Notes under the pieces: model-generated | What the model was told of the DNA's origin: nothing | Database searches by the model: none | Seen by the model: only the letters and a program-made list of their open reading frames with translations | Made by a program: the position numbers and the translations under genes | In this document: in pieces, positions 1 through 64,000 of the stretch | How positions within the stretch are numbered: position 1 is the first letter of the stretch | Layout: every line of letters starts with the position of its first letter | From: Macrostomum lignano | Taxonomy: Eukaryota | Direction of reading: 5' to 3' | DNA length: 64,000 nt | Assembly (NCBI GenBank): GCA_002269645.1 | Contig: NIVC01000266.1 | Span: 1 to 64,000, forward strand

Positions 1-404
1 AATGAAAGTAATTAATGACAATATAATTAAAGTAAATACTGAATTTCACATTTCTAACTCAAAGTAATTCTAATTACACAATACTTTGGTAATTACAAGT
101 TTTATAGGTTGTATCATAACATATCTTGAGTATCAAGGCACTGGAAATTTAAATAGATTGATCAAAACACATTAAAACAATTTTATCATTGTTGGCTAAA
201 TCATTGTCTAGGCCTAAAACATTATTTTTTGTCTCAAAAACTATTTGAAATTATTTTTTAGGACATTAAGATACATATTGTTATATCTCCTCCCTTGTTA
301 CCAAATGGACTGTTACCACTAACAATACATTAAATACAAGTGCTAAAAATCCTAGGAGCTAAAGTGGCTAAAATAAAGGAGAAAGTCTCAAAAATCTTCC
401 AAAT

Positions 405-448
405 AAAGCCAGGAGATAAAGGAGATAAAGGAAGGTGTAGGCACCCTG
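405..448 (-). mobile_element. Possible DNA-transposon terminus (reads CAGGGTGCCTACAC on minus) with short GGAGATAAA subterminal repeats
   Basis: GTGTAGGCACCCTG at 435-448 and tandem GGAGATAAA at 412-429. CAGGG-starting ends are typical of hAT-like elements. No partner end is visible in the window. Confidence 0.3.
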
Positions 449-1668
449 CATTTATCCACTTATTCTATTGAATCAAATATACTAAATATCTATACTAGGC
501 CTATACTATTTTGTATAGCATGTTCTCTAAGGGCTGCAGGGCAAAGCATTCAAAAAGGACAAAAAAGTGAAAAAAATTAATCATGAATATCATGGAAGAA
601 TATAGATATAGCCTATAGACTATAGTGTATAGCCTTGCAAGGCTTGCAATTGCAATTTAGCCTTGCAATTTTAACCATAAGCTTATAGTTAAAATTGCCT
701 TGGTTGACTTGCAATAGTTTTGGGCCACTATTCATCTTGTTAATATTAGTGATAAGTCTTGCCAGGGGGTGCATGACCAAGATGGCCACACACCAAGATG
801 GCCACAGTTTATTAAAATGTCTAAATAGATAATATGATGCTCATTTCCTTATTATAATTGGTCACAATTGGTCTTAAGGTATGTCTGTGAGAGCTGTGTC
901 TTATTTGCCCTATAACTATAAGCCAAGTTTTAACATGAAGATTAATAAAGATCAAGATCCACTATTTGCAAACTCAATATTTTAAGTTAAAAAGGCAATA
1001 AATATATGCTCGAACAATTTAAACCCACCTGCAACTTGGCTAGATACTAAATTTTCCAAAAGGGCTTTCCAGACATGAGTCCAAAAATTGAAGTAAGCAG
1101 AAGCAAGTAACTGTATAATTATCCACGAAACTAAAAATGAAGTGTCTGTATGTATGCAAGTATATCTAATAGTAAGTAAGTAAGCTTGGCTCAGGCAAGA
1201 AGCCTGTTTTGGCCAGTATATGTCAGTGTATTTATTATTAATAATAATTCAATAGATAAACTAGATATGAGCGGCTAATTCGGCAATAATATAGTATTTT
1301 GAAAGAGTGTTAATATTTTTTCTACGAAACTTCAAACGATCTTTAACGATAAACCGCCGCGGAAGCCATGCAAATTTCGCGACAGAATCCCCAAATCAGC
1401 ATTTGAAGTTGCTTAACTATCATTTTAAAGCTATCGCTGCTGTAGTAAGTACTTTAGTCACTTTTTGATGTATTAATTTCCATTGCCAATGAATGGGCTC
1501 AAGAGTATACTAATAGTAGACTTGTTTTATAAACGATTAGAACATTTGTCCAAAACGACACTTTTGATATTTTAATCCCAAATGGATAAAATGAAAATCA
1601 TTGCTACGAAAACTATGATTAATGTGCATGAAAATACAAAATAGAATAAAAAAATACTATGAGATATC

Positions 1669-4600
1669 TCAAATCGGCGCTGGAAAGCTCAAATTGGCGC
1701 GGAAAGCTCAAATTGGCGCCGAAAGTCAAATTTGGCGCCAGATCACCAAATCGGCGCCAGTATCGCCAAATCAGCGCCGGAATGCTGAAATCAGCGCTAA
1801 AAAGCCCGGACCAGCGATGGAAAGCTCAAATCGGCGCTGGAAAGCTCAAATTGGCGCGGAAAGCTCAATTGGCGCCAAAAGTCAAATTTGCGCCAGGATC
1901 ACCAAATCGGCGCCAGTATCGCCAAATCAGCGCTGGAATGCTGAAATCAGCGCTAAAAAGCCCGGACCAGCGCTGGAAAGCTCAAATCGGCGCTGGAAAG
2001 CTCAAATTGGCGCGGGAAAGCTCAAATTGGCGCCGAAAGTCAAATTTGGCGCCAGGATCACCAAATTTGGCGCCAGTATCGCAAATCAGCGCCGGAATGC
2101 TGAAAACAGCGCTAAAAAGCCCGGACCAGCGCTGGAAAGCTCAAATTGGCGCGGAAAGCTTAAATTGGCGCCGAAAGCCAAATTTGGCGCCAGGATCACC
2201 AAATCGGCGCCAGTATCGCCAAATCAGCGCCGGAATGCTGAAAACAGCGCTAAAAAGCCCGGACCAGCGCTGGAAAGCTCAAATTGGCGCGGAAAGCTTA
2301 AATTGGCGCCGAAAGCCAAATTTGGCGCCAGGATCACCAAATCGGCGCCAGTATCGCCAAATCAGCGCCGGAATGCTGAAACAGCGCTAAAAAGCCCGGA
2401 CCAGCGCTGGAAAGCTCAAATCGGCGCTGGAAAGCTCAAATTGGCGCGGAAAGCTCAAATTGGCGCCGAAAGTCAAATTTGGCGCCAGGATCACCAAATC
2501 GGCGCCAGGATCCCTTAATCAGCGCTGGAATGCTGAAATCAGCGCTAAAAAGCCCGGACCAGCGCTGGAAAGCTCAAATCGGCGCTGGAAAGCTCAAATT
2601 GGCGCGGAAAGCTCAAATTGGCGCTGAAAGTCAAATTTGCGCCAGGATCACCAAATCGGCGCCAGTATCGCCAAATCAGCGCCGGAATGCTGAAAACAGC
2701 GCTAAAAAGCCCGGACCAGCGATGGAAAGCTCAAATCGGCGCTGGAAAGCTCAAATTGGCGCGGAAAGCTCAAATTGGCGCCAAAAGTCAAATTTGGCGC
2801 CAGGATCACCAAATCGGCGCCAGTATCGCCAAATCAGCGCTGGAATGCTGAAACAGCGCTAAAAAGCCCGGACCAGCGCTGGAAAGCTCAAATTGGCGCG
2901 GAAAGCTTAAATTGGCGCCGAAAGCCAAATTTGGCGCCAGGATCACCAAATCGGCGCCAGTATCGCCAAATCAGCGCCGGAATGCTGAAAACAGCGCTAA
3001 AAAGCCCGGACCAGCGCTGGAAAGCTCAAATTGGCGCGGGAAAGCTCAAATTGGCGCCGAAAGTCAAATTTGGCGCCAGGATCACCAAATTTGGCGCCAG
3101 TATCGCCAAATCAGCGCCGGAATGCTGAAAACAGCGCTAAAAAGCCCGACCAGCGCTGGAAAGCTCAAATTGGCGCGGAAAGCTTAAATTGGCGCCGAAA
3201 GCCAAATTTGGCGCCAGGATCACCAAATCGGCGCCAGTATCGCCAAATCAGCGCCGGAATGCTGAAAACAGCGCTAAAAAGCCCGGACCAGCGCTGGAAA
3301 GCTCAAATTGGCGCGGAAAGCTTAAATTGGCGCCGAAAGCCAAATTTGGCGCCAGGATCACCAAATCGGCGCCAGTATCGCCAAATCAGCGCCGGAATGC
3401 TGAAAACAGCGCTAAAAAGCCCGGACCAGCGCTGGAAAGCTCAAATTGGCGCGGAAAGCTTAAATTGGCGCCGAAAGCCAAATTTGGCGCCAGGATCACC
3501 AAATCGGCGCCAGTATCGCCAAATCAGCGCCGGAATGCTGAAAACAGCGCTAAAAAGCCGGACCAGCGCTGGAAAGCTCAAATTGGCGCGGAAAGCTTAA
3601 ATTGGCGCCGAAAGCCAAATTTGGCGCCAGGATCACCAAATCGGCGCCAGTATCGCCAAATCAGCGCCGGAATGCTGAAAACAGCGCTAAAAAGCCCGGA
3701 CCAGCGCTGGAAAGCTCAAATCGGCGCTGGAAAGCTCAAATTGGCGCGGAAAGCTCAAATTGGCGCCGAAAGTCAAATTTGGCGCCAGGATCACCAAATC
3801 GGCGCCAGTATCGCCAAATCAGCGCCGGAATGCTGAAATCAGCGCTAAAAAGCCCGGACCAGCGCTGGAAAGCTCAAATCGGCGCTGGAAAGCTCAAATT
3901 GGCGCGGAAAGCTCAAATTGGCGCCGAAAGTCAAATTTGGCGCCAGGATCACCAAATCGGCGCCAGTATCGCCAAATCAGCGCTGGAATGCTGAAAACAG
4001 CGCTAAAAAGCCCGGACCAGCGCTGGAAAGCTCAAATTGGCGCGGAAAGCTTAAATTGGCGCCGAAAGCCAAATTTGGCGCCAGGATCACCAAATCGGCG
4101 CCAGTATCGCCAAATCAGCGCCGGAATGCTGAAAACAGCGCTAAAAAGCCCGGACCAGCGCTGGAAAGCTTAAATTGGCGCGGAAAGCTTAAATTGGCGC
4201 CGAAAGCCAAATTTGGCGCCAGGATCACCAAATCGGCGCCAGTATCGCCAAATCAGCGCCGGAATGCTGAAAACAGCACTAAAAAGCCCGGACCAGCGCT
4301 GGAAAGCTCAAATCGGCGCTGGAAAGCTCAAATTGGCGCGGAAAGCTCAAATTGGCGCCGAAAGCCAAATTTGGCGCCAGGATCACCAAATCGGCGCCAG
4401 GATCCCTTAATCAGCGCTGGAATGCTGAAATCAGCGCTAAAAAGCCCGGACCAGCGCTGGAAAGCTCAAATCGGCGCTGGAAAGCTCAAATTGGCGCGGA
4501 AAGCTCAAATTGGCGCCGAAAGTCAAATTTGGCGCCAGGATCACCAAATCGGCGCCAGTATCGCCAAATCAGCGCTGGAATGCTGAAATCAGCGCTAAAA

Positions 4601-6880
4601 AGCCCGGACCAGCGCTGGAAAGCTCCAATCGGCGCTGGAAAGCTCAAATTGGCGCGGGAAAGCTCAAATTGGCGCCGAAAGTCAAATTTGGCGCCAGGAT
4701 CACCAAATTTGGCGCCAGTATCGCCAAATCAGCGCCGGAATGCTGAAAACAGCGCTAAAAAGCCCGGACCAGCGCTGGAAAGCTCAAATTGGCGCGGAAA
4801 GCTTAAATTGGCGCCAAAAGCCAAATTTGGCGCCAGGATCACCAAATCGGCGCCAGTATCGCCAAATCAGCGCCGGAATGCTGAAAACAGCGCTAAAAAG
4901 CCCGGACCAGCGCTGGAAAGCTCAAATTGGCGCGGAAAGCTTAAATTGGCGCCGAAAGCCAAATTTGGCGCCAGGATCACTAAATCGGCGCCAGTATCGC
5001 CAAATCAGCGCCGGAATGCTGAAAACAGCGCTAAAAAGCCCGGACCAGCGATGGAAAGCTCAAATCGGCGCTGGAAAGCTCAAATTGGCGCGGAAAGCTC
5101 AAATTGGCGCCAAAAGTCAAATTTGGCGCCAGGATCACCAAATCGGCGCCAGTATCGCCAAATCAGCGCTGGAATGCTGAAATCAGCGCTAAAAAGCCCG
5201 GACCAGCGCTGGAAAGCTCAAATCGGCGCTGGAAAGCTCAAATTGGCGCGGGAAAGCTCAAATTGGCGCTGAAAGTCAAATTTGGCGCCAGGATCACCAA
5301 ATCAGCGCCGGAATGCTGAAAACAGCGCCAAAAAGCCCGGACCAGCGCTGGAAAGCTCAAATCGGCGCTGGAAAGCTCAAATTGGCGCGGAAAGCTCAAA
5401 TTGGCGCCGAAAGTCAAATTTGGCGCCAGGATCACCAAATCGGCGCCAGGATCCCTTAATCAGCGCTGGAATGCTGAAATCAGCGCTAAAAAGCCCGGAC
5501 CAGCGCTGGAAAGCTCAAATCGGCGCTGGAAAGCTCAAATTGGCGCGGAAAGCTCAAATTGGCGCCGAAAGTCAAATTTGGCGCCAGGATCACCAAATCG
5601 GCGCCAGTATCGCCAAATCAGCGCCGGAATGCTGAAATCAGCGCTAAAAAGCCCGGACCAGCGCTGGAAAGCTCAAATCGGCGCTGGAAAGCTCAAATTG
5701 GCGCGGAAAGCTCAAATTGGCGCCGAAAGTCAAATTTGGCGCCAGGATCACCAAATCGGCGCCAGTATCGCCAAATCAGCGCCGGAATGCTGAAAACAGC
5801 GCTAAAAAGCCCGGACCAGCGCTGGAAAGCTCAAATCGGCGCTGGAAAGCTCAAATTGGCGCGGGAAAGCTCAAATTGGCGCCGAAAGTCAAATTTGGCG
5901 CCAGGATCACCAAATTTGGCGCCAGTATCGCCAAATCAGCGCCGGAATGCTGAAAACAGCGCTAAAAAGCCCGGACCAGCGCTGGAAAGCTCAAATCGGC
6001 GCTGGAAAGCTCAAATTGGCGCGGAAAGCTCAAATTGGCGCGGAACGTCAAATTTGGCGCCAGGATCACCAAATCGGCGCCAGGATCCCTTAATCAGCGC
6101 TGGAATGCTGAAATCAGCGCTAAAAAGCCCGGACCAGCGCTGGAAAGCTCAAATCGGCGCTGGAAAGCTCAAATTGGCGCGGGAAAGCTCAAATTGGCGC
6201 CGAAAGTCAAATTTGGCGCCAGGATCACCAAATCGGCGCCAGTATCGCCAAATCAGCGCCGGAATGCTGAAAACAGCGCCAAAAAGCCCGGACCAGCGCT
6301 GGAAAGCTCAAATCGGCGCTGGAAAGCTCAAATTGGCGCGGGAAAGCTCAAATTGGCGCCGAAAGTCAAATTTGGCGCCAGTATCGCCAAATCAGCGCCG
6401 GAATGCTGAAAACAGCGCTAAAAAGCCCGGACCAGCGCTGGAAAGCTCAAATCGGCGCTGGAAAGCTCAAATTGGCGCGGAAAGCTCAAATTGGCGCCGA
6501 AAGTCAAATTTGGCGCCAGGATCACCAAATCGGCGCCAGGATCCCTTAATCAGCGCTGGAATGCTGAAATCAGCGCTAAAAAGCCCGGACCAGCGCTGGA
6601 AAGCTCAAATCGGCGCTGGAAAGCTCAAATTGGCGCGGAAAGCTCAAATTGGCGCCGAAAGTCAAATTTGGCGCTAGGATCACCAAATCGGCGCCAGTAT
6701 CGCCAAATCAGCGCCGGAATGCTGAAAACAGCGCTAAAAAGCCCGGACCAGCGCTGGAAAGCTCAAATCGGCGCTGGAAAGCTCAAATTGGCGCGGAAAG
6801 CTCAAATTGGCGCCGAAAGTCAAATTTGGCGCCAGGATCACCAAATCGGCGCCAGGATCCCTTAATCAGCGCTGGAATGT
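1669..6880. repeat. Satellite array, about 5.2 kb, 139- and 158-bp monomers built from ~19-20-bp subunits
   Basis: Period 139 (3190/3329/3468) and 158 (3760/3918). Each subunit has a GGCGCC/GGCGCG/AGCGCT core separated by A/T tracts. Confidence 0.97.
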
Positions 6881-6921
6881 GCCAACGGGCGTAGAAGTGG
6901 CAGCATATATCAGCTTGCTAC

Positions 6922-6986
6922 TTTTGGGCGCCAATTTTAATTTACCGGCGCCAATTTTAGCCTTTCGGCGCCCATTTTAGCGCCCT
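6922..6986 (-). mobile_element. Inverted short copy of the satellite subunits ending in a hAT-like terminus (CAGGGCGCTAAAATGGGCGCCGAAAGG on minus)
   Basis: TTTGGGCGCCAATTTT, CCGGCGCCAATTTT, TTTCGGCGCCC are reverse complements of the array motif AAATTGGCGCCGAAA. The block ends in GCGCCCTG at 6986. Confidence 0.45.
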
Positions 6987-7633
6987 GGCAAGGTCATTGC
7001 ATTTAGTTCTCACGCAATGGAGCCGAAAAAAGAGTTTTTTTTCTTTTTTGAATTAGTGCCATGTATCTTGACAACCAATGCGAGTCAAGTTCTGGCGTCT
7101 GCTTCTCCACAGCCCCGTAATGGCATATCCTAATAATTGTGGGCTGGCCCGCGCTAAGGGAGCCCACCCCACCGTGGGGCGGACCCCGCTAACGGGCTAT
7201 TTTTAGCGTGGGATGGGCTCCGCTAACGGGCGGCCATAAACTGGAGCGTGGGCTTCACTCGGAAAATCCGAGTAAAATTTCTCGTTTCGCGGCTGTACTC
7301 TCGTACACACTCATTATTTTTTTGTTTGAAATATAAGTTCCAAGTATTTTATATCACCCTAAATATGCTAGCACTATCATTCTCTTTAGGTTTGCTGTTT
7401 AACATTTAACATCAAACAAGGCACTAAAAGCCTTCAACATAGATTTTTTTCCGATTCCAGCTGTAAATTAATATGAATCTGTAAAACTTGTTTACATATT
7501 CATATTCATTTACAGTTTAATTATCGAAACCAGTTCGGATTTCAGCTTCGAAACTTTTATTTTTATTATTCTACCTATTGCAGGGTTTACTGCAAAAGAA
7601 ATTGAAATCAAAAGAATTTGAATCAATATTGCA

Positions 7634-8822
7634 ATGGCCCATCAAAGTAAGAAGAGTGACAGCGGCAAGAAGTACGAGGATGCGAAGCCTTCAGATTCCA
7701 AACCTATAAAAATGGACATTCAGTTCGACTCGATTCCGGAAAAGTAAGTAGAAATGTTTTTCATTGCTAGATTTTCCATTTAAGCAGAAATTCTAGTAAT
7801 CGAGCCTTTTCATTTCTTCCCCTATCAGGCCAAAGCAAGAGCATCTTGGCTTGAGCCAGAATGTCAGAGACGCCAAGGACGCTAACGCTGGCGGCGCTGT
7901 GGATATTGACTCGGCTGCTCCCAAGGCCACTTCTTTATTATCGTCAAAGTCTGATCCGGGCAGCCGCGACCAATCAGCTAGCGCTTCATTAACCAAACCA
8001 GGCTCATCATCAAGACCTGAATTGTCCTCTGTCACTAATAGAGTCCAACAGATGAGCCTAGATGAAGGTATTGCCACTGTGGAGAGCTTTACTCAAATCG
8101 ATTCTGTTAATTATCCTACAAAGACTCAAACAGCAAAGACTGTCGACGCCAAGGCGACTGCATTAAGAGCAGGAATTTCTGGTCCGGGCAGCCACGACCA
8201 ATCAACTAGGGATTCATTAACCAACTTCAAAGCATTACCGCCAGGCTCATCATTAAAACCCGAATTGTCCCCAGTCACTGAGACTGGTAGAGTCCAACTG
8301 AAGAGCCTAGATGAAGGTATCGCCAGCTTTGCTCCAATCGGCTCTGTTAATTCTTTTACAAAGACTGTGGGCGCCGGGGCGACTGCATTAGGAGCAGAAA
8401 TGTCAGACTCAAAAGCTGACGAGCTTTGCTGTTACAAAAATGCCGCTACCGCCGCTGTCCACTGCCTGGCCTTCACCAACGATCCAGCCAAGGCTATGGA
8501 CCTTTTGTTAAAACGCTGTCCCCAGACTCTGCTCAGCGTTGACAACCAGCTGTACCAGGAGAGCCCGCTAGGACAGGCTCTGCTCCGGGGCCACGCCGGT
8601 CTGGCTAAGAACTTTCTAGAAACAGCGGAGAAAGCCGGGCTTGATGATGCGATACTGCATCACCGCAATTCTTCTCGGCACACTATGCTTATACTGGCTG
8701 TTGACCTGTTGAAGAATGAGCCTAGCAAGAATACAGAGCTCATTGTGCGGCTGCTGAGTAGCTGGTGCGTGTTTGAACTTGTTCTACTAGAATCTTTTAG
8801 CTGACAGTTTGGTTTGACTGCC

Positions 8823-8885
<63 letters not shown>

Positions 8886-9972
8886 GTCTGTTACTCATCC
8901 AAACTTCTGACCGGAGCGCTGAACACTAAACAATATCCTATCCCTTCCGCCTCCGCAGGCCCACCCAGGTGCACGAATGCTACGACGTCGAGGGTCGCAA
9001 CGTGTTTCATCATTGCGCAGCCGACAACAATCCAAACGCTCTGGCCGCGATATTCAACTGGCTGTTGAAGAATCCTGACCAGTGCGAGCCGTCCCGCGTG
9101 GCCGCCGCTCTGCAAATGCCGGACGGCCGGTGCCGGACACCCGTGCATTACATGGCCGAACAGGGCTGTATGGAGATGCTGGAAACTGTTCAAAAATTTG
9201 CCAAGGATAAAGGGGTTAAGGTGAGCTATTGTTTGCCGGAATATATTTTTGATTTAAACAGACAGACAGACAGACAGACAGACACTAAGACAGCCCCATA
9301 AAAATCCCACAGATCGATTTCGACTGGCACTGGCGCGGCGCATTCGATCGCACCCCGCTGATGCTGGCGGCCCAGTGCGGCAACCTGGACGCCTGCCGCT
9401 GGCTGCTGAACAACGGCAGCGTTCGGCTGACTATCCGAGCTTCCGACATCGGCCAGACGGCATTAGACATGGCCAAGTCAGCCGGGCATGATGAGGTCGC
9501 CAACCTGCTCCAATCCGCATTACAGTCAGCTCAGGAGGATGACGATGCATTATCAGATTTCGCCGATGACTACAACGAGGATTCAGACGAAGATTTCGGC
9601 TTCGAGGAGGGCGACTGTTCCGCCCCGGTGGTGACCAGTAGCTCGGCCGCTACTGTGTCCGCTGTGTCCGCTGGGCCGGCTGCCAACGACCTGGACAAGC
9701 TGGACTCCAGCGCCCGCACCCAGCTGTGCGCCCAGCTGCGCGAACTCAAGCTGTACGACACCTTTCTGGACCGGCTGAAAGAATGCGTGCCCGAGCTGAA
9801 AACCAACCCGGGCTTCTTGGAGCTGTCCGCCGATCCGCTCTACCTGTCAATCAGCCTGGCCGCCGGCAGCCGCTCGCACGGAGTCAGCCAGGCTATGCTG
9901 GCCAAACTGCTGTCCGAGATCAACGCGCCGGACAGCCTGGCCAAGGAATTGCACCTGCTCGAGGGCCAGTAG
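7634..9972 (+). CDS. Ankyrin-repeat protein, ~655 aa: Ser-rich duplicated N-terminus, ~6-7 ANK repeats, acidic tract, helical C-terminal domain
   Basis: Exons 7634-7743, 7829-8764, 8959-9220, 9313-9972; GT-AG, phases 2/2/0; total 1968 nt = 656 codons. ANK motifs ESPLGQALLRGH, GRNVFHHCA, RTPVHYMAEQG, RTPLMLAAQCGN, GQTALDMAKSAGHDEVANLL. Confidence 0.9.
8817..8890. repeat. (GTCT)n microsatellite in ankyrin-gene intron 2
   Basis: Directly visible tetranucleotide run. Confidence 0.95.
9257..9293. repeat. (GACA)n microsatellite with CACTAA interruption in ankyrin-gene intron 3
   Basis: Directly visible. Confidence 0.9.
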
Positions 9973-11322
9973 GGCCGGCATAGGAGGAGCGGCGCCGGCC
10001 GGCCCCGGGCCAAGGATGCCTGGCGTGCCCGGTCTCAGGGCCGAGTGGGTGGCTTTGCTTTCCATTTGCTGTCTCGAGCTGCCCCTTGCCAGGCGCCTTT
10101 TAGTGTAGTTGTTTAGCTTCACCTAGCCTGTTTTACAAGGTCACTCATTGTCTTGCGTTGAAATCCTGACCTACAGTAGTTTGAGTGGCCCATTTTCCCT
10201 TCTTGACGTCCCTGGACCTCGTGTGATGACCTACTGAACAATTGGCCTTTGAGATCCTGATTCACTGACACGATTTTCCCTTCGATCAGAGACCCAAAAT
10301 TTCCTGAGAAAAAACACCAAGCCTACCTTTTACTCACCTCTCCTACTTTGCAAGGCAAAATGTACTCTGTTATACTCCCGCTCCAGATCGGCCAACTCTG
10401 ACACAATGTACTTTTATAGGCCCAACTGCCGCTTTTATCAGCTACAATAATTATCCATCTAATTAGACCTGATAAGCGGCGGTTGGGCTTGTTAAAGTAC
10501 ATTGTGTCAGAGTTGGGCGATGTGGAGCGAGTATAGCAGCGTACATTCTTGTTGAGGATTGGCTGAGCAATAAAACTGGGTTGGCTGACTTGAGGGCGCT
10601 GATTGAGTTTTATCCATATATAATTATCTTCTAAATCATCTAACTGCACCCATCTATTATGTTATTCAGCTATCTAAATTGCACTAATTTAGTGCCTGGC
10701 AAGCAGCTGGCTTAATTTAATTCGGCTTTCTCTAAGACGGGTGTTTGGTCTACAATTATTATTATGATTATTATTATTATCAATAATAATAATAATTTAT
10801 AAAATAACTAGCACACGCCAGTGTCTTTTGCCGGATTAATTAAGTTTATCGGGACTATAAGCGTATACAGAAAGCATTGCTGACCCTTGTTTGAGAGGAC
10901 TGATCGAGCTGGTTATTGCGTTTTTCACCTGAGTTGCTTGCTATGTCCTATTCATGAGTCCGGAGTCTAAGACCCGAGTGAACAAGGACAGCTCACAGTG
11001 TGGCTACTGTGGGTACTTGCGTGTTGTAGTGCTAGCATGTATGCTCGAGCCTCTTAAAATGGTCCTGTTTTTTACGACCGGCTGCTCTCATGGCACTGGA
11101 TTTCGAAAAACGAATAATAATAAAATTGTATAAATCTTTACTCTCGCATTCATCGCTTGTAAAATTCTTTACTCATTTGCGCGTGTCTTCAATTTTTTAT
11201 ATTTAGTTACTCCTAATTTTCATTGGGAAATTATTTATTATTTAGTGTTGTCTGCTTTGCTACGCTAACAATGTCTGGTAAAATTGTTCTTTCTCTGTCT
11301 GTCTAAATTGAAAATTCTCTTA

Positions 11323-11430
11323 GGTTTACTCCCGATTTGCTGATTTGCACAACATACGAAGTCCTGGCTAATGCTGAAATTGCTAACTAATAGCTATAGA
11401 ACTTTGAATTCGGCGAATCGGGAGTAAACC
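11323..11430. mobile_element. MITE, GGTTTACTCCC-TIR family, copy 1
   Basis: GGTTTACTCCCGATT (11323) and AATCGGGAGTAAACC (ending 11430) form a perfect inverted repeat. Only a 5-bp flanking direct repeat (TCTTA) is clear. Confidence 0.65.
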
Positions 11431-11502
11431 TCTTATTATTTATTCGGTTTCAAATTTTATTATTCACATTCGCTTTATGATTACATCTATCTTACCTGTT
11501 GG

Positions 11503-11631
11503 GGTTTACTCCCTATTCACCGAATCCCGATTTGCCGAAATCCCTCTTCGCCGAATTCCCCAGCAAAGGAGCGGCTTCGGCGAGGTGGGAAGTGCGGCAA
11601 ATCGGGATTCGTGGTGAATAGGGAGTAAACC
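11503..11631. mobile_element. MITE, GGTTTACTCCC-TIR family, copy 2, 8-bp TSD
   Basis: ~35-bp TIR (GGTTTACTCCCTATTCACCGAATCCCGATTTGCCG, with a 2-bp insertion in the right copy). CCTGTTGG is duplicated at 11495-11502 and 11632-11639. Confidence 0.8.
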
Positions 11632-12344
11632 CCTGTTGGGTAGCTTCAATTCTTGTTTAAATGATGATTTTGATGTGGTGTAGTTTGCGGCGAAATCTGT
11701 ATGTGACTGCTCATCCATCTACTGTCTTTACTCAATTTCCTTTTTTATCTTCTAAGCTCGCCATTATCGACACTTAGCAAAGCGCTCTCTTGTTGCTGCA
11801 GCCCATCTTGATCTGAAGTACCTTTAAATGCATGTGCCGCGGCGTCTCTATTGTAGCAATTTTTATAATTAGCAACGTCGCGAGGAACGTTAATACGCGA
11901 GGGAATTTTCGATGCATTTAAAGAGACTATTTGATTTTTTGTCATAAAGCAGGTGAATTTTAAAAGAATAAATGCGGCTTCTTTGACAATAAAATCGAAC
12001 ATGCTTCTGCATGAAGGAGCGACTTGAGCCGCCTTGCTTTATCCGTCATATATCAATTCTTTTTGTTTTAATTTCTGTCTTATTTGTTATTTCTTTTAAA
12101 CGTAAAGCAAAAAAGTTGTTATTGTTTACACAGTTGAACTAAAATATATTTGTCAGCAGAGTTTTCACTGCTACTTACTATCATCAATTACTGGCAAATT
12201 GTCAGTTGCCAGTAATAAAGAGCCGTTTTCTGCCATGAAACTGACAACCAGTTGAAGCTAAACCAGCTACTAAACTTCAGTATTCATCAATCAAATAACT
12301 TTATTACCTATTGCTTCCACTATCAGCTAGTCAACAAACCCCTA

Positions 12345-12590
12345 CATTCACCCCACTCCACTATCAGCCAATCAGGAAACCCGTCCATCCACCCCACTCC
12401 ACTATCAGCCAATCAGGAAACCCGTCCATCCACCCCACTCCACTATCAGCCAATCAGGAAACCCGTCCATCCACCCCACTCCACTATCAGCCAATCAGGA
12501 AACCCGTCCATCCACCCTACTCCACTATCAGTCAATCAGCGAACCCGCCCATTCACCCCACTCCACTATCAGCCGACCCGGCCACCACAC
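12345..12590 (+). repeat. 41-bp tandem repeat (~6 copies) carrying AGCCAATCAG CCAAT boxes, directly upstream of TAM41
   Basis: Period 41 (12361/12402/12443). Unit CCACCCCACTCCACTATCAGCCAATCAGGAAACCCGTCCAT. Confidence 0.9.
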
Positions 12591-12620
12591 ATTTCACTCT
12601 TCCACTCTTCAGCGGCCCGA

Positions 12621-13811
12621 ATGAGCGAGCCGACGCTGCGGCTACTCCGGCGCATAGTCGGCTCTTTTCCTCAGCCAATGAGCGCCTGCTTCGCCTACGG
12701 CTCGGCGGTGTTTGAACAGTCTGGCCGGGTCCGCGGCAGCGGCATGCTAGACCTAGTGTTCGTGGTGCCGGACAGTCGAGCTTGGCACGAGGCCAACCTG
12801 GCCAGACACCGGTCGCACTATTCCGGCTTGGGCAGTCTGGGTGCTGGCGCGGTCGCCCGCATACAGGAGGGCCTCGGAGCCGGTGTTTATTTCAATACGC
12901 TGGTGCCCGCGGCCGAGGGCCGGACAGTGAAGTACGGCGTGGTCAGCGTCGACTCTCTGCTGGCCGATCTGACCGAGTGGCGCTGGCTGTACCTGGCCGG
13001 CCGGCTGCACAAGCCCGTTGCCTGGGTTGTTGAGCCGGACAGTACTGGCCAAGACTGTCCGAGATTATCTGAAGCTTTGGATGCCAACCGGACGGCGGCA
13101 CTCGCCGCGGGTCTGCTGACTTTGCTGCCGGACAGTCGGGTTGATCGACGACGCCTGCTGGCGGCCGTCTGCGGGCTCAGCTACGGTGGTGACGTTCGGA
13201 TGACCTTTGCTGAGGACTCCGGCAAGGTGCGATGGTTTTCTGGTTCAAATATTTTTGACACCTTTTCTTTGAAACGGGCAGTTATCTAAAAAATTGCCGT
13301 AGCAACTTTTGTGTAGAGTTTACCAGCTAGTAAATAAATCAATGGAGCGGAGTGATATGCTTTTTTCTTACTACTTGTTAGTTGTCGAACTCACGAAAAC
13401 AATTCTCAGGTCCAGAACATCGCCGTGCCGCAGGCGCCGCTGCTGACAGACATCTACCGTCCGCTGGCCGCTAAACGACTGCCTTTTCTTACCTGGCAGC
13501 AACAAGACTCCGCTGATTCCAACGATGACGTCATCACTTGGACGGCCGAACCCGACCAGCTGGCCGAGCTTATTGCCTGCCTGCCGGCTCCGCTGGCCTC
13601 GGAGCTCACTGCGCCACTGCAATCCGGCGCCAGCGCGCGTGACATCGCCAAAATTCTACGGAGTCGACTTCGTCGTATCGTGTCCAGGTCCAGCCTCGGC
13701 CAAACGGCGAAGAGCGCCGTCACAGCTGGTGTGCTCAAGTCCGTGCGCTACGGCGGCGCTAAGGTGGCCAAGTGGTTCGCCTCAGTTGCACCGTGGTTAA
13801 CAAAACGATAA
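12621..13811 (+). CDS. TAMM41: Mitochondrial phosphatidate cytidylyltransferase Tam41/Mmp37, 335 aa
   Basis: Exons 12621-13226 and 13410-13811, phase 0, 1008 nt. Family motifs FAYGSAVFEQ, MLDLVF, GVYFNTLV, KYGVVS, DLTEWRWLYLAGRLHKPV, LSYGGDVRM-AED-GKV-NI. Confidence 0.95.
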
Positions 13812-13844
13812 AAGTTGTCAGACATTTATACTTAACTATTATTT

Positions 13845-13965
13845 TACCCACCCCACTCCATTCTGCTCCAGCAGCCAATCAGATCGCCCCATGTAGCCAC
13901 CCCACTCCATTCTGCTCCGGCAGCCAATCAGATCGCCCCATATAGCCACCCCACTCCGTTCTACA
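13845..13965 (+). repeat. ~49-bp repeat (2.5 copies) related to the TAM41 upstream array
   Basis: Shares CCACCCCACTCCA and CAGCCAATCAG with 12345-12590, same orientation. Confidence 0.75.
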
Positions 13966-14629
13966 GATTTTACCGGTATATCTGCAAAAGCTCATTACAA
14001 ATTTTAGTTTTATTTACGTATTGTAATTTTTTAGTATAAAATGTTGATTGATGCATTTACTCGATTTAATAAAAGTATACGCTTTAGTATACAATAAAAA
14101 ATACAATACATTGACATTACAAAACTGCTGCAATTAAACTTATGATTTATGATTCGACAATTTGAAGAAACCGCGCATATACCACTCAATGAATAAGTAG
14201 TGCAGTTTGTTTCTACAGTAAAATGAAGAAGACGTGAGGTCTTTAACTGTTTTTTGGAATTTTTGGTATATAGGCGACGGATCGGATATATTCGTTGTAC
14301 AAAAATGGTAAAAAAAGTAAAAAATTAATATGAGCATCATTTGATCGGAAATAAATCTGACATGCTCTGCTTAACACACAAAAGTTGGAAGATATTAAAG
14401 ATATTGGAAGAACATATTTCTAAGGAAGGCACCGTATATATAAGTAATATTTTTAGTGGAAGCAATATTGGATAAAAATTCCATGTGTATAAATAAACCG
14501 AATGGATAATGTAACAGTTTTTAGCACCTACAAAATAAAAGTCTTTAAGTCTTTGCTCGTTGTCGCCGAATAAAATATAAAAAATCGAAAAAACAATCAA
14601 TTAAAAAAGTCCGAGCCAAAAACTTCCCG

Positions 14630-15183
14630 CTAGCCGACAAAAATCGCCGCCAATTCGCTGTTCAGCTTCAGGAGATTTCGCACCGATTTGAACTGCATCG
14701 CGTGACTCGCGCAGGATTCTGAAATTTGATTTTTTGCATTTATTATGCCGATTTTTCCTCTCGCTACTACTAACAGTAGAGTCTAAGAAATCGTCACTGG
14801 TAAAAAAGGCCTCAACTCACCAGCCGTGGCCGCCTCGGAGTTCACCGTGCTGGGGGCGGCGGCCATGACGGCGCGGCTTAACTCTGGCGTCATGCCTACC
14901 AGGCCGTGCAAAGCGGTTTCCATGGCGACAGCATCGATCAGGGAGTCGCCGTCGGATCTGCTTGACATGCGCTGTTAGGAATAGGAGTGTTGGTTTCTGC
15001 GTATCAGCTACGAGTCTGCAAGTGCAAATAGGCGGAATCCAAGCCTGGGGGATCCTCACCGTCATAGCGTCTCTCAGGATTGCTTCGGCACCGTCTGGGC
15101 AGCAAAGCAGAGCGGCTGCGATGTGCAGCCAGCGGGGGTCGATGCGGCCGCTGCCTGACTGGAACGGAGCGGGGATGACTGTC

Positions 15184-15240
<57 letters not shown>

Positions 15241-18028
15241 GCAGAACCGCACCCAGTCGAAGATGTCAAACACGAGTCGCATCCAGGACTCCAGCGGCCC
15301 GGGCAGGGCGGCCTCCGCTGCCAGCTCGTGCGGACACAGCAGCTTGGGCGGCCCAGGCGTCAGTCGGTTCAACAGCTGCACTGCCTGGTCGTACCCACCG
15401 TCTTTGTCTTCGCCGCAGTCATTCTGGTCGCCTGCAGACGCTGAGGCTGGTAGCAGGCGTCGGAACAGGCGACGCAGACCGCTCAGCGGGAAGCCGAGGT
15501 GGCGGAGGCCGCGACGGCGAGCCGCTTTGAACAGCAGGACGTCCGTGTAGGAATGGTCGCTCACTGGCAGGCCGGCGTGCCTGGAGATTCGTTATGAGAG
15601 AGGACAACAGCCAATCAGCGAGCGCGGAGGATGGGGTGGGCGTCGCGGGTTAAAAATGAGGGACTTCACTGAATATACTACTATTAAAGACGGCAAATGA
15701 GTACATCCAATGTCTTTAAAATTCTTTACCTAGCCAGGAGATCGCGGACATTGTTGGCGTAAAGCTGTGGATTGGCGCGCTCTTCAGCCGACGGATGATA
15801 CACAGGTAAGAACTGCAGCGGCAGGTTGATTGGGAATGAAGATTGGGGACAGGAAAGCCTCATTACAAAACGGGTTTCAAGTTTGGTTCAGGGTGGAATT
15901 CCAGGTGTGGGTTCAGGACCGGTTCTCAGGTGTGGGTTCAGGACCGGTTCTCAGGTGTGGGTTCAGGACCGGTTCTCAGGTGTGGGTTCAGGACCGGTTC
16001 TCAGGTGTGGGTTCAGGACCGGTTCTCAGGTGTGGGTTCAGGACCGGTTCTCAGGTGTGGGTTCAGGACCGGTTCTCAGGTGTGGGTTCAGGACCGGTTC
16101 TCAGGTGTGGGTTCAGGACCGGTTCTCAGGTGTGGGTTCAGGACCGGTTCTCAGGTGTGGGTTCAGGACCGGTTCTCAGGTGTGGGTTTATGAACATTTA
16201 GTATTAAGCTATTAAGATTAAGCTACCTGCACTGTTGCGAATTACTGTGTCTATACCGGTACAAACCTCAACGTGCAGCTCAGAGTAGACCCGAGAGCCG
16301 CACCTGAAGATCATATGGAACCTGCAAATGACGGGATATGATATCATTTTAATTGGGATATGATGGCTTACGATGGGATAAATATCCCCCCCCGATCTAC
16401 TACTCACATGGAGGGCCCGTCAACAGCCCAGCACTGCAGCTGCAGGGGATCCCGATGCCGCACCAGCACCGGCTGCACCGGGACGCCGGGAGCGAAGGCG
16501 CCCAGACGGAAGCCGATCAGCGCCCCGCCATTGGTGCACGTGCCTTCGGGGAAGACCAGCAGCTGGCGGAAGCCTCCGCCATTCAGGCAGCTGCGCGCCC
16601 TGTCTACAATTTCCTCGGCCGCTTTGGCGCGCATCCGGCGATTGTCCCGGTACACCACCACCGCCTCGCCTGCTGGCACCATCACTGCGGGACAGGGCAA
16701 GTGGGGGCTGTGTACTGCCGGCTATTGGGGGCTGTGAACTGCCGGGTATTGGGGGCTGTGAACTGCCGGATATTGGGCTTTGAACTGCTGGCTATTGGGG
16801 GCTGTGAACTGCCGGGTATTGGGCTGTGAACTGCCAGGTATTGGGGACTGTGAACTGCCGGCTATTGGGGGCTGTGAACTGCCGGCTATTGGGGGCTGTG
16901 AACTGCCGGCTATTGGGGGCTGTGAACTGCCGGCTATTGGGGGCTGTGAACTGCCGGCTATTGGGGGCTGTGAACTGCCGGCTATTGGGGGCTGTGAACT
17001 GCCGGCTATTGGGGCTGTGAACTGCCAGGTATTGGGGACTGTGAACTGCCGGCTATTGGGGGCTGTGAACTGCCTGGAGGTGTTGTTGAAAGACCCTATT
17101 TAAGACTGTTTACAGTGACTAATAGGGACGTGCTTGCAAAAACTATTAATAAGCACACCATTATAAAAGAAATTCTTCGGCGCCTTGGTCACCGGAGCGA
17201 GCATCGGGCGCTGGCAGAAGAACACCACCGTGTCAGTCAGAGAGGTGTGCGGCGCCGCCACCAGCAGAGGCGCCTCGCGGACACTGGCGCGCCGGCCTTT
17301 CAGGTGAATTCGCTGGTAGCCGCCCACGAACGCCCCATGCGGCCGATGTTGAGCAGCAGGTGATCCGCCACCCAGCTGGATATTGGGGTGTAAAGGTACT
17401 CTTTTTTCCTGTAGGTAGCAGCCTTTGCAATGTGCATTTTTATGCAAAGCTGTGCAAAGCTCCAGCGACCTCCCCAATGTACACTGCATTCCCGACCAAC
17501 CCCGCTTCCCAATGTACATTCCACTCCAAACCAACCCCACCTCCCGAATGTACACTCCACTCCCGACCAACCCCACCTCCCCAATGTACACTCCACTCCA
17601 GACCAACCCCACCTCCTCAATGTACACTCCATGTAACAGGTAGGATTTTGTGTCCATCCTGCCTGCACCTTCTGCTCACGTCGGATAACAAAGAATTGAA
17701 CTCGAAGCACGGTTTTTCTGGGCCCAGGCTGCTGCGGCCACCCCCAAAAACCTCACCTCCGCCAAGGAGACAGAGGCGCGGTGGCTTTGCCCCCAATCTG
17801 GGTGACAAAAGACACCAGGAAAGCCAAGGCCAGCGACAGGATCAGCAGAAGCAGCCGCACGGGGAACAGCAGCAAGCCGAGCAGGGGCACAGTCAGATAG
17901 TGGTACCAGAAGAAGCCCGCCCGATGGTAAAACGGATTGAACGGCCGAGGCGGCAGAGGCAGCGAGCAGACGCAGGTGTCGGCCGTGTCTGCCGTGACGG
18001 CCGAGTCACCGCTGGACGACGGCTGCCC
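14630..18028 (-). CDS. LPCAT: Lysophosphatidylcholine acyltransferase LPCAT1/2-like with degenerate EF-hand C-terminus, ~524 aa; one apparent 1-nt frameshift; no genomic ATG in the first exon
   Basis: Exons 18028-17757, 17375-17159, 16684-16408, 16321-16267, 15812-15730, 15580-15253, 15158-15060, 14971-14821, 14718-14630; all GT-AG. Phases are consistent after adding one base in the C4 run at 17333-17336. Motifs [17 protein letters not shown] (HxxxxD), [52 protein letters not shown]. Confidence 0.92.
15180..15243. repeat. (GACA)n in an LPCAT intron
   Basis: Directly visible. Confidence 0.95.
15898..16190. repeat. 25-bp minisatellite AGGTGTGGGTTCAGGACCGGTTCTC (~11 copies) in an LPCAT intron
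   Basis: Near-perfect tandem copies. Confidence 0.95.
16703..17075. repeat. 24-bp minisatellite GCTATTGGGGGCTGTGAACTGCCG in LPCAT intron 2
   Basis: Tandem copies directly visible. Confidence 0.95.
17469..17631 (+). repeat. 36-bp minisatellite GACCAACCCCACCTCCCCAATGTACACTCCACTCCA in LPCAT intron 1
   Basis: About 4.5 copies. Confidence 0.93.
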
Positions 18029-18171
18029 CTGAAAGACGGCGGCGGCGGCGTCAACAGAGATTGTTGCGGCTGATGCGAGTAGTCTAGCACGATTATTCTC
18101 TAACAATATTTTAAATCGATTTTGTCTGGTCCAGTACTGCAGCTTTTTACATTAGAATGAGGGTTATTTAT

Positions 18172-18740
18172 GAGTGGAATTTACATTGGGGAGGTAGGGT
18201 TGGTAGGGAATGGAGTGTACATTGGGGAGGTGGGGTTGGTCTGGAGTGGAGTGTACATTGGGGAGGTGGGGTTGGTCTGGAGTGGAGTGTACATTGGGGA
18301 GTAGGGTTGGTCTGGAGTGGAGTGTACATTGGGGAGTAGGGTTGGTCGGGAGTGGAGTGTACATTGGAGAGGTGGATTTGGTCTGGAGTGGAGTGTACAT
18401 TATATTAGGGAGGTGGGGTTGGTCGGGAATGGAGTGTACATTGGGGAGGTGGGGTTGGTCTGGAGTGGAGTGTACATTGGGGAGTAGGGTTGGTCGGGAG
18501 TGGAGTGTACATTGGAGAGGTGGATTTGGTCTGGAGTGGAGTGTACATTATATTAGGGAGGTGGGGTTGGTCGGGAATGGAGTGTACATTGGGGAGGTGA
18601 GTTCGTCGGGAGCGAGTGTACATTGGGGGTGGGGTTGGTCGGGAGTGGAGTGTACATTGGGAAGGTGGATTTGGTCTGGAGTGGAGTGTACATTGGGGAG
18701 TGGGGTTGGTCAGGAGTGGAGTGTACATTGGAGAGGTGGG
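18172..18740 (-). repeat. Same 36-bp minisatellite in inverted orientation, upstream of LPCAT exon 1
   Basis: Unit TGGAGTGGAGTGTACATTGGGGAGGTGGGGTTGGTC is the reverse complement of the 17469-17631 unit; about 16 copies. Confidence 0.93.
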
Positions 18741-19251
18741 GTGATAATTTCAATTGACTACTAAAGTAATATCTGTAGTCTGAATTGCTGAAACAATCGG
18801 TGAAATATGGTAATATTTATCAATCATAAAATGATGTAGCCTTTGGTTATAGAGGCTACATTAATATCCGCAGTTATCCTGTATATTTGCAAAGAAAACG
18901 TCAGCATTGCAACACGCAATTTTCAGGTTGCATTATTACTGTCGCCTTAGGATAAAAAAGAAGTGAACAAAAGTTACGCACAGGTAAATTCAGATTAAGT
19001 GCCAGCGGAGTGTTTAAGATAGAATAAATTCAGACGAATAACGAAAGAAAATACAAAAAGGTTTTTATAAATAAAATTAAGGCATTTGTATCAGCGCTGG
19101 ATAGCACCACAGATAATATAGAATGACTATGATAATATAGGTTTATGCATTAGCCGTGATTTAGCTTAAATTTTTGTTTTAACTTGCCAATTCTTAAATA
19201 GTCGGGAATTGCTAAACTGAAGTTCAAATAGAAAAAACAATTTCGGGACAC

Positions 19252-19278
19252 ACAAGAGGTCCCGGGTTCGAACTCGGA
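19252..19278 (+). other. Isolated tRNA T-arm / Pol III B-box-like fragment
   Basis: GAGGTCCCGGGTTCGAACTCGG; no convincing A box or cloverleaf. Confidence 0.25.
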
Positions 19279-19454
19279 AAATTAATTCAGGGTTTATTGC
19301 ATAATAGAAAATCTACGCATCAATACATAGAGGTGCTGCATTGCAATCTGGAAAATATATAAAAAAATTACAGGTAAGCACACAAACTGTGCTGCTACTC
19401 TACAGTATCTGGCACACTTGGCCAGATTACACAATCCTATCTATCCAGTGAGAT

Positions 19455-20010
19455 AGGGCCGGATTCTCAGGTGTTGGGGTTCAGTGCCGGATTCTCAGGT
19501 GTTGGGGTTCAGGGCCGGATTCTCAGGTGTTGGGGTTCAGTGCCGGATTCTCAAGTGTTGGGGTTCAGTGCCGGATTCTCAGGTGTTGGGGTTCAGGGTC
19601 AGAATCTTCAGGTGCTAGGGTTCAGGTTTTAGTTCAGGGTCAGATCCTCAGATGTTGGGGTTCAGAGTCAAATTCCTCAGGTGCTAGGGTTCAGGGTCAG
19701 ATTCTCAGGTGCTAGGGTTCAGGTTTTAGTTCAGGGTCGGATTCCTCAGGTGCTTGGGTTCAGGTTTTAGTTCAGGTCGGATTCCTCAGGTGTTGGGGTT
19801 CAGGGTCAGAATCCTCAGGTGCTAGGGTTCAGGTTTTAGTTCAGGTCGGATTCCTCAGGTGCTAGGGTTCAGGTTTTAGTTCAGGTCGGATTCCTCAGGT
19901 GCTAGGGTTCAGGTTTTAGTTCAGGTCGGATTCCTCAGGTGCTAGGGTTCAGGGTCAGAATCCTCAGGTGCTAGGGTTCAGGTTTAGTTCAGGTTCGGAT
20001 TCTCTGGTTT
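19455..20010. repeat. Composite ~28-38-bp minisatellite (GGATTCTCAGGTGTTGGGGTTCAG / GCTAGGGTTCAGGTTTTAGTTCAGG)
   Basis: Tandem copies. The CTCAGGTG..GGGTTCAG core is shared with 15898-16190. Confidence 0.9.
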
Positions 20011-20108
20011 CAGTTTTTCAGCTTTGATACGCGGAACAAGTGTCAGACGATGTTAACTCAATAAAAATTCAAATATTCAAACAAATATCAGTGTAACTGT
20101 CCCAGAGC

Positions 20109-22491
20109 TCAGACCAGGTAGACAGTATCTATGCAGGAGAAGCCCGTGGCAACTCCGCCCTCGTCCGTAAACGCTGATTTCGTTCTCAACACGTGACCAG
20201 CCGAGCAGTTCAATCGCTCAGAGTTGTTCTTAGCCACCAGAGCGCCGTAGATGCCCAGCTCGGAGATCGCAGACACGCACAGCGGCATCTCCGGCCGGCG
20301 GGACAGCCGCTGATCGGCTTTGAGCATCAGCGACACCTGCTGCTGAGGCCGGATGCGCCGCATCAGGATGTACGCGGCCGACTGTCGGGTTGTCAGGCGG
20401 CTGGCGAAGTCCACCACGTCGCGGCCGTAGATATTGTTGCCGCCGCCTTCTCGCTGCGGCTTCAGTACGAAGTCTTCGGGGTCGGCCAGCAGCCAGCGGT
20501 GCGCTCTGCGGGCATCGAATGAAATGGATGCTGTGCGGAGGAATATGCAGCAGAATTAGCTGCAGCTCAAACCGAAACTGAAACCGAAACGATGATCCAA
20601 ATTAAAATCAAAGATAGAAACGAAACCGAAACCGAATCTGAAACTAAAGCCAAAACCAAAACTCAAACTACATGTAAACCGGAAACCGAAACTAAAACTA
20701 AATCTGAAACCCGAAACTGAAACTAAACCCAAAACTGAAACTGAAAAATAACACGATATACCGAAACTCAAAATAAACCAAAAACCGAAACCGAAGCTAA
20801 ATTCAAAAACTGAAAACTGAACCCAAAACCTAAAAACTAAAACCTAAAACCTGAGCTCACCTCGAGTCGCTCAGCACGCATTGATCAACAAACGTGGCCT
20901 CAACTTTGGCGCTCTTCCCCGGCAGATAGCGCGCCACGGCGCCGGGTTCGCAGAGCGCCGCCTGTACAGCCTTGGTGTTGGCCAGCATGTAGGCCAGGCT
21001 CGGACACTTGATGGCCCGCGATCGCTCCATCAGCAGCTTGGCGCTCCAGGCCACGCCGGCCGGGTCGGAGAAGTGATCGGGCGAGTAGCCGTGCCGGTAG
21101 TACACAATGGCCACCTCCTGGTCAGCCAGGTACAGCCGGCCGGAGCTCTCCTCCAGTCGGGCCGAGCTGGCAATCTGGTCGAAGCTCCGACGCAGAATCT
21201 GCGGCACGTGAACTGGCGAATCTGACGACGCGTCGGCGGCATAGATTTCGGCTTCCAGTGTTCGCTGGTCGAAAATATTTCGCTCGTCTGGCGACACTAC
21301 GAACAGGATGGCGGCTTCCGGCCGGCCGTACAGCTTGAAGGCCTGGATGAAGGCTTCGCCGAAGGTCTCGGCTGGCCGGTTGTCGGGCAACCGGTGGGCC
21401 AGCTGGCGCTCGCTGACACCGGCGGCCGACATCACCTGGCGGTGCACAGTCGACAGGCGCTGGGCCAGGCCGCCGAAGCTGGATGCCATCAGGTTGATTT
21501 CCACCTGCGATTGTTTTGAAAGGAGAGATGCCAGATCCATTGCTTCCAAATTCAAAATCTCACCCTGCAGACTTTCTGAGATTCAAAATCTCACCTTTAA
21601 GAGATATTTGGAGCTTCAAAGTCTGATCTTGAAGATTTTCTGGGCTTCAAAGTCTGACCTTGAAGATTTTCTGGGCTTCAAAGTCTGACCTTGAAGATTT
21701 TCTGGGCTTCAAAGTCTGACCTTGAAGATTTTCTGGGCTTCAAAGTCTGACCTTGAAGATTTTCTGGGCTTCAAAGTCTGACCTTGAAGATTTTCTAGGC
21801 TTCAAAGTCTGACCTTGAAGATTTTCTAGGCTTCAAAGTCTGACCTTGAAGATTTTCTGGGCTTCAAAGTCTGACCTTGAAGATTTTCTGGGCTTCAAAG
21901 TCTGACCTTGAAGATTTTTAGAGCTTTAAAATATTTTCCTGGAGCCACCAGAAAATGCCACAATAGGTAAAAACTGCAGAGTTACATTATCCCAAATATT
22001 TTAATTCCTACAGACTTTGTATGCCAATGCAACCCCAACCCCCTCAACCACCCTCGCACCTGTTTAAGCCCGGCCTCTTCATCCAGCATATAGTCGGCTC
22101 GATTCAAAGCCAAAGTGATTGGCTGGTCAGCGCCAGACTGCCGGACAGTTTGGTACATGTCCCACAGGGCGGACAGGAACGAGTCCGACTCGGCCGCAGG
22201 TGGGATCACCCGGCACAGGAAGTTGTGATCCCGGGACACCCGGTGGTACAGCGAGTTGAACAGGGCCTGCAGCTCAACTGCTTGGTTGAACGCCTCCTTG
22301 GAGAAGGAGGACGGCACCAGGGTGATTGGCGCCATCATGCAGCGGTCGGGGGCGGCGGAACCAGACGAAGAGGATGCCGGATTGTCTTTTAGTAGCAGGC
22401 CGTTCATGCAGGCCAGGTCTCTGGCCAGACTGGACAGGCGGGCCTGCTGGCTTCCCGTCAGCCCGCTAGAAGGGTTGCGCCTGTGCTGCTG
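20109..22491 (-). CDS. GSS: Eukaryotic glutathione synthetase, ~491 aa; conserved N-terminus extends upstream of the first genomic ATG (22407)
   Basis: Exons 22491-22060, 21504-20861, 20505-20109; phases 0/2; 1473 nt. Motifs MAPITLVPS, LNRADYM, KQVEINLMASSFGGL, ERNIFDQ, VYYRHGYSP, SRAIKCP, FVLKPQREGGGNNIYG, AYILMRRIRP, ISELGIYG, GHVLRTK, EGGVATGF. Confidence 0.96.
20570..20853. repeat. Degenerate AAAC(C/T)(G/A)-type low-complexity repeat filling GSS intron 2
   Basis: Iterations of AAACCGAAACT and AAAACCT. Confidence 0.85.
21590..21925. repeat. 31-bp minisatellite CCTTGAAGATTTTCTGGGCTTCAAAGTCTGA in GSS intron 1
   Basis: Period 31 (21661/21692). Confidence 0.95.
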
Positions 22492-22589
22492 CTGCGGGCG
22501 GGCGAATGAGTTTTAGTTGCTATGGAGACGGCTGGGATGGCAAGGCGGGTAGGGTAGCGACCATAGAATTCTTGGGAGAGTGAGAAGAC

Positions 22590-24115
22590 AGAGTGACAGT
22601 GACAGGAAGAGGAGAGTGACGGACAGATTGACTGTAAGAGGAGAGTGACGAACAGAGTGACAGTAACAGGAGAGTAACAGGAAGAGGAGAGTGACGGACA
22701 GAGTGACAGGAAGACGAGAGTGCCGGAGAGAGTGACAGTAAGAGGAGAGTGACGAACAGAGTGACAGTAAAAGGAGAGTGACGAACAGAGTGACAGGAAG
22801 AGTAGAGTGACGGACAGAGTGACAGAAAGAGGAGAGTGACGGACAGAGTGACAGGAAGACGAGAGTGCCGGAGAGAGTGACAGTAAGAGGAGAGTGCCGG
22901 AGAGAGTGACAGTAAGAGGAGAGTGACGAACAGAGTGACAGTAAAAGGAGAGTGACGAACAGTGACAGGAAGAGGAGAGTGACGGACAGAGTGACAGGAA
23001 GAGGAGAGTGACGGACAGAGTGACAGAAAGGAGAGTAACGGACAGAGTGACAGGAAGAGGAAAGTGACGGACAGAGTGACAGTAACAGGAGAGTAACAGG
23101 AAGAGGAGAGTGACGGACAGAATGACAGGAAGACGAGAGTGCCGGAGAGAGTGACAGTAAGAGGAGAGTGACGAACAGAGTGACAGTAAAAGGAGAGTGA
23201 CGAACAGAGTGACAGAAGAAGAGAGTGACAGAGTGACAGGAACAGGAGAGTGACGGACAGAGTGACAGGAAGACAGGAAGAGGAGAGTGACGGACAGAGT
23301 GACAGAAAGGAGAGTAACGGACAGAGTGACAGAAAGAGGAGAGTGACGGACAGAGTGACAGGAAGACGAGAGTGCCGGAGAGAGTGACAGTAAGAGGAGA
23401 GTGCCGGAGAGAGTGACAGTAAGAGGAGAGTGACGAACAGAGTGACAGTAAAAGGAGAGTGACGAACAGTGACAGGAAGAGGAGAGTGACGGACAGAGTG
23501 ACAGGAAGAGGAGAGTGACGGACAGAGTGACAGAAAGGAGAGTAACGGACAGAGTGACAGGAAGAGGAAAGTGACGGACAGAGTGACAGTAACAGGAGAG
23601 TAACAGGAAGAGGAGAGTGACGGACAGAATGACAGGAAGACGAGAGTGCCGGAGAGAGTGACAGTAAGAGGAGAGTGACGAACAGAGTGACAGTAAAAGG
23701 AGAGTGACGAACAGAGTGACAGAAGAAGAGAGTGACAGAGTGACAGGAACAGGAGAGTGACGGACAGAGTGACAGGAAGACAGGAAGAGGAGAGTGACGG
23801 ACAGAGTGACAGAAAGGAGAGTAACGGACAGAGTGACAGGAAGAGGAAAGTGACGGACAGAGTGACAGGAAGAGGAGAGTGACGGACAGTGACAGGAAGA
23901 GAGTGACGGACAGAGTGACAGGAAGAGGAGAGTGACGGACAGAGTGACAGGAAGAGAGTGACGGACAGAGTGACAGGAAGAGGAGAGTGACGAACAAAGT
24001 GACAGGAAGAGGAGAGTGACGGACAGAGTGACAGGAAGAGGAGAGTGACAGGAGGAGGAGAGTGACAGGTAGGAGAGTGACGAACAAAGTGACAGAAAGA
24101 GGAGGGTGACAAGAA
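22590..24115. repeat. Purine-rich ~23-29-bp minisatellite (GAGTGACGGACAGAGTGACAGGAAGAGGA) with a 507-bp higher-order duplication
   Basis: Identical variant strings recur at 22861/23368 and 23221/23728. Confidence 0.93.
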
Positions 24116-24469
24116 GCATTAACAGTCACTATATTTAAATTGGTCAAGCCAAACTAACATAATCAAGGACAAAGAAATTAATTCTAGACAGAATGTTTGT
24201 ATTTTTGGGGTTGCACGCAAAATAGTCTTTGTCAGTATATTTCTAGTTACCAGACTGAGCCTCGGACAAAGGAAAATGCAACCGGATATTTCTGTCAACA
24301 TTACGTAATAAATACGCGAGAGTCAATTATGAATTATGACAGTGCGGATTTCATACGCATTATAAAATGTACAAGTTTTCACTAGCAAAATGCTGCGTTT
24401 ACGAGTGAATGAGAGGCCAACAAGCTGGGTTGCAACAGCATGAGTGTAATATAATATAAGCCGTCAGAA

Positions 24470-24870
24470 ATCCCTAGCTATTCTAGCCAATTAGAAAACG
24501 TCTCGCTTTTCTAGCCGATTAGAGAACGTCTAACTTGTCTAGCCAATGAGAGGACGGCTAGCTTTTCTAGCCAATCAGATAAATCCTAGCTTTTCTAGCC
24601 AACTAGAGAATGCCTCGCCTTTTCTAGCCAATGAGAGGATATCTAGCTTTTCTAGCCAATCAGAGAACTCCTAGCTTTTCTAGCCAATTAGAGAATGCCT
24701 CGCTTTTCTAGCCAATGAGAGGATATCTAGCTTTTATAGCTAATTAGAGAACTCCTAGCTTTTGTAGCCAATCAGAGGACGCTTAGCTTTTCTAGCCAAT
24801 TAGAGAACGTCTGACTTTTCTAACCAATTACAGAACGCTTGACGCTAAGCTGCTCCAGCCAATCAAAGAC
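24470..24870 (+). repeat. ~29-bp CCAAT-box minisatellite (TTTTCTAGCCAATCAGAGAACTCCTAGC) abutting the ABT1 stop codon
   Basis: About 13 degenerate copies, each with AGCCAAT(C/T/G)AG or a close variant. Confidence 0.9.
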
Positions 24871-24880
24871 CAGCAAAATA

Positions 24881-25892
24881 TCAAGATTTCCCTCGCCCAC
24901 CTCCTAGCAGTTGTGCCAAAAATGTAGGATTATTAACGGCCTGCAACTCGGGATCGTTGTTGCCCTTGCGGCTCCGCCGTTCGCGTCGACGCCGCTGTTC
25001 AACCCGCTGCAACTCCGGCAAAGGTCGAAACTGATCGCCCTTGGCTTGCTTAGCTCGCTCCTGAGATTTCGACTGCTCCAAGGATTCCTTGTAGAGCTTG
25101 CCGATCCGTCTAGCTTGCTGAATCTCCATTGCCAGGCGCTTATTTCTAACGGCTTTCTCGTTGGCCTCTCTATAGGTGATGTCGGTCCAGGCAAAGCCGG
25201 GCAGGTAGCGCAGATTCCACAGCTGGCCAGCCCACGGCTTTTTCTTGTCGGCTACTTCGGTGGCGTTCAAAGAGGCGACGCAACGCTTTGCGTCTGATCG
25301 GCGAAGGAATTCGGCCCAGCCTTCGCTGTACAGCCGCCAGCGCTTGCGGGCCGATGCTTCTTCGACCTTTGCGTGGTAAAAATGCAGGGAAAGAAGTGCT
25401 GATGTTAAAAAGCAATCCAGCCAATTAAGAAAAAAATTAACAAAATCCAACCCAATGAGAACACAGCAAGCGAAATCCAGCCAATCAGAACACAATAAAG
25501 CAAAATCCATCCAATCAGAACACAGCAAGCAAAATCCAGCCAATCAGAACACAGCAAGCAAAATCCAGCCAATCAGAACACAGTAAAGCAATTAGATTAC
25601 AGTACCATTCGAACCAATCAGATTTGAGTAGCATTTCAACCAATCAGAGCAGAGTACTAAAAAGGCAGCTTTAAAAACTAACCTGCAAAAAAACTCGCCC
25701 TAACTTTCCATATGGCGAGAGGTGCTCCCGAACCAGTTTCACCGTCATACCGTGCGGTACGCTGCTCAGATACACAATTCCAGGCTTTAGCGACTTCCCA
25801 GTTGAGGATTTGGGGAGTTCCTCCTTGAGCTCCTCTTCCATAGGCTCGGCTGCTTCGTCTGCTGACATGCCGCTTTGGGGATTAGTGGTCAT
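24881..25892 (-). CDS. ABT1: Activator of basal transcription 1 / Esf2 (RRM, pre-rRNA processing), 231 aa
   Basis: Exons 25892-25683 and 25366-24881, phase 0, AAG acceptor. Motifs PGIVYLSSVPHGM, YGKLGRVFLQ, YSEGWAEF, AKRCVASLN, LWNLRYLPGFAW. Confidence 0.94.
25410..25650 (+). repeat. ~29-bp CCAAT-box minisatellite (AAATCCAGCCAATCAGAACACAGCAAGC) in the ABT1 intron
   Basis: Tandem copies directly visible. Confidence 0.9.
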
Positions 25893-25944
25893 GAATTGGG
25901 ATCCAGAGTTGCTAAGCTGCTTCCAAATATTAGTTTGTTGGGAT

Positions 25945-26100
25945 TCTTTGTGGGCGGTTTTGGATAATTTGGAGATTCCTGGATTCCTGAATAGTTTTGG
26001 GATTTCTGGGTGGTTTTGGGATTTCTGGATGGTTTTGGGATTCCTGGAAAGTGTGGGAATTTGGTTTTGGGATGTCTAGGTGTTTTTGGCATTTCTAATT
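25945..26100. repeat. TTTTGGGATT-type degenerate repeat between DDX51 and ABT1
   Basis: Several TTTTGGGAT(T) units. Confidence 0.75.
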
Positions 26101-26294
26101 GGTTTTGCGATCAATGAGTAAGAGTAAAAAAGTCGAGCCATTTCTCACAGTACAGCCAAAAAATGCATATGAAAATTGTTGGCTAGGCTGACAATTTCAG
26201 TTATATAATTAGTTAAAGTGAAATGCCTCACAGGGGGGACCAGATAATTATATTCCAACAGTTTCCTTTCAAATGGAAGATCGAAAAACAAAAA

Positions 26295-29200
26295 TCAATC
26301 GTCAACTTCTTTTGATTTGTCTTCTTTTGTCTTTCTCTTTTTCATGCTGCTTTTATTGGCAGTTTTCTTATTCTGATCTTTCGACTGGTCTTCGCTCGCA
26401 GCTTCGACCGCCGACTCGCCCGCCTTCTGCTCCTCGTGCAGCCGGTTCAGGGCAGTCTGGTACCTGGCCTCGTACCGCTTAGTCTTGCTGCCGTGCAGCC
26501 GAACCTCTCGTACTTGACGCCCGCCAGCGCTCAGCATCCGGCGGAAGTGCAGAACCTCGCGCCGCTCCAGCAGGGTGTACGCGGCTCCGGCTCGGCCGGC
26601 TCGCGCAGTGCGGCCGGCGCGGTGCACGTAGGTTCGGAGCGAGGCCGGCCGGTCGTAGCACACGACGGCATCTACGCTGGGCAGGTCCATGCCGCGGGCC
26701 ATGCTGTCCGAGCAGACCAGTACGGACAGTTGGCCGGTGGAGAAACGACGCAGGATGCGGGCTCGCTTGGGCACCTGCGGATTGGGGGAGGGAGATGGGT
26801 AAAAAATCCCAAAATCCCAAAAAGAAATCCCAAAACTCGATCGAAATCCCAAAAGCTCGAATCCCAAAAACTCGATTGAAATTCTCAAAACTCGATTGAA
26901 ATCCTAAAAACTCGATTTAAATCCCAAAAACTCGATTGAAATCCCAAAAAAACGATTGAAATCCTCAAAACTTTAAAAACTTCAAAAACTACAAAAGTTG
27001 AAATACTCAAATCCCAAAAACTCGATTGAAATCCTCAAAACTCGATTGAAATTCCTCAAAACTCGACCGAAATCCCAAAACTCGATCAAAATCCCAAAAG
27101 CTCGATTGAAATCCCAAAAACTCAAAATGCCTCAAGCCCGTAAAAGCGCGGAAGCAGGAAAATCCAGGAACATCAGCAGCACTGCTAGCAGTACTCACGG
27201 GCAGCCTGGCAGACACGGCCTCGCAGGTGACTCGCGGATCGGCAAAAAGTGTAATTAGCGAGGCCAGACGGTGCGCCGACTCGCGCGAGTTCGTGAAGCA
27301 AAGCACCCGGCTGCGGCCGAGGCCCAGCACCAGGTGGATGACAAACAGCGGCTTCTGAGACGGCTTGAGCTGCACGAAGAACTCGCTCAGACGACCGGGC
27401 GCGGCGGACACCTCCAGCTCCTTGTCGGACTCCGCCGTGGCAGTCAGCAGCAGCGGATTGTGCAGCCGGAATCGCTGGAGCAGCTCCGGGTTGTGGGTGA
27501 GGGTGGCGCTCAGCAGCAGCTTCTGAAGGTGCGGCGGCTTCGCGTGCAGCCACGAGTGGATGCTGGGGTGCGGCATCGGCCTGCTCAGATGAGGATTCGT
27601 AAGCAGATTCAGTAAGATTTATCTTATTCATATCCCATGTAATTTTGCCCGCGTGTCAAAATTTCTGTATCCAACCAGCACAGTTGTGATCTTACCCATA
27701 TTTTTGTACAAAGAAATCAATTTTTAAATTCCTATGCCAGATTAATTTGCTTAGTCCCAGATTCCAAGGATTCTTAGTCCCAGATCCTGGGGATTTCTAG
27801 TCCCAGATCCCGAGGATTTCTAGTCCCAGATCCCAGGGATTCCTAGTTCCAGATCCCGGGAATTCCTAGTCCCAGATCTCAGGGGTTTCTAGTCCCAGAT
27901 CCCAGGGGTTTCTAGTCCCAGATCCCGGGAATCCTAGTCCCAGATCCCAGGGGTTTCCAGTTCCAGATCCCATGAATTCCTAGTTCCAGATCCCAGGGGT
28001 TTCTAGTCCCAGACATACATGCGCAACCTCCAAAATTCGGTCGGCCATGCGACTTAGTTTTAACAAAAATGCGACATAGTTTTTGGCTAAAAATGCGAAT
28101 TACATGTAAAAAACCCTAGCGTAAGTAGCGTAAAGCAAAATTAACACTACTTTGGGTAAACGGCAAGAGTAACTATAACTGTCTTATTAAGTCAAAATGC
28201 CTCGTCAGCTACTTAGTACTACTACTTGGTATTTTTTTGGGTGGGCATTTTTGCGACTTCCTTGTTTGGCCGCCAAATCGGTCGGCCGGATCGGCCGACT
28301 CGGCCGACTGTTGCGCATGTATGGTCCCAGATACCGAGGATTTCTAGTCCCAGATCCCGGGAATTCCTAGTCCCAGATCCCAGGGATTTATAGTTCCAGA
28401 TCCCATGAATTCCTAGTCCCAGACTAGTTCCAGATCCCGGGAATTCCTAGTCCCAGATCCCAGGAATTCCTAGTCCCAGATCCCGGGAATTCCTAGTCCC
28501 AGATCCCGGGAATTCCTAGTCCCAGATCCCAGGGATTCCTAGTTCCAGATCCCGGGAATTCCTAGTCTCAGATCCCAGGGGTTCCTAGTCCCAGATACCA
28601 GGAATTCTTAGCCCTAAATACATCACGATTCACTTCTCTATCCATGATCCAATGCACCAAAGTACAATATCCATCCCAAATTCACATCACAGATTCCCAG
28701 TCTCCGAGTGTAAATCCATCCCTACCCAGATTCTAACACAGAGAAATAGAAACCCACACCCAAACTAAAACAGCATGCCAGTCCCAGATCATCACAAAGC
28801 TAATTAACAAGCTCCAAACCCCAGGCCTCACTTGTCCAGCAGCCGTTCCAGCAGTCCGAACCAATCCTGCTTCTGTTCGGCCATGACCCGATCTGCCTCA
28901 TCAATGATAAGCATGCGCAGCCTAGCCAGACTCAATCCCGGACAGTTGAGCAGGTGATCGGCCAGACGGCCGGGAGTGCAAATGACCAGATCGGCCAGAG
29001 GGCGGTAGCTGCCATCTGACATGAGGCGGACCAGCTGGTGCCGCTCCTTCTCCAGGCTGCGCTCGCCAACCAGCAGCTGGCAGCGAATCTGGCGGCGACA
29101 ACCGTCAGAGTCGGCTGCTCCCTCGGACAGAGCGGCCAGCAGCCGGAGGCAAACCTGGTGCACCTGACAAGCCAGGGTTAGGAAATTGAATGATGGGATT

Positions 29201-30612
29201 TTAGCTGGGGGATCACGAGATTGGGACTCTAGCTGGGGGATCAGCAGATTGGGATGTTAGCTGGGGATCAAGAGATTGGGATTCTAGCAGGGGGATCAGC
29301 AGATTGGGATGTTAGCTGGGGATCAGGAGATTGGGATTCTAGCAGGGGGATCAGCAGATTGGGATTTTAGCTGGGGGATCAGGAGATTGGGATTTCAGCT
29401 GGGGGATCAGATTGGGATGTTAGCTGGGGGATCCGGAGATTGGGATGTTAGCTGGTGGATCAGGAGACTGGGATTTTAGCTGGGTATCAGCAGATTGGGA
29501 TTCTAGCTTGGGGATCAAGAGATTGGGATTCTAGCAGGGGGATCAGCAGATTGGGATGTTAGCTGGGGATCAGGAGATTGGGATTCTAGCAGGGGGATCA
29601 GCAGATTGGGATTTTAGCTGGGGGATCAGGAGATTGGGATTTCAGCTGGGGGATCAGATTGGGATGTTAGCTGGGGGATCCGGAGATTGGGATGTTAGCT
29701 GGTGGATCAGGAGACTGGGATTTTAGCTGGGTATCAGCAGATTGGGATTCTAGCTGGGGGATCAGAACATTAGGATTTTAGCTGGGAGATGAGAACATTA
29801 GGATTTTAGCTGGGGATCAGGAGATTGGGATATAGCTAGGGGATCGGAATTTTGGGATTTAGCTAAAGGATTATGAGATTTCTAATTAAGCTATAAGATC
29901 CAGGATATTGGTATTGTAGCTAGGAGCTTCCGATTGCGGTTTTGGCTAGATAGAAGGGCCAACAAACTGTGATTTTAGCGGGGAACCGTTAGCTAGATTG
30001 TTTTTACATGGCTTACAGTTTGTAATCATTCTCGCGATCTCACCAGAGGAGTAGGAGCTCGGTAAAGGTATCAAATATGGGAGAAGCAGTTCCTATATTA
30101 GTGACAAGCCCCAGTGGCATCAAAAAGATTTCTATAAATAAAAGCCGGCAAACAAACCTGCATAGCCAGGTCCCGCACGGGCAGCACAATGATGCACCTC
30201 AGAGCCACAGTTTTGCAGGCAGCCAGCAGTTGCAGAGCCGGCAGCAGGTAGGCCAGAGTCTTGCCGCTGCCCGTAGCCGCGCACACGGCGAAGTCCCTCG
30301 GCCGAGTCCAGCTGTACCGATGGGACGCCAGCACCAGGGGCACGGAGGTGGCCTGCACAGGGAACAGGGTCTCCACACCGGTGGATCTGAGCGCTGAACG
30401 AATTGGCTCGCTCAGGCAGTCAATGGAATCAATTGGTACGGAAGCGTCTAAGCTGTTGTCAATAGCAACCGGCCGGCGCATCCATTCGGGCCGGTAGGCG
30501 CTGCCGGCTGAGCCGACGCCGAGGGGCGCGCGGCGCCGCTTTCGTGTTCGATCGGGAACGAGAGTGAAGCCGCCAACTGACGCCTGTTGGGCTTCCCCGT
30601 TGTCAAGGCCAT
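26295..30612 (-). CDS. DDX51: DEAD-box RNA helicase DDX51/Dbp6; 5' end needs a 1-nt correction to join ATG 30612 (or acceptor 30672) to the helicase frame
   Basis: Exons (30672/30612)-30158, 29163-28832, 27580-27199, 26774-26295; phases 0/2/0. Motifs LFPVQ, AATGSGKT, PVRDLAMQV, TPGRL, DEAD, QKLLLSATLTHNPE, SDSMARGMD, YVHRAGRTARAG. The RPEWMRRP, FAVCAATGSGKT and QKLLLSATLT context is typical of the DDX51/Dbp6 subfamily. Confidence 0.9.
26803..27125. repeat. ~20-bp repeat AAATCCCAAAAACTCGATTG in DDX51 intron 3
   Basis: Tandem copies directly visible. Confidence 0.9.
28014..28323. mobile_element. 310-bp non-autonomous DNA transposon (MITE), 14-bp perfect TIR, 8-bp TSD (hAT-like)
   Basis: CATACATGCGCAAC (28014-28027) and GTTGCGCATGTATG (28310-28323). 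GTCCCAGA is duplicated at 28006-28013 and 28324-28331. Internal TCGGCCGA-type subterminal repeats. Confidence 0.93.
28154..28217 (+). pseudogene. Degenerate 28S rRNA fragment (helix 69-71 region, R2/I-PpoI target) inside the MITE
   Basis: GGGTAAACGGCAAGAGTAACTATAACTGTCTTATTAAGTCAAAATGCCTCGTCAGCTACTTAGT vs conserved eukaryotic GGGTAAACGGCGGGAGTAACTATGACTCTCTTAAGGTAGCCAAATGCCTCGTCATCTAATTAGT: 51/64 ungapped identities by hand count. Confidence 0.88.
29195..29870. repeat. ~28-bp minisatellite GGGATTTTAGCTGGGGGATCAGGAGATT in DDX51 intron 1
   Basis: Tandem copies directly visible. Confidence 0.92.
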
Positions 30613-31303
30613 CAGCTGACGGCTTTGCCTCGTCAATTGAGGCTTTGGGGAAGCGTTGGGTTCGTCAATTTCCTGGAAAATTGTACCAGATCAATTTATT
30701 GCCTTTTATTTGCTAAAATTCATTCTCTATTAGTAGCAACTTGCAGTTTGCAGATAGAATATGCAGACATAAAAATATTTGAAGGATTAGTGTCGGGAAT
30801 GATTTTTTTCTCAGAATTGGGATTGGCATCAGGACTCGGGAATTGGGATTAGTTCTTTTAGTGTACTGTAGTTTGTAGACCAATACAGAGTTGAACAAAA
30901 TTGAACAATGTCAAGATCAAAAGGTAAAACATGACAGAATATATGCAAAGTTTTGTAACCAGCAAAGTAACAAATAATGATGGCTATTGGAATAAATTCT
31001 CAAAGTCTGCGGACACATGCCAAGTGTGACACATTTGCGCACCTAGCATTGCCAATCCTCCAGGGGCAAATGGGTAAACAGCAGGAGTAAATTCTACTGT
31101 GTTGCCTTGTAAACTAATAAGTAGTTTAATCCTGCACTGTTTGTCTAGTTATATTAAATAACTGATGGGATTAACTATGACCAACTTGCCTAAGCTGTCT
31201 ACTGCATGATCTTGTAAGCTTTATTAATTCAGCTAACAAGCAGTTTACTATTTTTCACTTAGCAGAAACTCCCAAAAATTTAGAACTTTGCACACCCCCT
31301 CAC

Positions 31304-31530
31304 CTTGGCCTGCAGACCAGCTGTTATTAAAATGTTTTTTCTCAAACTAAACTGCCATGACAAATTATGGGCTTCTCAATGCTATGCAGATAATGAAAGC
31401 CTTTAGCAATTTGATGCAGCCAGAGAGACAACACAAGTTTGCTACCCTTCAACACACCATTACTTCTGAGTGCCACCTTTCCAGTGTGTGGTACTTCTTT
31501 GGTGTCACCCCACTGGTATACCACCCCTTA
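31304..31530 (-). pseudogene. Degenerate protein-kinase-like exon fragment (subdomain VIa/VIb)
   Basis: LWLHQIAKGFHYLHSIEKPIICHGSL resembles QIAKGMxYLH...PIIHRDL. In-frame stops on both sides; a GTGAGG donor follows at about 31303. Confidence 0.4.
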
Positions 31531-31882
31531 GCCCTTCTAGTATGCTGTTCCTTAGCCTTTCTAGTGTACCAACACTTTTCAAAATATGCCAGGCAACTAT
31601 CTATAAAAATGTAACTTTTTCCAATAGGGACAACAAGGATAGGTTTAAATAATATGTATTTAAATAATCATTATTTCTACAAATTTAAAATCAAAAGACC
31701 TATATTCCCATTTTAAGGTTTAGGATCTAGAGCTTATAGGAATTAAATATTCTTTGGGATCCCAAAAAATTGGGATTGAGATCAGGATTCTATCTGGCCT
31801 CCTCTACTTTTGAGCATATTTTGATAATAGACCTTATAATAGGCTCTTATATATCTTCTATCTTCTATCTTCTTCTAATCTA

Positions 31883-32000
31883 AATATACTAAATCTCTAA
31901 GGTTTGTATGTCCATAACGCTCTACAGATTGCAATCTTAAATAAATATACTAAATCTCTAAGGTTTGTATATCCATAATGCTCTACAGATTGCAATTCTT
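31883..32000. repeat. ~60-bp direct duplication
   Basis: ATATACTAAATCTCTAAGGTTTGTAT..CCATAA.GCTCTACAGATTGCAAT occurs twice. Confidence 0.85.
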
Positions 32001-32633
32001 GACCAATTTTGATTGCATTTTTGCCAAAAGATTTGTAATCAGCCTGGGATTGTATGGTTATTCTAAAACCATAATTAATATATATACCAATTTCAACAAA
32101 TTTCAATAAATAAAACGACAATTCAAAAATAAATTCCCAGAAAGTTTGTTTGGTTCTAATTAATTGACAATTTTGAATGACATTGAAAAAAGTTGTAAAT
32201 TATATAAAAGCTACAAGTCAAATATTGATCTCATAATAAATAATATTAATATTTTTCTACACTTTTCTAGATTTTATGTTGTAAACACTCTTTTATTTAG
32301 CTATGATGCACAATAATGTACTAGATAGTCTAATTTAAAGCATTTGACAATAATTTATATATTTTAAAGTATTCTACTATTTTTTTCTTAAGCCATAGCC
32401 TAAGGCTAATTAGATTCATCTTCAAGGCATGTCCTTTGTTTTTTAATAGAATGCTCAAGGAATTATTACCATATCTTTAAAAACCTCTAATAATAATTAG
32501 GGACTCTAGCAAGATTAAAAAAAGCTTAAAATTTAGATTTTTTCATTTAATCTTCTTCATAGTAAAACTCAGTGACACAAGCAAAGTTATAGCAGGTAAG
32601 TAGTGTAATATGCGGCAATATGCCGGATACATA

Positions 32634-32825
32634 CAGTGGCGCAACCAGGGGGGGGGGGGCGAGGGGGGCGGTCGCCCCACCCCTTACTTAGGCGGTAACT
32701 ATAAAAAAATCAGAGGGGGGGCCAAGCGAATTTTTGCAAAAAACAGAGCCACCCCTCCGCCCACTCCCGAGTCTTCACCCTCCAGAATCCGCCCCCCCCT
32801 CAAAAAATTTCTGGTTGCGCTACTG
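32634..32825. mobile_element. 192-bp hAT-type MITE, 15-bp TIR, 8-bp TSD
   Basis: CAGTGGCGCAACCAG (32634) and CTGGTTGCGCTACTG (ending 32825), 14/15 match. GATACATA is duplicated at 32626-32633 and 32826-32833. Confidence 0.93.
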
Positions 32826-34489
32826 GATACATATTATAGCCGTTAGAAAACGGGTTCGATGCCGGAACTCTAGCCATTGCCACAAAAAAATCGAAATTCT
32901 TTGTTTTTTGTCAAGTTTGAAATCATTAGTCACAAAGTAGCAGAATTAAACGCTGCTTTCATGGGCATGAATCCAGCAATAAATGCTCCAGCTCCCAGCA
33001 TGCAGAGTGCACCAGAATCGTCATGATCGTTCATGAGCTCGCATGACATGACTATGAACCGAACATCGCAAATATACGCTGAAAGCTGAACGCAACGCTT
33101 GTAACATACAAATGAATTTCAATTTAAAATAGAGTTAACAATTAAACTTAGCCAAAGACACCACCCAAGAAAACCACATTAGCATTTTTAATTTAAAAAT
33201 ACCTTAGTATTGCTTTCTGATAGCTTTAATTTTTAGTTCTTATAAATAGTGTATTCATTTTTGTTGTAACCACTATCTCAAAAATTCAATGAACACACAT
33301 TGTGGAATACAATTCGTCAGTTTCGAAATAAGACACGTAACATGTATTTATGTATTATTAGCTCGTAAGTATAGACCTGTATTGGCCTGTAGCCAGGCCA
33401 GGAGCACGAAATAACGAGATGGCGAGCGAATTAAATTAACAGTGACACGTACACCCGTACCGCGTCACCCACCTTGCAGTGGGCAGCACGATTCTTAAAG
33501 TTTATGGCCTAACGGTTGGTTTTACGTATATCTGAGTCTGAGACATCGCTATTATTAAAAAATTACTGACGACGTACAATTTTGGATTGAATTTGACCTT
33601 ACAAAGACTTCTTAAATATGATCGATGGAATGGTGCAGTGACATATTGACGGGCATTTTGGATCTTGGCAGCTGTAGAAGTGAATTGCAACAGAATCAGT
33701 AAATTACATATAACTTTATACATGTAAATCTCGATTTACATGTAGAAAAGGACATGACGTGAAGGACATGTACGTGTTGTGTATTCGCGTGTATGTTTTG
33801 CGTTGATTTAAGTATACTTAACTTAACTTAACTTATACTTAATTTAAGTACATGTATATGATTATTTCCGAAATGCATGTAATATAATTAATTCTCTAAT
33901 GAAGAATAAAGTATAACAGTGTGTATACATGAATTTTTCCGTCCAGGAAAATATCTAGGGTAGGATTTTTCTTCCTTCGATCGAGAAAACCATAGTAAGC
34001 ACATTAATTTCACCTCGTTTTAATTGCCTTCGACTATGATACCATGGAACTGTATATTGTCCACCATTAAAAATCGATGTGCATGTACTAGCATTTTTGC
34101 ACAGGGAAATGCAAGCAACAAGCCTCGCCACATTTTTGACTGAATTAAAAAATTGAATCGCTTTACATGTACATTATGTAGTAGCCAAAAAATTATGCTA
34201 AACGGTACATATACATATAATGAATTATTAAATCCCATGCAGGAGCGTCTCAACTGAATATATACATATATCCATAAATATATATTTACATATGGATTTT
34301 TACATGTACACGTAGTTTATAAATTGAAGATGTCAATGGGGCCAGACGCGTGATAACGATATAGATGTAGATAAACGGATTTTTAACTATCATCAGAAAT
34401 TGACTAATTTACTCGCGCAAAAATAAAATAAAAATACCAAAAATTAAAAAACGAACCCTGCTATATACCACCCAATTAAAAGCCTGACT

Positions 34490-34750
34490 TTTATAACCTT
34501 AAAAATCAAACCGCGGAGAAACCCAACCGCCCTAAATGCTTGACTTTTACATGTATGACCCTAGAAATCAAACTGGAGAAACTCCACCACCCCAAATACT
34601 TGGCTTTTATGACCCTAGAAATCAAACTGGAGGAACCCCACCACCACCCCATGGAAATACTTGACTTTTTATGACCCTAGAAATCAAACTGGAGAAACCC
34701 CCCACCTCAAATACTTGACTTTTTATGACCCTAGAAATCAAACCGTACGA
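34490..34750. repeat. ~52-58-bp tandem repeat (CTTGACTTTTTATGACCCTAGAAATCAAACTGGAGAAACCC), ~5 copies
   Basis: Directly visible. Confidence 0.85.
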
Positions 34751-35963
34751 AACCCGCAAGCGCTAACGCGTGACTTAAACGGCGCTGGAAATCACACAGA
34801 AAATTTATTAGCTCATTAGGAGAGTGGAGAGGATTGGGCGGTTCTCAGCTGCTTACGGCTCGCAGCGACTCTTGCACTAGTGGTGCAACTGCTGGCTGGC
34901 TTTATAATTAGCTAAATATTTCATTGAAAAAATTTAATTTAGCTTGCAAGCAAGCACTCAGCTAAGCAGTTGACCAATAGCGTGTTAGTCGGCCTTTGTA
35001 AATTGATAAATCATGGATAATACAATATTCTTTTTTGCGATTCAATCTTACCCAGTTTTTTTGTTCTTTGAAGATACAATTATTGTCTGAAGTGTCAGGG
35101 CAAACAGATTACTGACAAATTAATCAAGCTCAAAGCAGAGAGCTGAAGAGAGTCGGTGAGGAAGAGAGGAGAGCAGGGAGGGAGAGCGGTGGCAGGTGAG
35201 CTGTCTGTTTTATACGCAAATCAGTGCAGCGGGGTGAGGGAGCAGCAATGCTAGCCAACGTGAACTCAGCAGCACGGATGGAGGAGGGCTTTACTAGCTG
35301 TCTTTCCAGCCTCTCCCATTGCCAATTTCCTTCATCCTGCTGAGCGCGACTTCCCCGCAATCGGCCGAACAGAGTAGAGTCGAGCTGACTGAGTTGCGCC
35401 TCATCCCTCTGAAAGCGCAGCATCAGCTTGTATTTGACAGATTTTCCGCTGTTAGCAAAACTCACACCGAACAGGACTGGGAGATGCGCCAAAGATTGAA
35501 AACGAAAAGCATAGAAATACCGGAGCACCCTGGATTTCGAATGTCATGTGCTCAGCCAGAAACACCTACCTACGCGCGTAATCCTGTCATTTCTTGAGCA
35601 AATTTTCTTAATTTTTCACGCTTAAAGAAGCAAGAATTATAAGCCAAGGCGTTGAACTCACATTTCGGGATAAGGATAACCCTCGCTGAGAATTATAATT
35701 AGTTACTATGCATTGCAAAATGGAAACAGGACTCACAAGAGATCTAATCGCCCCGCAACCTGCTCAGGTTAACTGCTCATAACAATAAACAATTGAGCCT
35801 GCTCACAATGCACATATTTCATTTTCATAGCTTCCAAAACCATTTGCCTGATAAGTAAAACAAAGGTACGCTGAGGAGAGAAGCAGACAATGATTCGTTT
35901 TTACGCATCAATTCTCGGCCCGAATTCAATAGGAATGACTTGAAATGCTTTCAGCCCAATGTG

Positions 35964-36379
<416 letters not shown>

Positions 36380-36754
36380 ATGAATAATTTCCCCACTCAA
36401 TGGCATTTAGTTTCGTCAGGACTGCAGTCCCTACAAATACCCCAGACACCATTAGTCAGATCCCAGCCTCCTGCTTCATCTACCTAAAATAGTCATCCTC
36501 AATTAAGTGGCAGTCAATCAGCAGTTTTCCAATTGCCAGAATCGCGCCGCTTCTCCTCGGCCTTACTGGGTATTCATTGTTTAATCAAGCATCAGCGATC
36601 GGTGAATGCCTATGCTGTGGAATCATAGGGAGTATATATTCTACACAAGTGAGTGACTGTGCAGCCAATAGGTAAAATCAAACCTGGGATTTCAGTCTTG
36701 GGATTTCAGTTTTAGAGCTGAGAAGATAGATGTGCTTCTCAATCTGCATCAGTG

Positions 36755-37440
36755 TGACCCAACTCAGTCTGCACCAGTGTGACCCAACTCAGTCTGCACC
36801 AGTGTGACCCAACTCAGTCTGCAGTGTGACCCAACTCAGTCTGCACCAGTGTGACCCAACTCAGTCTGCACCAGTGTGACCCAACTCAGTCTGCATCAGT
36901 GTGACCCAACTCAGTCTGCATCAGTGTGACCCAACTCAGTCTGCACCAGTGTGACCCAACTCAGTCTGCACCAGTGTGACCCAACTCAGTCTGCACCAGT
37001 GTGACCCAACTCAGTCTGCATCAGTGTGACCCAACTCAGTCTGCACCAGTGTGACCCAACTCAGTCTGCATCAGTGTGACCCAACTCAGCCTGCACCAGT
37101 GTGACCCAACTCAGTCTGCACCAGTGTGACCCAACTCAGTCTGCACCAGTGTGACCCAGCTCAGTCTGCACCAGTGTGACCCAACTCAGCCTGCACCAGT
37201 GTGACCCAACTCAGCCTGCACCAGTGTGACCCAACTCAGTCTGCACCAGTGTGACCCAACTCAGTCTGCAGTGTGAGCCAACTCAGTCTGCAGTGTGAGC
37301 CAACTCAGCCTGCAGTGTGAGCCAACTCAGTCTGCAGTGTGAGCCAACTCAGTCTGCAGTATGAGCCAACTCAGTCTGCATCAGTGTGACCCAACTGAGT
37401 CTGCATCATCTGAGCCAACTCAGTCTGCAGTGTGAGCCAA
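36755..37440. repeat. 25-bp minisatellite CAGTGTGACCCAACTCAGTCTGCAC grading into a 22-bp variant
   Basis: Directly visible. Confidence 0.95.
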
Positions 37441-38194
37441 TGTACTACCATATCAGAACGGGACTACTTCAATTTAGATCAGCCACTCTCACTTAGAGCG
37501 AGTTGAAATCGCGGGGCAACGCAGCTAATCTGCTAATTAGTCCAGATTTTCACTTGCAACTGCTGTGTCTTAATTTGAAAGCCTCCCACTAGAAATGCAT
37601 TATGATAATTAGTCAGTGGTGATAAGCAGTGACAAGGTGGAGTCACTGTGTATTCGATATTGCAGTCATTACTCAGCATCTCAGCGGCATCAAGGGAAGC
37701 CTTTCCTCCCATTGCTTGAGCGCAAAAGAATCCCAAAGCCAGTTGAGCGCATGAACGACTAAACAAAAATCCCCTCAACTGGGTGTGTCCGTGTTATTAT
37801 ACTCCTGCTGCACTACCTTTTATCCACCTTGCTGACTCGCTGCAGCCGAAATAGGTGAATCCGATCAATACAGAGCATGTATTCGTTTTTGAGCACAAAG
37901 AGGTTGGGAAACAGTTGTAGAGTTTCGACTTGCAACGAAGCGTTCTGGGAATATTCGGGGGGGAGCGCTGGGGCAACTGGAGACGTGCATTATGAAGCAA
38001 AGAAACGGAATTTACTGTTTGTTAGGCTTAGCCAATGATAGACTCATAGCTTTATACAAGAGTAGGATTTCATATTGATTGTGCGTGTGGTCATGATCAG
38101 CCTCTTTCCACTCTTTGTATTGTCCGTATCGTTTGGGTGCAAATATCCTATTTCCGACGGAGAGAATCATTTGCTTGTTGGTCATTGTTTATAG

Positions 38195-39120
38195 CTCGTA
38201 GTCATGATAGTTGGTCATTGTCTAGTCATAATAGTTGGTCATTGTCTAGTCATGATAGTTGGTCATTGTTTAGTCATGATAGTTGGTCATTGTCTAGTCA
38301 TGATAGTTGGTCATTGTCTAGTCATGATAGTTGGTCATTGTCTAGTCAGGATAGTTGGTCATTGTCTAGTCAGGATAGTTGGTCATTGTCTAGTCAGGAT
38401 AGTTGGTCATTGTCTAGTCAGGATAGTTGGTCATTGTCTAGTCAGGATAGTTGGTCATTGTCTAGTCAAGATACTCGTAGTTGGTCATTTTCTAGTCATG
38501 ATAGCTGGTCATTGTCTAGTCATGATACTCGTAGTTAGTCATTGTCGAGTAATGATAGTTGGTCATTGTCTAGTCATGATAGTTGGTCATTGTCTAGTCA
38601 TGATAGTTGGTCATTGTCTAGTAATGATAGTTGGTCATTGTCTAGTCATGATAGTTGGTCATTGTCTAGTCATGATAGTTGGTCATTGTCTAGTCATGAT
38701 AGTTGGTCATTTTCTAGTCATGATAGTTGGTCATTGTCTAGTCATGATAGTTGGTCATTTTCTAGTCATGATAGTTGGTCATTGTCTAGTCATGATAGTT
38801 GGTCATTGTCTAGTCATGATAGTTGGTCATTTTCTAGTCATAATAGTTGGTCATTGTCTAGTCATGATAGTTGGTCATTGCCTAGTCGTGATAGTTGGTC
38901 ATTGTCTAGTCGTGATAGTTGGTCATTGCCTAGTCGTGATAGTTGGTCATTGCCTAGTCATGATAGTTGGTCATTGTCTAGTCGTGATAGTTGGTCATTG
39001 CCTAGTCGTGATAGTTGGTCATTGCCTAGTCATGATAGCTCGTAGTTGGTCATTGTCTAGTCATGATAGTTGGTCACTGTTGAGTCATGATAGTTGGTCA
39101 TTGTTTAGTCATGATAGTTA
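38195..39120. repeat. 24-bp minisatellite CATGATAGTTGGTCATTGTCTAGT
   Basis: Directly visible. Confidence 0.96.
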
Positions 39121-39949
39121 GTCAGTATATGGCCATTTTATGGTCATTGTATGACCAGTGCCAACTGCATGAGCACAATATGTGGAATCAAAGCCGAATA
39201 TTTCCCGAGAAACCTCAGAGCAGCCTCTTTCTGCCCCAGCCCATCTGCAGCCAACTCTGTGGTCAATCTGTTCCCACCTGAGTTCTGGTGACAATTATCC
39301 CTTCCCCAAGATTGCCGCCATTACTTATCTCCTTTGTCCCACTGCCGGTCCCCCTCCCCCTCTCTCTGATTGCGGAGCAGCAGGTTTACAGAATTACAGG
39401 AGGCAGTCAAACAGAACTGAGCCGGTTAGCTTCTGGGAAAACGAAAAGGAAGGAAGACAGAAAAAGCAAAGCCCCTGGCAATAATTACTGAGCCGACTGA
39501 TTGCGCGAAAATTGAGCTGCTGTTCGTCTTTTGAGCAGCGCAATGGGGCAATTATGATGCTGCCCAGGTGCGATGCAGCGCCTCGTTTCTAACTGTTTCT
39601 CGGCCGATCCGGAAGCACTCAGACCGAGCTTGAGCAGAGTAAGACATGCTCAGCTCCCTCCTTAGCAACTGAGGGCGTGTCCAGCTCTTCTCGGTGCATA
39701 TTGCTGTTTCTGTTTTATTGGAAAGAAAATGCAGCGGCAGCCCGGGTCAGTATGAGCAGGGGTTGGCTCATACTGAATTTACCATTTCACGTTTTAAGCT
39801 ACTTGTAGTAGAATTTCCGTATTTTTAACACGAATTACGAGAATAATTCTCTCACGCATCCATTTCATGTTGTTCACTTGGACTCACTTATGTTCTTGAT
39901 CTCACGATCTCGCTCATGAACTCATGAAAGGATAAAATGAACCATGAAC

Positions 39950-40830
39950 TTATAAACTTAGGAACTCACTCATAAACTCATGAACTCACTCATAAACTCA
40001 TAAAATCACTCATAAACTCATGAACTCACTCATAAACTCATGAACTCATTCATAAACTCATGAACTCACTCATAAACTCATGAACTCACTTATGAACTCA
40101 TGAACTCACTCATAAACTCATGAACTCACTCATAAACTCATGAACTCACTCATAAATTCATGAACTCATTCATAAACTCATGAACTCACTCATAAACTCA
40201 TGAACTCACTCATAAACTCATGAACTCACCCATAAACTCATGAACTCACTTATGAACTCATGAACTCATTCATAAACTCATGAACTCATTCATAAACTCA
40301 TGAACTCACTCATAAACTCATGAACTCACTCATAAACTCATGAACTCACTTATGAACTCATGAACTCACTCATAAACTCATGAACTCACTCATAAACTCA
40401 TGAACTCACTCATAAACTCATGAACTCATTCATAAACTCATGAACTCACTCATAAACTCATGAACTCACTCATAAACTCATGAACTCACCCATAAACTCA
40501 TGAACTCACTTATGAACTCATGAACTCATTCATAAACTCATGAACTCACTCATAAACTCATTAACTCATTCATAAACTCATGAACTCACTCATAAACTCA
40601 TGAACTCATTCATAAACTCATGAACTCACTCATAAACTCATGAACTCATTCATAAACTCATGAACTCATCCATAAACTCATGAACTCACTCATAAACTCA
40701 TGAACTCACCCATAAACTCATGAACTCACTTATGAACTCATGAACTCACTCATAAACTCATGAACTCACTTATGAACTCACTTATGAACTCATGAACTCA
40801 CTTATCAACTCATAAACTCATGACCTCACT
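39950..40830. repeat. 20-bp minisatellite CATAAACTCATGAACTCACT
   Basis: Directly visible. Confidence 0.96.
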
Positions 40831-41274
40831 TATGATTCCGTGAAATCATGAACCACATCAATCAATCACACCTGCAGCTGTAAGGGCCCTAAACTAATTT
40901 TAGTAGAAACTTTCTTTTTCGTCTACTTTAAGTAGTCAATACTGACCATTCCAAGAATAGATTTCAATCGCAAATCGACTACATTCTTCCTGTCAAGTTC
41001 ATTTGAGAAACTCCGCTGGGAAAACGTTTCGGGTAGTCTGTTGAATAATTAAAAAAATTTTTTTTAATTCTTTAAACTTTTGAGAATTTTGCTAACGAGT
41101 TGGTTTGAAATTTCCTAGAAATACTTGCACTAGAAAGCTTGCCGCATCATTAAGCTCCAAAAGTACTGACCACTAGGAGGAGCAGGTTGCAACAGTTCTC
41201 AGTTGATCCTGGCTCCCTCTCTCATTTCTCCCAGCCTCTGTTCTCCCCGTTTTCCTCTCCGCTCCAATCTCCCT

Positions 41275-42205
41275 TTCGATCTCCCATTCTCCCTCTCCCA
41301 TTCTCCCTCTCCCATTCTCCCTCTCCCATTCTCCCTCTCCCATTCTCCCTCTCCCATTCTCCCTCTCCCATTCTCCCTCTCCCATTCTCCCTCTCCCATT
41401 CTCCCTCTCCCATTCTCCCTCTCCCATTCTCCCTCTCCCATTCTCCCTCTCCCATTCTCCCTCTCCCATTCTCCCTCTCCCATTCTCCCTCTCCCATTCT
41501 CCCTCTCCCATTCTCCCTCTCCCATTCTCCCTCTCCCATTCTCCCTCTCCCATTCTCCCTCTCCCATTCTCCCTCTCCCATTCTCCCTCTCCCATCTCCC
41601 TCTCCTAATCTCCATCTCCCAGTATCCCTCTGCCATCTCCCTCTGCCATCTCCCTCTGCCAATCTCCGTCTGCCATTCTCCCTCCCCCATTATCCCTTTC
41701 CAAATATCCCTCTGCCATTCTCCCCCTTCCATTCTCCCTCTCCCACTCTCTCTCTCCCACTCTCCCTCTCCCACTCTCCCTCTCCCACTCTCCCTCTCCC
41801 ACTCTCCCTCTCCCACTCTCCCACTCCCACTCTCCCTCTCCTAATCTCCCTTTCCCAGTATCCCTCTGCCATCTCCCTCTGCCATCTCCCTCTTCCATTC
41901 TTCCTCTCCTATTCTCCCTCTCCCATTATCCCTTTCCAAATATCCCTCTGCCATTCTCCCTCTTCCATTCTTCCTCTCCTATTCTCCCTCTCCCATTATC
42001 CCTTTCCAAATATCCCTCTGCCATTCTCCCTCTCCCATTCTCCCTCTCCCATTCTCCCTCTCCCATTCTCCCTCTCCTAATCTCTCTCTCCCACTCTCCC
42101 TCTCCCAGTCTCCCTCTGCTAATCTCCCTCTCCTAATCTCCCTCTGCCATTCTCCCTCTCCTAATCTTCCTTTCCCAATATCCCTATCTCAATCTCCCTC
42201 TCCCG
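41275..42205. repeat. 14-bp polypyrimidine repeat CTCCCATTCTCCCT and degenerate variants, followed by (AC)n at 42241-42286
   Basis: Directly visible. Confidence 0.95.
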
Positions 42206-42239
42206 ATTTTACTTAAAGAAGCATTCTAAGAAAATTCCC

Positions 42240-42276
<37 letters not shown>

Positions 42277-42824
42277 GCACGCACACACAAATCGAATCAA
42301 TCCCCATTGTGAATCCTTGGCTCTGTCCCCTGTTGCAGCAGCGCTGATTGCATAACTGTCCCACCCTCTGACATATATATATACAGTATCCATAGAAAAG
42401 GGAAATATAGAAAGACAGAAGACTTCTGGGAAGAGAGCGGGAAGATCAGATATGCTTCAACCCTGATAAGCGGTGCTTTATTTACTGCCAAGCCGGCCAT
42501 AACTGTGACCGAAACTTCCACCACGCGCTGAAGGTTATTAGCCTCTGTAGGAGACGCCACCTCCATCCCGGATCCCACGCAACGTCCGCCTGTCGCTGTT
42601 GCTGGGATTTTTATTAAGAAGTTTCAAATCAAATAGCGGCATCTCTCTCTGTTCTTATCGACTCCGCCCCCACCGAACCGAATCTCTGACTGGCTGCCTG
42701 TCTACTGCTTGCCTTCTGCTGTCTTCATTCAATCGATAAGATGCTTTGATAGTCAGCTGGGGCAAGGAATATTGCCGCTTGCGTAATGGGGTGACTTCTG
42801 CCCATCCTGTCTCTGTCCCTCTGT

Positions 42825-42961
42825 GTCCGTCATCTGTCTGTTTGTGTCTGTAATCTCTGTCTGTGTCTGTCATCTCTGTCTGTCTGTATCTGTCATCTCT
42901 GTCTGTCTGTGTCTGTCATCTCTGTCTGTCTGTCTGTGTCTATCATCTCTGTCTGTCTGTC

Positions 42962-42994
<33 letters not shown>

Positions 42995-45050
42995 GTCTGT
43001 CATCTCTGTCTGTCTGTCTGTGTCTGTCATGTCTGTCTGTCTGTCTGTGTCTGTCATCTCTGTCTGTCTGTCTGTGTCTATCATCTCTGTCTGTCTGTCT
43101 GTCTGTCTGTGTCTGTCATCTCTGTCTGTCTGTCTGTCTGTCTGTGTCTGTCATGTCTGTCTGTCTGTCTGTGTCTGTCATCTCTGTCTGTCTGTCTCTC
43201 TGTGTCTGTCATCTCTGTCTGTCTGTCTGTCTGTGTCTGTCATCTCTGTCTGTCTGTCTGTCTGTGTCTGTCATCTCTGTCTGTCTGTCTGTCTGTGTCT
43301 GTCATCTCTGTCTGTCTGTCTGTCTGTCTGTGTCTGTCATCTCTGTCTGTCTGTCTGTCTGTCTGTGTCTGTCATCTCTGTCTGTCTGTCTGTCTGTCTG
43401 TGTCTGTCATGTCTGTCTGTCTCTCTGTGTCTGTCATCTCTGTCTGTCTGTCTCTCTGTGTCTGTCATCTCTGTCTGTCTGTCTGTCTGTCTGTGTCTGT
43501 CATCTCTGTCTGTCTGTCTGTGTCTGTCATCTCTGTCTGTCTGTCTGTCTGTGTCTGTCATCTCTGTCTGTCTGTCTGTCTGTGTCTGTCATCTCTGTCT
43601 GTCTGTCTGTCTGTCTGTGTCTGTCATCTCTGTCTGTCTGTCTGTCTGTGTCTGTCATCTCTGTCTGTCTGTCTGTCTGTCTGTGTCTGTCATCTCTGTC
43701 TGTCAGTGTCTGTCATCTCTGTCTGTCTGTGTCTATCATCTGTCTGTCAGTGTCTGTCATCTCTGTCTGTTTGTGCCTGTCATCTCTGTCTGTTTGTGTC
43801 TGTCATCTCTGTCTGTCAGTGTCTATCATCTCTGTCTGTTTGTGTCTGCCATCTCTGTCTGTCAGTGTCTGTCATCTCTGTCTGTTTGTGTCTGTCTGTC
43901 TGTCTGTCTGTGTCTGTCATCTCTGTCTGTCTGTCTGTGTCTGTCATGTCTGTCTGTCTGTCTGTGTCTGTCATCTCTGTCTGTCTGTCTCTCTGTGTCT
44001 GTCATCTCTGTCTGTCTGTCTGTCTGTGTCTGTCATCTCTGTCTGTCTGTCTGTCTGTCTGTGTCTGTCATCTCTGTCTGTCTGTCTGTCTGTCTGTGTC
44101 TGTCATCTCTGTCTGTCTGTCTGTCTGTCTGTCTGTGTCTGTCATCTCTGTCTGTCTGTCTGTCTGTCTGTGTCTGTCATGTCTGTCTGTCTGTCTGTGT
44201 CTGTCATCTCTGTCTGTCTGTCTCTCTGTGTCTGTCATCTCTGTCTGTCTGTCTGTCTGTGTCTGTCATCTCTGTCTGTCTGTCTGTCTGTGTCTGTCAT
44301 CTCTGTCTGTCTGTCTGTCTGTGTCTGTCATCTCTGTCTGTCTGTCTGTCTGTGTCTGTCACCTCTGTCTGTCTGTCTGTCTGTCTGTGTCTGTCATCTC
44401 TGTCTGTCTGTCTGTCTGTCTGTGTCTGTCATGTCTGTCTGTCTGTCTGTGTCTGTCATCTCTGTCTGTCTGTCTCTCTGTGTCTGTCATCTCTGTCTGT
44501 CTGTCTGTCTGTGTCTGTCATCTCTGTCTGTCTGTCTGTGTCTGTCATCTCTGTCTGTCTGTCTCTCTGTGTCTGTCATCTCTGTCTGTCTGTCTCTCTG
44601 TGTCTGTCATCTCTGTCTGTCTGTCTGTCTGTCTGTGTCTGTCATCTCTGTCTGTCTGTCTGTGTCTGTCATCTCTGTCTGTCTGTCTGTCTGTGTCTGT
44701 CATCTCTTTCTGTCTGTGTCTGTCATCTCTTTCTGTCTGTGTCTGTCATCTCTGTCTGTCAGTGTCTGTCATCTCTGTCTGTCTGTGTCTATCATCTCTG
44801 TCTGTCAGTGTCTGTCATCTCTGTCTGTTTGTGTCTGTCATCTCTGTCTGTTTGTGTCTGTCATCTCTGTCTGTTTGTGTCTGCCATCTCTGTCTGTCAG
44901 TGTCTGTCATCTCTGTCTGTTTGTGTCTGTCATCTCTGTCTGTTTGTGTCTGTCATCTCTGTCTGTCTGTGTCTGTCATCTCTGTCTGTTTGTGTCTGTC
45001 ATCTCTGTCTGTCTGTGTCTGCCATCTCTGTCTGTCAGTGTCTGTCTCTC
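42825..45050. repeat. Compound (GTCT)n array regularly punctuated by GTGTCTGTCATCTCT
   Basis: Directly visible. Confidence 0.96.
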
Positions 45051-45465
45051 TCTGCCAGTCTCATCCCTCAACTCCCTTTTCCCTGACAGTCCCAGATTCT
45101 GCTAGAATAAATTTATTCACCCACTTCAGCTCCTCACACGGGCACCCACTTTCGCCCCATCCAAAGTTTGACCGCTTGATGAATTTCATTGAGCTCTCCG
45201 AGTTTCGAACTGGTCAAGAGATCCCTGCCGCCTCATCCCATCCAGCGCTGTTGACCCCACGTGCCCCCCCCCCCGTCTGAGCTCATTGACGCTTTAGGGA
45301 TTGATTTTATTTTCACTCTCAAAGCTCGAAAGTGTTGCTGCCCGAAAACGAGAAACCGCCAACGATTTCGGCCAGTAGGAACTCCGGTGGACCTTGACCT
45401 CGGATCGAATCGTCAGGCTCTTGTTGGAAATAAGTAATAGCCCGAGAAATGGGTGATGGATGCCT

Positions 45466-48400
45466 ATCAGTGTCTCCGTCTCCGTCTCCCTCTCTCCTTG
45501 CCTCTCTCAGTGTCTCCGTCTCCGTCTCCCTCTCTCCTTGCCTCTCTCAGTGTCTCCATCTCTGTCTCCATCTCTCCTTGCCTCTCTCAGTGTCTCCGTC
45601 TCCGTCTCCCTCTCTCCTTGCCTCTCTCAGTGTCTCCGTCTCCCTCTCTCCTTGCCTCTCTCAGTGTCTCCGTCTCCCTCTCTCCTTGCCTCTCTCAGTG
45701 TCTCCGTCTCCGTCTCCCTCTCTCCTTGCCTCTCTCAGTGTCTCCGTCTCCGTCTCCCTCTCTCCTTGCCTCTCTCAGTGTCTCCGTCTCCGTCTCCCTC
45801 TCTCCTTGCCTCTCTCAGTGTCTCCGTCTCCGTCTCCCTCTCTCCTTGCCTCTCTCAGTGTCTCCGTCTCCGTCTCCCTCTCTCCTTGCCTCTCTCAGTG
45901 TCTTCATCTCTGTCTCCATCTCTCCTTGCCTCTCTCAGTGTCTCCGTCTCCGTCTCCCTCTCTCCTTGCCTCTCTCAGTGTCTCCGTCTCCCTCTCTCCT
46001 TGCCTCTCTCAGTGTCTCCGTCTCCCTCTCTCCTTGCCTCTCTCAGTGTCTCCGTCTCCCTCTCTCCTTGCCTCTCTCAGTGTCTCCGTCTCCGTCTCCC
46101 TCTCTCCTTGCCTCTCTCAGTGTCTCCGTCTCCGTCTCCCTCTCTCCTTGCCTCTCTCAGTGTCTCCGTCTCCGTCTCCCTCTCTCCTTGCCTCTCTCAG
46201 TGTCTCCGTCTCCGTCTCCCTCTCTCCTTGCCTCTCTCAGTGTCTCCGTCTCCGTCTCCCTCTCTCCTTGCCTCTCTCAGTGTCTCCGTCTCCGTCTCCC
46301 TTGCCTCTCTCAGTGTCTCCGTCTCCGTCTCCCTCTCCCTTGCCTCTCTCAGTGTCTCCGTCTCCGTCTCCCTCTCCCTTGCCTCTCTCAGTGTCTCCGT
46401 CTCCGTCTCCCTCTCTCCTTGCCTCTCTCAGTGTCTCCGTCTCCGTCTCCGTCTCTCCTTGCCTCTCTCAGTGTCTCCATCTCTGTCTCCCTCTCTCCTT
46501 GCCTCTCTCAGTGTCTCCGTCTCCGTCTCCCTCTCTCCTTGCCTCTCTCAGTGTCTCCGTCTCCGTCTCCCTCTCTCCTTGCCTCTCTCAGTGTCTCCAT
46601 CTCTGTCTCCCTCTCTCCTTGCCTCTCTCAGTGTCTCCGTCTCCGTCTCCCTCTCTCCTTGCCTCTCTCAGTGTCTCCGTCTCCGTCTCCCTCTCTCCTT
46701 GCCTCTCTCAGTGTCTCCATCTCCGTCTCCCTCTCTCCTTGCCTCTCTCAGTGTCTCCGTCTCCGTCTCCCTCTCTCCTTGCCTCTCTCAGTGTCTCCGT
46801 CTCCGTCTCCCTCTCTCCTTGCCTCTCTCAGTGTCTCCGTCTCCGTCTCCGTCTCTCCTTGCCTCTCTCAGTGTCTCCGTCTCCGTCTCCCTCTCTCCTT
46901 GCCTCTCTCTGTGTCTCCATCGCCGTCTCCCTCTCTCCTTGCCTCTCTCAGTGTCTCCATCGCCGTCTCCCTCTCTCCTTGCCTCTCTCAGTGTCTCCAT
47001 CGCCGTCTCCCTCTCTCCTTGCCTCTCTCAGTGTCTCCGTCTCCGTCTCCCTCTCTCCTTGCCTCTCTCAGTGTCTCCGTCTCCGTCTCCCTCTCTCCTT
47101 GCCTCTCTCAGTGTCTCCGTCTCCGTCTCCCTCTCTCCTTGCCTCTCTCAGTGTCTCCATCGCCGTCTCCCTCTCCCTTGCCTCTCTCAGTGTCTCCGTC
47201 TCCCTCTCTCCTTGCCTCTCTCAGTGTCTCCGTCTCCCTCTCTCCTTGCCTCTCTCAGTGTCTCCGTCTCCGTCTCCCTCTCTCCTTGCCTCTCTCAGTG
47301 TCTCCATCTCTGTCTCCCTCTCTCCTTGCCTCTCTCAGTGTCTCCGTCTCCGTCTCCCTCTCTCCTTGCCTCTCTCAGTGTCTCCGTCTCCGTCTCCCTC
47401 TCTCCTTGCCTCTCTCAGTGTCTCCGTCTCCGTCTCCCTTGGCTCTCTCAGTGTCTCCGTCTCCCTCTCCCTTGGCTCTCTCAGTGTCTCCGTCTCCCTC
47501 TCTCCTTGCCTCTCTCAGTGTCTCCGTCTCCGTCTCTCCTTGCCTCTCTCAGTGTCTCCGTCTCCGTCTCCGTCTCTCCTTGCCTCTCTCAGTGTCTCCA
47601 TCTCTGTCTCCCTCTCTCCTTGCCTCTCTCAGTGTCTCCGTCTCCGTCTCCCTCTCTCCTTGCCTCTCTCAGTGTCTCCGTCTCCGTCTCCCTCTCTCCT
47701 TGCCTCTCTCAGTGTCTCCATCTCTGTCTCCCTCTCTCCTTGCCTCTCTCAGTGTCTCCGTCTCCGTCTCCCTCTCTCCTTGCCTCTCTCAGTGTCTCCG
47801 TCTCCGTCTCCCTCTCTCCTTGCCTCTCTCAGTGTCTCCATCTCCGTCTCCCTCTCTCCTTGCCTCTCTCAGTGTCTCCGTCTCCGTCTCCCTCTCTCCT
47901 TGCCTCTCTCAGTGTCTCCGTCTCCGTCTCCCTCTCTCCTTGCCTCTTTCAGTGTCTCCGTCTCCGTCTCCGTCTCTCCTTGCCTCTCTCAGTGTCTCCA
48001 TCTCCGTCTCCCTCTCTCCTTGCCTCTCTCAGTGTCTCCGTCTCCGTCTCCGTCTCTCCTTGCCTCTCTCAGTGTCTCCGTCTCCCTCTCTCCTTGCCTC
48101 TCTCAGTGTCTCCGTCTCCGTCTCTCCTTGCCTCTCTCAGTGTCTCCATCTCCGTCTCTCCTTGCCTCTCTCAGTGTCTCCGTCTCCGTCTCCCTCTCTC
48201 CTTGCCTCTCTCAGTGTCTCCGTCTCCGTCTCCCTCTCTCCTTGCCTCTCTCAGTGTCTCCGTCTCCCTCTCTCCTTGCCTCTCTCAGTGTCTCCGTCTC
48301 CCTCTCTCCTTGCCTCTCTCAGTGTCTCCGTCTCCCTCTCTCCTTGCCTCTCTCAGTGTCTCCGTCTCCGTCTCCCTCTCCCTTGGCTCTCTCAGTGTCT

Positions 48401-48590
48401 CCGTCTCCGTCTCCCTTGGCTCTCTCAGTGTCTCCGTCTCCCTCTCCCTTGGCTCTCTCAGTGTCTCCGTCTCCCTCTCTCCTTGCCTCTCTCAGTGTCT
48501 CCGTCTCCGTCTCTCCTTGCCTCTCTCAGTGTCTCCGTCTCCCTCTCCCTTGCCTCTCTCAGTGTCTCCGTCTCCGTCTCCCTCTTCCTT
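45466..48590. repeat. 40-bp (34-46 variants) pyrimidine-rich minisatellite CTTGCCTCTCTCAGTGTCTCCGTCTCCGTCTCCCTCTCTC, ~3.1 kb
   Basis: Period 40 is visible in the column alignment of 46381-47160. Confidence 0.97.
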
Positions 48591-48619
48591 CTCTCCTTGC
48601 GTCTAATAATGTCTCAAGT

Positions 48620-48685
48620 AAGAAATCGAACCTCGGACCTTTCGCACGAGAGCGTGTAGAAACGCGATAAGCCACCGCAGCGGGT
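48620..48685 (-). pseudogene. tRNA-like (Val-like) relic or SINE head
   Basis: Minus strand GTGGCTTATCGCGTT...GCGAAAGGTCCGAGGTTCGATTTC resembles the D-arm and T-arm of tRNA-Val (GTGGTTATCACGTT...GCGAAAGGTCCCCGGTTCGAAAC). No intact acceptor stem. Confidence 0.4.
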
Positions 48686-49069
48686 TAAAACAATGCCGTG
48701 TTTATCTTATAAGCTTATCTACTAACCAACTGGCATCCTGAACGTCTCTATGGGCACGTGGGAATTCTATATTCAATAACATCCAGCGCGTAACACACAG
48801 TATTGCCTTAATGAGGCCTATGAGATTCTACATTACTGCTATGGCAGAGTTATAACTGGCATTGCGTCATACAGACCTATCTGTGTGCCAACTAAGCTTG
48901 CGGAAAGTTTTAGCTTATCAACCGCCAGAGCCAGTCTCTTGGGAGGTAGGAAAATTATTAGTTTTTTATCTTCTTCTGCTCCCGATTCTTGGAATGATCC
49001 CCTTTTCGTGGGAACTTGCCGCATCCTGGCTGATGGTTTGGTGTGTAGTAGGCGGGTCTGTGGAAGGGA

Positions 49070-49715
49070 CTAGTGGATTGCTAGTCTAGCCAACAAGGAT
49101 TTAGAAGCGGACTGGATTGCTAATCCTTGACGAAAGAATAGAATGGATAGCTAGTCTAGCCAACATCCCTGGTGGAGGAATAGAATGGATTGCTAATCTA
49201 GCCAACATCCCTGATGGGGGAATAGAATGGATTGCTAATATAGGCTGCATCATTGATGGAGGAATAGAATGGATTGCTAATCTAGCCAACGTCACTGATG
49301 AAGGAATAGAATGGATTGCTAATCTAGCCAACATCCCTGATGGAGGAATAGAATGGATTGCTAATCTAGCCAACATCACTGATGAAGGAACAGAATGGAT
49401 TGCTAATCTAGCCAACGTCACTGATGAAGGAACAGAATGGATTGCTAATCTAGCCAACATCACTGATGAAGGAACAGAATGGATTGCTAATCTAGCCAAC
49501 GTCACTGATGAAGGAATAGAATGGATTGCTAATCTAGCCAACATCCCTGATGGAGGAATAGAATGGATTGCTAATCTAGCCAACATCACTGATGAAGGAA
49601 TAGAATGGATTGCTAATCTAGCCAACATCATCGATGAAGGAATAGAATGGATTGCTAATCTAGCCAACATCCCTGATGGAGGAATAGAATGGATTGCTAA
49701 TCTAGCCAACACGGA
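49070..49715 (+). repeat. 39-bp minisatellite GGAATAGAATGGATTGCTAATCTAGCCAACATCACTGATGA
   Basis: About 16 copies. Confidence 0.95.
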
Positions 49716-50389
49716 TTAGGATGCAAAATTAATTGCTAATCTCAACCACACTCGCTTTCTCCCCTTCATCGTCAGGGAAAATTACTCACATCGATAAAAT
49801 ATCCACAATTAAAATTCGTGCATCAGATTAAGAAATTGTCCCATTCAAAAATCCCACAGGAAGCGAGTGCAGTGGATAGCAGTTGGCTTGAGAATGAAGA
49901 GTAGCAGGTCTCAGATTGACCGCTAGCACCTATCATTAAGAACAGGTTCCCCTCTCCACCAAGTCGCGTGCTAGCGTTGGTCCACTTCTCGATGACGCAA
50001 TCGGATCCCCGAGCTCGCACGCACCAGTCCAGCCTCCACCTCAGCAGGATGAAGCGTAGCGGATTCACCCGGAGCGGGAAATGCGATAAGAAAATTGCCA
50101 CGAACGAATGTTTCTTGTCACTTTTCTGCAACCTACTTTATCGTGTTCCAGCCTCTGCTGCTTTCGCTACAACACCTGGTTTTTCTGTTCTCTTCTCTTC
50201 CTTTCGCCTCTCTTCCTTCCTCTCTTTATTCCGTCATTCAAAACTGCTTTTGCGTGACCGGCGGTTCCATTCAAGTTTGGTGGGGGTCACGACCCCCCCT
50301 GGGATTTCTACAACTCGTGTGTAAATTGGTTCTGAAAATTGTAGATCTATGGCTTCAAAATATCCCACTGAATGACTCCGTGGGAATGA

Positions 50390-51315
50390 TTCCATGTGAA
50401 TGATCCCATGTGAATGATCCCATGTGAATGATCCCATGTGAATGATCCCATGTGAATGATCCCATGTGAATGATCCCATGTGAATGATCCCATGTGAATG
50501 ATCCCATGTGAATGATCCCATGTGAATGATCCCATGTGAATGATCCCATGTGAATCATCCCATGTGAATGATCCCATGTGTGAATGATCCCATATGTGAA
50601 CGATCTCATGTGAATGATCCCATGTGAATGATCCCATATGCGAATGATCCTATGTGAATGATCCCATGTGAATGATCCCATGTGAATGATCCCATGTGAA
50701 TGATCCCATGTGAATGGTCCCATGTGAATGATCCTATGTGAATGATCCCATGTAAATGATCCCATGTGAATGATCCCATGTGAATGATCCCATGTGAATG
50801 ATCCCATATGTGAATGATCCCATGTGAATGATCCTATGTGAATGATCCCATGTGAATGATCCTATGTGAATCATCCCATGTGAATAATCCCATGTGAATG
50901 ATCCCATGTGTGAATGATCCCATATGTGAACGATCTCATGTGAATGATCCCATGTGAATGATCCCATATGCGAATGATCCTATGTGAATGATCCCATGTG
51001 AATGATCCCATGTGAATGATCCCATGTGAATGATCCCATGTGAATGATCCCATGTGAATGATCCCATGTGAATGATCCCATGTGAATGATCCCACGTGAA
51101 TGATCCCATGTGAATGATCCCTGGATCCCATGTGAATGATTCCATGTGAATGATCCATGTGAATGATCCCATGTGAATGATCCCATGTGAATGATCCTAT
51201 GTGAATGATCCTATGTGAATGATCCTATGTGAATGATCCTATGTGAATGATCCCATGTGAATGATCCCATGTGTGAATGATCCCATATGTGAATGATCCC
51301 ATGTGAATGATCCCA
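50390..51315. repeat. 14-bp minisatellite GAATGATCCCATGT
   Basis: Directly visible. Confidence 0.96.
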
Positions 51316-52439
51316 TCGTGGTCCCACTATTTCTCTAATTGTCACTCCCAGCGAGTTCTCCGGTTTCTTGGACCTGACAACAATGGGTCTCCCCAGCATC
51401 CCAACAAAAATGAGTCAATCGGGATTCAATAAGAACACTCCAGACACAGCCTGTGAATTTTTTTCTTTTTGTTTTTTTTTGTTTTCCATTGATTGGTTGG
51501 AAGCTGGTGGAAACTGCCTCTTTGTTGCCAGGGTGGGACCGGAAGAGGTTCGGATGGGGATATTTTGATCAAACAGTTCGATTTGGGGTCCTCCCAGCGG
51601 GCGGTCCTGTTTTGCCAAACAGCGGGAAATCCCAGATTATTCCCTGGCCGGCTCTGGGGGGGGGGGGAATTTCACTTTCCTTTCTGTCGGACGTGCCAGC
51701 GGAAATCTCAGTAGCCATTTTTGCTTCCTCATCCCCACGGCCTGCAGATCTGGCCTTCGGCCAGCCGCTTTAACCAACAGCGCCGATTCTCGGGACCCGG
51801 CCGTCCATTAAAGCGGCCCCGAGGGCTCGGCTTTGCGGATAGAGACAGGGGGGGGGGCATCGGCCAGTGACCCCCTCCCCTCACTAATCAGCGATTATGC
51901 AATCCTATCAGCACTGGGCGAACACTGGGATAACTGAAAGGGCGTAAATCCCCTCCCCCTAGATTCTCCCAGGCATTCTTTCTCCACACACACACATATC
52001 CCCCACTTGCCCTGGACCGTGTCTCCTAGAAGAGAAACAAGAAGACGCTAAAAAGGCGTTTATTCAGCTTTTTTTCGTTTTCTTCTTCTTCTTTCTCCGC
52101 CCTTCTTTGAAAAAGCAAGATTTGCTGGCTAAGTGCTGTCGGCAGAGAGAAGCGGCTGGAAGGGCGGCTGTTCCTCCCCCCACCCTCATTCGGATCGGAG
52201 ACTGGCGGGGGCAAGATAATCTGGTTATTTTGCTCGAACTCAAATCCTCTCCAGCTGCAGAGAGGGTGGCTGGCGAAATCCTCTCCGTCAGACAAAATGC
52301 AGCTTAACTTGGGGGAGGCAGGTGGCTTGGGACAGGTAGGTTAATGATAAAGAAATGGATTTAAGCAAAACAGTTGTATTGTGCTTTGAGATCGACCTCT
52401 CGCATCATTAGCTCTTATCTAATCAACCTCCTGCACCTC

Positions 52440-52995
52440 CCCTTCTCCCGCCCCCTCTCCTTCACCTCTCATTCTCACGCCCCCTCTCCTTCACCTCTCA
52501 TTCTCACGCCCCCTCTCCTTCACCTCTCCTTCTCACGCCCCCTCTCCTTCACCTCTCCTTCTCACGCCCCCTCTCCTTCACCTCTCCTTCTCACGCCCCC
52601 TCTCCTTCACCTCTCCTTCTCACGCCCCCTCTCCTTCACCTCTCCTTCTCACGCCCCCTCTCCTTCACCTCTCCTTCTCACGCCCCCTCTCCTTCACCTC
52701 TCCTTCTCACGCCCCCTCTCCTTCACCTCTCCTTCTCACGCCCCCTCTCCTTCACCTCTCCTTCTCATGCCCCCTCTCGCACTCCTTCTCACGCCCCCTC
52801 TCGCACTCCTTCTTTCGCCCCCTCTCGCACTCCTTCTCACGCCCCCTCTCGCACTCCTTCTCACGCCCCCTCTCGCACTCCTTCTCACGCCCCCTCTCGC
52901 ACTCCTTCTCACGCCCCCTCTCGCACTCCTTCTCACGCCCCCTCTCGCACTCCTTCTCCCACCCCTCGCCTTCACCTCTCCTTCTCACGACCCCC
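52440..52995. repeat. 29-bp then 24-bp pyrimidine-rich minisatellites (CTCCTTCTCACGCCCCCTCTCCTTCACCT / CTCGCACTCCTTCTCACGCCCCCT)
   Basis: Directly visible. Confidence 0.93.
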
Positions 52996-53524
52996 CTTGC
53001 ACCTCTCCTCCTTCACCTCTCCATCTCCCACTCCGCTCTCATTTATCCTATATGAAGCAGTCACAAAGGCCAGTAAAATTTCCACGACTTGGTCTGTTGG
53101 CCCAAATCCTCCATTTCAATAAACATCCGTTTCCATGCCAAGACATAGGAACTAAAAATAACCTAAGGGTGAAGGGTGTTCAGCATCTGTCCAATAGAAT
53201 TTTTGTGGAGATTCGAGGCTGGGATTTGTCTTGCTAGACTAAGCTTGGCCAGGCTTTGGCTAAAGACACACAAAAACTGATCGAGAACAAAGGAGCTGAG
53301 GATATATCCGCGGGATAAAACGCGTCACATCCCTTTGAATTTTCCCAAGCTTATTTGCTTGGCCGGCAGTTCAGCACCACCACCCCCGGCTTAATGTGGC
53401 CCCGATCAAAGACTGCATTCGATAGCTGACGGCAGCAGTCGGCAGCTGACGATAGCGACAGGTGGGGGTCAAGGGGGTATAAACAGCAGTTCATGGGTGC
53501 AAATAGGATGAGGTGACCGGGAAA

Positions 53525-55763
<2,239 letters not shown>

Positions 55764-56335
55764 CCAGTCTTTATTTACGGCAATACCGAAGCTCACTGAC
55801 AGCATGGGGATAAAAAAGCAGCGAAAAGGCCCGGTCTGCCATCCCATTGTTTGTTCTCGGGCTTCTTTTTCCCGGAACTCTCCGTTTCCCCCGAGCTCAA
55901 GCAAACTTGGATCCGGGTTTTTACTCCGCATCTGTCGCCCTCCCGCCTCCCAGAACTCCTCAGTTCCGGTGCTGGGCAGGGTCAGTGCAGCGGGCAGACA
56001 AATTCGGGAATAAATTCCCCTTTCTTAGATAATTACACAATGGGAAAATTTTCTCCGTGTTGGCAAGTCGCCGGTCACGTGACCTGCCGGGACAGGCCGC
56101 CTCTCCCGTCCGGAAGTGGGGCCTCTGTGTGCGTGAAAATTCTCCTGCAAAATGTTTATTAATACGAAATAAAACTTATGTCGCAAGTTGGGGTTCGGCT
56201 GGATGAGTTTCACGACTCAAAGCGATGCGTGTCTCGCTCGATACTTTGAGTTCCCTTTTAGCAGTTCTCGCTACACGGGACTGGCCTTATTCAGTGTTGT
56301 GGCTTGAGTCAGCTCGACTTTGAATCTGACTCAAG

Positions 56336-56570
56336 TAGGAGAGAGAGAGGGAGAGGAAGAGAGACGGAAAGGGAGAGAGAAGGAGAGGAAGAGAGTTTGT
56401 GAGAAGGGGAGGGAGAGAGAGAGGGAGAGAGAGGGAGATGGAGAGAGATTGTGAGAAGAAGAGGGAGAGAGGGAGGGGGAGTGCGAGAGAGAGGGAGAGA
56501 GGGAGAGGGAGAGAGAGAAAGGGAGAGGGAGAGGGAGAGGGAGAGAGCGGAAACAGAGATGGAGATTGGG
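56336..56570. repeat. GA-rich low-complexity tract
   Basis: Directly visible. Confidence 0.9.
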
Positions 56571-57594
56571 GAGACTGTACAAGTCCCTAAGACTGGTGTG
56601 AAATTCAAGATCAAGTAGAGGATCAGATTAGAGACTGACCCTCCGTTACAGCCTGAAAGTACAGATTCGGGCCATAGACAGAACCTGCACATGCACCCAT
56701 TCCACTCGTAGAGCCGTGGATTGACCGCCTTTTATGCTATTAGACTGGCTAAGAAAGGCTGTCATCCTGACTTGAATATTTCAAAATTTCTGACACGTGA
56801 AAAATTCTGAATTGACCAGAGAGGTTCTCATATCTCATAGCTAATCAAAAGCTTTCCCATGCAATTTTTTTGCGGAAAAATACTCGACTCACTCAACCGA
56901 GGCCGAATTCCCAAAAACAAAGCGCCCCTGTCTGCATTGACAAATTGTGAAAAGAAGCACAGAAGCGACAAATGATGCTTTCCGGGTTGCCCATGTCTGT
57001 TCAAGAGGATTTGCTTACGCCCTGACCTGCAGCTTGGCTGCCTGCCTAGCTCGAGGGTCGTTGGGATATTAATCCCCAATATTGGTCTCCTTTCGGGTTG
57101 TCGGCTTATGCCGTAATCCCCACACAGTCTCAGCGATGACGCAATCGAAGGGTCGCCATCCGATTCAGCCCCAGCCTCCTTCTCTGTCTCCATCCGACAA
57201 AAAACTATTCTGTCACAGGTGCTACAGCAACCTCGATTTGCTCTACTAAATATTAATATGTTGTTTTTACAAGGGATTAAGTGCAGACAGATTAGCTGCC
57301 CCTCAGAATATTTGTGTCGATTTGACCAACTGTGTATTGGCTTATTGTGAGTTGCGCAATAATCCTACGTGGGGGGGATTATCGTGAGAGGCGGTGAGGG
57401 TTCAGTCAGGGACTGAGGGCATTAGGGACTGTGAGCTTGCATAAGTTAACTCTTTTTATTTTCTTTGTGTGCTGTTGAGTTTGAAGAGGAAAAATAATTC
57501 CTTCGATTGAAGATCCCGTGCCCTCGATTGGGTGGAGGCTGTTCGCGCCATCGTGAGAAAATTATGACTGGGAGAGTGTATGGATAAAGGTAGA

Positions 57595-58740
57595 TTTTAG
57601 ACTGAGAGCTAGAGATCAGGAGACTGAGAAGTAGATAGGAGATTGAGAGGTAGAGATCGTGAGACAGAGGTAGATAGGAGACTGAAAAGTATATTGGAGA
57701 CTGAGAGGTAGATACGAGACAGAGTGAAAGAGATCGGGAGACTGAGAGGTAGATTGGAGATTGAGAGGTAGATAGGAGACAGAGTGGAAGAGATCGGGAG
57801 ACTAAGAGGTAGATAGGAGACTAAGAGGTAGATAAGAGACTAAGAGGTAGATAGGAGACGGAGTGGTAGATAGGAGACTGAGAGGTAGATAGGAGACTGA
57901 GAGGTAGATAGGAGACGGAGTGGTAGATAGGAGACTGAGAGGTAGATAGGAGACTGAGAGGTAGATAGGAGACGGAGTGGTAGATAGGAGACTGAGAGGT
58001 AAATAGGAGATTGAGAGGTAGATAGGAGACTGAGAGGTAGATAGGAGACTGAGAGGTAGATAGGAGATTGAGAGGTAGAGATCGTAAGACAGAGGTAGAT
58101 AGGAGACTGAGAAGTAAATTGGAGACTGAGAGGTAGATACGAGACAGAGTGAAAGAGATCGGGAGACTGAGAGGTAGATTGGAGATTGAGGTAGATTGGA
58201 GACTGAGAGGTAGATTGGAGACTGAGAGGTAGATTGGAGATTAAGGTAGATTGGAGACTGAGAGGTAGATTGGAGACTGAGGTAGATTGGAGACTGAGAG
58301 GTAGTTAGGAGACTGAGAGGTAGATAGGAGACTAAGAGGTAGATAGGAGATTGAGAGGTAGATAGGAGACGGAGTGGTAGATAGGAGACTGAGAGGTAGA
58401 TAGGAGACTAAGAGGTAGATAGGAGATTGAGAGGTAGATAGGAGACGGAGTGGTAGATAGGAGACTGAGAGGTAGATAGGAGACGGAGTGGTAGATAGGA
58501 GACTGAGAGGTAGATAGGAGATTGAGAGGTAGATAGGAGACGGAGTGGTAGATAGGAGACTGAGAGGTAGATAGGAGATTGAGAGGTAGATAGGAGACGG
58601 AGTGGTAGATAGGAGACTGAGAGGTACAGTAGATAGGAGACGGAGTGGTAGATAGGAGACGGAGTGGTAGATAGGAGACGGAGTGGTAGATAGGAGACTG
58701 AGAGGTAGATAGGAGACGGAGTGGTAGATAGGAAATTGAG
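57595..58740. repeat. 19-bp purine-rich minisatellite GAGACTGAGAGGTAGATAG / GAGACGGAGTGGTAGATAG
   Basis: Directly visible. Confidence 0.94.
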
Positions 58741-59944
58741 AAGTAGAGGCAACTGAAGAAGACGTGGTGGCTGCAGATGACTAGAGGAAAAAGAGGGTCG
58801 CAAATGCTACGAGTAAATGAGTATAAAAAAGGTTATATAAAACCAGCAAAATGACTGCCGAAAGCCGCCCTCACAAGGCCTCTCGCTAATTACTCAATGC
58901 TCTCCCCGTGAAGTGTCTGCCAAAAGCAAGGAATTCTGTTTCATAAAATTCCACAAAAGATATCAAATGGTGTTGTTTTTTATGTGACTCAACACTGATT
59001 TTCACACAGTCAGTAGCCTGATGAAGCGACACTCTAAGAGGCTGACTGCCCCTCTCCTGGTTGCATCATCATCATCGATACTAAGGGGATTGAAAAAGAA
59101 GAAAATTGATGCAGCAGATGAGATGCTGCAATGGCCCCACCCGTACAAAATGAGATGCCGCAGGATGAGCTGATGAAGGGTTGAGGCTGATGCTGGCACT
59201 GGTTCTTCTCTCTTTCCAGCAGTTCAGCCAGAAAGAAGGGTCAAAAGCCACTTAAGGATGCTGGGCCTCCATCCCCAAGGAGAAATAGTGTTAGGGGGGT
59301 CAGGGGGCACGGGGTGTCAAGAGCTTCCTACTGAAGTGTCTGCCTTCCCCCGCCTCATCCCCAGCCTCTCCGCAATGGCTGATGCAGCGGGAATCCACTC
59401 GACTCCGGAGCCTGGGCGATGATATCCCCGCGACTCCAGAGTCCGCGGGTCCTCCGCAATGGGAATTCTAGGCGGTGACCTCCGTGACCCCCCTGCCTGT
59501 GTAGAGCTGAGAAGCCGGGTGCTCAACAGCTGGTGTGTGCCACGGCCAAACATTTGGCAAATCTGGGCACTGAGCACTGGACATCTCAGGGCCAGGTTTC
59601 TGAGCCCAACGTCTGGGGATCTCAATGGGATAAATTTATTGTGTAGTTCCCCAGCTGCATTTTATGACTCTCACTCAGACTCGCCACTTCTTGCCACTCC
59701 AGTGCGTCACTCAATCGCAACTGAGCATTTGAACAGTCTTCTGCGCTCCTGTCTGTCTTTTGGCCTCTGTTAGACTAAGCTGTTCGTGATATTGAGAAAC
59801 CCGCATGAGAATGGGATAATTATATATTATTACTTTAAATTTTGCATTAATCAATTCTATTTGTGAATAGAAAGATAAGTGGCTGGCTGCATCCATATGC
59901 AATTTCATTCCATTATTGCCCGCGGCAACATGGGCCAGAAAATG

Positions 59945-61665
59945 TCTAACCATTCTATTCATTTCTATATGATGCTGGATAGATTAGCAATCCATTCTAT
60001 TCATTCATTCGTGATGTTGGCTAGATTAGCAATCCATTCTATTCCTTTTTATATGATGCTGGATAGATTAGCAATCCATTCTATTCCTTTTTATATGATC
60101 CTGGATAGATTAGCAATCCATTCTATTCCTTTTTATATGATGCTGGATAGATTAGCAATCCATTCTATTCCTTTTATATGATGCTGGATAGATTAGCAAT
60201 CCATTCTATTCCTTTTATATGATGCTGGATAGATTAGCAATCCATTCTATTCCTTTTTATATGATGTTGGCTAGATTAGCAATCCAATCTATTCCTTTTT
60301 ATATGATCCTGGATAGATTAGCAATCCATTCTATTCCTTTTATATGATGCTAGATAGATTAGCAATCCATTCTATTCCATTTATATGATGCTGGATAGAT
60401 TAGCAATCCATTCTATTCCTTTTTATATGATGCTGGATAGATTAGCAATCCATTCTATTCCATTTATATGATGCTGGATAGATTAGCAATCCATTCTATT
60501 CCTCTTTATATGATGCTGGATAGAGTAGCAATCCATTCTATTCCTTTTATATGATGCTGGATAGATTAGCAATCCATTCTATTCCTCTTTATATGATGCT
60601 GGATAGATTAACAATCCATTCTATTCCTTTTATATGATGCTGGATAGATTAGCAATCCATTCTATTCCTTTTATATGATGCTGGATAGATTAGCAATCCA
60701 TTCTATTCCTCTTTATATGATGCTGGATAGAGTAGCAATCCATTCTATTCCTTTTATATGATGCTGGATAGATTAGCAATCCATTCTATTCCTCTTTATG
60801 ATGCTGGATAGATTAGCAATCCATTCTACTCCTTTTATATGATGCTGGATAGATTAGCAATCCAATCTATTCCTTTTTATATGATCCTGGATAGATTAGC
60901 AATCCATTCTATTCCTTTTATATGATGCTGGATAGATTAGCAATCCATTATATTCCATTTATATGATGCTGGATAGATTAGCAATCCATTATATTCCATT
61001 TATATGATGCTGGATAGATTAGCAATCCATTCTATTCCTTTTTATATGATGTTGGCTAGATTAGCAATCCAATCTATTCCTTTTTATATGATGCTGGATA
61101 GATTAGCAATCCATTCTATTCCTTTTATATGATGCTGGATAGATTAGCAATCCATTATATTCCATTTATATGATGCTGGATAGATTAGCAATCCATTCTA
61201 TTCCTTTTTATATGATGTTGGCTAGATTAGCAATCCATTATATTCCATTTATATGATGCTGGATAGATTAGCAATCCATTCTATTCCTTTTTATATGATG
61301 TTGGCTAGATTAGCAATCCAATCTATTCCTTTTTATATGATCCTGGATAGATTAGCAATCCATTCTATTCCTTTTATATGATGCTGGATAGATTAGCAAT
61401 CCATTCTATTCCTCTTTATATGATGCTGGATAGATTAGCAATCCATTCTATTCCATTTATATGATGCTGGATAGATTAGCAATCCATTCTATTCCTTTTA
61501 TATGATGCTGGATAGATTAGCAATCCATTCTATTCCTTTTATATGATGCTGGATAGATTAGCAATCCATTCTATTCCTTTTATATGATGCTGGATAGATT
61601 AGCAATCCATTCTATTCCTTTGTATATGATGCTGGATAGATTAGCAATCCATTCTATTCCTCTAT
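59945..61665 (-). repeat. 38-39-bp minisatellite ATATGATGCTGGATAGATTAGCAATCCATTCTATTCCTTTT, an inverted relative of 49070-49715
   Basis: Its reverse complement GGAATAGAATGGATTGCTAATCTATCCAGCATC matches the 49-kb unit GGAATAGAATGGATTGCTAATCTAGCCAACATC. Confidence 0.95.
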
Positions 61666-62417
61666 GACAGCACACAGACAGAACTCATTGCCCGATCTTG
61701 CGAAGACACGAGTTCATAACCTGTCAAGCAGTAATGATAGCTCGGTGATGCTGATCCTCGCTCCCAATTAACCTGCTACTCCCACACCTCATCTCTGTCC
61801 TGAAATGCCGCCTTCTGCTGACTCATGCATGCCTTCTGCCCGCCAAAGCCCGAGCTGTTCTCTGGTTCGAGCCGATGGGAGCAGCCAAATGCAGGTGAGT
61901 CGCAATTATAAAATCCCTCAAGCTCGAATGATGCTCTCCCTGGAGCAACAAAATCCGTACAACTTCCCTATTAACTGAGTTCCCCAAGGTGACCTCCCAT
62001 AACCCGCTCCCGCGGTGGGATATGCCCAGATTCCCGCACGGAAATCCCCTTCAACTTCCTCTTTGCGACGGGAAAATTATAGCCGCAGAGAAAAACATTT
62101 TCCTCTTCATCATTCGAATCCAGAATTGGTCGATAATGCGAGAAGGACTTCGATTGATCCTGAGGTAGCGGAGGAGTCTCTACTACGGATCAGGCAGGGT
62201 TTCGGTGGCTGGGAGCGCTGCTTAGTCATTTGTTTGTGTTGGCCTGCCTGCCGCTTAGCGGTATCGATCGGTGGCGGAATCAAAATGGGTCTCCGTTTGA
62301 TGGTGGAATGGGTAGGGGAGTCTGGGAGACCACCAGACTGGGAGATCGGGTGCTCAATGCCCCTGTATGAACTCCAACCTGCTGTAAATAGCAATGATTG
62401 GCATTTGAGTCACTTAG

Positions 62418-63006
<589 letters not shown>

Positions 63007-63062
63007 GGCATCTATAAATACACCCAGATGCTCGTGAGCGGCCAGCAAAGTCCAAAATAAAC

Positions 63063-63453
63063 TTTATCCAGCCTCATCAAAACAATTTCGCGGCAGAGTT
63101 CCCCATCCTCAGATTCCCAAATGCCGAGCCTCGGCCACTTCATCAAAGCCGCATCATTCGAAGCCGTCAAAACTGATCCAGAATCCCCTCGCACTGACAG
63201 CTGGAAGAGGCGGCCGGCTGCAAGAGAAGGGGGGTCGGGCAGATTTCTCAGCAGGGGGTCGAGGATCCGAAGCCGCTGAGAAGAGGCTACTGAGAAGTTT
63301 TCAAATATTTCCGACGGTCCCATCTGGATGGATGGCAAAGCTCCAGCTCACTCGCTACTGTTCCCACTCTCTTCATCGTCTCGTTTTTATCCCTAATGAG
63401 AAGCCGCTGGTGAGAGAAGTCGAACTTCTGCCGGTTTTGAAAACCGCCGCAAC
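63063..63453 (-). CDS. Two candidate internal exons of an unidentified gene (weak WD40-like hint)
   Basis: TTGCCTGCAG|63453-63352|GTGAGC and TTCTCTTGCAG|63217-~63063 join in phase 1 to give GCGGFQNRQKFDFSHQRLLIRDKNETMKRVGTVATGRLFQLSVRGDSGSVLTASNDAALMKWPRLGIWESEDG. The second donor is weak. Confidence 0.33.
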
Positions 63454-63764
63454 CTGCAGGCAAGGCAAGCTGAAAGCAGAAAGCAGAAGCAGAGGACAGC
63501 AGAAACAATGGAGAAGCGTGGAGCCTGCAGAAGCGACAGGCCCACTTGTGAGTCCAAGTGCTCTGATGAGAGCGGCAGAGCGCTCGCTCATAATCAAACT
63601 AATCAAAGGAGTTCGGCGAACTGCTGCTGTCTGAGAATAGAGACAGAGCTCCAACTCGTTACCGACGTCTGGGCCGGTGTGGGTCTGAGTTGAGTCATTT
63701 GGAGAGGTATGACAATGGCGAGAGGGGGTGGGAAAAGAGAGAATGAGTTAAGATCTAGACAGGA

Positions 63765-64000
63765 GAGGGTAGACAGGAGATGGTAGACAGGAGAGGGTAG
63801 ACAGGAGATGGTAGACAGGAGATGGTAGACAAGAGAGGGTAGACAGGAGATGGTAGACAGGAGATGGTAGACAGGAGAGGGTAGACAGGAGATGGTAGAC
63901 AGGAGATGGTAGACAAGAGAGGGTAGACAGGAGATGGTAGACAAGAGATGGTAGACAAGAGAGGGTAGACAGGAGATGGTAGACAAGAGATATTAGACAT
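63765..64000. repeat. 14-bp repeat GTAGACAGGAGA(T/G)G running to the window end
   Basis: Directly visible. Confidence 0.93.

What the first reader, a model, noticed from the sequence alone, without database searches (positions are those of the whole stretch)
14630..30672. Four-gene minus-strand cluster whose 5' acceptors are all in frame with the CDS: candidate operon primed by the spliced-leader AUG
Seen: DDX51, ABT1, GSS and LPCAT are head-to-tail. DDX51 stop to ABT1 ATG is about 400 bp; the other two gaps (about 2.4 and 2.1 kb) are mostly tandem repeat. Each gene has a candidate 5' acceptor in phase 0: TTTTCCAG|30672 (60 nt before ATG 30612), CAG|25916 (24 nt before ATG 25892), CCCGCAG|22491 and CTTTCAG|18028. 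Established: flatworms use SL trans-splicing, have polycistronic clusters of housekeeping genes, and their SL ends in an AUG that can act as initiator. Inference: one polycistronic unit (two ribosome-biogenesis factors, GSS and LPCAT) is resolved by trans-splicing, and some members have lost their own start codon. Caveats: the acceptors were chosen by eye and the taxon is inferred.
Basis: partly seen in the sequence, partly recalled or inferred. Interest (0 to 1): 0.82.

Follow-up and report, generated by a model that had tools for sequence, protein, structure and literature searches.

The report
Flatworm operon using spliced-leader start codon
This is a cluster of four housekeeping genes in the flatworm Macrostomum lignano; the public annotation already treats three of them as one multi-gene transcript cut by spliced-leader trans-splicing, and three of the four have no start codon of their own and most likely take it from the leader, which is a known flatworm mechanism.

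Summary
The window is Macrostomum lignano contig NIVC01000266.1:1-64000.

The core idea holds, on indirect evidence:
- The species' 35-nt spliced leader ends in ATG.
- DDX51, ABT1 and GSS share one published transcriptional-unit name (Mlig005657.gN).
- All four genes are annotated as 5'-partial in at least one of three paralogous loci.
- One public GSS model starts exactly at CAG|22491 and one LPCAT model exactly at TTTCAG|18028.
- DDX51, GSS and LPCAT have conserved coding sequence upstream of their first in-frame genomic ATG.

Corrections:
- "ATG 30612" is out of frame with the helicase and is ACG in one paralog. DDX51 itself lacks a start codon.
- In this contig a 1-bp homopolymer deletion puts acceptor 30672 out of frame, and another breaks LPCAT exon 2. 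Both are probably assembly errors.
- LPCAT carries a separate transcriptional-unit name.
- An in-frame AG is not significant: 4-5 of 10-16 AGs per region qualify.

I could not reach any SL-junction reads. Both mechanisms are published (Cheng 2006; Wudarski 2017; Ustyantsev & Berezikov 2021), so this is a good instance of a known kind.

The parts
26295..30672 (-). DDX51 (yeast Dbp6 orthologue). Exons are 30672/30481-30158, 29163-28832, 27580-27199 and 26774-26295. The 5' acceptor is TTTTCCAG|30672. There is no in-frame genomic ATG upstream of 30481.
   Evidence: The exon set reproduces the UniProt window-type model P0146 exactly from MRRPVAID onward. Orthology rests. The conserved GGFT and LPxW motifs lie upstream of M30481. 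30672 is the only [T/C]TNCAG site in the region.
30649..30653 (-). 1-bp deletion in a C-run (CGCTT-CCCC), relative to both paralogs. It puts acceptor 30672 out of frame with DDX51 in this contig.
   Evidence: Alignment A1. The window-type UniProt model P0146 reads ...EPNAYPKAS... in frame, so an assembly error is likely.
24881..25916 (-). ABT1/ESF2. The candidate acceptor is CAG|25916 (also AAG|25919), in frame and open. The gene has its own ATG at 25892. Exons are 25892-25683 and 25366-24881, giving 231 aa.
   Evidence: Its product carries ESF2_C. The NCBI model PAA86751.1 (Mlig005657g6) is 5'-partial and begins at 25886, two codons after the ATG.
20109..22491 (-). Glutathione synthetase. Exons are 22491-22060, 21504-20861 and 20505-20109. 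Three tandem in-frame acceptors (CAG|CAG|CAG) sit at 22491, 22488 and 22485. The first genomic in-frame ATG is at 22407, codon 29.
   Evidence: The exon set reproduces UniProt A0A1I8H5Z9 (P0001), which starts QQHRR with no Met, exactly. Homology to human GSS starts at residue 15-17, upstream of the ATG. An in-frame stop lies at 22515-22513.
14630..18028 (-). LPCAT-type acyltransferase. Exons are 18028-17757, 17375-17159, 16684-16408, 16321-16267, 15812-15730, 15580-15253, 15158-15060, 14971-14821 and 14718-14630. The acceptor is TCTTTCAG|18028. Exon 1 contains no ATG at all.
   Evidence: The same exon set in paralog L003 gives exactly NCBI PAA81356.1 (523 aa, partial, starting GQPSS at the acceptor). 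The NPF motif aligns 30 aa downstream of the acceptor, against 20 aa in a Priapulus homologue.
17335..17339 (-). 1-bp deletion in a G-run in LPCAT exon 2. It breaks the frame in this contig, so the NCBI model here starts at Met 17204 (375 aa).
18069..18071 (-). Alternative upstream acceptor CATCAG|18069, in phase 2. The SL ATG would open a 63-codon out-of-frame ORF here.
   Evidence: The UniProt LPCAT models P0150 and P0151 start at the first full codon after this AG (ATISVD / TTISVD).
22598..24838 (.). The ABT1-GSS spacer is mostly minisatellite (22598-24110 with a 29/58-nt unit, 24473-24838 with a 28-nt unit). 510 nt of the spacer is non-repeat.
   Evidence: The same spacer is about 1.25 kb in paralog L001.
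18172..20002 (.). The GSS-LPCAT spacer holds minisatellites at 18172-18742 and 19458-20002. 964 nt of the spacer is non-repeat.
12615..13811 (+). Tam41/Mmp37 gene on the opposite strand, with its own ATG. It marks the downstream end of the cluster.

Best explanation
**Proposed mechanism**
- This is a spliced-leader (SL) trans-spliced gene cluster of Macrostomum lignano. RNA polymerase II reads through DDX51, ABT1 and GSS, and probably LPCAT, as one precursor.
- 3'-end cleavage together with trans-splicing of the 35-nt SL (...TTGCATG) releases one mRNA per gene. The acceptors are at or near 30672, 25916, 22491 and 18028.
- Because the SL ends in AUG, joining it to a phase-0 acceptor creates the initiation codon.
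- DDX51, GSS and LPCAT have no genomic ATG upstream of conserved protein sequence, so they depend on that AUG. ABT1 keeps its own ATG and would only gain a 9-residue extension.
- The long spacers are minisatellite expansions inside a unit whose non-repeat spacers are under 1 kb.

**Shown**
- Organism, gene models, frames and the absence of ATGs.
- A shared transcriptional-unit name for three of the genes.
- Annotated 5' ends that coincide with two of the acceptors.

**Inferred**
- The exact SL junctions.
- Translation from the SL AUG.
- A single promoter.
- Inclusion of LPCAT in the same precursor.
For: **Organism and locus**
- GSS is 100% identical to an M. lignano entry, and the window equals NIVC01000266.1.

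**Published background**
- The M. lignano SL ends in ATG. The trans-acceptor motif is [T/C]TNCAG. 30% of genes are SL-spliced and 15% lie in operons. Repeats inflate operon spacers, and the operon rule is less than 1 kb after subtracting repeats.
- Genes named MligN.gK are cut from one transcriptional unit at SL-read and poly(A) signals.

**Annotation of this cluster**
- Names are DDX51 = Mlig005657g1/g4, ABT1 = g2/g6, GSS = g3; in the third locus DDX51 = Mlig002428g1 and GSS = g2.
- The repeat-adjusted spacers are 263, 510 and 964 nt.
- 5'-partial CDS are annotated for DDX51 (2 loci), ABT1 (2), GSS (3) and LPCAT (1).
- One model starts exactly at CAG|22491 and one exactly at TTTCAG|18028.

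**Conserved sequence upstream of the first genomic ATG**
- GSS aligns to human GSS from residue 15-17, while its ATG is codon 29.
- DDX51 has the GGFT and LPxW motifs upstream of M30481, and that Met aligns with I/L/M inside the motif.
- LPCAT has the NPF motif and a TM helix in an exon with no ATG.
- With an SL Met, the N-terminal lengths match those of orthologs.

**Precedent**
- Cheng et al. 2006: over 40 S. mansoni cDNAs need the SL AUG.
- The SL ATG is noted as a likely start codon in Macrostomum.
Against: - No SL-containing read or cDNA could be examined. The junctions are inferred from annotation boundaries.
- Those boundaries are imprecise: the NCBI 5' ends lie 15-30 nt downstream of the AG for DDX51, ABT1 and GSS.
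- LPCAT carries a different unit name, Mlig012950, and its repeat-adjusted spacer (964 nt) is only just under the 1-kb rule.
- ABT1 and GSS acceptors do not fit [T/C]TNCAG.
- In this contig, acceptor 30672 is out of frame with DDX51 and the LPCAT frame is broken.
- In paralog L003 the DDX51 acceptor reads TG, not AG.
- A second LPCAT acceptor at 18069 is out of frame.
- Arrays of CCAAT-like boxes sit in the ABT1 intron and just downstream of ABT1. They could mark internal promoters.
- Phase-0 AGs are common by chance, and only 28% of S. mansoni SL junctions are in frame.
Confidence: 0.68

Rival explanations
1. The genes are SL trans-spliced one by one but are not co-transcribed. Each gene, or at least GSS and LPCAT, has its own promoter and outron. 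The shared transcriptional-unit name would then reflect read-through or assembly bridging in a repeat-rich region. The SL AUG would still supply the start codons.
For: - Most SL-spliced M. lignano genes are not in operons.
- LPCAT is a separate unit.
- The raw spacers are 2.1-2.4 kb.
- GCCAATCAG arrays occur downstream of ABT1 and in its intron. The same motif array sits directly upstream of the independently transcribed Tam41 gene.
Against: - Three unrelated genes share one unit prefix in two loci, and two do in a third.
- The repeat-adjusted spacers meet the published operon rule.
- The DDX51-ABT1 gap is only 378 nt.
- An independent annotation even fuses DDX51 and ABT1.
Confidence: 0.2
2. 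The missing start codons are an annotation gap. Unrecognised upstream exons carrying an ATG would be cis-spliced to 22491, 18028 and 30672, or translation would start at internal or non-AUG codons.
For: - Flatworm acceptors are often shared between cis- and trans-splicing.
- The annotated 5' boundaries are imprecise.
- One LPCAT model starts at a different acceptor.
Against: - Two independent annotations, on two assemblies, give no Met for any of the three genes in any of three loci.
- The region just upstream of GSS is a 1.5-kb minisatellite.
- Starting at an internal ATG would delete conserved segments.
- With one added Met, the N-terminal lengths already match those of orthologs.
Confidence: 0.07
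3. This particular copy is a decaying paralog. The 1-bp deletions in the DDX51 5' extension and in LPCAT exon 2 would be real, so the window's DDX51 and LPCAT are not expressed as full proteins whatever the splicing.
For: - M. lignano DV1 carries duplicated chromosomes.
- Each of the three loci has its own lesion: the window has 2 deletions, L001 has 1 in LPCAT exon 1, and L003 has its acceptor AG changed to TG.
Against: - All the indels lie in homopolymer runs of a PacBio assembly.
- Window-type protein models from the independent ML2 assembly (P0146, P0150) are in frame at both sites.
- The rest of the coding sequence is intact and 98-100% identical between copies.
Confidence: 0.15

Closest known systems
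M. lignano SL trans-spliced operons / multi-gene transcriptional units (Wudarski et al. 2017, PMC5730564; Ustyantsev & Berezikov 2021, PMC8629364)
   Same: It is the same species and the same single 35-nt SL. The genes are same-strand conserved housekeeping genes, the spacers are inflated by tandem repeats, and the repeat-adjusted spacers are under 1 kb. Three of the genes already share a unit name, Mlig005657.
   Different: LPCAT is annotated as its own unit. Two of the four acceptors do not match the enriched [T/C]TNCAG motif. This specific cluster is not discussed in those papers; a full-text search for Mlig005657 found nothing.
Flatworm SL 3'-terminal AUG used as initiator methionine (Cheng, Cohen, Ndegwa & Davis 2006, J Biol Chem 281:733; cited in PMC9851317 and PMC12582326)
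   Same: The SL ends in AUG. The recipient ORFs are open from a phase-0 acceptor and have no AUG of their own upstream of conserved sequence.
   Different: That mechanism was shown experimentally in Schistosoma mansoni. Here it is inferred from sequence and annotation only. What stands out is that three of four clustered genes need it.
Caenorhabditis elegans operons (SL2-resolved)
   Same: There is a polycistronic precursor, and downstream genes are resolved by SL trans-splicing coupled to upstream 3'-end formation. The genes are housekeeping and ribosome-biogenesis genes.
   Different: M. lignano has a single SL with no SL1/SL2 specialisation. The spacers are kilobases of repeats rather than about 100 nt. 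The nematode SLs do not end in AUG.

Membership tests
M. lignano SL operon (criteria of Ustyantsev & Berezikov 2021) | Adjacent genes on the same strand, not interrupted by a gene on the opposite strand | tested here: met
   DDX51, ABT1, GSS and LPCAT are consecutive on the minus strand in three loci. The first opposite-strand gene, Tam41, follows LPCAT. No ORF of note lies in the spacers.
M. lignano SL operon (criteria of Ustyantsev & Berezikov 2021) | Repeat-adjusted intergenic distance below 1 kb | tested here: met
   The distances are 263, 510 and 964 nt after subtracting TRF arrays only. The third value is marginal.
M. lignano SL operon (criteria of Ustyantsev & Berezikov 2021) | Downstream genes carry SL-read-supported trans-splice sites | tested here: inconclusive
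   This is indirect only. It rests on gN naming and 5'-partial CDS in the public annotation, and on two models that start exactly at an AG.
M. lignano SL operon (criteria of Ustyantsev & Berezikov 2021) | One assembled precursor (transcriptional unit) spans the genes | tested here: inconclusive
   This is met for DDX51, ABT1 and GSS (prefixes Mlig005657 and Mlig002428). It is not met for LPCAT (Mlig012950). The authors note that units tend to split in repeat-rich spacers.
M. lignano SL operon (criteria of Ustyantsev & Berezikov 2021) | Trans-acceptor motif [T/C]TNCAG | tested here: inconclusive
   The motif is present at 30672 (TTCCAG) and 18028 (TTTCAG). It is absent at 25916 (AAGCAG) and 22491 (CCGCAG). 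The motif was found at only 9551 of 21754 sites in the paper, so it is not obligatory.
SL-AUG-initiated ORF (Cheng et al. 2006) | The SL ends in AUG | tested here: met
   The published M. lignano SL is CGGTCTCTTACTGCGAAGACTCAATTTATTGCATG. No SL gene lies in the window.
SL-AUG-initiated ORF (Cheng et al. 2006) | The acceptor is in phase 0 with the ORF, with no stop between | tested here: met
   This is met for ABT1, GSS and LPCAT in the window. For DDX51 it is met in paralog L001 but not in this contig (phase 2, because of a 1-bp deletion).
SL-AUG-initiated ORF (Cheng et al. 2006) | No genomic in-frame AUG upstream of conserved coding sequence | tested here: met
   This is met for DDX51, GSS and LPCAT. 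It is not met for ABT1, which has ATG 25892.
SL-AUG-initiated ORF (Cheng et al. 2006) | SL-exon junction seen in cDNA, and translation starting at the SL AUG | not testable with these tools
   Exact look-ups of the predicted Met-extended proteins found nothing. No transcript collection for this species was reachable.

The most novel reading that the evidence does not exclude
Choice of acceptor could act as a translational switch. At LPCAT two acceptors lie 41 nt apart: 18069 in phase 2 and 18028 in phase 0. They place the SL AUG either out of frame, giving a 63-codon dead-end ORF, or in frame, giving full-length enzyme. Because the gene has no AUG of its own, alternative trans-splicing alone would decide whether protein is made. 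More broadly, an operon in which three of four genes depend on the SL AUG would make trans-splicing, not transcription, the step that licenses expression.
Probability: 0.12. Interest if true: 0.55.

Novelty: new member of a known kind. Interest (0 to 1): 0.25.

Why it matters
- It is a clear worked example, in a transgenesis-capable flatworm model, of genes that cannot be translated without trans-splicing.
- It explains why DDX51, GSS and LPCAT are deposited as "partial" or Met-less proteins. It also explains why some copies are mis-annotated from internal Mets (497-aa DDX51, 375- and 420-aa LPCAT) or fused (799-aa DDX51-ABT1).
- Annotation pipelines for Macrostomum should add the SL ATG when they call ORFs.
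- It adds no new mechanism.

Tried and rejected
Rejected: it is out of frame, its ORF is 54 codons long, and it is not conserved.
- **My own first candidate, AAAG|30643.** Rejected after re-indexing. The exon would start at 30642, which is phase 2.
- **Direct transcript evidence.**
  - The protein collection holds only NCBI and UniRef entries for these genes, with no RNA-seq-assembly members.
  - Exact look-ups of seven hypothetical SL-Met or full-length proteins were all absent.
  - Mlig005657 and Mlig002428 were not found in the supplements of Grudniewska 2018 or Wudarski 2017, nor in any full text.
  - Wasik 2015 is not held.
- **Cross-species synteny.** The S. mansoni GSS contig is not on record, and no other Macrostomum proteins appeared. 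Gene order could therefore only be compared among three recent paralogs, which is uninformative.
- **LPCAT homolog search.** It returned no M. lignano entry, for reasons I cannot explain. I recovered the names by rebuilding the exact proteins instead.
- **Brute-force exon search.** It timed out. A restricted search gave too many solutions. Matching to model P0146 solved it.
- **Other scans.** Rfam, tRNA and SL-sequence scans of the window found nothing. No canonical AATAAA follows any of the four stops.
Full report
**Identity of the sequence**

The GSS fragments are 100% identical to a Macrostomum lignano UniRef entry. The exact NCBI protein maps to GCA_002269645.1 contig NIVC01000266.1. Its range 10109-32473 matches window 10109-32473 at 100%, so the window is positions 1-64000 of that contig.

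Two paralogous loci have the same order: L001 on NIVC01000263.1 and L003 on NIVC01000536.1. The order is DDX51, ABT1/ESF2, GSS, LPCAT, then Tam41 on the opposite strand. M. lignano DV1 is known to carry duplicated chromosomes, so this conservation says little.

**Check of the observation**

- The gene identities hold. Pfam supports them on the ORF pieces, ESF2_C is recorded on the ABT1 product, and the best homologs of the helicase are named DDX51.
- The gaps hold: 402 nt, 2389 nt (79% tandem repeat) and 2080 nt (54% tandem repeat).
- The four AG sites are at the stated coordinates.
- CAG|25916, CAG|22491 and TTTCAG|18028 are in phase 0 and open to the ORF.

The DDX51 part is wrong:
- ATG 30612 lies 131 nt from the helicase-frame ATG 30481, so it is in another frame. 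Its ORF ends after 54 codons.
- It is ACG in L003.
- In this contig, acceptor 30672 is in phase 2 with the true frame.

An objective scan shows that phase-0, stop-free AGs are common. They make up 4 of 16, 4 of 10, 5 of 11 and 5 of 11 AG sites in the four 5' regions. "All four in frame" therefore has no statistical weight. In S. mansoni only 28% of SL junctions are in frame.

**Gene models**

| Gene | Exons (window, minus strand) | Check |
|---|---|---|
| DDX51 | 30481-30158, 29163-28832, 27580-27199, 26774-26295 | Reproduces a UniProt model exactly |
| ABT1 | 25892-25683, 25366-24881 (231 aa) | |
| GSS | 22491-22060, 21504-20861, 20505-20109 | Reproduces UniProt A0A1I8H5Z9 exactly |
| LPCAT | Nine exons, 18028 to 14630 | The same structure in L003 gives NCBI PAA81356.1 exactly |

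**Missing start codons**

This is the real signal in the region.

- **GSS.** The frame is open from the stop at 22515-22513. The first ATG is codon 29 counted from 22491. Alignment to human GSS starts at residue 15-17, as in human residue 16.
- **LPCAT.** Exon 1 has no ATG at all, yet it encodes the NPF motif and the transmembrane helix shared with a Priapulus homologue. The motif sits at residue 31 here and residue 21 there.
- **DDX51.** The conserved GGFT and LPxW motifs of flatworm, annelid, brachiopod and human DDX51 lie upstream of M30481. That Met aligns with I/L/M inside LPxW[ILM]. No in-frame ATG lies between the upstream stop and it.
- **Ortholog lengths.** Adding one Met at the acceptor gives N-terminal lengths like those of the orthologs.
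- **Public models.** None of the models of these three genes, from two assemblies and two annotation efforts, starts with Met. The exceptions are models truncated to internal Mets where a frame is broken.

**What the literature and annotation say**

- M. lignano has a single 35-nt SL ending in ATG. 30% of its genes are SL-spliced and 15% lie in operons. Repeats inflate operon spacers, and the operon rule is less than 1 kb after subtracting repeats.
- In the Mlig_3_7 annotation, RNA-seq "transcriptional units" are cut into genes MligN.gK at SL-read and poly(A) signals.
- By exact look-up, the names are as follows:

| Locus | DDX51 | ABT1 | GSS | LPCAT |
|---|---|---|---|---|
| L001 | Mlig005657g1 | Mlig005657g2 | Mlig005657g3 | Mlig012950g1 |
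| Window | Mlig005657g4 | Mlig005657g6 | only name returned is Mlig005657g3 | Mlig012950g2 |
| L003 | Mlig002428g1 | not called | Mlig002428g2 | Mlig012950g3 |

- Three unrelated genes therefore sit in one published multi-gene unit, and LPCAT is a separate unit.
- The repeat-adjusted spacers are 263, 510 and 964 nt. By the 2021 rule all four would count as one operon if they are SL-spliced.
- The L003 LPCAT model begins exactly at the base after TTTCAG. The UniProt GSS model begins exactly at 22491.
- The other annotated 5' ends are less tidy. The NCBI ends of DDX51, ABT1 and GSS lie 15-30 nt downstream of the AG. I cannot explain this offset. It may come from how SL-read peaks were called.
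- The UniProt LPCAT models begin at another acceptor, CATCAG|18069, which is out of frame.

**Defects specific to this contig**

- Relative to both paralogs, the window lacks one base in a C-run at about 30651 and one in a G-run at about 17337.
  - The first shifts acceptor 30672 out of the DDX51 frame.
  - The second breaks LPCAT exon 2, which is why the NCBI model here starts at Met 17204.
- L001 has its own 1-bp loss in LPCAT exon 1. L003 has TG instead of AG at the DDX51 acceptor.
- Window-type protein models from the independent ML2 assembly are in frame at both window sites. I therefore think these are PacBio homopolymer errors, but that is an inference.

**Mechanism and rivals**

The best-supported reading (confidence about 0.68) is a trans-spliced polycistronic unit in which the SL AUG is the initiator for DDX51, GSS and LPCAT.

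- The main rival (0.2) keeps the SL AUG but gives the downstream genes their own promoters. LPCAT's separate unit and the CCAAT-like arrays speak for it. The shared unit name and the short non-repeat spacers speak against it.
- Hidden upstream ATG exons are unlikely (0.07).
- None of this could be tested directly. No SL-bearing reads or cDNAs for this species were reachable.

**Novelty**

Both ingredients are published: flatworm SL-AUG initiation (Cheng et al. 2006, cited; noted for Macrostomum) and M. lignano operons with repeat-filled spacers. Most of this cluster is already one named unit.

What seems unreported is that three of the four genes depend on the SL AUG, and that several deposited models are truncated or fused for that reason. 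This is a new member of a known kind. It is useful for annotation and is not surprising to a specialist.

Noticed in passing
window 12316-12574, 13848-13962, 24473-24838, 25414-25591, and a single copy at 15610: Four different minisatellites, with units of 41, 49, 28 and 29 nt, all carry the CCAAT-box-like core GCCAATCAG. It occurs 13 times against 0.86 expected, always on the + strand. One array ends about 40 nt upstream of the Tam41 CDS. The others lie just after the Tam41 and ABT1 stops and inside the ABT1 intron. They may be promoter-type elements.
   Followed up: partly
window 26306-25890 (minus strand); proteins P0140, P0145, P0146: UniProt (ML2-assembly) models fuse DDX51 and ABT1 into 791-799-aa proteins. 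The junction is ...KSKE|TTNPQ.... The implied 417-nt 'intron' is non-canonical (GT...TG). It removes the last three DDX51 codons, the stop, the spacer and exactly ABT1's ATG.
   Followed up: partly
window 25886-25892: Both NCBI ABT1 models (229 aa, partial) begin at TNPQ, two codons after the genomic ATG 25892, so the deposited protein lacks its own initiator. The 5' boundaries of the DDX51 and GSS models are likewise 15-30 nt downstream of the nearest AG. The reason is unknown.
   Followed up: partly
L003:3340-3420 (equivalent to window 30612-30675): In paralog L003 the DDX51 acceptor AG is TG (TTTTCCTGG). In the same copy the out-of-frame ATG 30612 is ACG. The two changes may be linked (no SL, hence scanning from a cap), or this may be coincidence.
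   Followed up: no
window 30479-30485: An out-of-frame ATG (30485-30483, followed by G) lies 4 nt upstream of the in-frame ATG 30481 and opens an 8-codon ORF. This is a further hint that 30481 is not the main DDX51 start.
   Followed up: no
window 22485-22493: GSS has three tandem CAG acceptors (CAG|CAG|CAG), all in phase 0. Slippage between them would only add or drop a glutamine after the SL Met.
   Followed up: no
L001:8731-9982 versus window 24880-22492: The ABT1-GSS spacer is about 1.25 kb in L001 but 2.39 kb in the window. The ABT1 gene spans 1.9 kb in L001 and 1.0 kb here. Minisatellite copy number differs strongly between recent paralogs.
   Followed up: partly
window 1668-6825, 35964-36379, 39948-42204, 42833-48590, 53526-55767, 59950-61661: The window is very rich in long micro- and minisatellite arrays (113 TRF rows). 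I saw no long non-repeat ORFs with protein hits for about 10 kb upstream of DDX51 (30.7-42 kb).
   Followed up: partly
(database behaviour): The homolog search with the LPCAT query returned no M. lignano protein, although three NCBI and two UniRef entries exist in the collection. The word-index search can therefore miss identical proteins.
   Followed up: no

What the first reader, a model, noticed from the sequence alone, without database searches (positions are those of the whole stretch)
17757..18110. LPCAT first exon has no ATG in any frame; a TTTCAG acceptor in phase 0 gives an N-terminus of normal length
Seen: no CAT occurs on the + strand between 17757 and 18120, so the exon encoding the conserved NPF...FPVRLL segment has no start codon. 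Adding AUG at CTTTCAG|18028 gives [34 protein letters not shown], about 31 residues before NPF, close to vertebrate LPCAT1 (about 29 from memory). Inference: Met1 comes from the spliced leader.
Basis: partly seen in the sequence, partly recalled or inferred. Interest (0 to 1): 0.75.

Follow-up and report, generated by a model that had tools for sequence, protein, structure and literature searches.

The report
Flatworm LPCAT start codon from spliced leader
In this flatworm (Macrostomum lignano) the first exon of a membrane lipid-remodelling enzyme has no start codon of its own. It almost certainly takes its AUG from the short leader RNA that is trans-spliced onto the message, a mechanism already known in flatworms, so this is a clean but ordinary example.

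Summary
On the minus strand there is no ATG in any frame from 18149 to 17757. Exon 1 (18028-17757) encodes the conserved NPF...FPVRLL segment and starts directly after CTTTCAG in phase 0.

The window is 100% identical to Macrostomum lignano contig NIVC01000266.1. The spliced leader of this species ends in ...TTGCATG. Two other assembled copies of the locus also lack an ATG here.

In one of those copies the transcript-based GenBank model (PAA81356.1, flagged 'partial', 523 aa) begins GQPSSS..., on the first base after that acceptor. I reproduced that protein exactly by splicing the DNA.

Adding the leader AUG gives MGQPSSS... with NPF at residue 32. Complete homologs place NPF at residues 12-42. 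The acceptor fits the published M. lignano trans-splice motif [T/C]TNCAG, and no consensus donor lies in the 2 kb upstream.

I did not see any SL-junction reads, so leader addition and initiation at its AUG remain inferred (confidence about 0.8).

The mechanism was described in Schistosoma in 2006 and has been suggested for Macrostomum. This is therefore a new instance of a known kind, mainly of annotation value. The window copy also carries a 1-nt homopolymer deletion in exon 2, which truncated its GenBank model to 375 aa.

The parts
18029..18035 (-). Trans-splice acceptor CTTTCAG. The AG is at 18030-18029. The last six bases, TTTCAG, fit the M. lignano trans-splice motif [T/C]TNCAG.
   Evidence: Sequence read. 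Motif from PMC8629364. The GenBank CDS of sister copy L006 starts on the base after the same AG.
17757..18028 (-). LPCAT-like gene (Mlig012950) coding exon 1, 272 nt, with no ATG in any frame. It encodes GQPSSS...PRPF-NPF...FPVRLL and the N-terminal transmembrane segment. Phase 0 at the 5' end, phase 2 at the donor AG|GTGAGG.
18036..18154 (-). End of the presumed outron. The frame stays open back to the TAA at 18154-18152 and there is no ATG. It holds two other candidate acceptors: CTGCAG|TAC (exon would start at 18136, also phase 0) and GCATCAG|CC (AG at 18071-18070, leader AUG would be out of frame). The older WormBase/ML2 models start at 18067, 2 nt after the second of these.
17336..17338 (-). 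First genomic in-frame ATG of the mature mRNA (Met104, 'NIGRMGAFV'). It lies after the conserved N-terminal motif and transmembrane segment.
   Evidence: first ATG at CDS nt 309. GenBank model PAA86813.1 of copy L004 starts here.
17333..17336 (-). G-run of 4 where copies L004 and L006 have 5. This 1-nt deletion shifts the frame in exon 2 of the window copy. It is probably a long-read homopolymer error.
   Evidence: Intact ML2-derived proteins A0A1I8H4U0 / A0A1I8HJJ1.
17159..17375 (-). Exon 2, starting at the annotated acceptor atatccag|CTGGGT. An alternative acceptor ctacag|G at 17408 would add 11 aa. It encodes the HX4D motif (PHTSLTD).
   Evidence: only the 17375-type acceptor reproduces the deposited 523-aa protein..
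14630..16684 (-). Exons 3-9 at 16684-16408, 16321-16267, 15812-15730, 15580-15253, 15158-15060, 14971-14821 and 14718-14630 (the last includes the TAG stop). All introns are GT-AG.
   Evidence: The model is identical in structure to PAA81356.1.
18172..20002 (.). Intergenic spacer between the GSS stop (20111-20109) and the LPCAT acceptor. It has a 36-nt satellite at 18172-18742, 28-40-nt satellites at 19458-20002, and AT-rich unique DNA between them. There is no GT[AG]AG donor on the coding strand.

Best explanation
The gene is the Macrostomum lignano LPCAT1/2-like acyltransferase Mlig012950. Its pre-mRNA is trans-spliced at CTTTCAG|G (window 18028). The spliced leader, ...CAATTTATTGCATG, is joined so that its 3'-terminal AUG sits directly in front of GGG CAG CCG in phase 0.

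That AUG, about 33 nt from the cap, is the only AUG able to open the frame encoding the conserved N-terminal NPF...FPVRLL membrane-anchor region. The mature protein would therefore start [10 protein letters not shown]... and be 524 aa long.

Shown here:
- the organism identity;
- the absence of ATG in three copies;
- the acceptor motif and its phase;
- the annotated mRNA 5' end at the acceptor;
- the normal N-terminal length.

Inferred:
- the leader is actually joined at this AG in vivo;
- ribosomes initiate at its AUG.

The gene may be the downstream member of a polycistronic unit with glutathione synthetase (weaker inference).
For: Organism. The window is 100% identical over 18.5 kb to NIVC01000266.1 of assembly GCA_002269645.1. 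The neighbouring GSS gene is 100% identical to an M. lignano UniRef entry.

Leader. The SL is CGGTCTCTTACTGCGAAGACTCAATTTATTGCATG (PMC8629364), with a longer consensus in PMC5173321. PMC10468722 states that the final ATG is likely the translation start.

Sequence. There is no ATG from 18149 to 17757, and the same holds in L004 and L006.

Annotated 5' end. The GenBank CDS of copy L006 spans 15233-19455 and starts on the first base after tctttcag. Splicing the DNA gave exactly the deposited 523-aa PAA81356.1, 'partial', which starts GQPSSS. A 5'-partial ORF must reach the transcript's 5' end, so the annotated mRNA begins within 0-2 nt of the AG. The annotation pipeline (TBONE) sets mRNA 5' ends from peaks of SL-containing reads (PMC5730564).

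Acceptor. TTTCAG fits [T/C]TNCAG, the top motif at M. lignano trans-splice sites.

Upstream DNA. No GT[AG]AG donor lies on the coding strand in the 2,080 nt upstream. No ATG-initiated phase-0 upstream exon ends in a consensus donor.

N-terminus. NPF would be at residue 32. In complete homologs it starts at residues 12-42.

Precedent. All reported flatworm SLs end in AUG. In S. mansoni it is in frame in 28% of trans-spliced mRNAs, and more than 40 cDNAs need it as initiator.
Against: No SL-junction read, 5' RACE product, ribosome footprint or peptide was accessible, so leader addition at this AG and initiation at its AUG are not observed directly.

The older ML2/WormBase models (A0A1I8H4U0, A0A1I8HJJ1) start 13 codons upstream of the acceptor. 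RNA that reads through the acceptor, or an alternative acceptor at 18070 that is out of frame with the leader AUG, may therefore exist.

Annotated 5' ends in this GenBank record are not always at an AG. Those of GSS, the DEAD-box helicase and ESF2 are not, so the coincidence is persuasive but not proof.

The -3 position of the leader AUG is T (weak context), although +4 is G.
Confidence: 0.8

Rival explanations
1. The leader AUG is not used, or the mRNA is not trans-spliced at 18028. Translation starts instead at the first genomic AUG, Met104 (17338-17336). The product would be an N-terminally truncated enzyme without the NPF motif and membrane anchor.
For: No ATG in any frame lies between the acceptor and Met104, so scanning ribosomes that miss the leader AUG would reach it. 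GenBank model PAA86813.1 starts there. The context of the leader AUG has T at -3. ATG depletion over 393 nt is stronger than chance (0.4% of shuffles).
Against: The 103 codons upstream are a clean open frame encoding the family-wide NPF...P(V/I)R motif and transmembrane helix, with GC-rich third positions. They would be untranslated under this model. PAA86813.1 starts at Met104 only because of a 1-nt homopolymer deletion in exon 1 of that contig. This product could coexist as a minor isoform.
Confidence: 0.08
2. An unannotated upstream exon carrying a genomic ATG, somewhere in 18110-20100, is cis-spliced to 18028 or to another acceptor.
For: Flatworm acceptors are often shared between cis- and trans-splicing (PMC12582326). 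The spacer is repeat-rich, and RNA-seq mapping is poor in such regions.
Against: None of the 18 ATG-initiated, phase-0 candidate exons ends in the GT[AG]AG consensus, and most lie inside the 36-nt satellite. There is no GT[AG]AG at all on this strand in the 2,080 nt. Neither the transcript-based GenBank models nor the ML2 models contain an upstream exon.
Confidence: 0.05
3. A non-trans-spliced mRNA initiates at a near-cognate (non-AUG) codon in the 41-codon open frame upstream of the acceptor.
For: The frame is open to 18151. The ML2 models include 13 of these codons. In-frame CTG, TTG, ATA and ATC codons are present (sequence).
Against: There is no conservation argument for these residues, and the region is AT-rich apart from the last 40 nt. 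Non-AUG initiation is rare, whereas a leader AUG is available in this species. The newer annotation ends the mRNA at the acceptor.
Confidence: 0.04
4. The missing ATG is an artefact: an assembly error or a decaying pseudogene copy.
For: This very contig has 1-nt homopolymer deletions that break LPCAT exon 2 and the helicase's first exon.
Against: Three independent Mlig_3_7 contigs and two ML2-derived protein models agree on the sequence around the acceptor. None has an ATG. The other copies have intact frames.
Confidence: 0.03

Closest known systems
[quoted passage not shown]
   Same: A flatworm SL ends in AUG. The acceptor is placed so that this AUG is in frame with an ORF that has no genomic start codon, and the N-terminus so created matches homologs.
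   Different: The species is a free-living macrostomorphan and the SL sequence differs. Here the evidence is genomic and annotation-based, not cDNA or translation assays.
Macrostomum lignano SL trans-splicing and operons (Wudarski et al. 2017, PMC5730564; Ustyantsev & Berezikov 2021, PMC8629364; Wiberg et al. 2023, PMC10468722)
   Same: Same genome, the same 35-nt SL, and the same acceptor motif [T/C]TNCAG. The gene is conserved with human, the class enriched among trans-spliced genes. The repeat-adjusted distance to the upstream gene is 964 nt, under their 1-kb operon threshold.
   Different: Those papers do not analyse use of the SL AUG gene by gene. Wiberg et al. only remark that the ATG is 'likely' a start codon. 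Mlig012950 is not mentioned in any text or held supplement searched.
slORFs: ORFs created by start codons within spliced leaders in nematodes, Oikopleura and trypanosomes (slORFfinder, PMC9851317)
   Same: The start codon is supplied in trans by the leader.
   Different: In those taxa the codons are mostly near-cognate and the ORFs are often novel or short. Here a canonical AUG opens a conserved enzyme's main ORF.
Vertebrate LPCAT1/LPCAT2 (AGPAT/PlsC superfamily)
   Same: The N-terminal NPF...FPVRLL segment with transmembrane helix is present, as are the HX4D, FPEGTCTN and PVQPV motifs. Identity to animal LPCAT1/2 is 33-38%.
   Different: Pfam detects no C-terminal EF-hand. The start codon is not encoded in the gene.

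Membership tests
Flatworm mRNA whose initiator Met is the SL 3'-terminal AUG | The species has an SL RNA whose leader ends in AUG immediately before the donor GU | tested here: met
   The window is identified as M. lignano. The SL ...TTGCATG followed by GTAAG is published (PMC8629364; PMC5173321). There is no SL gene in the window itself.
Flatworm mRNA whose initiator Met is the SL 3'-terminal AUG | The leader is joined in vivo to the acceptor at the 5' end of the first coding exon (SL-junction reads or RACE) | not testable with these tools
   Only indirect evidence is available. The GenBank 5'-partial CDS of copy L006 starts on the first base after TTTCAG. The pipeline places such ends from SL-read peaks. 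The acceptor motif fits.
Flatworm mRNA whose initiator Met is the SL 3'-terminal AUG | The SL AUG is in frame with the main ORF, with no intervening stop | tested here: met
   ATG|GGG CAG CCG... is in phase 0. The frame is open through exon 1 into exon 2 and to the stop in the intact copy.
Flatworm mRNA whose initiator Met is the SL 3'-terminal AUG | No genomic in-frame AUG upstream of sequence that homologs show to be coding | tested here: met
   No ATG in any frame from 18149 to 17757 in three copies. The first in-frame ATG is codon 104, after the conserved NPF...PVR segment.
Flatworm mRNA whose initiator Met is the SL 3'-terminal AUG | Translation actually initiates at the SL AUG | not testable with these tools
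   This needs ribosome profiling, N-terminal proteomics or a reporter assay.
LPCAT1/2-type lysophospholipid acyltransferase (PlsC/AGPAT superfamily) | PlsC acyltransferase domain with motifs HX4D, (F)PEGT and a PxQPV-type motif IV | tested here: met
   PF01553 at E=6.6e-11, residues 114-238. [15 protein letters not shown] and PVQPV were read in P0165.
LPCAT1/2-type lysophospholipid acyltransferase (PlsC/AGPAT superfamily) | N-terminal NPF motif followed by a hydrophobic anchor containing P(V/I)R | tested here: met
   Alignment A1 has invariant P33, P57 and R59. The motif is found in 20 homologs.
LPCAT1/2-type lysophospholipid acyltransferase (PlsC/AGPAT superfamily) | C-terminal EF-hand calcium-binding motifs | tested here: not met
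   No EF-hand family at E<=0.01 in Pfam. There is only a marginal tblastn similarity, E=0.39. The gene is therefore best called 'LPCAT-like'.
M. lignano operon (polycistronic unit resolved by SL trans-splicing) | Same-strand neighbours, with the downstream gene trans-spliced and a repeat-adjusted intergenic distance under 1 kb | tested here: inconclusive
   The GSS stop to the LPCAT acceptor is 2,080 nt, or 964 nt after removing tandem repeats. The threshold is from PMC8629364. No read evidence for a joint precursor is available.

The most novel reading that the evidence does not exclude
Synthesis of full-length, membrane-anchored LPCAT may depend strictly on which trans-splice acceptor is used. 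At 18028 the leader AUG is in frame. At 18069 it is out of frame and opens a 68-codon overlapping ORF. With no trans-splicing there is no AUG until Met104. Acceptor choice, or leaky scanning, would then switch between an anchored enzyme, a truncated soluble one and no product. In addition, the leader-created N-terminus MGQPSSS fits the loose N-myristoylation pattern, so trans-splicing could also create a lipidation site.
Probability: 0.1. Interest if true: 0.5.

Novelty: new member of a known kind. Interest (0 to 1): 0.25.

Why it matters
The main value is for annotation. In the M. lignano GenBank and UniProt records this gene appears as three different proteins: 'partial' at 523 aa, and truncated at 420 and 375 aa, the last two starting at internal Met codons. 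The older models are 536 aa and have no Met. Appending the leader AUG at the trans-splice site gives one complete 524-aa protein.

The neighbouring glutathione synthetase shows the same pattern, so many '5'-partial' models in this genome are probably complete. The case is also a clean candidate for testing, in a transgenic flatworm, whether translation of a conserved enzyme depends on trans-splicing. It does not reveal a new mechanism.

Tried and rejected
- Two homology searches with the LPCAT N-terminal exons returned no Macrostomum protein, although the proteins are in the collection (exact look-up). This is a limit of the word-index search, not a sign of absence. I had hoped for RNA-derived ORFs starting MGQPSSS and found none.
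- Before the organism was known I considered a protist origin, because the best local match (P0036) came from a compact algal-type metagenome contig. This was rejected after the GSS hit.
- Rfam and tRNA scans of the window found nothing. There is no SL RNA gene in the window or in the three loci.
- P0042 (the WormBase GSS model) is not on record in the contig index. The NCBI cluster members were used instead.
- My first exon-2 acceptor (ctacag|G, 17408) gave 534 aa and is not in the collection. The acceptor 33 nt downstream reproduces the deposited protein.
- Text and supplement searches for Mlig012950, Mlig005657 and Mlig002428 found nothing.
- I looked for an upstream ATG micro-exon and found only weak candidates inside satellites.
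- Divergence between the three copies is too low (1-3 differences in exon 1) to test coding constraint on the first 30 codons.

Full report
**Observation.** The finding concerns the minus strand. Reading 18200 to 17700 in reverse complement shows the exon ...ccgccgtctttcag|GGGCAGCCGTCG...CCTTGGCGGAG|gtgagg.
- A scan finds no CAT on the + strand between 17757 and 18149. The nearest upstream ATG (18152-18150) is out of frame and followed directly by TAA.
- The frame encoding [60 protein letters not shown]... is open for 41 further codons upstream without a Met.
- Exon 1 alone lacks ATG in 10% of dinucleotide-preserving shuffles. The full 393-nt ATG-free stretch does so in 0.4%, against about 4.2 ATGs expected.
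The lack of a start codon is the significant part; the lack of out-of-frame ATGs is only mildly unusual.

**Organism.** The window is eukaryotic, with GC-rich exons, GT-AG introns and many 24-36-nt satellites and (CAGA)n arrays.
- The gene immediately upstream on the same strand is glutathione synthetase. Its spliced translation is 100% identical to a Macrostomum lignano UniRef entry.
- Looking up the NCBI members of that cluster returned three contigs of assembly GCA_002269645.1 (Mlig_3_7). The window is 100% identical over 18.5 kb to one of them, NIVC01000266.1 (L005).
- L004 and L006 are two further copies, allelic or duplicated, 94-98% identical.
- All three carry the same gene order: DEAD-box helicase, ESF2, GSS, LPCAT-like acyltransferase, then TAM41 on the other strand.

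**The leader.** The M. lignano spliced leader is CGGTCTCTTACTGCGAAGACTCAATTTATTGCATG, followed by GTAAG in the SL RNA gene.
- About 30-39% of genes are trans-spliced, and the top motif at trans-splice acceptors is [T/C]TNCAG (PMC8629364; PMC5730564; PMC5173321).
- Wiberg et al. note that the final ATG is likely a translation start codon (PMC10468722).
- All reported flatworm leaders end in AUG. In Schistosoma mansoni it is in frame in 28% of trans-spliced mRNAs, and more than 40 cDNAs need it as initiator (Cheng et al. 2006, as summarised in PMC12582326 and PMC9851317).

**Evidence at this gene.** The acceptor TTTCAG|G fits the published motif and is in phase 0 with the ORF.
- In copy L006 the deposited CDS spans 15233-19455, and 15233 is the first base after tctttcag.
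- I rebuilt the nine-exon model from DNA. With the exon-2 acceptor atatccag|CTGGGT it gives a 523-aa protein that is present verbatim in the collection as PAA81356.1, 'hypothetical protein BOX15_Mlig012950g3, partial', starting GQPSSS.
- A 5'-partial ORF by definition runs to the transcript's 5' end, so the annotated mRNA begins at the acceptor. The annotation pipeline cut transcripts at peaks of SL-containing reads.
- TAM41 in L005 and L006 likewise begins 2 nt after ctcttcag|.
- The annotated 5' ends of GSS, the helicase and ESF2 do not sit at an AG. The coincidence is therefore informative, not automatic.

**Upstream alternatives.** On the coding strand, the 2,080 nt between the GSS stop and the acceptor contain no GT[AG]AG donor.
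- The 18 conceivable ATG-initiated, phase-0 upstream exons all end in poor donors, mostly inside the 36-nt satellite.
- Neither annotation generation contains an upstream exon.
- The older ML2/WormBase models (A0A1I8H4U0, A0A1I8HJJ1; 536 aa) begin 13 codons upstream of the acceptor, still without Met. That start is 2 nt after another AG (gcatcag|cc, 18071-18070).
- This suggests either read-through precursor RNA in the de novo transcriptome or a minor alternative acceptor. With that acceptor the leader AUG would be out of frame.
- A third motif match, CTGCAG|TAC at 18136, would also be in frame.

**N-terminal length and family.** With the leader Met the protein starts MGQPSSS... and NPF begins at residue 32.
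- In homologs with complete N-termini the equivalent motif begins at residues 12-42, with two outliers.
- The alignment shows invariant P33, P57 and R59.
- The protein has a PlsC acyltransferase domain and the HX4D, FPEGTCTN and PVQPV motifs. Its best matches are animal LPCAT1/2 at 33-38% identity.
- Pfam finds no EF-hand, so 'LPCAT-like' is the safe name.

**State of the window copy.** As assembled, exon 2 has GGGG at 17336-17333 where L004 and L006 have GGGGG. This shifts the frame.
- GenBank therefore gives the window copy a 375-aa protein starting at an internal Met (PAA86749.1; window 17204).
- L004 has a different 1-nt G-run deletion in exon 1, and its model starts at Met104.
- The window's helicase gene has a C-run deletion of the same kind.
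- The ML2-derived proteins are intact. All lesions are homopolymer deletions in a PacBio-based assembly, so I regard them as assembly errors, not pseudogenisation.

**Mechanism and rivals.** The best explanation (about 0.8) is trans-splicing at 18028, with the leader AUG serving as Met1.
- Rivals are initiation at Met104 giving an anchor-less enzyme (0.08, possibly a minor co-product), an unannotated upstream ATG exon (0.05), non-AUG initiation on unspliced RNA (0.04), and an artefact or pseudogene (0.03).
- A weaker inference concerns operon structure. The repeat-adjusted GSS-LPCAT distance is 964 nt, under the 1-kb threshold used for M. lignano operons. LPCAT may therefore be processed from a polycistronic precursor.

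**Novelty.** The mechanism is textbook for flatworms and has been suggested for Macrostomum. Only this gene-level instance, and its annotation consequences, are new. I could not view reads, so the last step remains inferred.

Noticed in passing
window 22491-22405 (minus strand), GSS first exon: Glutathione synthetase also has no genomic ATG ahead of about 30 conserved N-terminal residues; the first in-frame ATG is at 22407-22405. The WormBase model A0A1I8H5Z9 starts QQHRRN exactly after cccgcag|, in phase 0. It aligns from its first residue (Q1) with Met1 of animal GSS homologs. This is a second likely SL-AUG start. The GenBank models instead start 15-18 nt further in, not at an AG.
   Followed up: partly
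window 12605-12625 (+ strand), TAM41 5' end: The annotated 5' end lies 2 nt after ctcttcag|. There the leader AUG would be out of frame: ATG CGG CCC GAA TGA. That is a 4-codon upstream ORF overlapping the real ATG at 12621-12623. The same leader can therefore supply a start codon in one gene and create an upstream ORF in its neighbour.
   Followed up: partly
window ~30670 (minus strand) and L004/L006, DEAD-box helicase first exon: In L004 ttccag|GAA ATT GAC... is in frame with the helicase ORF, with no ATG for about 57 codons. L006 has ctg instead of cag at that site, and the window copy has a 1-nt C-run deletion (C4 against C5). The 5' end of this gene is unresolved.
   Followed up: partly
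window 17333-17336; L004 ~15273; window ~30650: Single-base homopolymer deletions in Mlig_3_7 contigs break ORFs. They produce truncated GenBank proteins of 375, 420 and 497 aa in place of 523/553 aa.
   Followed up: yes
window 18172-18742 and 17468-17631: The same 36-nt satellite (ACCTCCCCAATGTACACTCCACTCCAGACCAACCCC) lies upstream of LPCAT exon 1 and, in inverted orientation, inside intron 1, so it flanks the exon. Introns 2 and 4 contain other satellites of 24-25 nt. Intron 6 is mostly (CTGT)n.
   Followed up: no
window 17376-17408 (minus strand): Exon 2 has two candidate acceptors 33 nt apart: ctacag|G at 17408 and atatccag|C at 17375. Only the downstream one reproduces the deposited protein and removes an 11-aa insertion relative to homologs. 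The upstream one keeps the frame and could be an alternative isoform.
   Followed up: partly
window 1600-7000, 53300-55800, 62400-63000: Very long tandem arrays are present: a roughly 150-nt-period repeat at 1.6-7 kb and kilobase-scale (CAGA)n/(CTGT)n arrays. These are typical of the repeat-rich M. lignano genome.
   Followed up: no
tool behaviour: The word-indexed protein search failed twice to return the M. lignano LPCAT cluster, although exact look-up showed it is in the collection with five members. A negative result from that search should not be read as absence.
   Followed up: yes

What the first reader, a model, noticed from the sequence alone, without database searches (positions are those of the whole stretch)
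22405..22520. GSS conserved N-terminal helix lies upstream of its first ATG, behind a CAGCAGCAG phase-0 acceptor
Seen: reading upstream of ATG 22407 gives QQHRRNPSSGLTGSQQARLSSLARDLAC-MNGLLLK with no Met, and an in-frame TAA at 22515-22513. A branch-like ACTAAAAC and pyrimidine-rich CTCATTCGCCCGCCCGCAG precede 22491. Established: eukaryotic GSS has about 28 residues (LxxLAxxAxDxA) before the G-(V/L)-L-L motif. SL-AUG plus 22491 restores that length almost exactly. The tandem CAGs would all stay in frame. A weak alternative ATG|GTCGCT donor exists at about 22560.
Basis: partly seen in the sequence, partly recalled or inferred. Interest (0 to 1): 0.7.

Follow-up and report, generated by a model that had tools for sequence, protein, structure and literature searches.

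The report
Flatworm GSS start codon supplied by spliced leader
In this Macrostomum lignano flatworm gene for glutathione synthetase, the conserved first helix of the enzyme is encoded upstream of the first genomic ATG, so the start codon most likely comes from the AUG at the end of the trans-spliced leader, which is a known flatworm mechanism and not a new one.

Summary
The window is Macrostomum lignano scaffold NIVC01000266.1, in the same coordinates. It carries a 3-exon glutathione synthetase (GSS) gene on the minus strand.

- **No genomic start codon.** From an in-frame TAA (22515-22513) to the first ATG (22407-22405) there is no Met.
- **The extension looks coding.** The 28 codons after the CAG acceptor (exon start 22491) encode the conserved N-terminal helix. 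They include the invariant Asp (human Asp24, a dimer-interface residue) and the A-[KR]-D-x-A motif.
- **The match is not chance.** The extension adds 9 bits to a GSS profile; 0 of 300 shuffles reach that.
- **Length fits.** Homologues have 27-38 residues (median 30) before the invariant Gly. SL-AUG joined at 22491 gives 31; starting at M22407 gives 2.
- **The leader ends in ATG.** The published 35-nt M. lignano spliced leader has a 3'-terminal ATG.
- **Database models agree.** UniProt models of two paralogues start, Met-less, exactly at QQHRR (22491). NCBI models are flagged 5'-partial.
- **A neighbour shows the same pattern.** The LPCAT-like gene downstream starts right after an acceptor with no ATG.

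SL-junction reads could not be reached, so the junction itself is inferred. The mechanism has been known since Cheng et al. 2006. This is a new, well-supported member of a known kind, and of low interest.

The parts
22513..22515 (-). In-frame TAA that closes the GSS frame upstream. Any mRNA containing it cannot start the GSS frame before M22407.
22495..22517 (-). Branch-point-like ACTAAAAC / CTCAT followed by a pyrimidine-rich tract (65% Y in the 20 nt before the AG). There is no AG between 22519 and the acceptor.
22486..22494 (-). CAGCAGCAG tandem (NAGNAG-type) acceptors, all phase 0 with the GSS frame. The first AG (22493-22492) gives exon start 22491.
   Evidence: UniProt models start at the codon after the first CAG
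22408..22491 (-). 28 codons (QQHRRNPSSGLTGSQQARLSSLARDLAC) with no genomic start codon. They encode the GSS N-terminal dimer-interface helix, including the invariant Asp25.
22405..22407 (-). First genomic ATG. It is Met29 of the extension-numbered protein and aligns to an internal hydrophobic column (M in 6/19 homologues, L in 8/19).
22060..22491 (-). GSS coding exon 1 (donor CAG|GTGCGA).
20861..21504 (-). GSS coding exon 2 (acceptor TCGCAG|, donor GAG|GTGAGC).
20109..20505 (-). GSS coding exon 3, including the TGA stop at 20111-20109.
22560..22564 (-). Rival element: ATG (22564-22562) followed by GTCGCT. This weak candidate cis donor would give a 70-nt intron to 22492.
22598..24110 (-). 1.5-kb CT-rich 29/58-nt tandem array filling most of the putative outron/intergenic space upstream of the acceptor. 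It has no ATG on the coding strand between 24119 and 22564.
17757..18028 (-). Comparison case in the same gene cluster: first coding exon of the LPCAT-like acyltransferase. It has no ATG and starts directly after TTTCAG| (AG at 18030-18029).

Best explanation
The GSS pre-mRNA of M. lignano is SL trans-spliced at the first CAG of a CAGCAGCAG run, giving exon start 22491. The 35-nt spliced leader ends in AUG. The junction ...UUGCAUG|CAGCAGCAC therefore puts that AUG in frame and creates the start codon of a 491-residue enzyme, MQQHRRNPSS...

This enzyme carries the normal N-terminal helix that forms part of the dimer interface. The genomic ATG at 22407 is an internal Met.

Shown: the open frame, the lack of a genomic ATG, the significant conservation of the extension, the phase-0 acceptor, and Met-less database models starting at that codon.

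From the literature: the SL ends in AUG, and flatworm SL AUGs are used as initiators.

Inferred: that trans-splicing actually occurs at 22491, and that ribosomes start at the SL AUG on this mRNA.
For: 1. **Species and leader.** The species is M. lignano. [quoted passage not shown]
2. **Conserved extension.** The extension adds +9.0 bits to a GSS profile, with 0/300 shuffles reaching that and 11/1500 random genomic ORF pieces reaching it. Asp25 is invariant in 19/19 homologues; Ala23 and Ala27 match 17/19.
3. **Functional importance of the helix.** Asp25 aligns to human Asp24. Human Asp24, with Ser42 and Arg221, makes inter-subunit contacts essential for activity and stability, and the human 11-30 helix packs on the partner's 212-236 helix. 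The partner Arg (Arg225 here) is invariant and present. AF2 predicts a helix over residues 13-29.
4. **Length.** There are 31 residues before the invariant Gly with SL-AUG at 22491, against 27-38 (median 30) in homologues. A start at M22407 would leave 2.
5. **UniProt models.** The models of two paralogues both begin at QQHRR, the codon after the first CAG.
6. **NCBI models.** They are 5'-partial and begin 15-18 nt further downstream. No annotated transcript therefore includes the TAA at 22515 or an upstream ATG exon.
7. **First AG after the branch region.** The first AG downstream of the branch-like region is the 22493-22492 AG.
8. **Neighbouring gene.** In paralogue locus L001, the NCBI CDS of the LPCAT-like gene (523 aa, partial) starts at the first base after TTTCAG|. 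This matches the published SL-acceptor motif [T/C]TNCAG, is in phase 0, and the exon has no ATG.
9. **Gene context.** Four same-strand genes lie together. The repeat-adjusted distance from the ESF2 stop to the acceptor is about 510 nt, under the published 1-kb operon criterion.
10. **Precedent.** SL-AUG initiation is documented in S. mansoni (Cheng et al. 2006, cited). The terminal ATG of Macrostomum SLs has been called a likely start codon.
Against: - No SL-junction read, cDNA or peptide was accessible, so the junction is not directly seen.
- The acceptor hexamer CCGCAG lacks the T of the enriched [T/C]TNCAG motif. That motif is present at only 9551 of 21754 published sites (about 44%), so its absence is not disqualifying.
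- The NCBI (Mlig_3_7) GSS models start at 22473 or 22476, not at an AG. That pipeline evidently did not set this 5' end from an SL-read peak.
- UniProt 5' ends are not always the productive acceptor. The UniProt LPCAT-like model starts 13 codons upstream of the NCBI acceptor start, although again right after an AG.
- Two upstream AGs with better pyrimidine tracts (exon starts 22531 and 22519) would put the SL AUG out of frame.
- AF2 confidence for the helix is only about 58-60 pLDDT, from a 20-sequence alignment.
Confidence: 0.7

Rival explanations
1. Translation starts at the genomic ATG 22407. The upstream 84 nt are 5'UTR, either because the mRNA is not trans-spliced or because it is trans-spliced at an out-of-frame AG (22531, 22519, 22480 or 22465) so that the SL AUG opens a short uORF. 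The enzyme then lacks its first helix.
For: ATG 22407 is the only genomic ATG in any frame between 22564 and the body of the gene. Out-of-frame AGs with good pyrimidine tracts exist: 22531 gives MPSP*, 22480 gives MAQPF*. NCBI transcript models do not start at an acceptor.
Against: The extension is significantly GSS-like and keeps the invariant Asp and the A-[KR]-D-x-A motif. An untranslated leader has no reason to preserve these, or an open frame, in three copies. In human GS the equivalent helix and Asp24 are needed for dimer stability and activity. All 19 homologues start 27-38 residues before the Gly. Both annotations are 5'-partial, so their transcripts do not contain the TAA at 22515.
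Confidence: 0.13
2. A cis-spliced upstream exon supplies the ATG. It could be the one-codon ATG|GTCGCT at 22564-22560 (70-nt intron), or a short exon upstream of the tandem array (24441-24403 CTC|GTAAAC or 24301-24251 CTG|GTAACT).
For: These are the only phase-0 ATG..GT combinations with any donor-like sequence in the 2.39 kb between the ESF2 stop and the acceptor.
Against: GTCGCT has C at +3 and +5, against the M. lignano consensus GT[G/A]AG. The distant candidates would add 13-17 unrelated residues, making the N-terminus longer than in any of the 19 homologues. Two independent transcript-based annotations contain no such exon and leave the CDS 5'-partial.
Confidence: 0.07
3. The mRNA starts upstream without an SL AUG, and translation initiates at a near-cognate codon inside the extension, for example CUG at Leu11 (GGG CUG ACG).
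For: In-frame CUG codons at Leu11, Leu19, Leu22 and Leu26. This would also keep the conserved helix.
Against: There is no need for it in an organism whose SL delivers an AUG in frame. A start at Leu11 would give a shorter N-terminus (20 residues before the Gly) than any homologue (minimum 27). Near-cognate starts are usually inefficient (general knowledge).
Confidence: 0.05
4. The locus is a 5'-truncated pseudogene copy, or an assembly error removed the start codon.
For: M. lignano is a hidden polyploid with many duplicated loci. The neighbouring LPCAT-like gene in this very copy carries a 1-nt frameshift.
Against: The GSS frame is intact over 490 codons, with all invariant catalytic motifs. 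Three separately assembled copies share the same Met-less 5' end. The gene is represented in transcript-based annotations.
Confidence: 0.03

Closest known systems
[quoted passage not shown]
   Same: The SL ends in AUG. The acceptor is in phase with an ORF that has no genomic start codon. Conserved N-terminal residues lie upstream of the first genomic ATG. That study reported the SL AUG in frame with 28% of trans-spliced transcripts and more than 40 cDNAs that require it (as summarised in PMC9851317).
   Different: The species is a free-living macrostomid rather than a trematode, and the SL sequence differs. Use of the SL AUG is inferred here, not demonstrated by cDNA or translation assays.
SL trans-splicing and operons of Macrostomum lignano (Wudarski et al. 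2017; Ustyantsev & Berezikov 2021, PMC8629364)
   Same: Same organism and same assembly (Mlig_3_7). There is a single 35-nt SL ending in ATG, the genes lie on the same strand, and the repeat-adjusted spacing is under 1 kb.
   Different: Those papers do not analyse SL-AUG-dependent ORFs. Whether this GSS is in their list of trans-spliced genes could not be checked. The acceptor CCGCAG only partly fits their enriched motif [T/C]TNCAG.
slORFs (ORFs created by SL addition; slORFfinder, PMC9851317)
   Same: This is an ORF whose start codon is provided by the leader.
   Different: slORFs are called from SL-junction reads plus ribosome footprints. Neither was available here.
Human glutathione synthetase (PDB 2HGS) and its N-terminal 11-30 helix
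   Same: E = 1.1e-82, with the alignment covering query residues 17-488. Asp25 aligns to Asp24 and Arg225 to Arg221.
   Different: The human gene encodes its own ATG.
NAGNAG tandem acceptors
   Same: Three consecutive in-frame CAGs could give isoforms differing by one or two Gln.
   Different: Here the tandem would act at a trans-splice junction next to the start codon. Usage of the second and third CAG is untested.

Membership tests
Eukaryotic glutathione synthetase (ATP-grasp; Pfam PF03917 GSH_synth_ATP + PF03199 GSH_synthase) | Full-length similarity to characterised GSS, with both Pfam domains | tested here: met
   both domains are present on the identical UniProt entry, and 1899 homologues were found; 2HGS E = 1.1e-82, 5OES E = 3.2e-84.
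Eukaryotic glutathione synthetase (ATP-grasp; Pfam PF03917 GSH_synth_ATP + PF03199 GSH_synthase) | Invariant motifs such as KPQREGGGNN and the ELG..G / GH.LR.K C-terminal motifs | tested here: met
   the invariant columns K374-N383, E441-G443 and G462/H463/L465/R466/K468 are all present.
Eukaryotic glutathione synthetase (ATP-grasp; Pfam PF03917 GSH_synth_ATP + PF03199 GSH_synthase) | N-terminal helix with the conserved Asp (human Asp24) 27-38 residues long before the invariant Gly | tested here: met
   This is met only if the 28 codons upstream of ATG 22407 are translated.
SL-AUG-initiated flatworm mRNA (Cheng et al. 2006 type) | The organism's spliced leader ends in AUG | tested here: met
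   Literature: PMC8629364 gives the SL as ...TTGCATG. PMC12582326 and PMC10468722 agree. No SL RNA gene is present in the window itself.
SL-AUG-initiated flatworm mRNA (Cheng et al. 2006 type) | A 3' splice acceptor in phase 0 with the ORF, an in-frame stop upstream, and no in-frame genomic ATG before conserved residues | tested here: met
SL-AUG-initiated flatworm mRNA (Cheng et al. 2006 type) | cDNA or RNA-seq reads with the SL joined at that acceptor | not testable with these tools
   No M. lignano transcript contigs could be reached. No gene-level SL table is held in the supplements. The only indirect support is Met-less UniProt models starting at the acceptor.
SL-AUG-initiated flatworm mRNA (Cheng et al. 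2006 type) | Translation shown to start at the SL AUG (peptide, reporter or ribosome profiling) | not testable with these tools
   No proteomic or Ribo-seq data were available.
M. lignano operon (Ustyantsev & Berezikov 2021 definition) | Adjacent same-strand genes, the downstream gene SL trans-spliced, and a repeat-adjusted intergenic distance under 1 kb | tested here: inconclusive
   Same strand. From the ESF2 stop (24881) to the acceptor (22492) is 2389 nt; subtracting tandem arrays of 1513 and 366 nt leaves about 510 nt. The ESF2 poly(A) site and the SL status of GSS are unknown.

The most novel reading that the evidence does not exclude
Choice among the clustered acceptors may act as a switch. 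In-frame CAGs (22491/22488/22485) would give full-length, dimer-competent GSS with a variable N-terminal Gln count. Out-of-frame AGs (22531, 22519, 22480, 22465) would turn the SL AUG into a 4-56-codon uORF. That would leave only M22407, giving little protein or a helix-less protein. Trans-splice-site selection would then tune glutathione synthesis post-transcriptionally.
Probability: 0.08. Interest if true: 0.5.

Novelty: new member of a known kind. Interest (0 to 1): 0.25.

Why it matters
The main value is for annotation. Public records list this enzyme as 'partial' or Met-less (PAA86750.1/PAA86812.1, PAA81357.1, A0A1I8H5Z9, A0A1I8HJY0). The complete protein can be written by adding the leader's Met.

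The same pattern appears in the neighbouring LPCAT-like gene. This suggests that many '5'-partial' M. lignano models are really SL-AUG-initiated genes. That matters for proteomics databases, for orthology and completeness scores, and for transgene design in this model flatworm.

No new mechanism is involved.

Tried and rejected
- **N-terminal-only homologue search.** A search with exon 1 alone (145 aa, with a leading M) returned nothing, not even the identical UniProt entry. I treat this as a limit of the word index, not as evidence.
- **Contig look-ups.** The Met-less UniProt sequence has no contig on record.
- **Gene-level trans-splicing tables.** Supplements of PMC5730564, PMC8629364 and PMC5816591 hold nothing on Mlig005657, Mlig002428 or GSS. 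No paper mentions these gene ids. The Wasik et al. 2015 paper is not held, so how the UniProt/WormBase ParaSite models were built could not be checked.
- **SL RNA gene.** None is in the window at up to 3 mismatches, and there are no Rfam hits.
- **Paralogue comparison.** Comparing the extension with the outron is uninformative. The copies differ at only 3 positions: one synonymous and one Ala->Val in the extension, and one in the pyrimidine tract.
- **UniProt 5' ends as acceptor markers.** I considered using UniProt 5' ends as a general marker of SL acceptors. This is weakened by the LPCAT-like model, which starts 13 codons upstream of the NCBI acceptor start.

Full report
**What the window is**

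A homologue search with the assembled protein returned a 100% identical, 490-residue UniProt entry named glutathione synthetase of Macrostomum lignano (A0A1I8H5Z9). NCBI members of the same cluster come from assembly GCA_002269645.1. One of the three genomic places carrying the gene, NIVC01000266.1 positions 14109-28473, is 100% identical to window 14109-28473. The window is therefore that scaffold in its own coordinates.

The region carries four genes on the minus strand: a DEAD-box helicase, an ESF2-like gene (NCBI CDS 25886-24881), GSS, and an LPCAT-like acyltransferase.

**The gene**

GSS has three coding exons on the minus strand:

| Exon | Coordinates | Note |
|---|---|---|
| 1 | 22491 (or 22407) to 22060 | donor CAG\|GTGCGA |
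| 2 | 21504-20861 | acceptor TCGCAG\|, donor GAG\|GTGAGC |
| 3 | 20505-20109 | stop TGA at 20111-20109 |

Both introns are filled with tandem repeats. The product has both GSS Pfam domains and all invariant motifs. It matches human GS (2HGS) at E = 1.1e-82.

**Check of the observation**

- The first ATG is at 22407-22405.
- The frame is open upstream to an in-frame TAA at 22515-22513, with no ATG in between.
- A branch-like ACTAAAAC and a pyrimidine-rich tract end in CAGCAGCAG (22494-22486).
- All three CAGs are phase-0 acceptors.
- A weak ATG|GTCGCT lies at 22564-22560.

The other two frames of the 84-nt extension contain stops.

**Is the extension coding?**

In an alignment with 19 GSS homologues from vertebrates, insects, molluscs, annelids and a fungus, several conserved residues lie upstream of Met29, which is the 22407 ATG:

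| Residue | Match in homologues |
|---|---|
| Ala23 | 17/19 |
| Arg24 (K/R) | 17/19 |
| Asp25 | 19/19 |
| Ala27 | 17/19 |

Met29 itself sits in an ordinary hydrophobic column (M in 6/19, L in 8/19).

A profile built from the 19 homologues scores the protein at 476.6 bits with the extension and 467.6 bits without it. Shuffled extensions give 468.6 ± 0.9, with a maximum of 473.5, and 0 of 300 reach the observed score. Of 1500 random stop-free 28-codon translations from the window, 11 reach it.

Homologues have 27-38 residues before the invariant Gly, median 30. A Met joined at 22491 gives 31, while a start at 22407 gives 2. AlphaFold2 predicts a helix over residues 13-29, though only at pLDDT about 58-60.

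Asp25 aligns to human Asp24. According to a 2026 preprint citing De Jesus et al. [quoted passage not shown] The same source reports that the human 11-30 helix packs against the partner's 212-236 helix in an obligate dimer. The partner arginine is invariant and present here as Arg225.

A protein starting at Met29 would lose all of this. I conclude that the extension is translated.

**Where the start codon comes from**

The M. lignano spliced leader is a single 35-nt sequence ending in ...TTGCATG. [quoted passage not shown] All reported flatworm SLs end in AUG, and Cheng et al. 2006 showed that S. mansoni uses that AUG as an initiator (cited). The Macrostomum genome paper PMC10468722 explicitly notes that the terminal ATG of the SL is a likely start codon.

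Joining the SL at 22491 gives AUG|CAG CAG CAC..., in frame.

Between the TAA and the conserved helix, the in-frame AGs are the three tandem CAGs and two poor sites further in, at 22446 and 22443, which have only 35% pyrimidine upstream. The 22493-22492 AG is the first AG downstream of the branch-like region.

**Independent support from existing annotations**

- The UniProt models of two paralogues (A0A1I8H5Z9, A0A1I8HJY0) both begin, without Met, at QQHRR. That is the codon directly after the first CAG.
- The NCBI models (PAA86750.1/PAA86812.1 with 484 aa, PAA81357.1 with 485 aa) are flagged partial. They begin 18 and 15 nt further downstream.
- A 5'-partial call means the underlying transcripts include neither the TAA at 22515 nor any upstream ATG exon. 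This brackets the mRNA 5' end to 22512-22473 and argues against both the cis-exon rival and the upstream out-of-frame acceptors.

**A parallel case in the same cluster**

The first coding exon of the LPCAT-like gene downstream (window 18028-17757) has no ATG. In paralogue locus L001, the NCBI CDS (PAA81356.1, 523 aa, partial) starts at the first base after TTTCAG|. That matches the published SL-acceptor motif and is in phase 0. The pipeline that produced those models cuts transcripts at SL-read peaks. This looks like a data-defined SL site whose ORF also depends on the SL AUG.

**Caveats**

- No RNA read, cDNA or peptide could be reached.
- The GSS acceptor hexamer CCGCAG lacks the T of the enriched motif.
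- The NCBI GSS models do not start at an AG. I suspect, as an inference only, that short SL-trimmed reads multi-map among the three near-identical copies.
- The UniProt LPCAT-like model starts 13 codons upstream of the NCBI acceptor start, although again right after an AG at 18071-18070. UniProt 5' ends are therefore suggestive but not proof.
- Two upstream AGs (exon starts 22531 and 22519) have better pyrimidine tracts. If used, they would put the SL AUG out of frame.

**Rivals**

- A start at M22407 is disfavoured by the conservation and by the role of the helix.
- An upstream cis exon is disfavoured for three reasons. Only seven ATGs occur on the coding strand in the 2.39 kb back to the ESF2 stop. 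The only phase-0 donors are weak (GTCGCT, GTAAAC, GTAACT). No annotation contains such an exon.
- Near-cognate initiation would give a shorter N-terminus than any homologue.
- A pseudogene or assembly error is unlikely, given an intact 490-codon frame in three copies.

**Comparison and novelty**

The locus works like the SL-AUG-initiated mRNAs described in S. mansoni in 2006, and it fits what is known of M. lignano trans-splicing. It meets all sequence-level criteria of that class. The two experimental criteria, junction reads and initiation at the SL AUG, could not be tested here.

This is a new, well-supported member of a known kind. Its value is for annotation rather than for new concepts.

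Noticed in passing
window 18030-17757 (minus strand); L001 11233-11504: The LPCAT-like acyltransferase downstream of GSS has a first coding exon with no ATG. It begins right after TTTCAG| (GQPSSSGD...NPFYHR..., then a TM segment). The NCBI model of the paralogue (PAA81356.1, 523 aa, partial) starts exactly at that base. This is a second likely SL-AUG-dependent gene in the cluster. The UniProt model instead starts 13 codons upstream, just after another AG (18071-18070) that would be out of frame with the SL AUG.
   Followed up: partly
window 17336-17333 (minus strand, exon 2 of the LPCAT-like gene): This copy has a run of 4 G where the paralogue copies L001 and L002 have 5 (ATGGGGCG vs ATGGGGGCG). 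The frame shifts and stops 10 codons later. This explains why NCBI calls only a 375-aa product from ATG 17204 here, against 523 and 420 aa in the other copies. It could be a homopolymer assembly error or a decaying duplicate.
   Followed up: partly
window 25919-25884 (minus strand): The NCBI ESF2-like CDS (229 aa) is also 5'-partial and starts at ACT 25886. However, a genomic in-frame ATG lies two codons upstream (25892-25890). A CAG| acceptor at 25919-25917 is also in frame with it. The true 5' end and start of this gene are therefore unclear.
   Followed up: no
window 24473-24838 and 25414-25591: These tandem arrays have units containing CCAAT-box-like cores (GCCAATTAGAG / GCCAATCAGAAC on the plus strand). 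There are 13 copies between ESF2 and GSS and about 5 copies inside ESF2. They could be NF-Y-type promoter elements for GSS or just satellites.
   Followed up: no
window 18172-18742 and 17468-17631: The same 36-nt satellite (…CCAATGTACACTCCACTCC…) flanks exon 1 of the LPCAT-like gene in opposite orientations. The pre-mRNA could therefore pair across that exon. The arrangement is also present in paralogue L001 (the BLAST hits have opposite orientations).
   Followed up: no
window 21551-21918, 20590-20850, 19458-20002, 22598-24110: Nearly every intron and intergenic spacer of the cluster is filled with a different short-period tandem array. Array lengths differ between the three paralogous loci; for example, the CT-rich array upstream of GSS is about 1.5 kb here and shorter in L002.
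   Followed up: partly
window 40001-48000: This stretch has very strong strand asymmetry of base composition (GC skew down to -0.70, AT skew down to -0.85). It is presumably further purine/pyrimidine-biased satellites. It was not examined.
   Followed up: no
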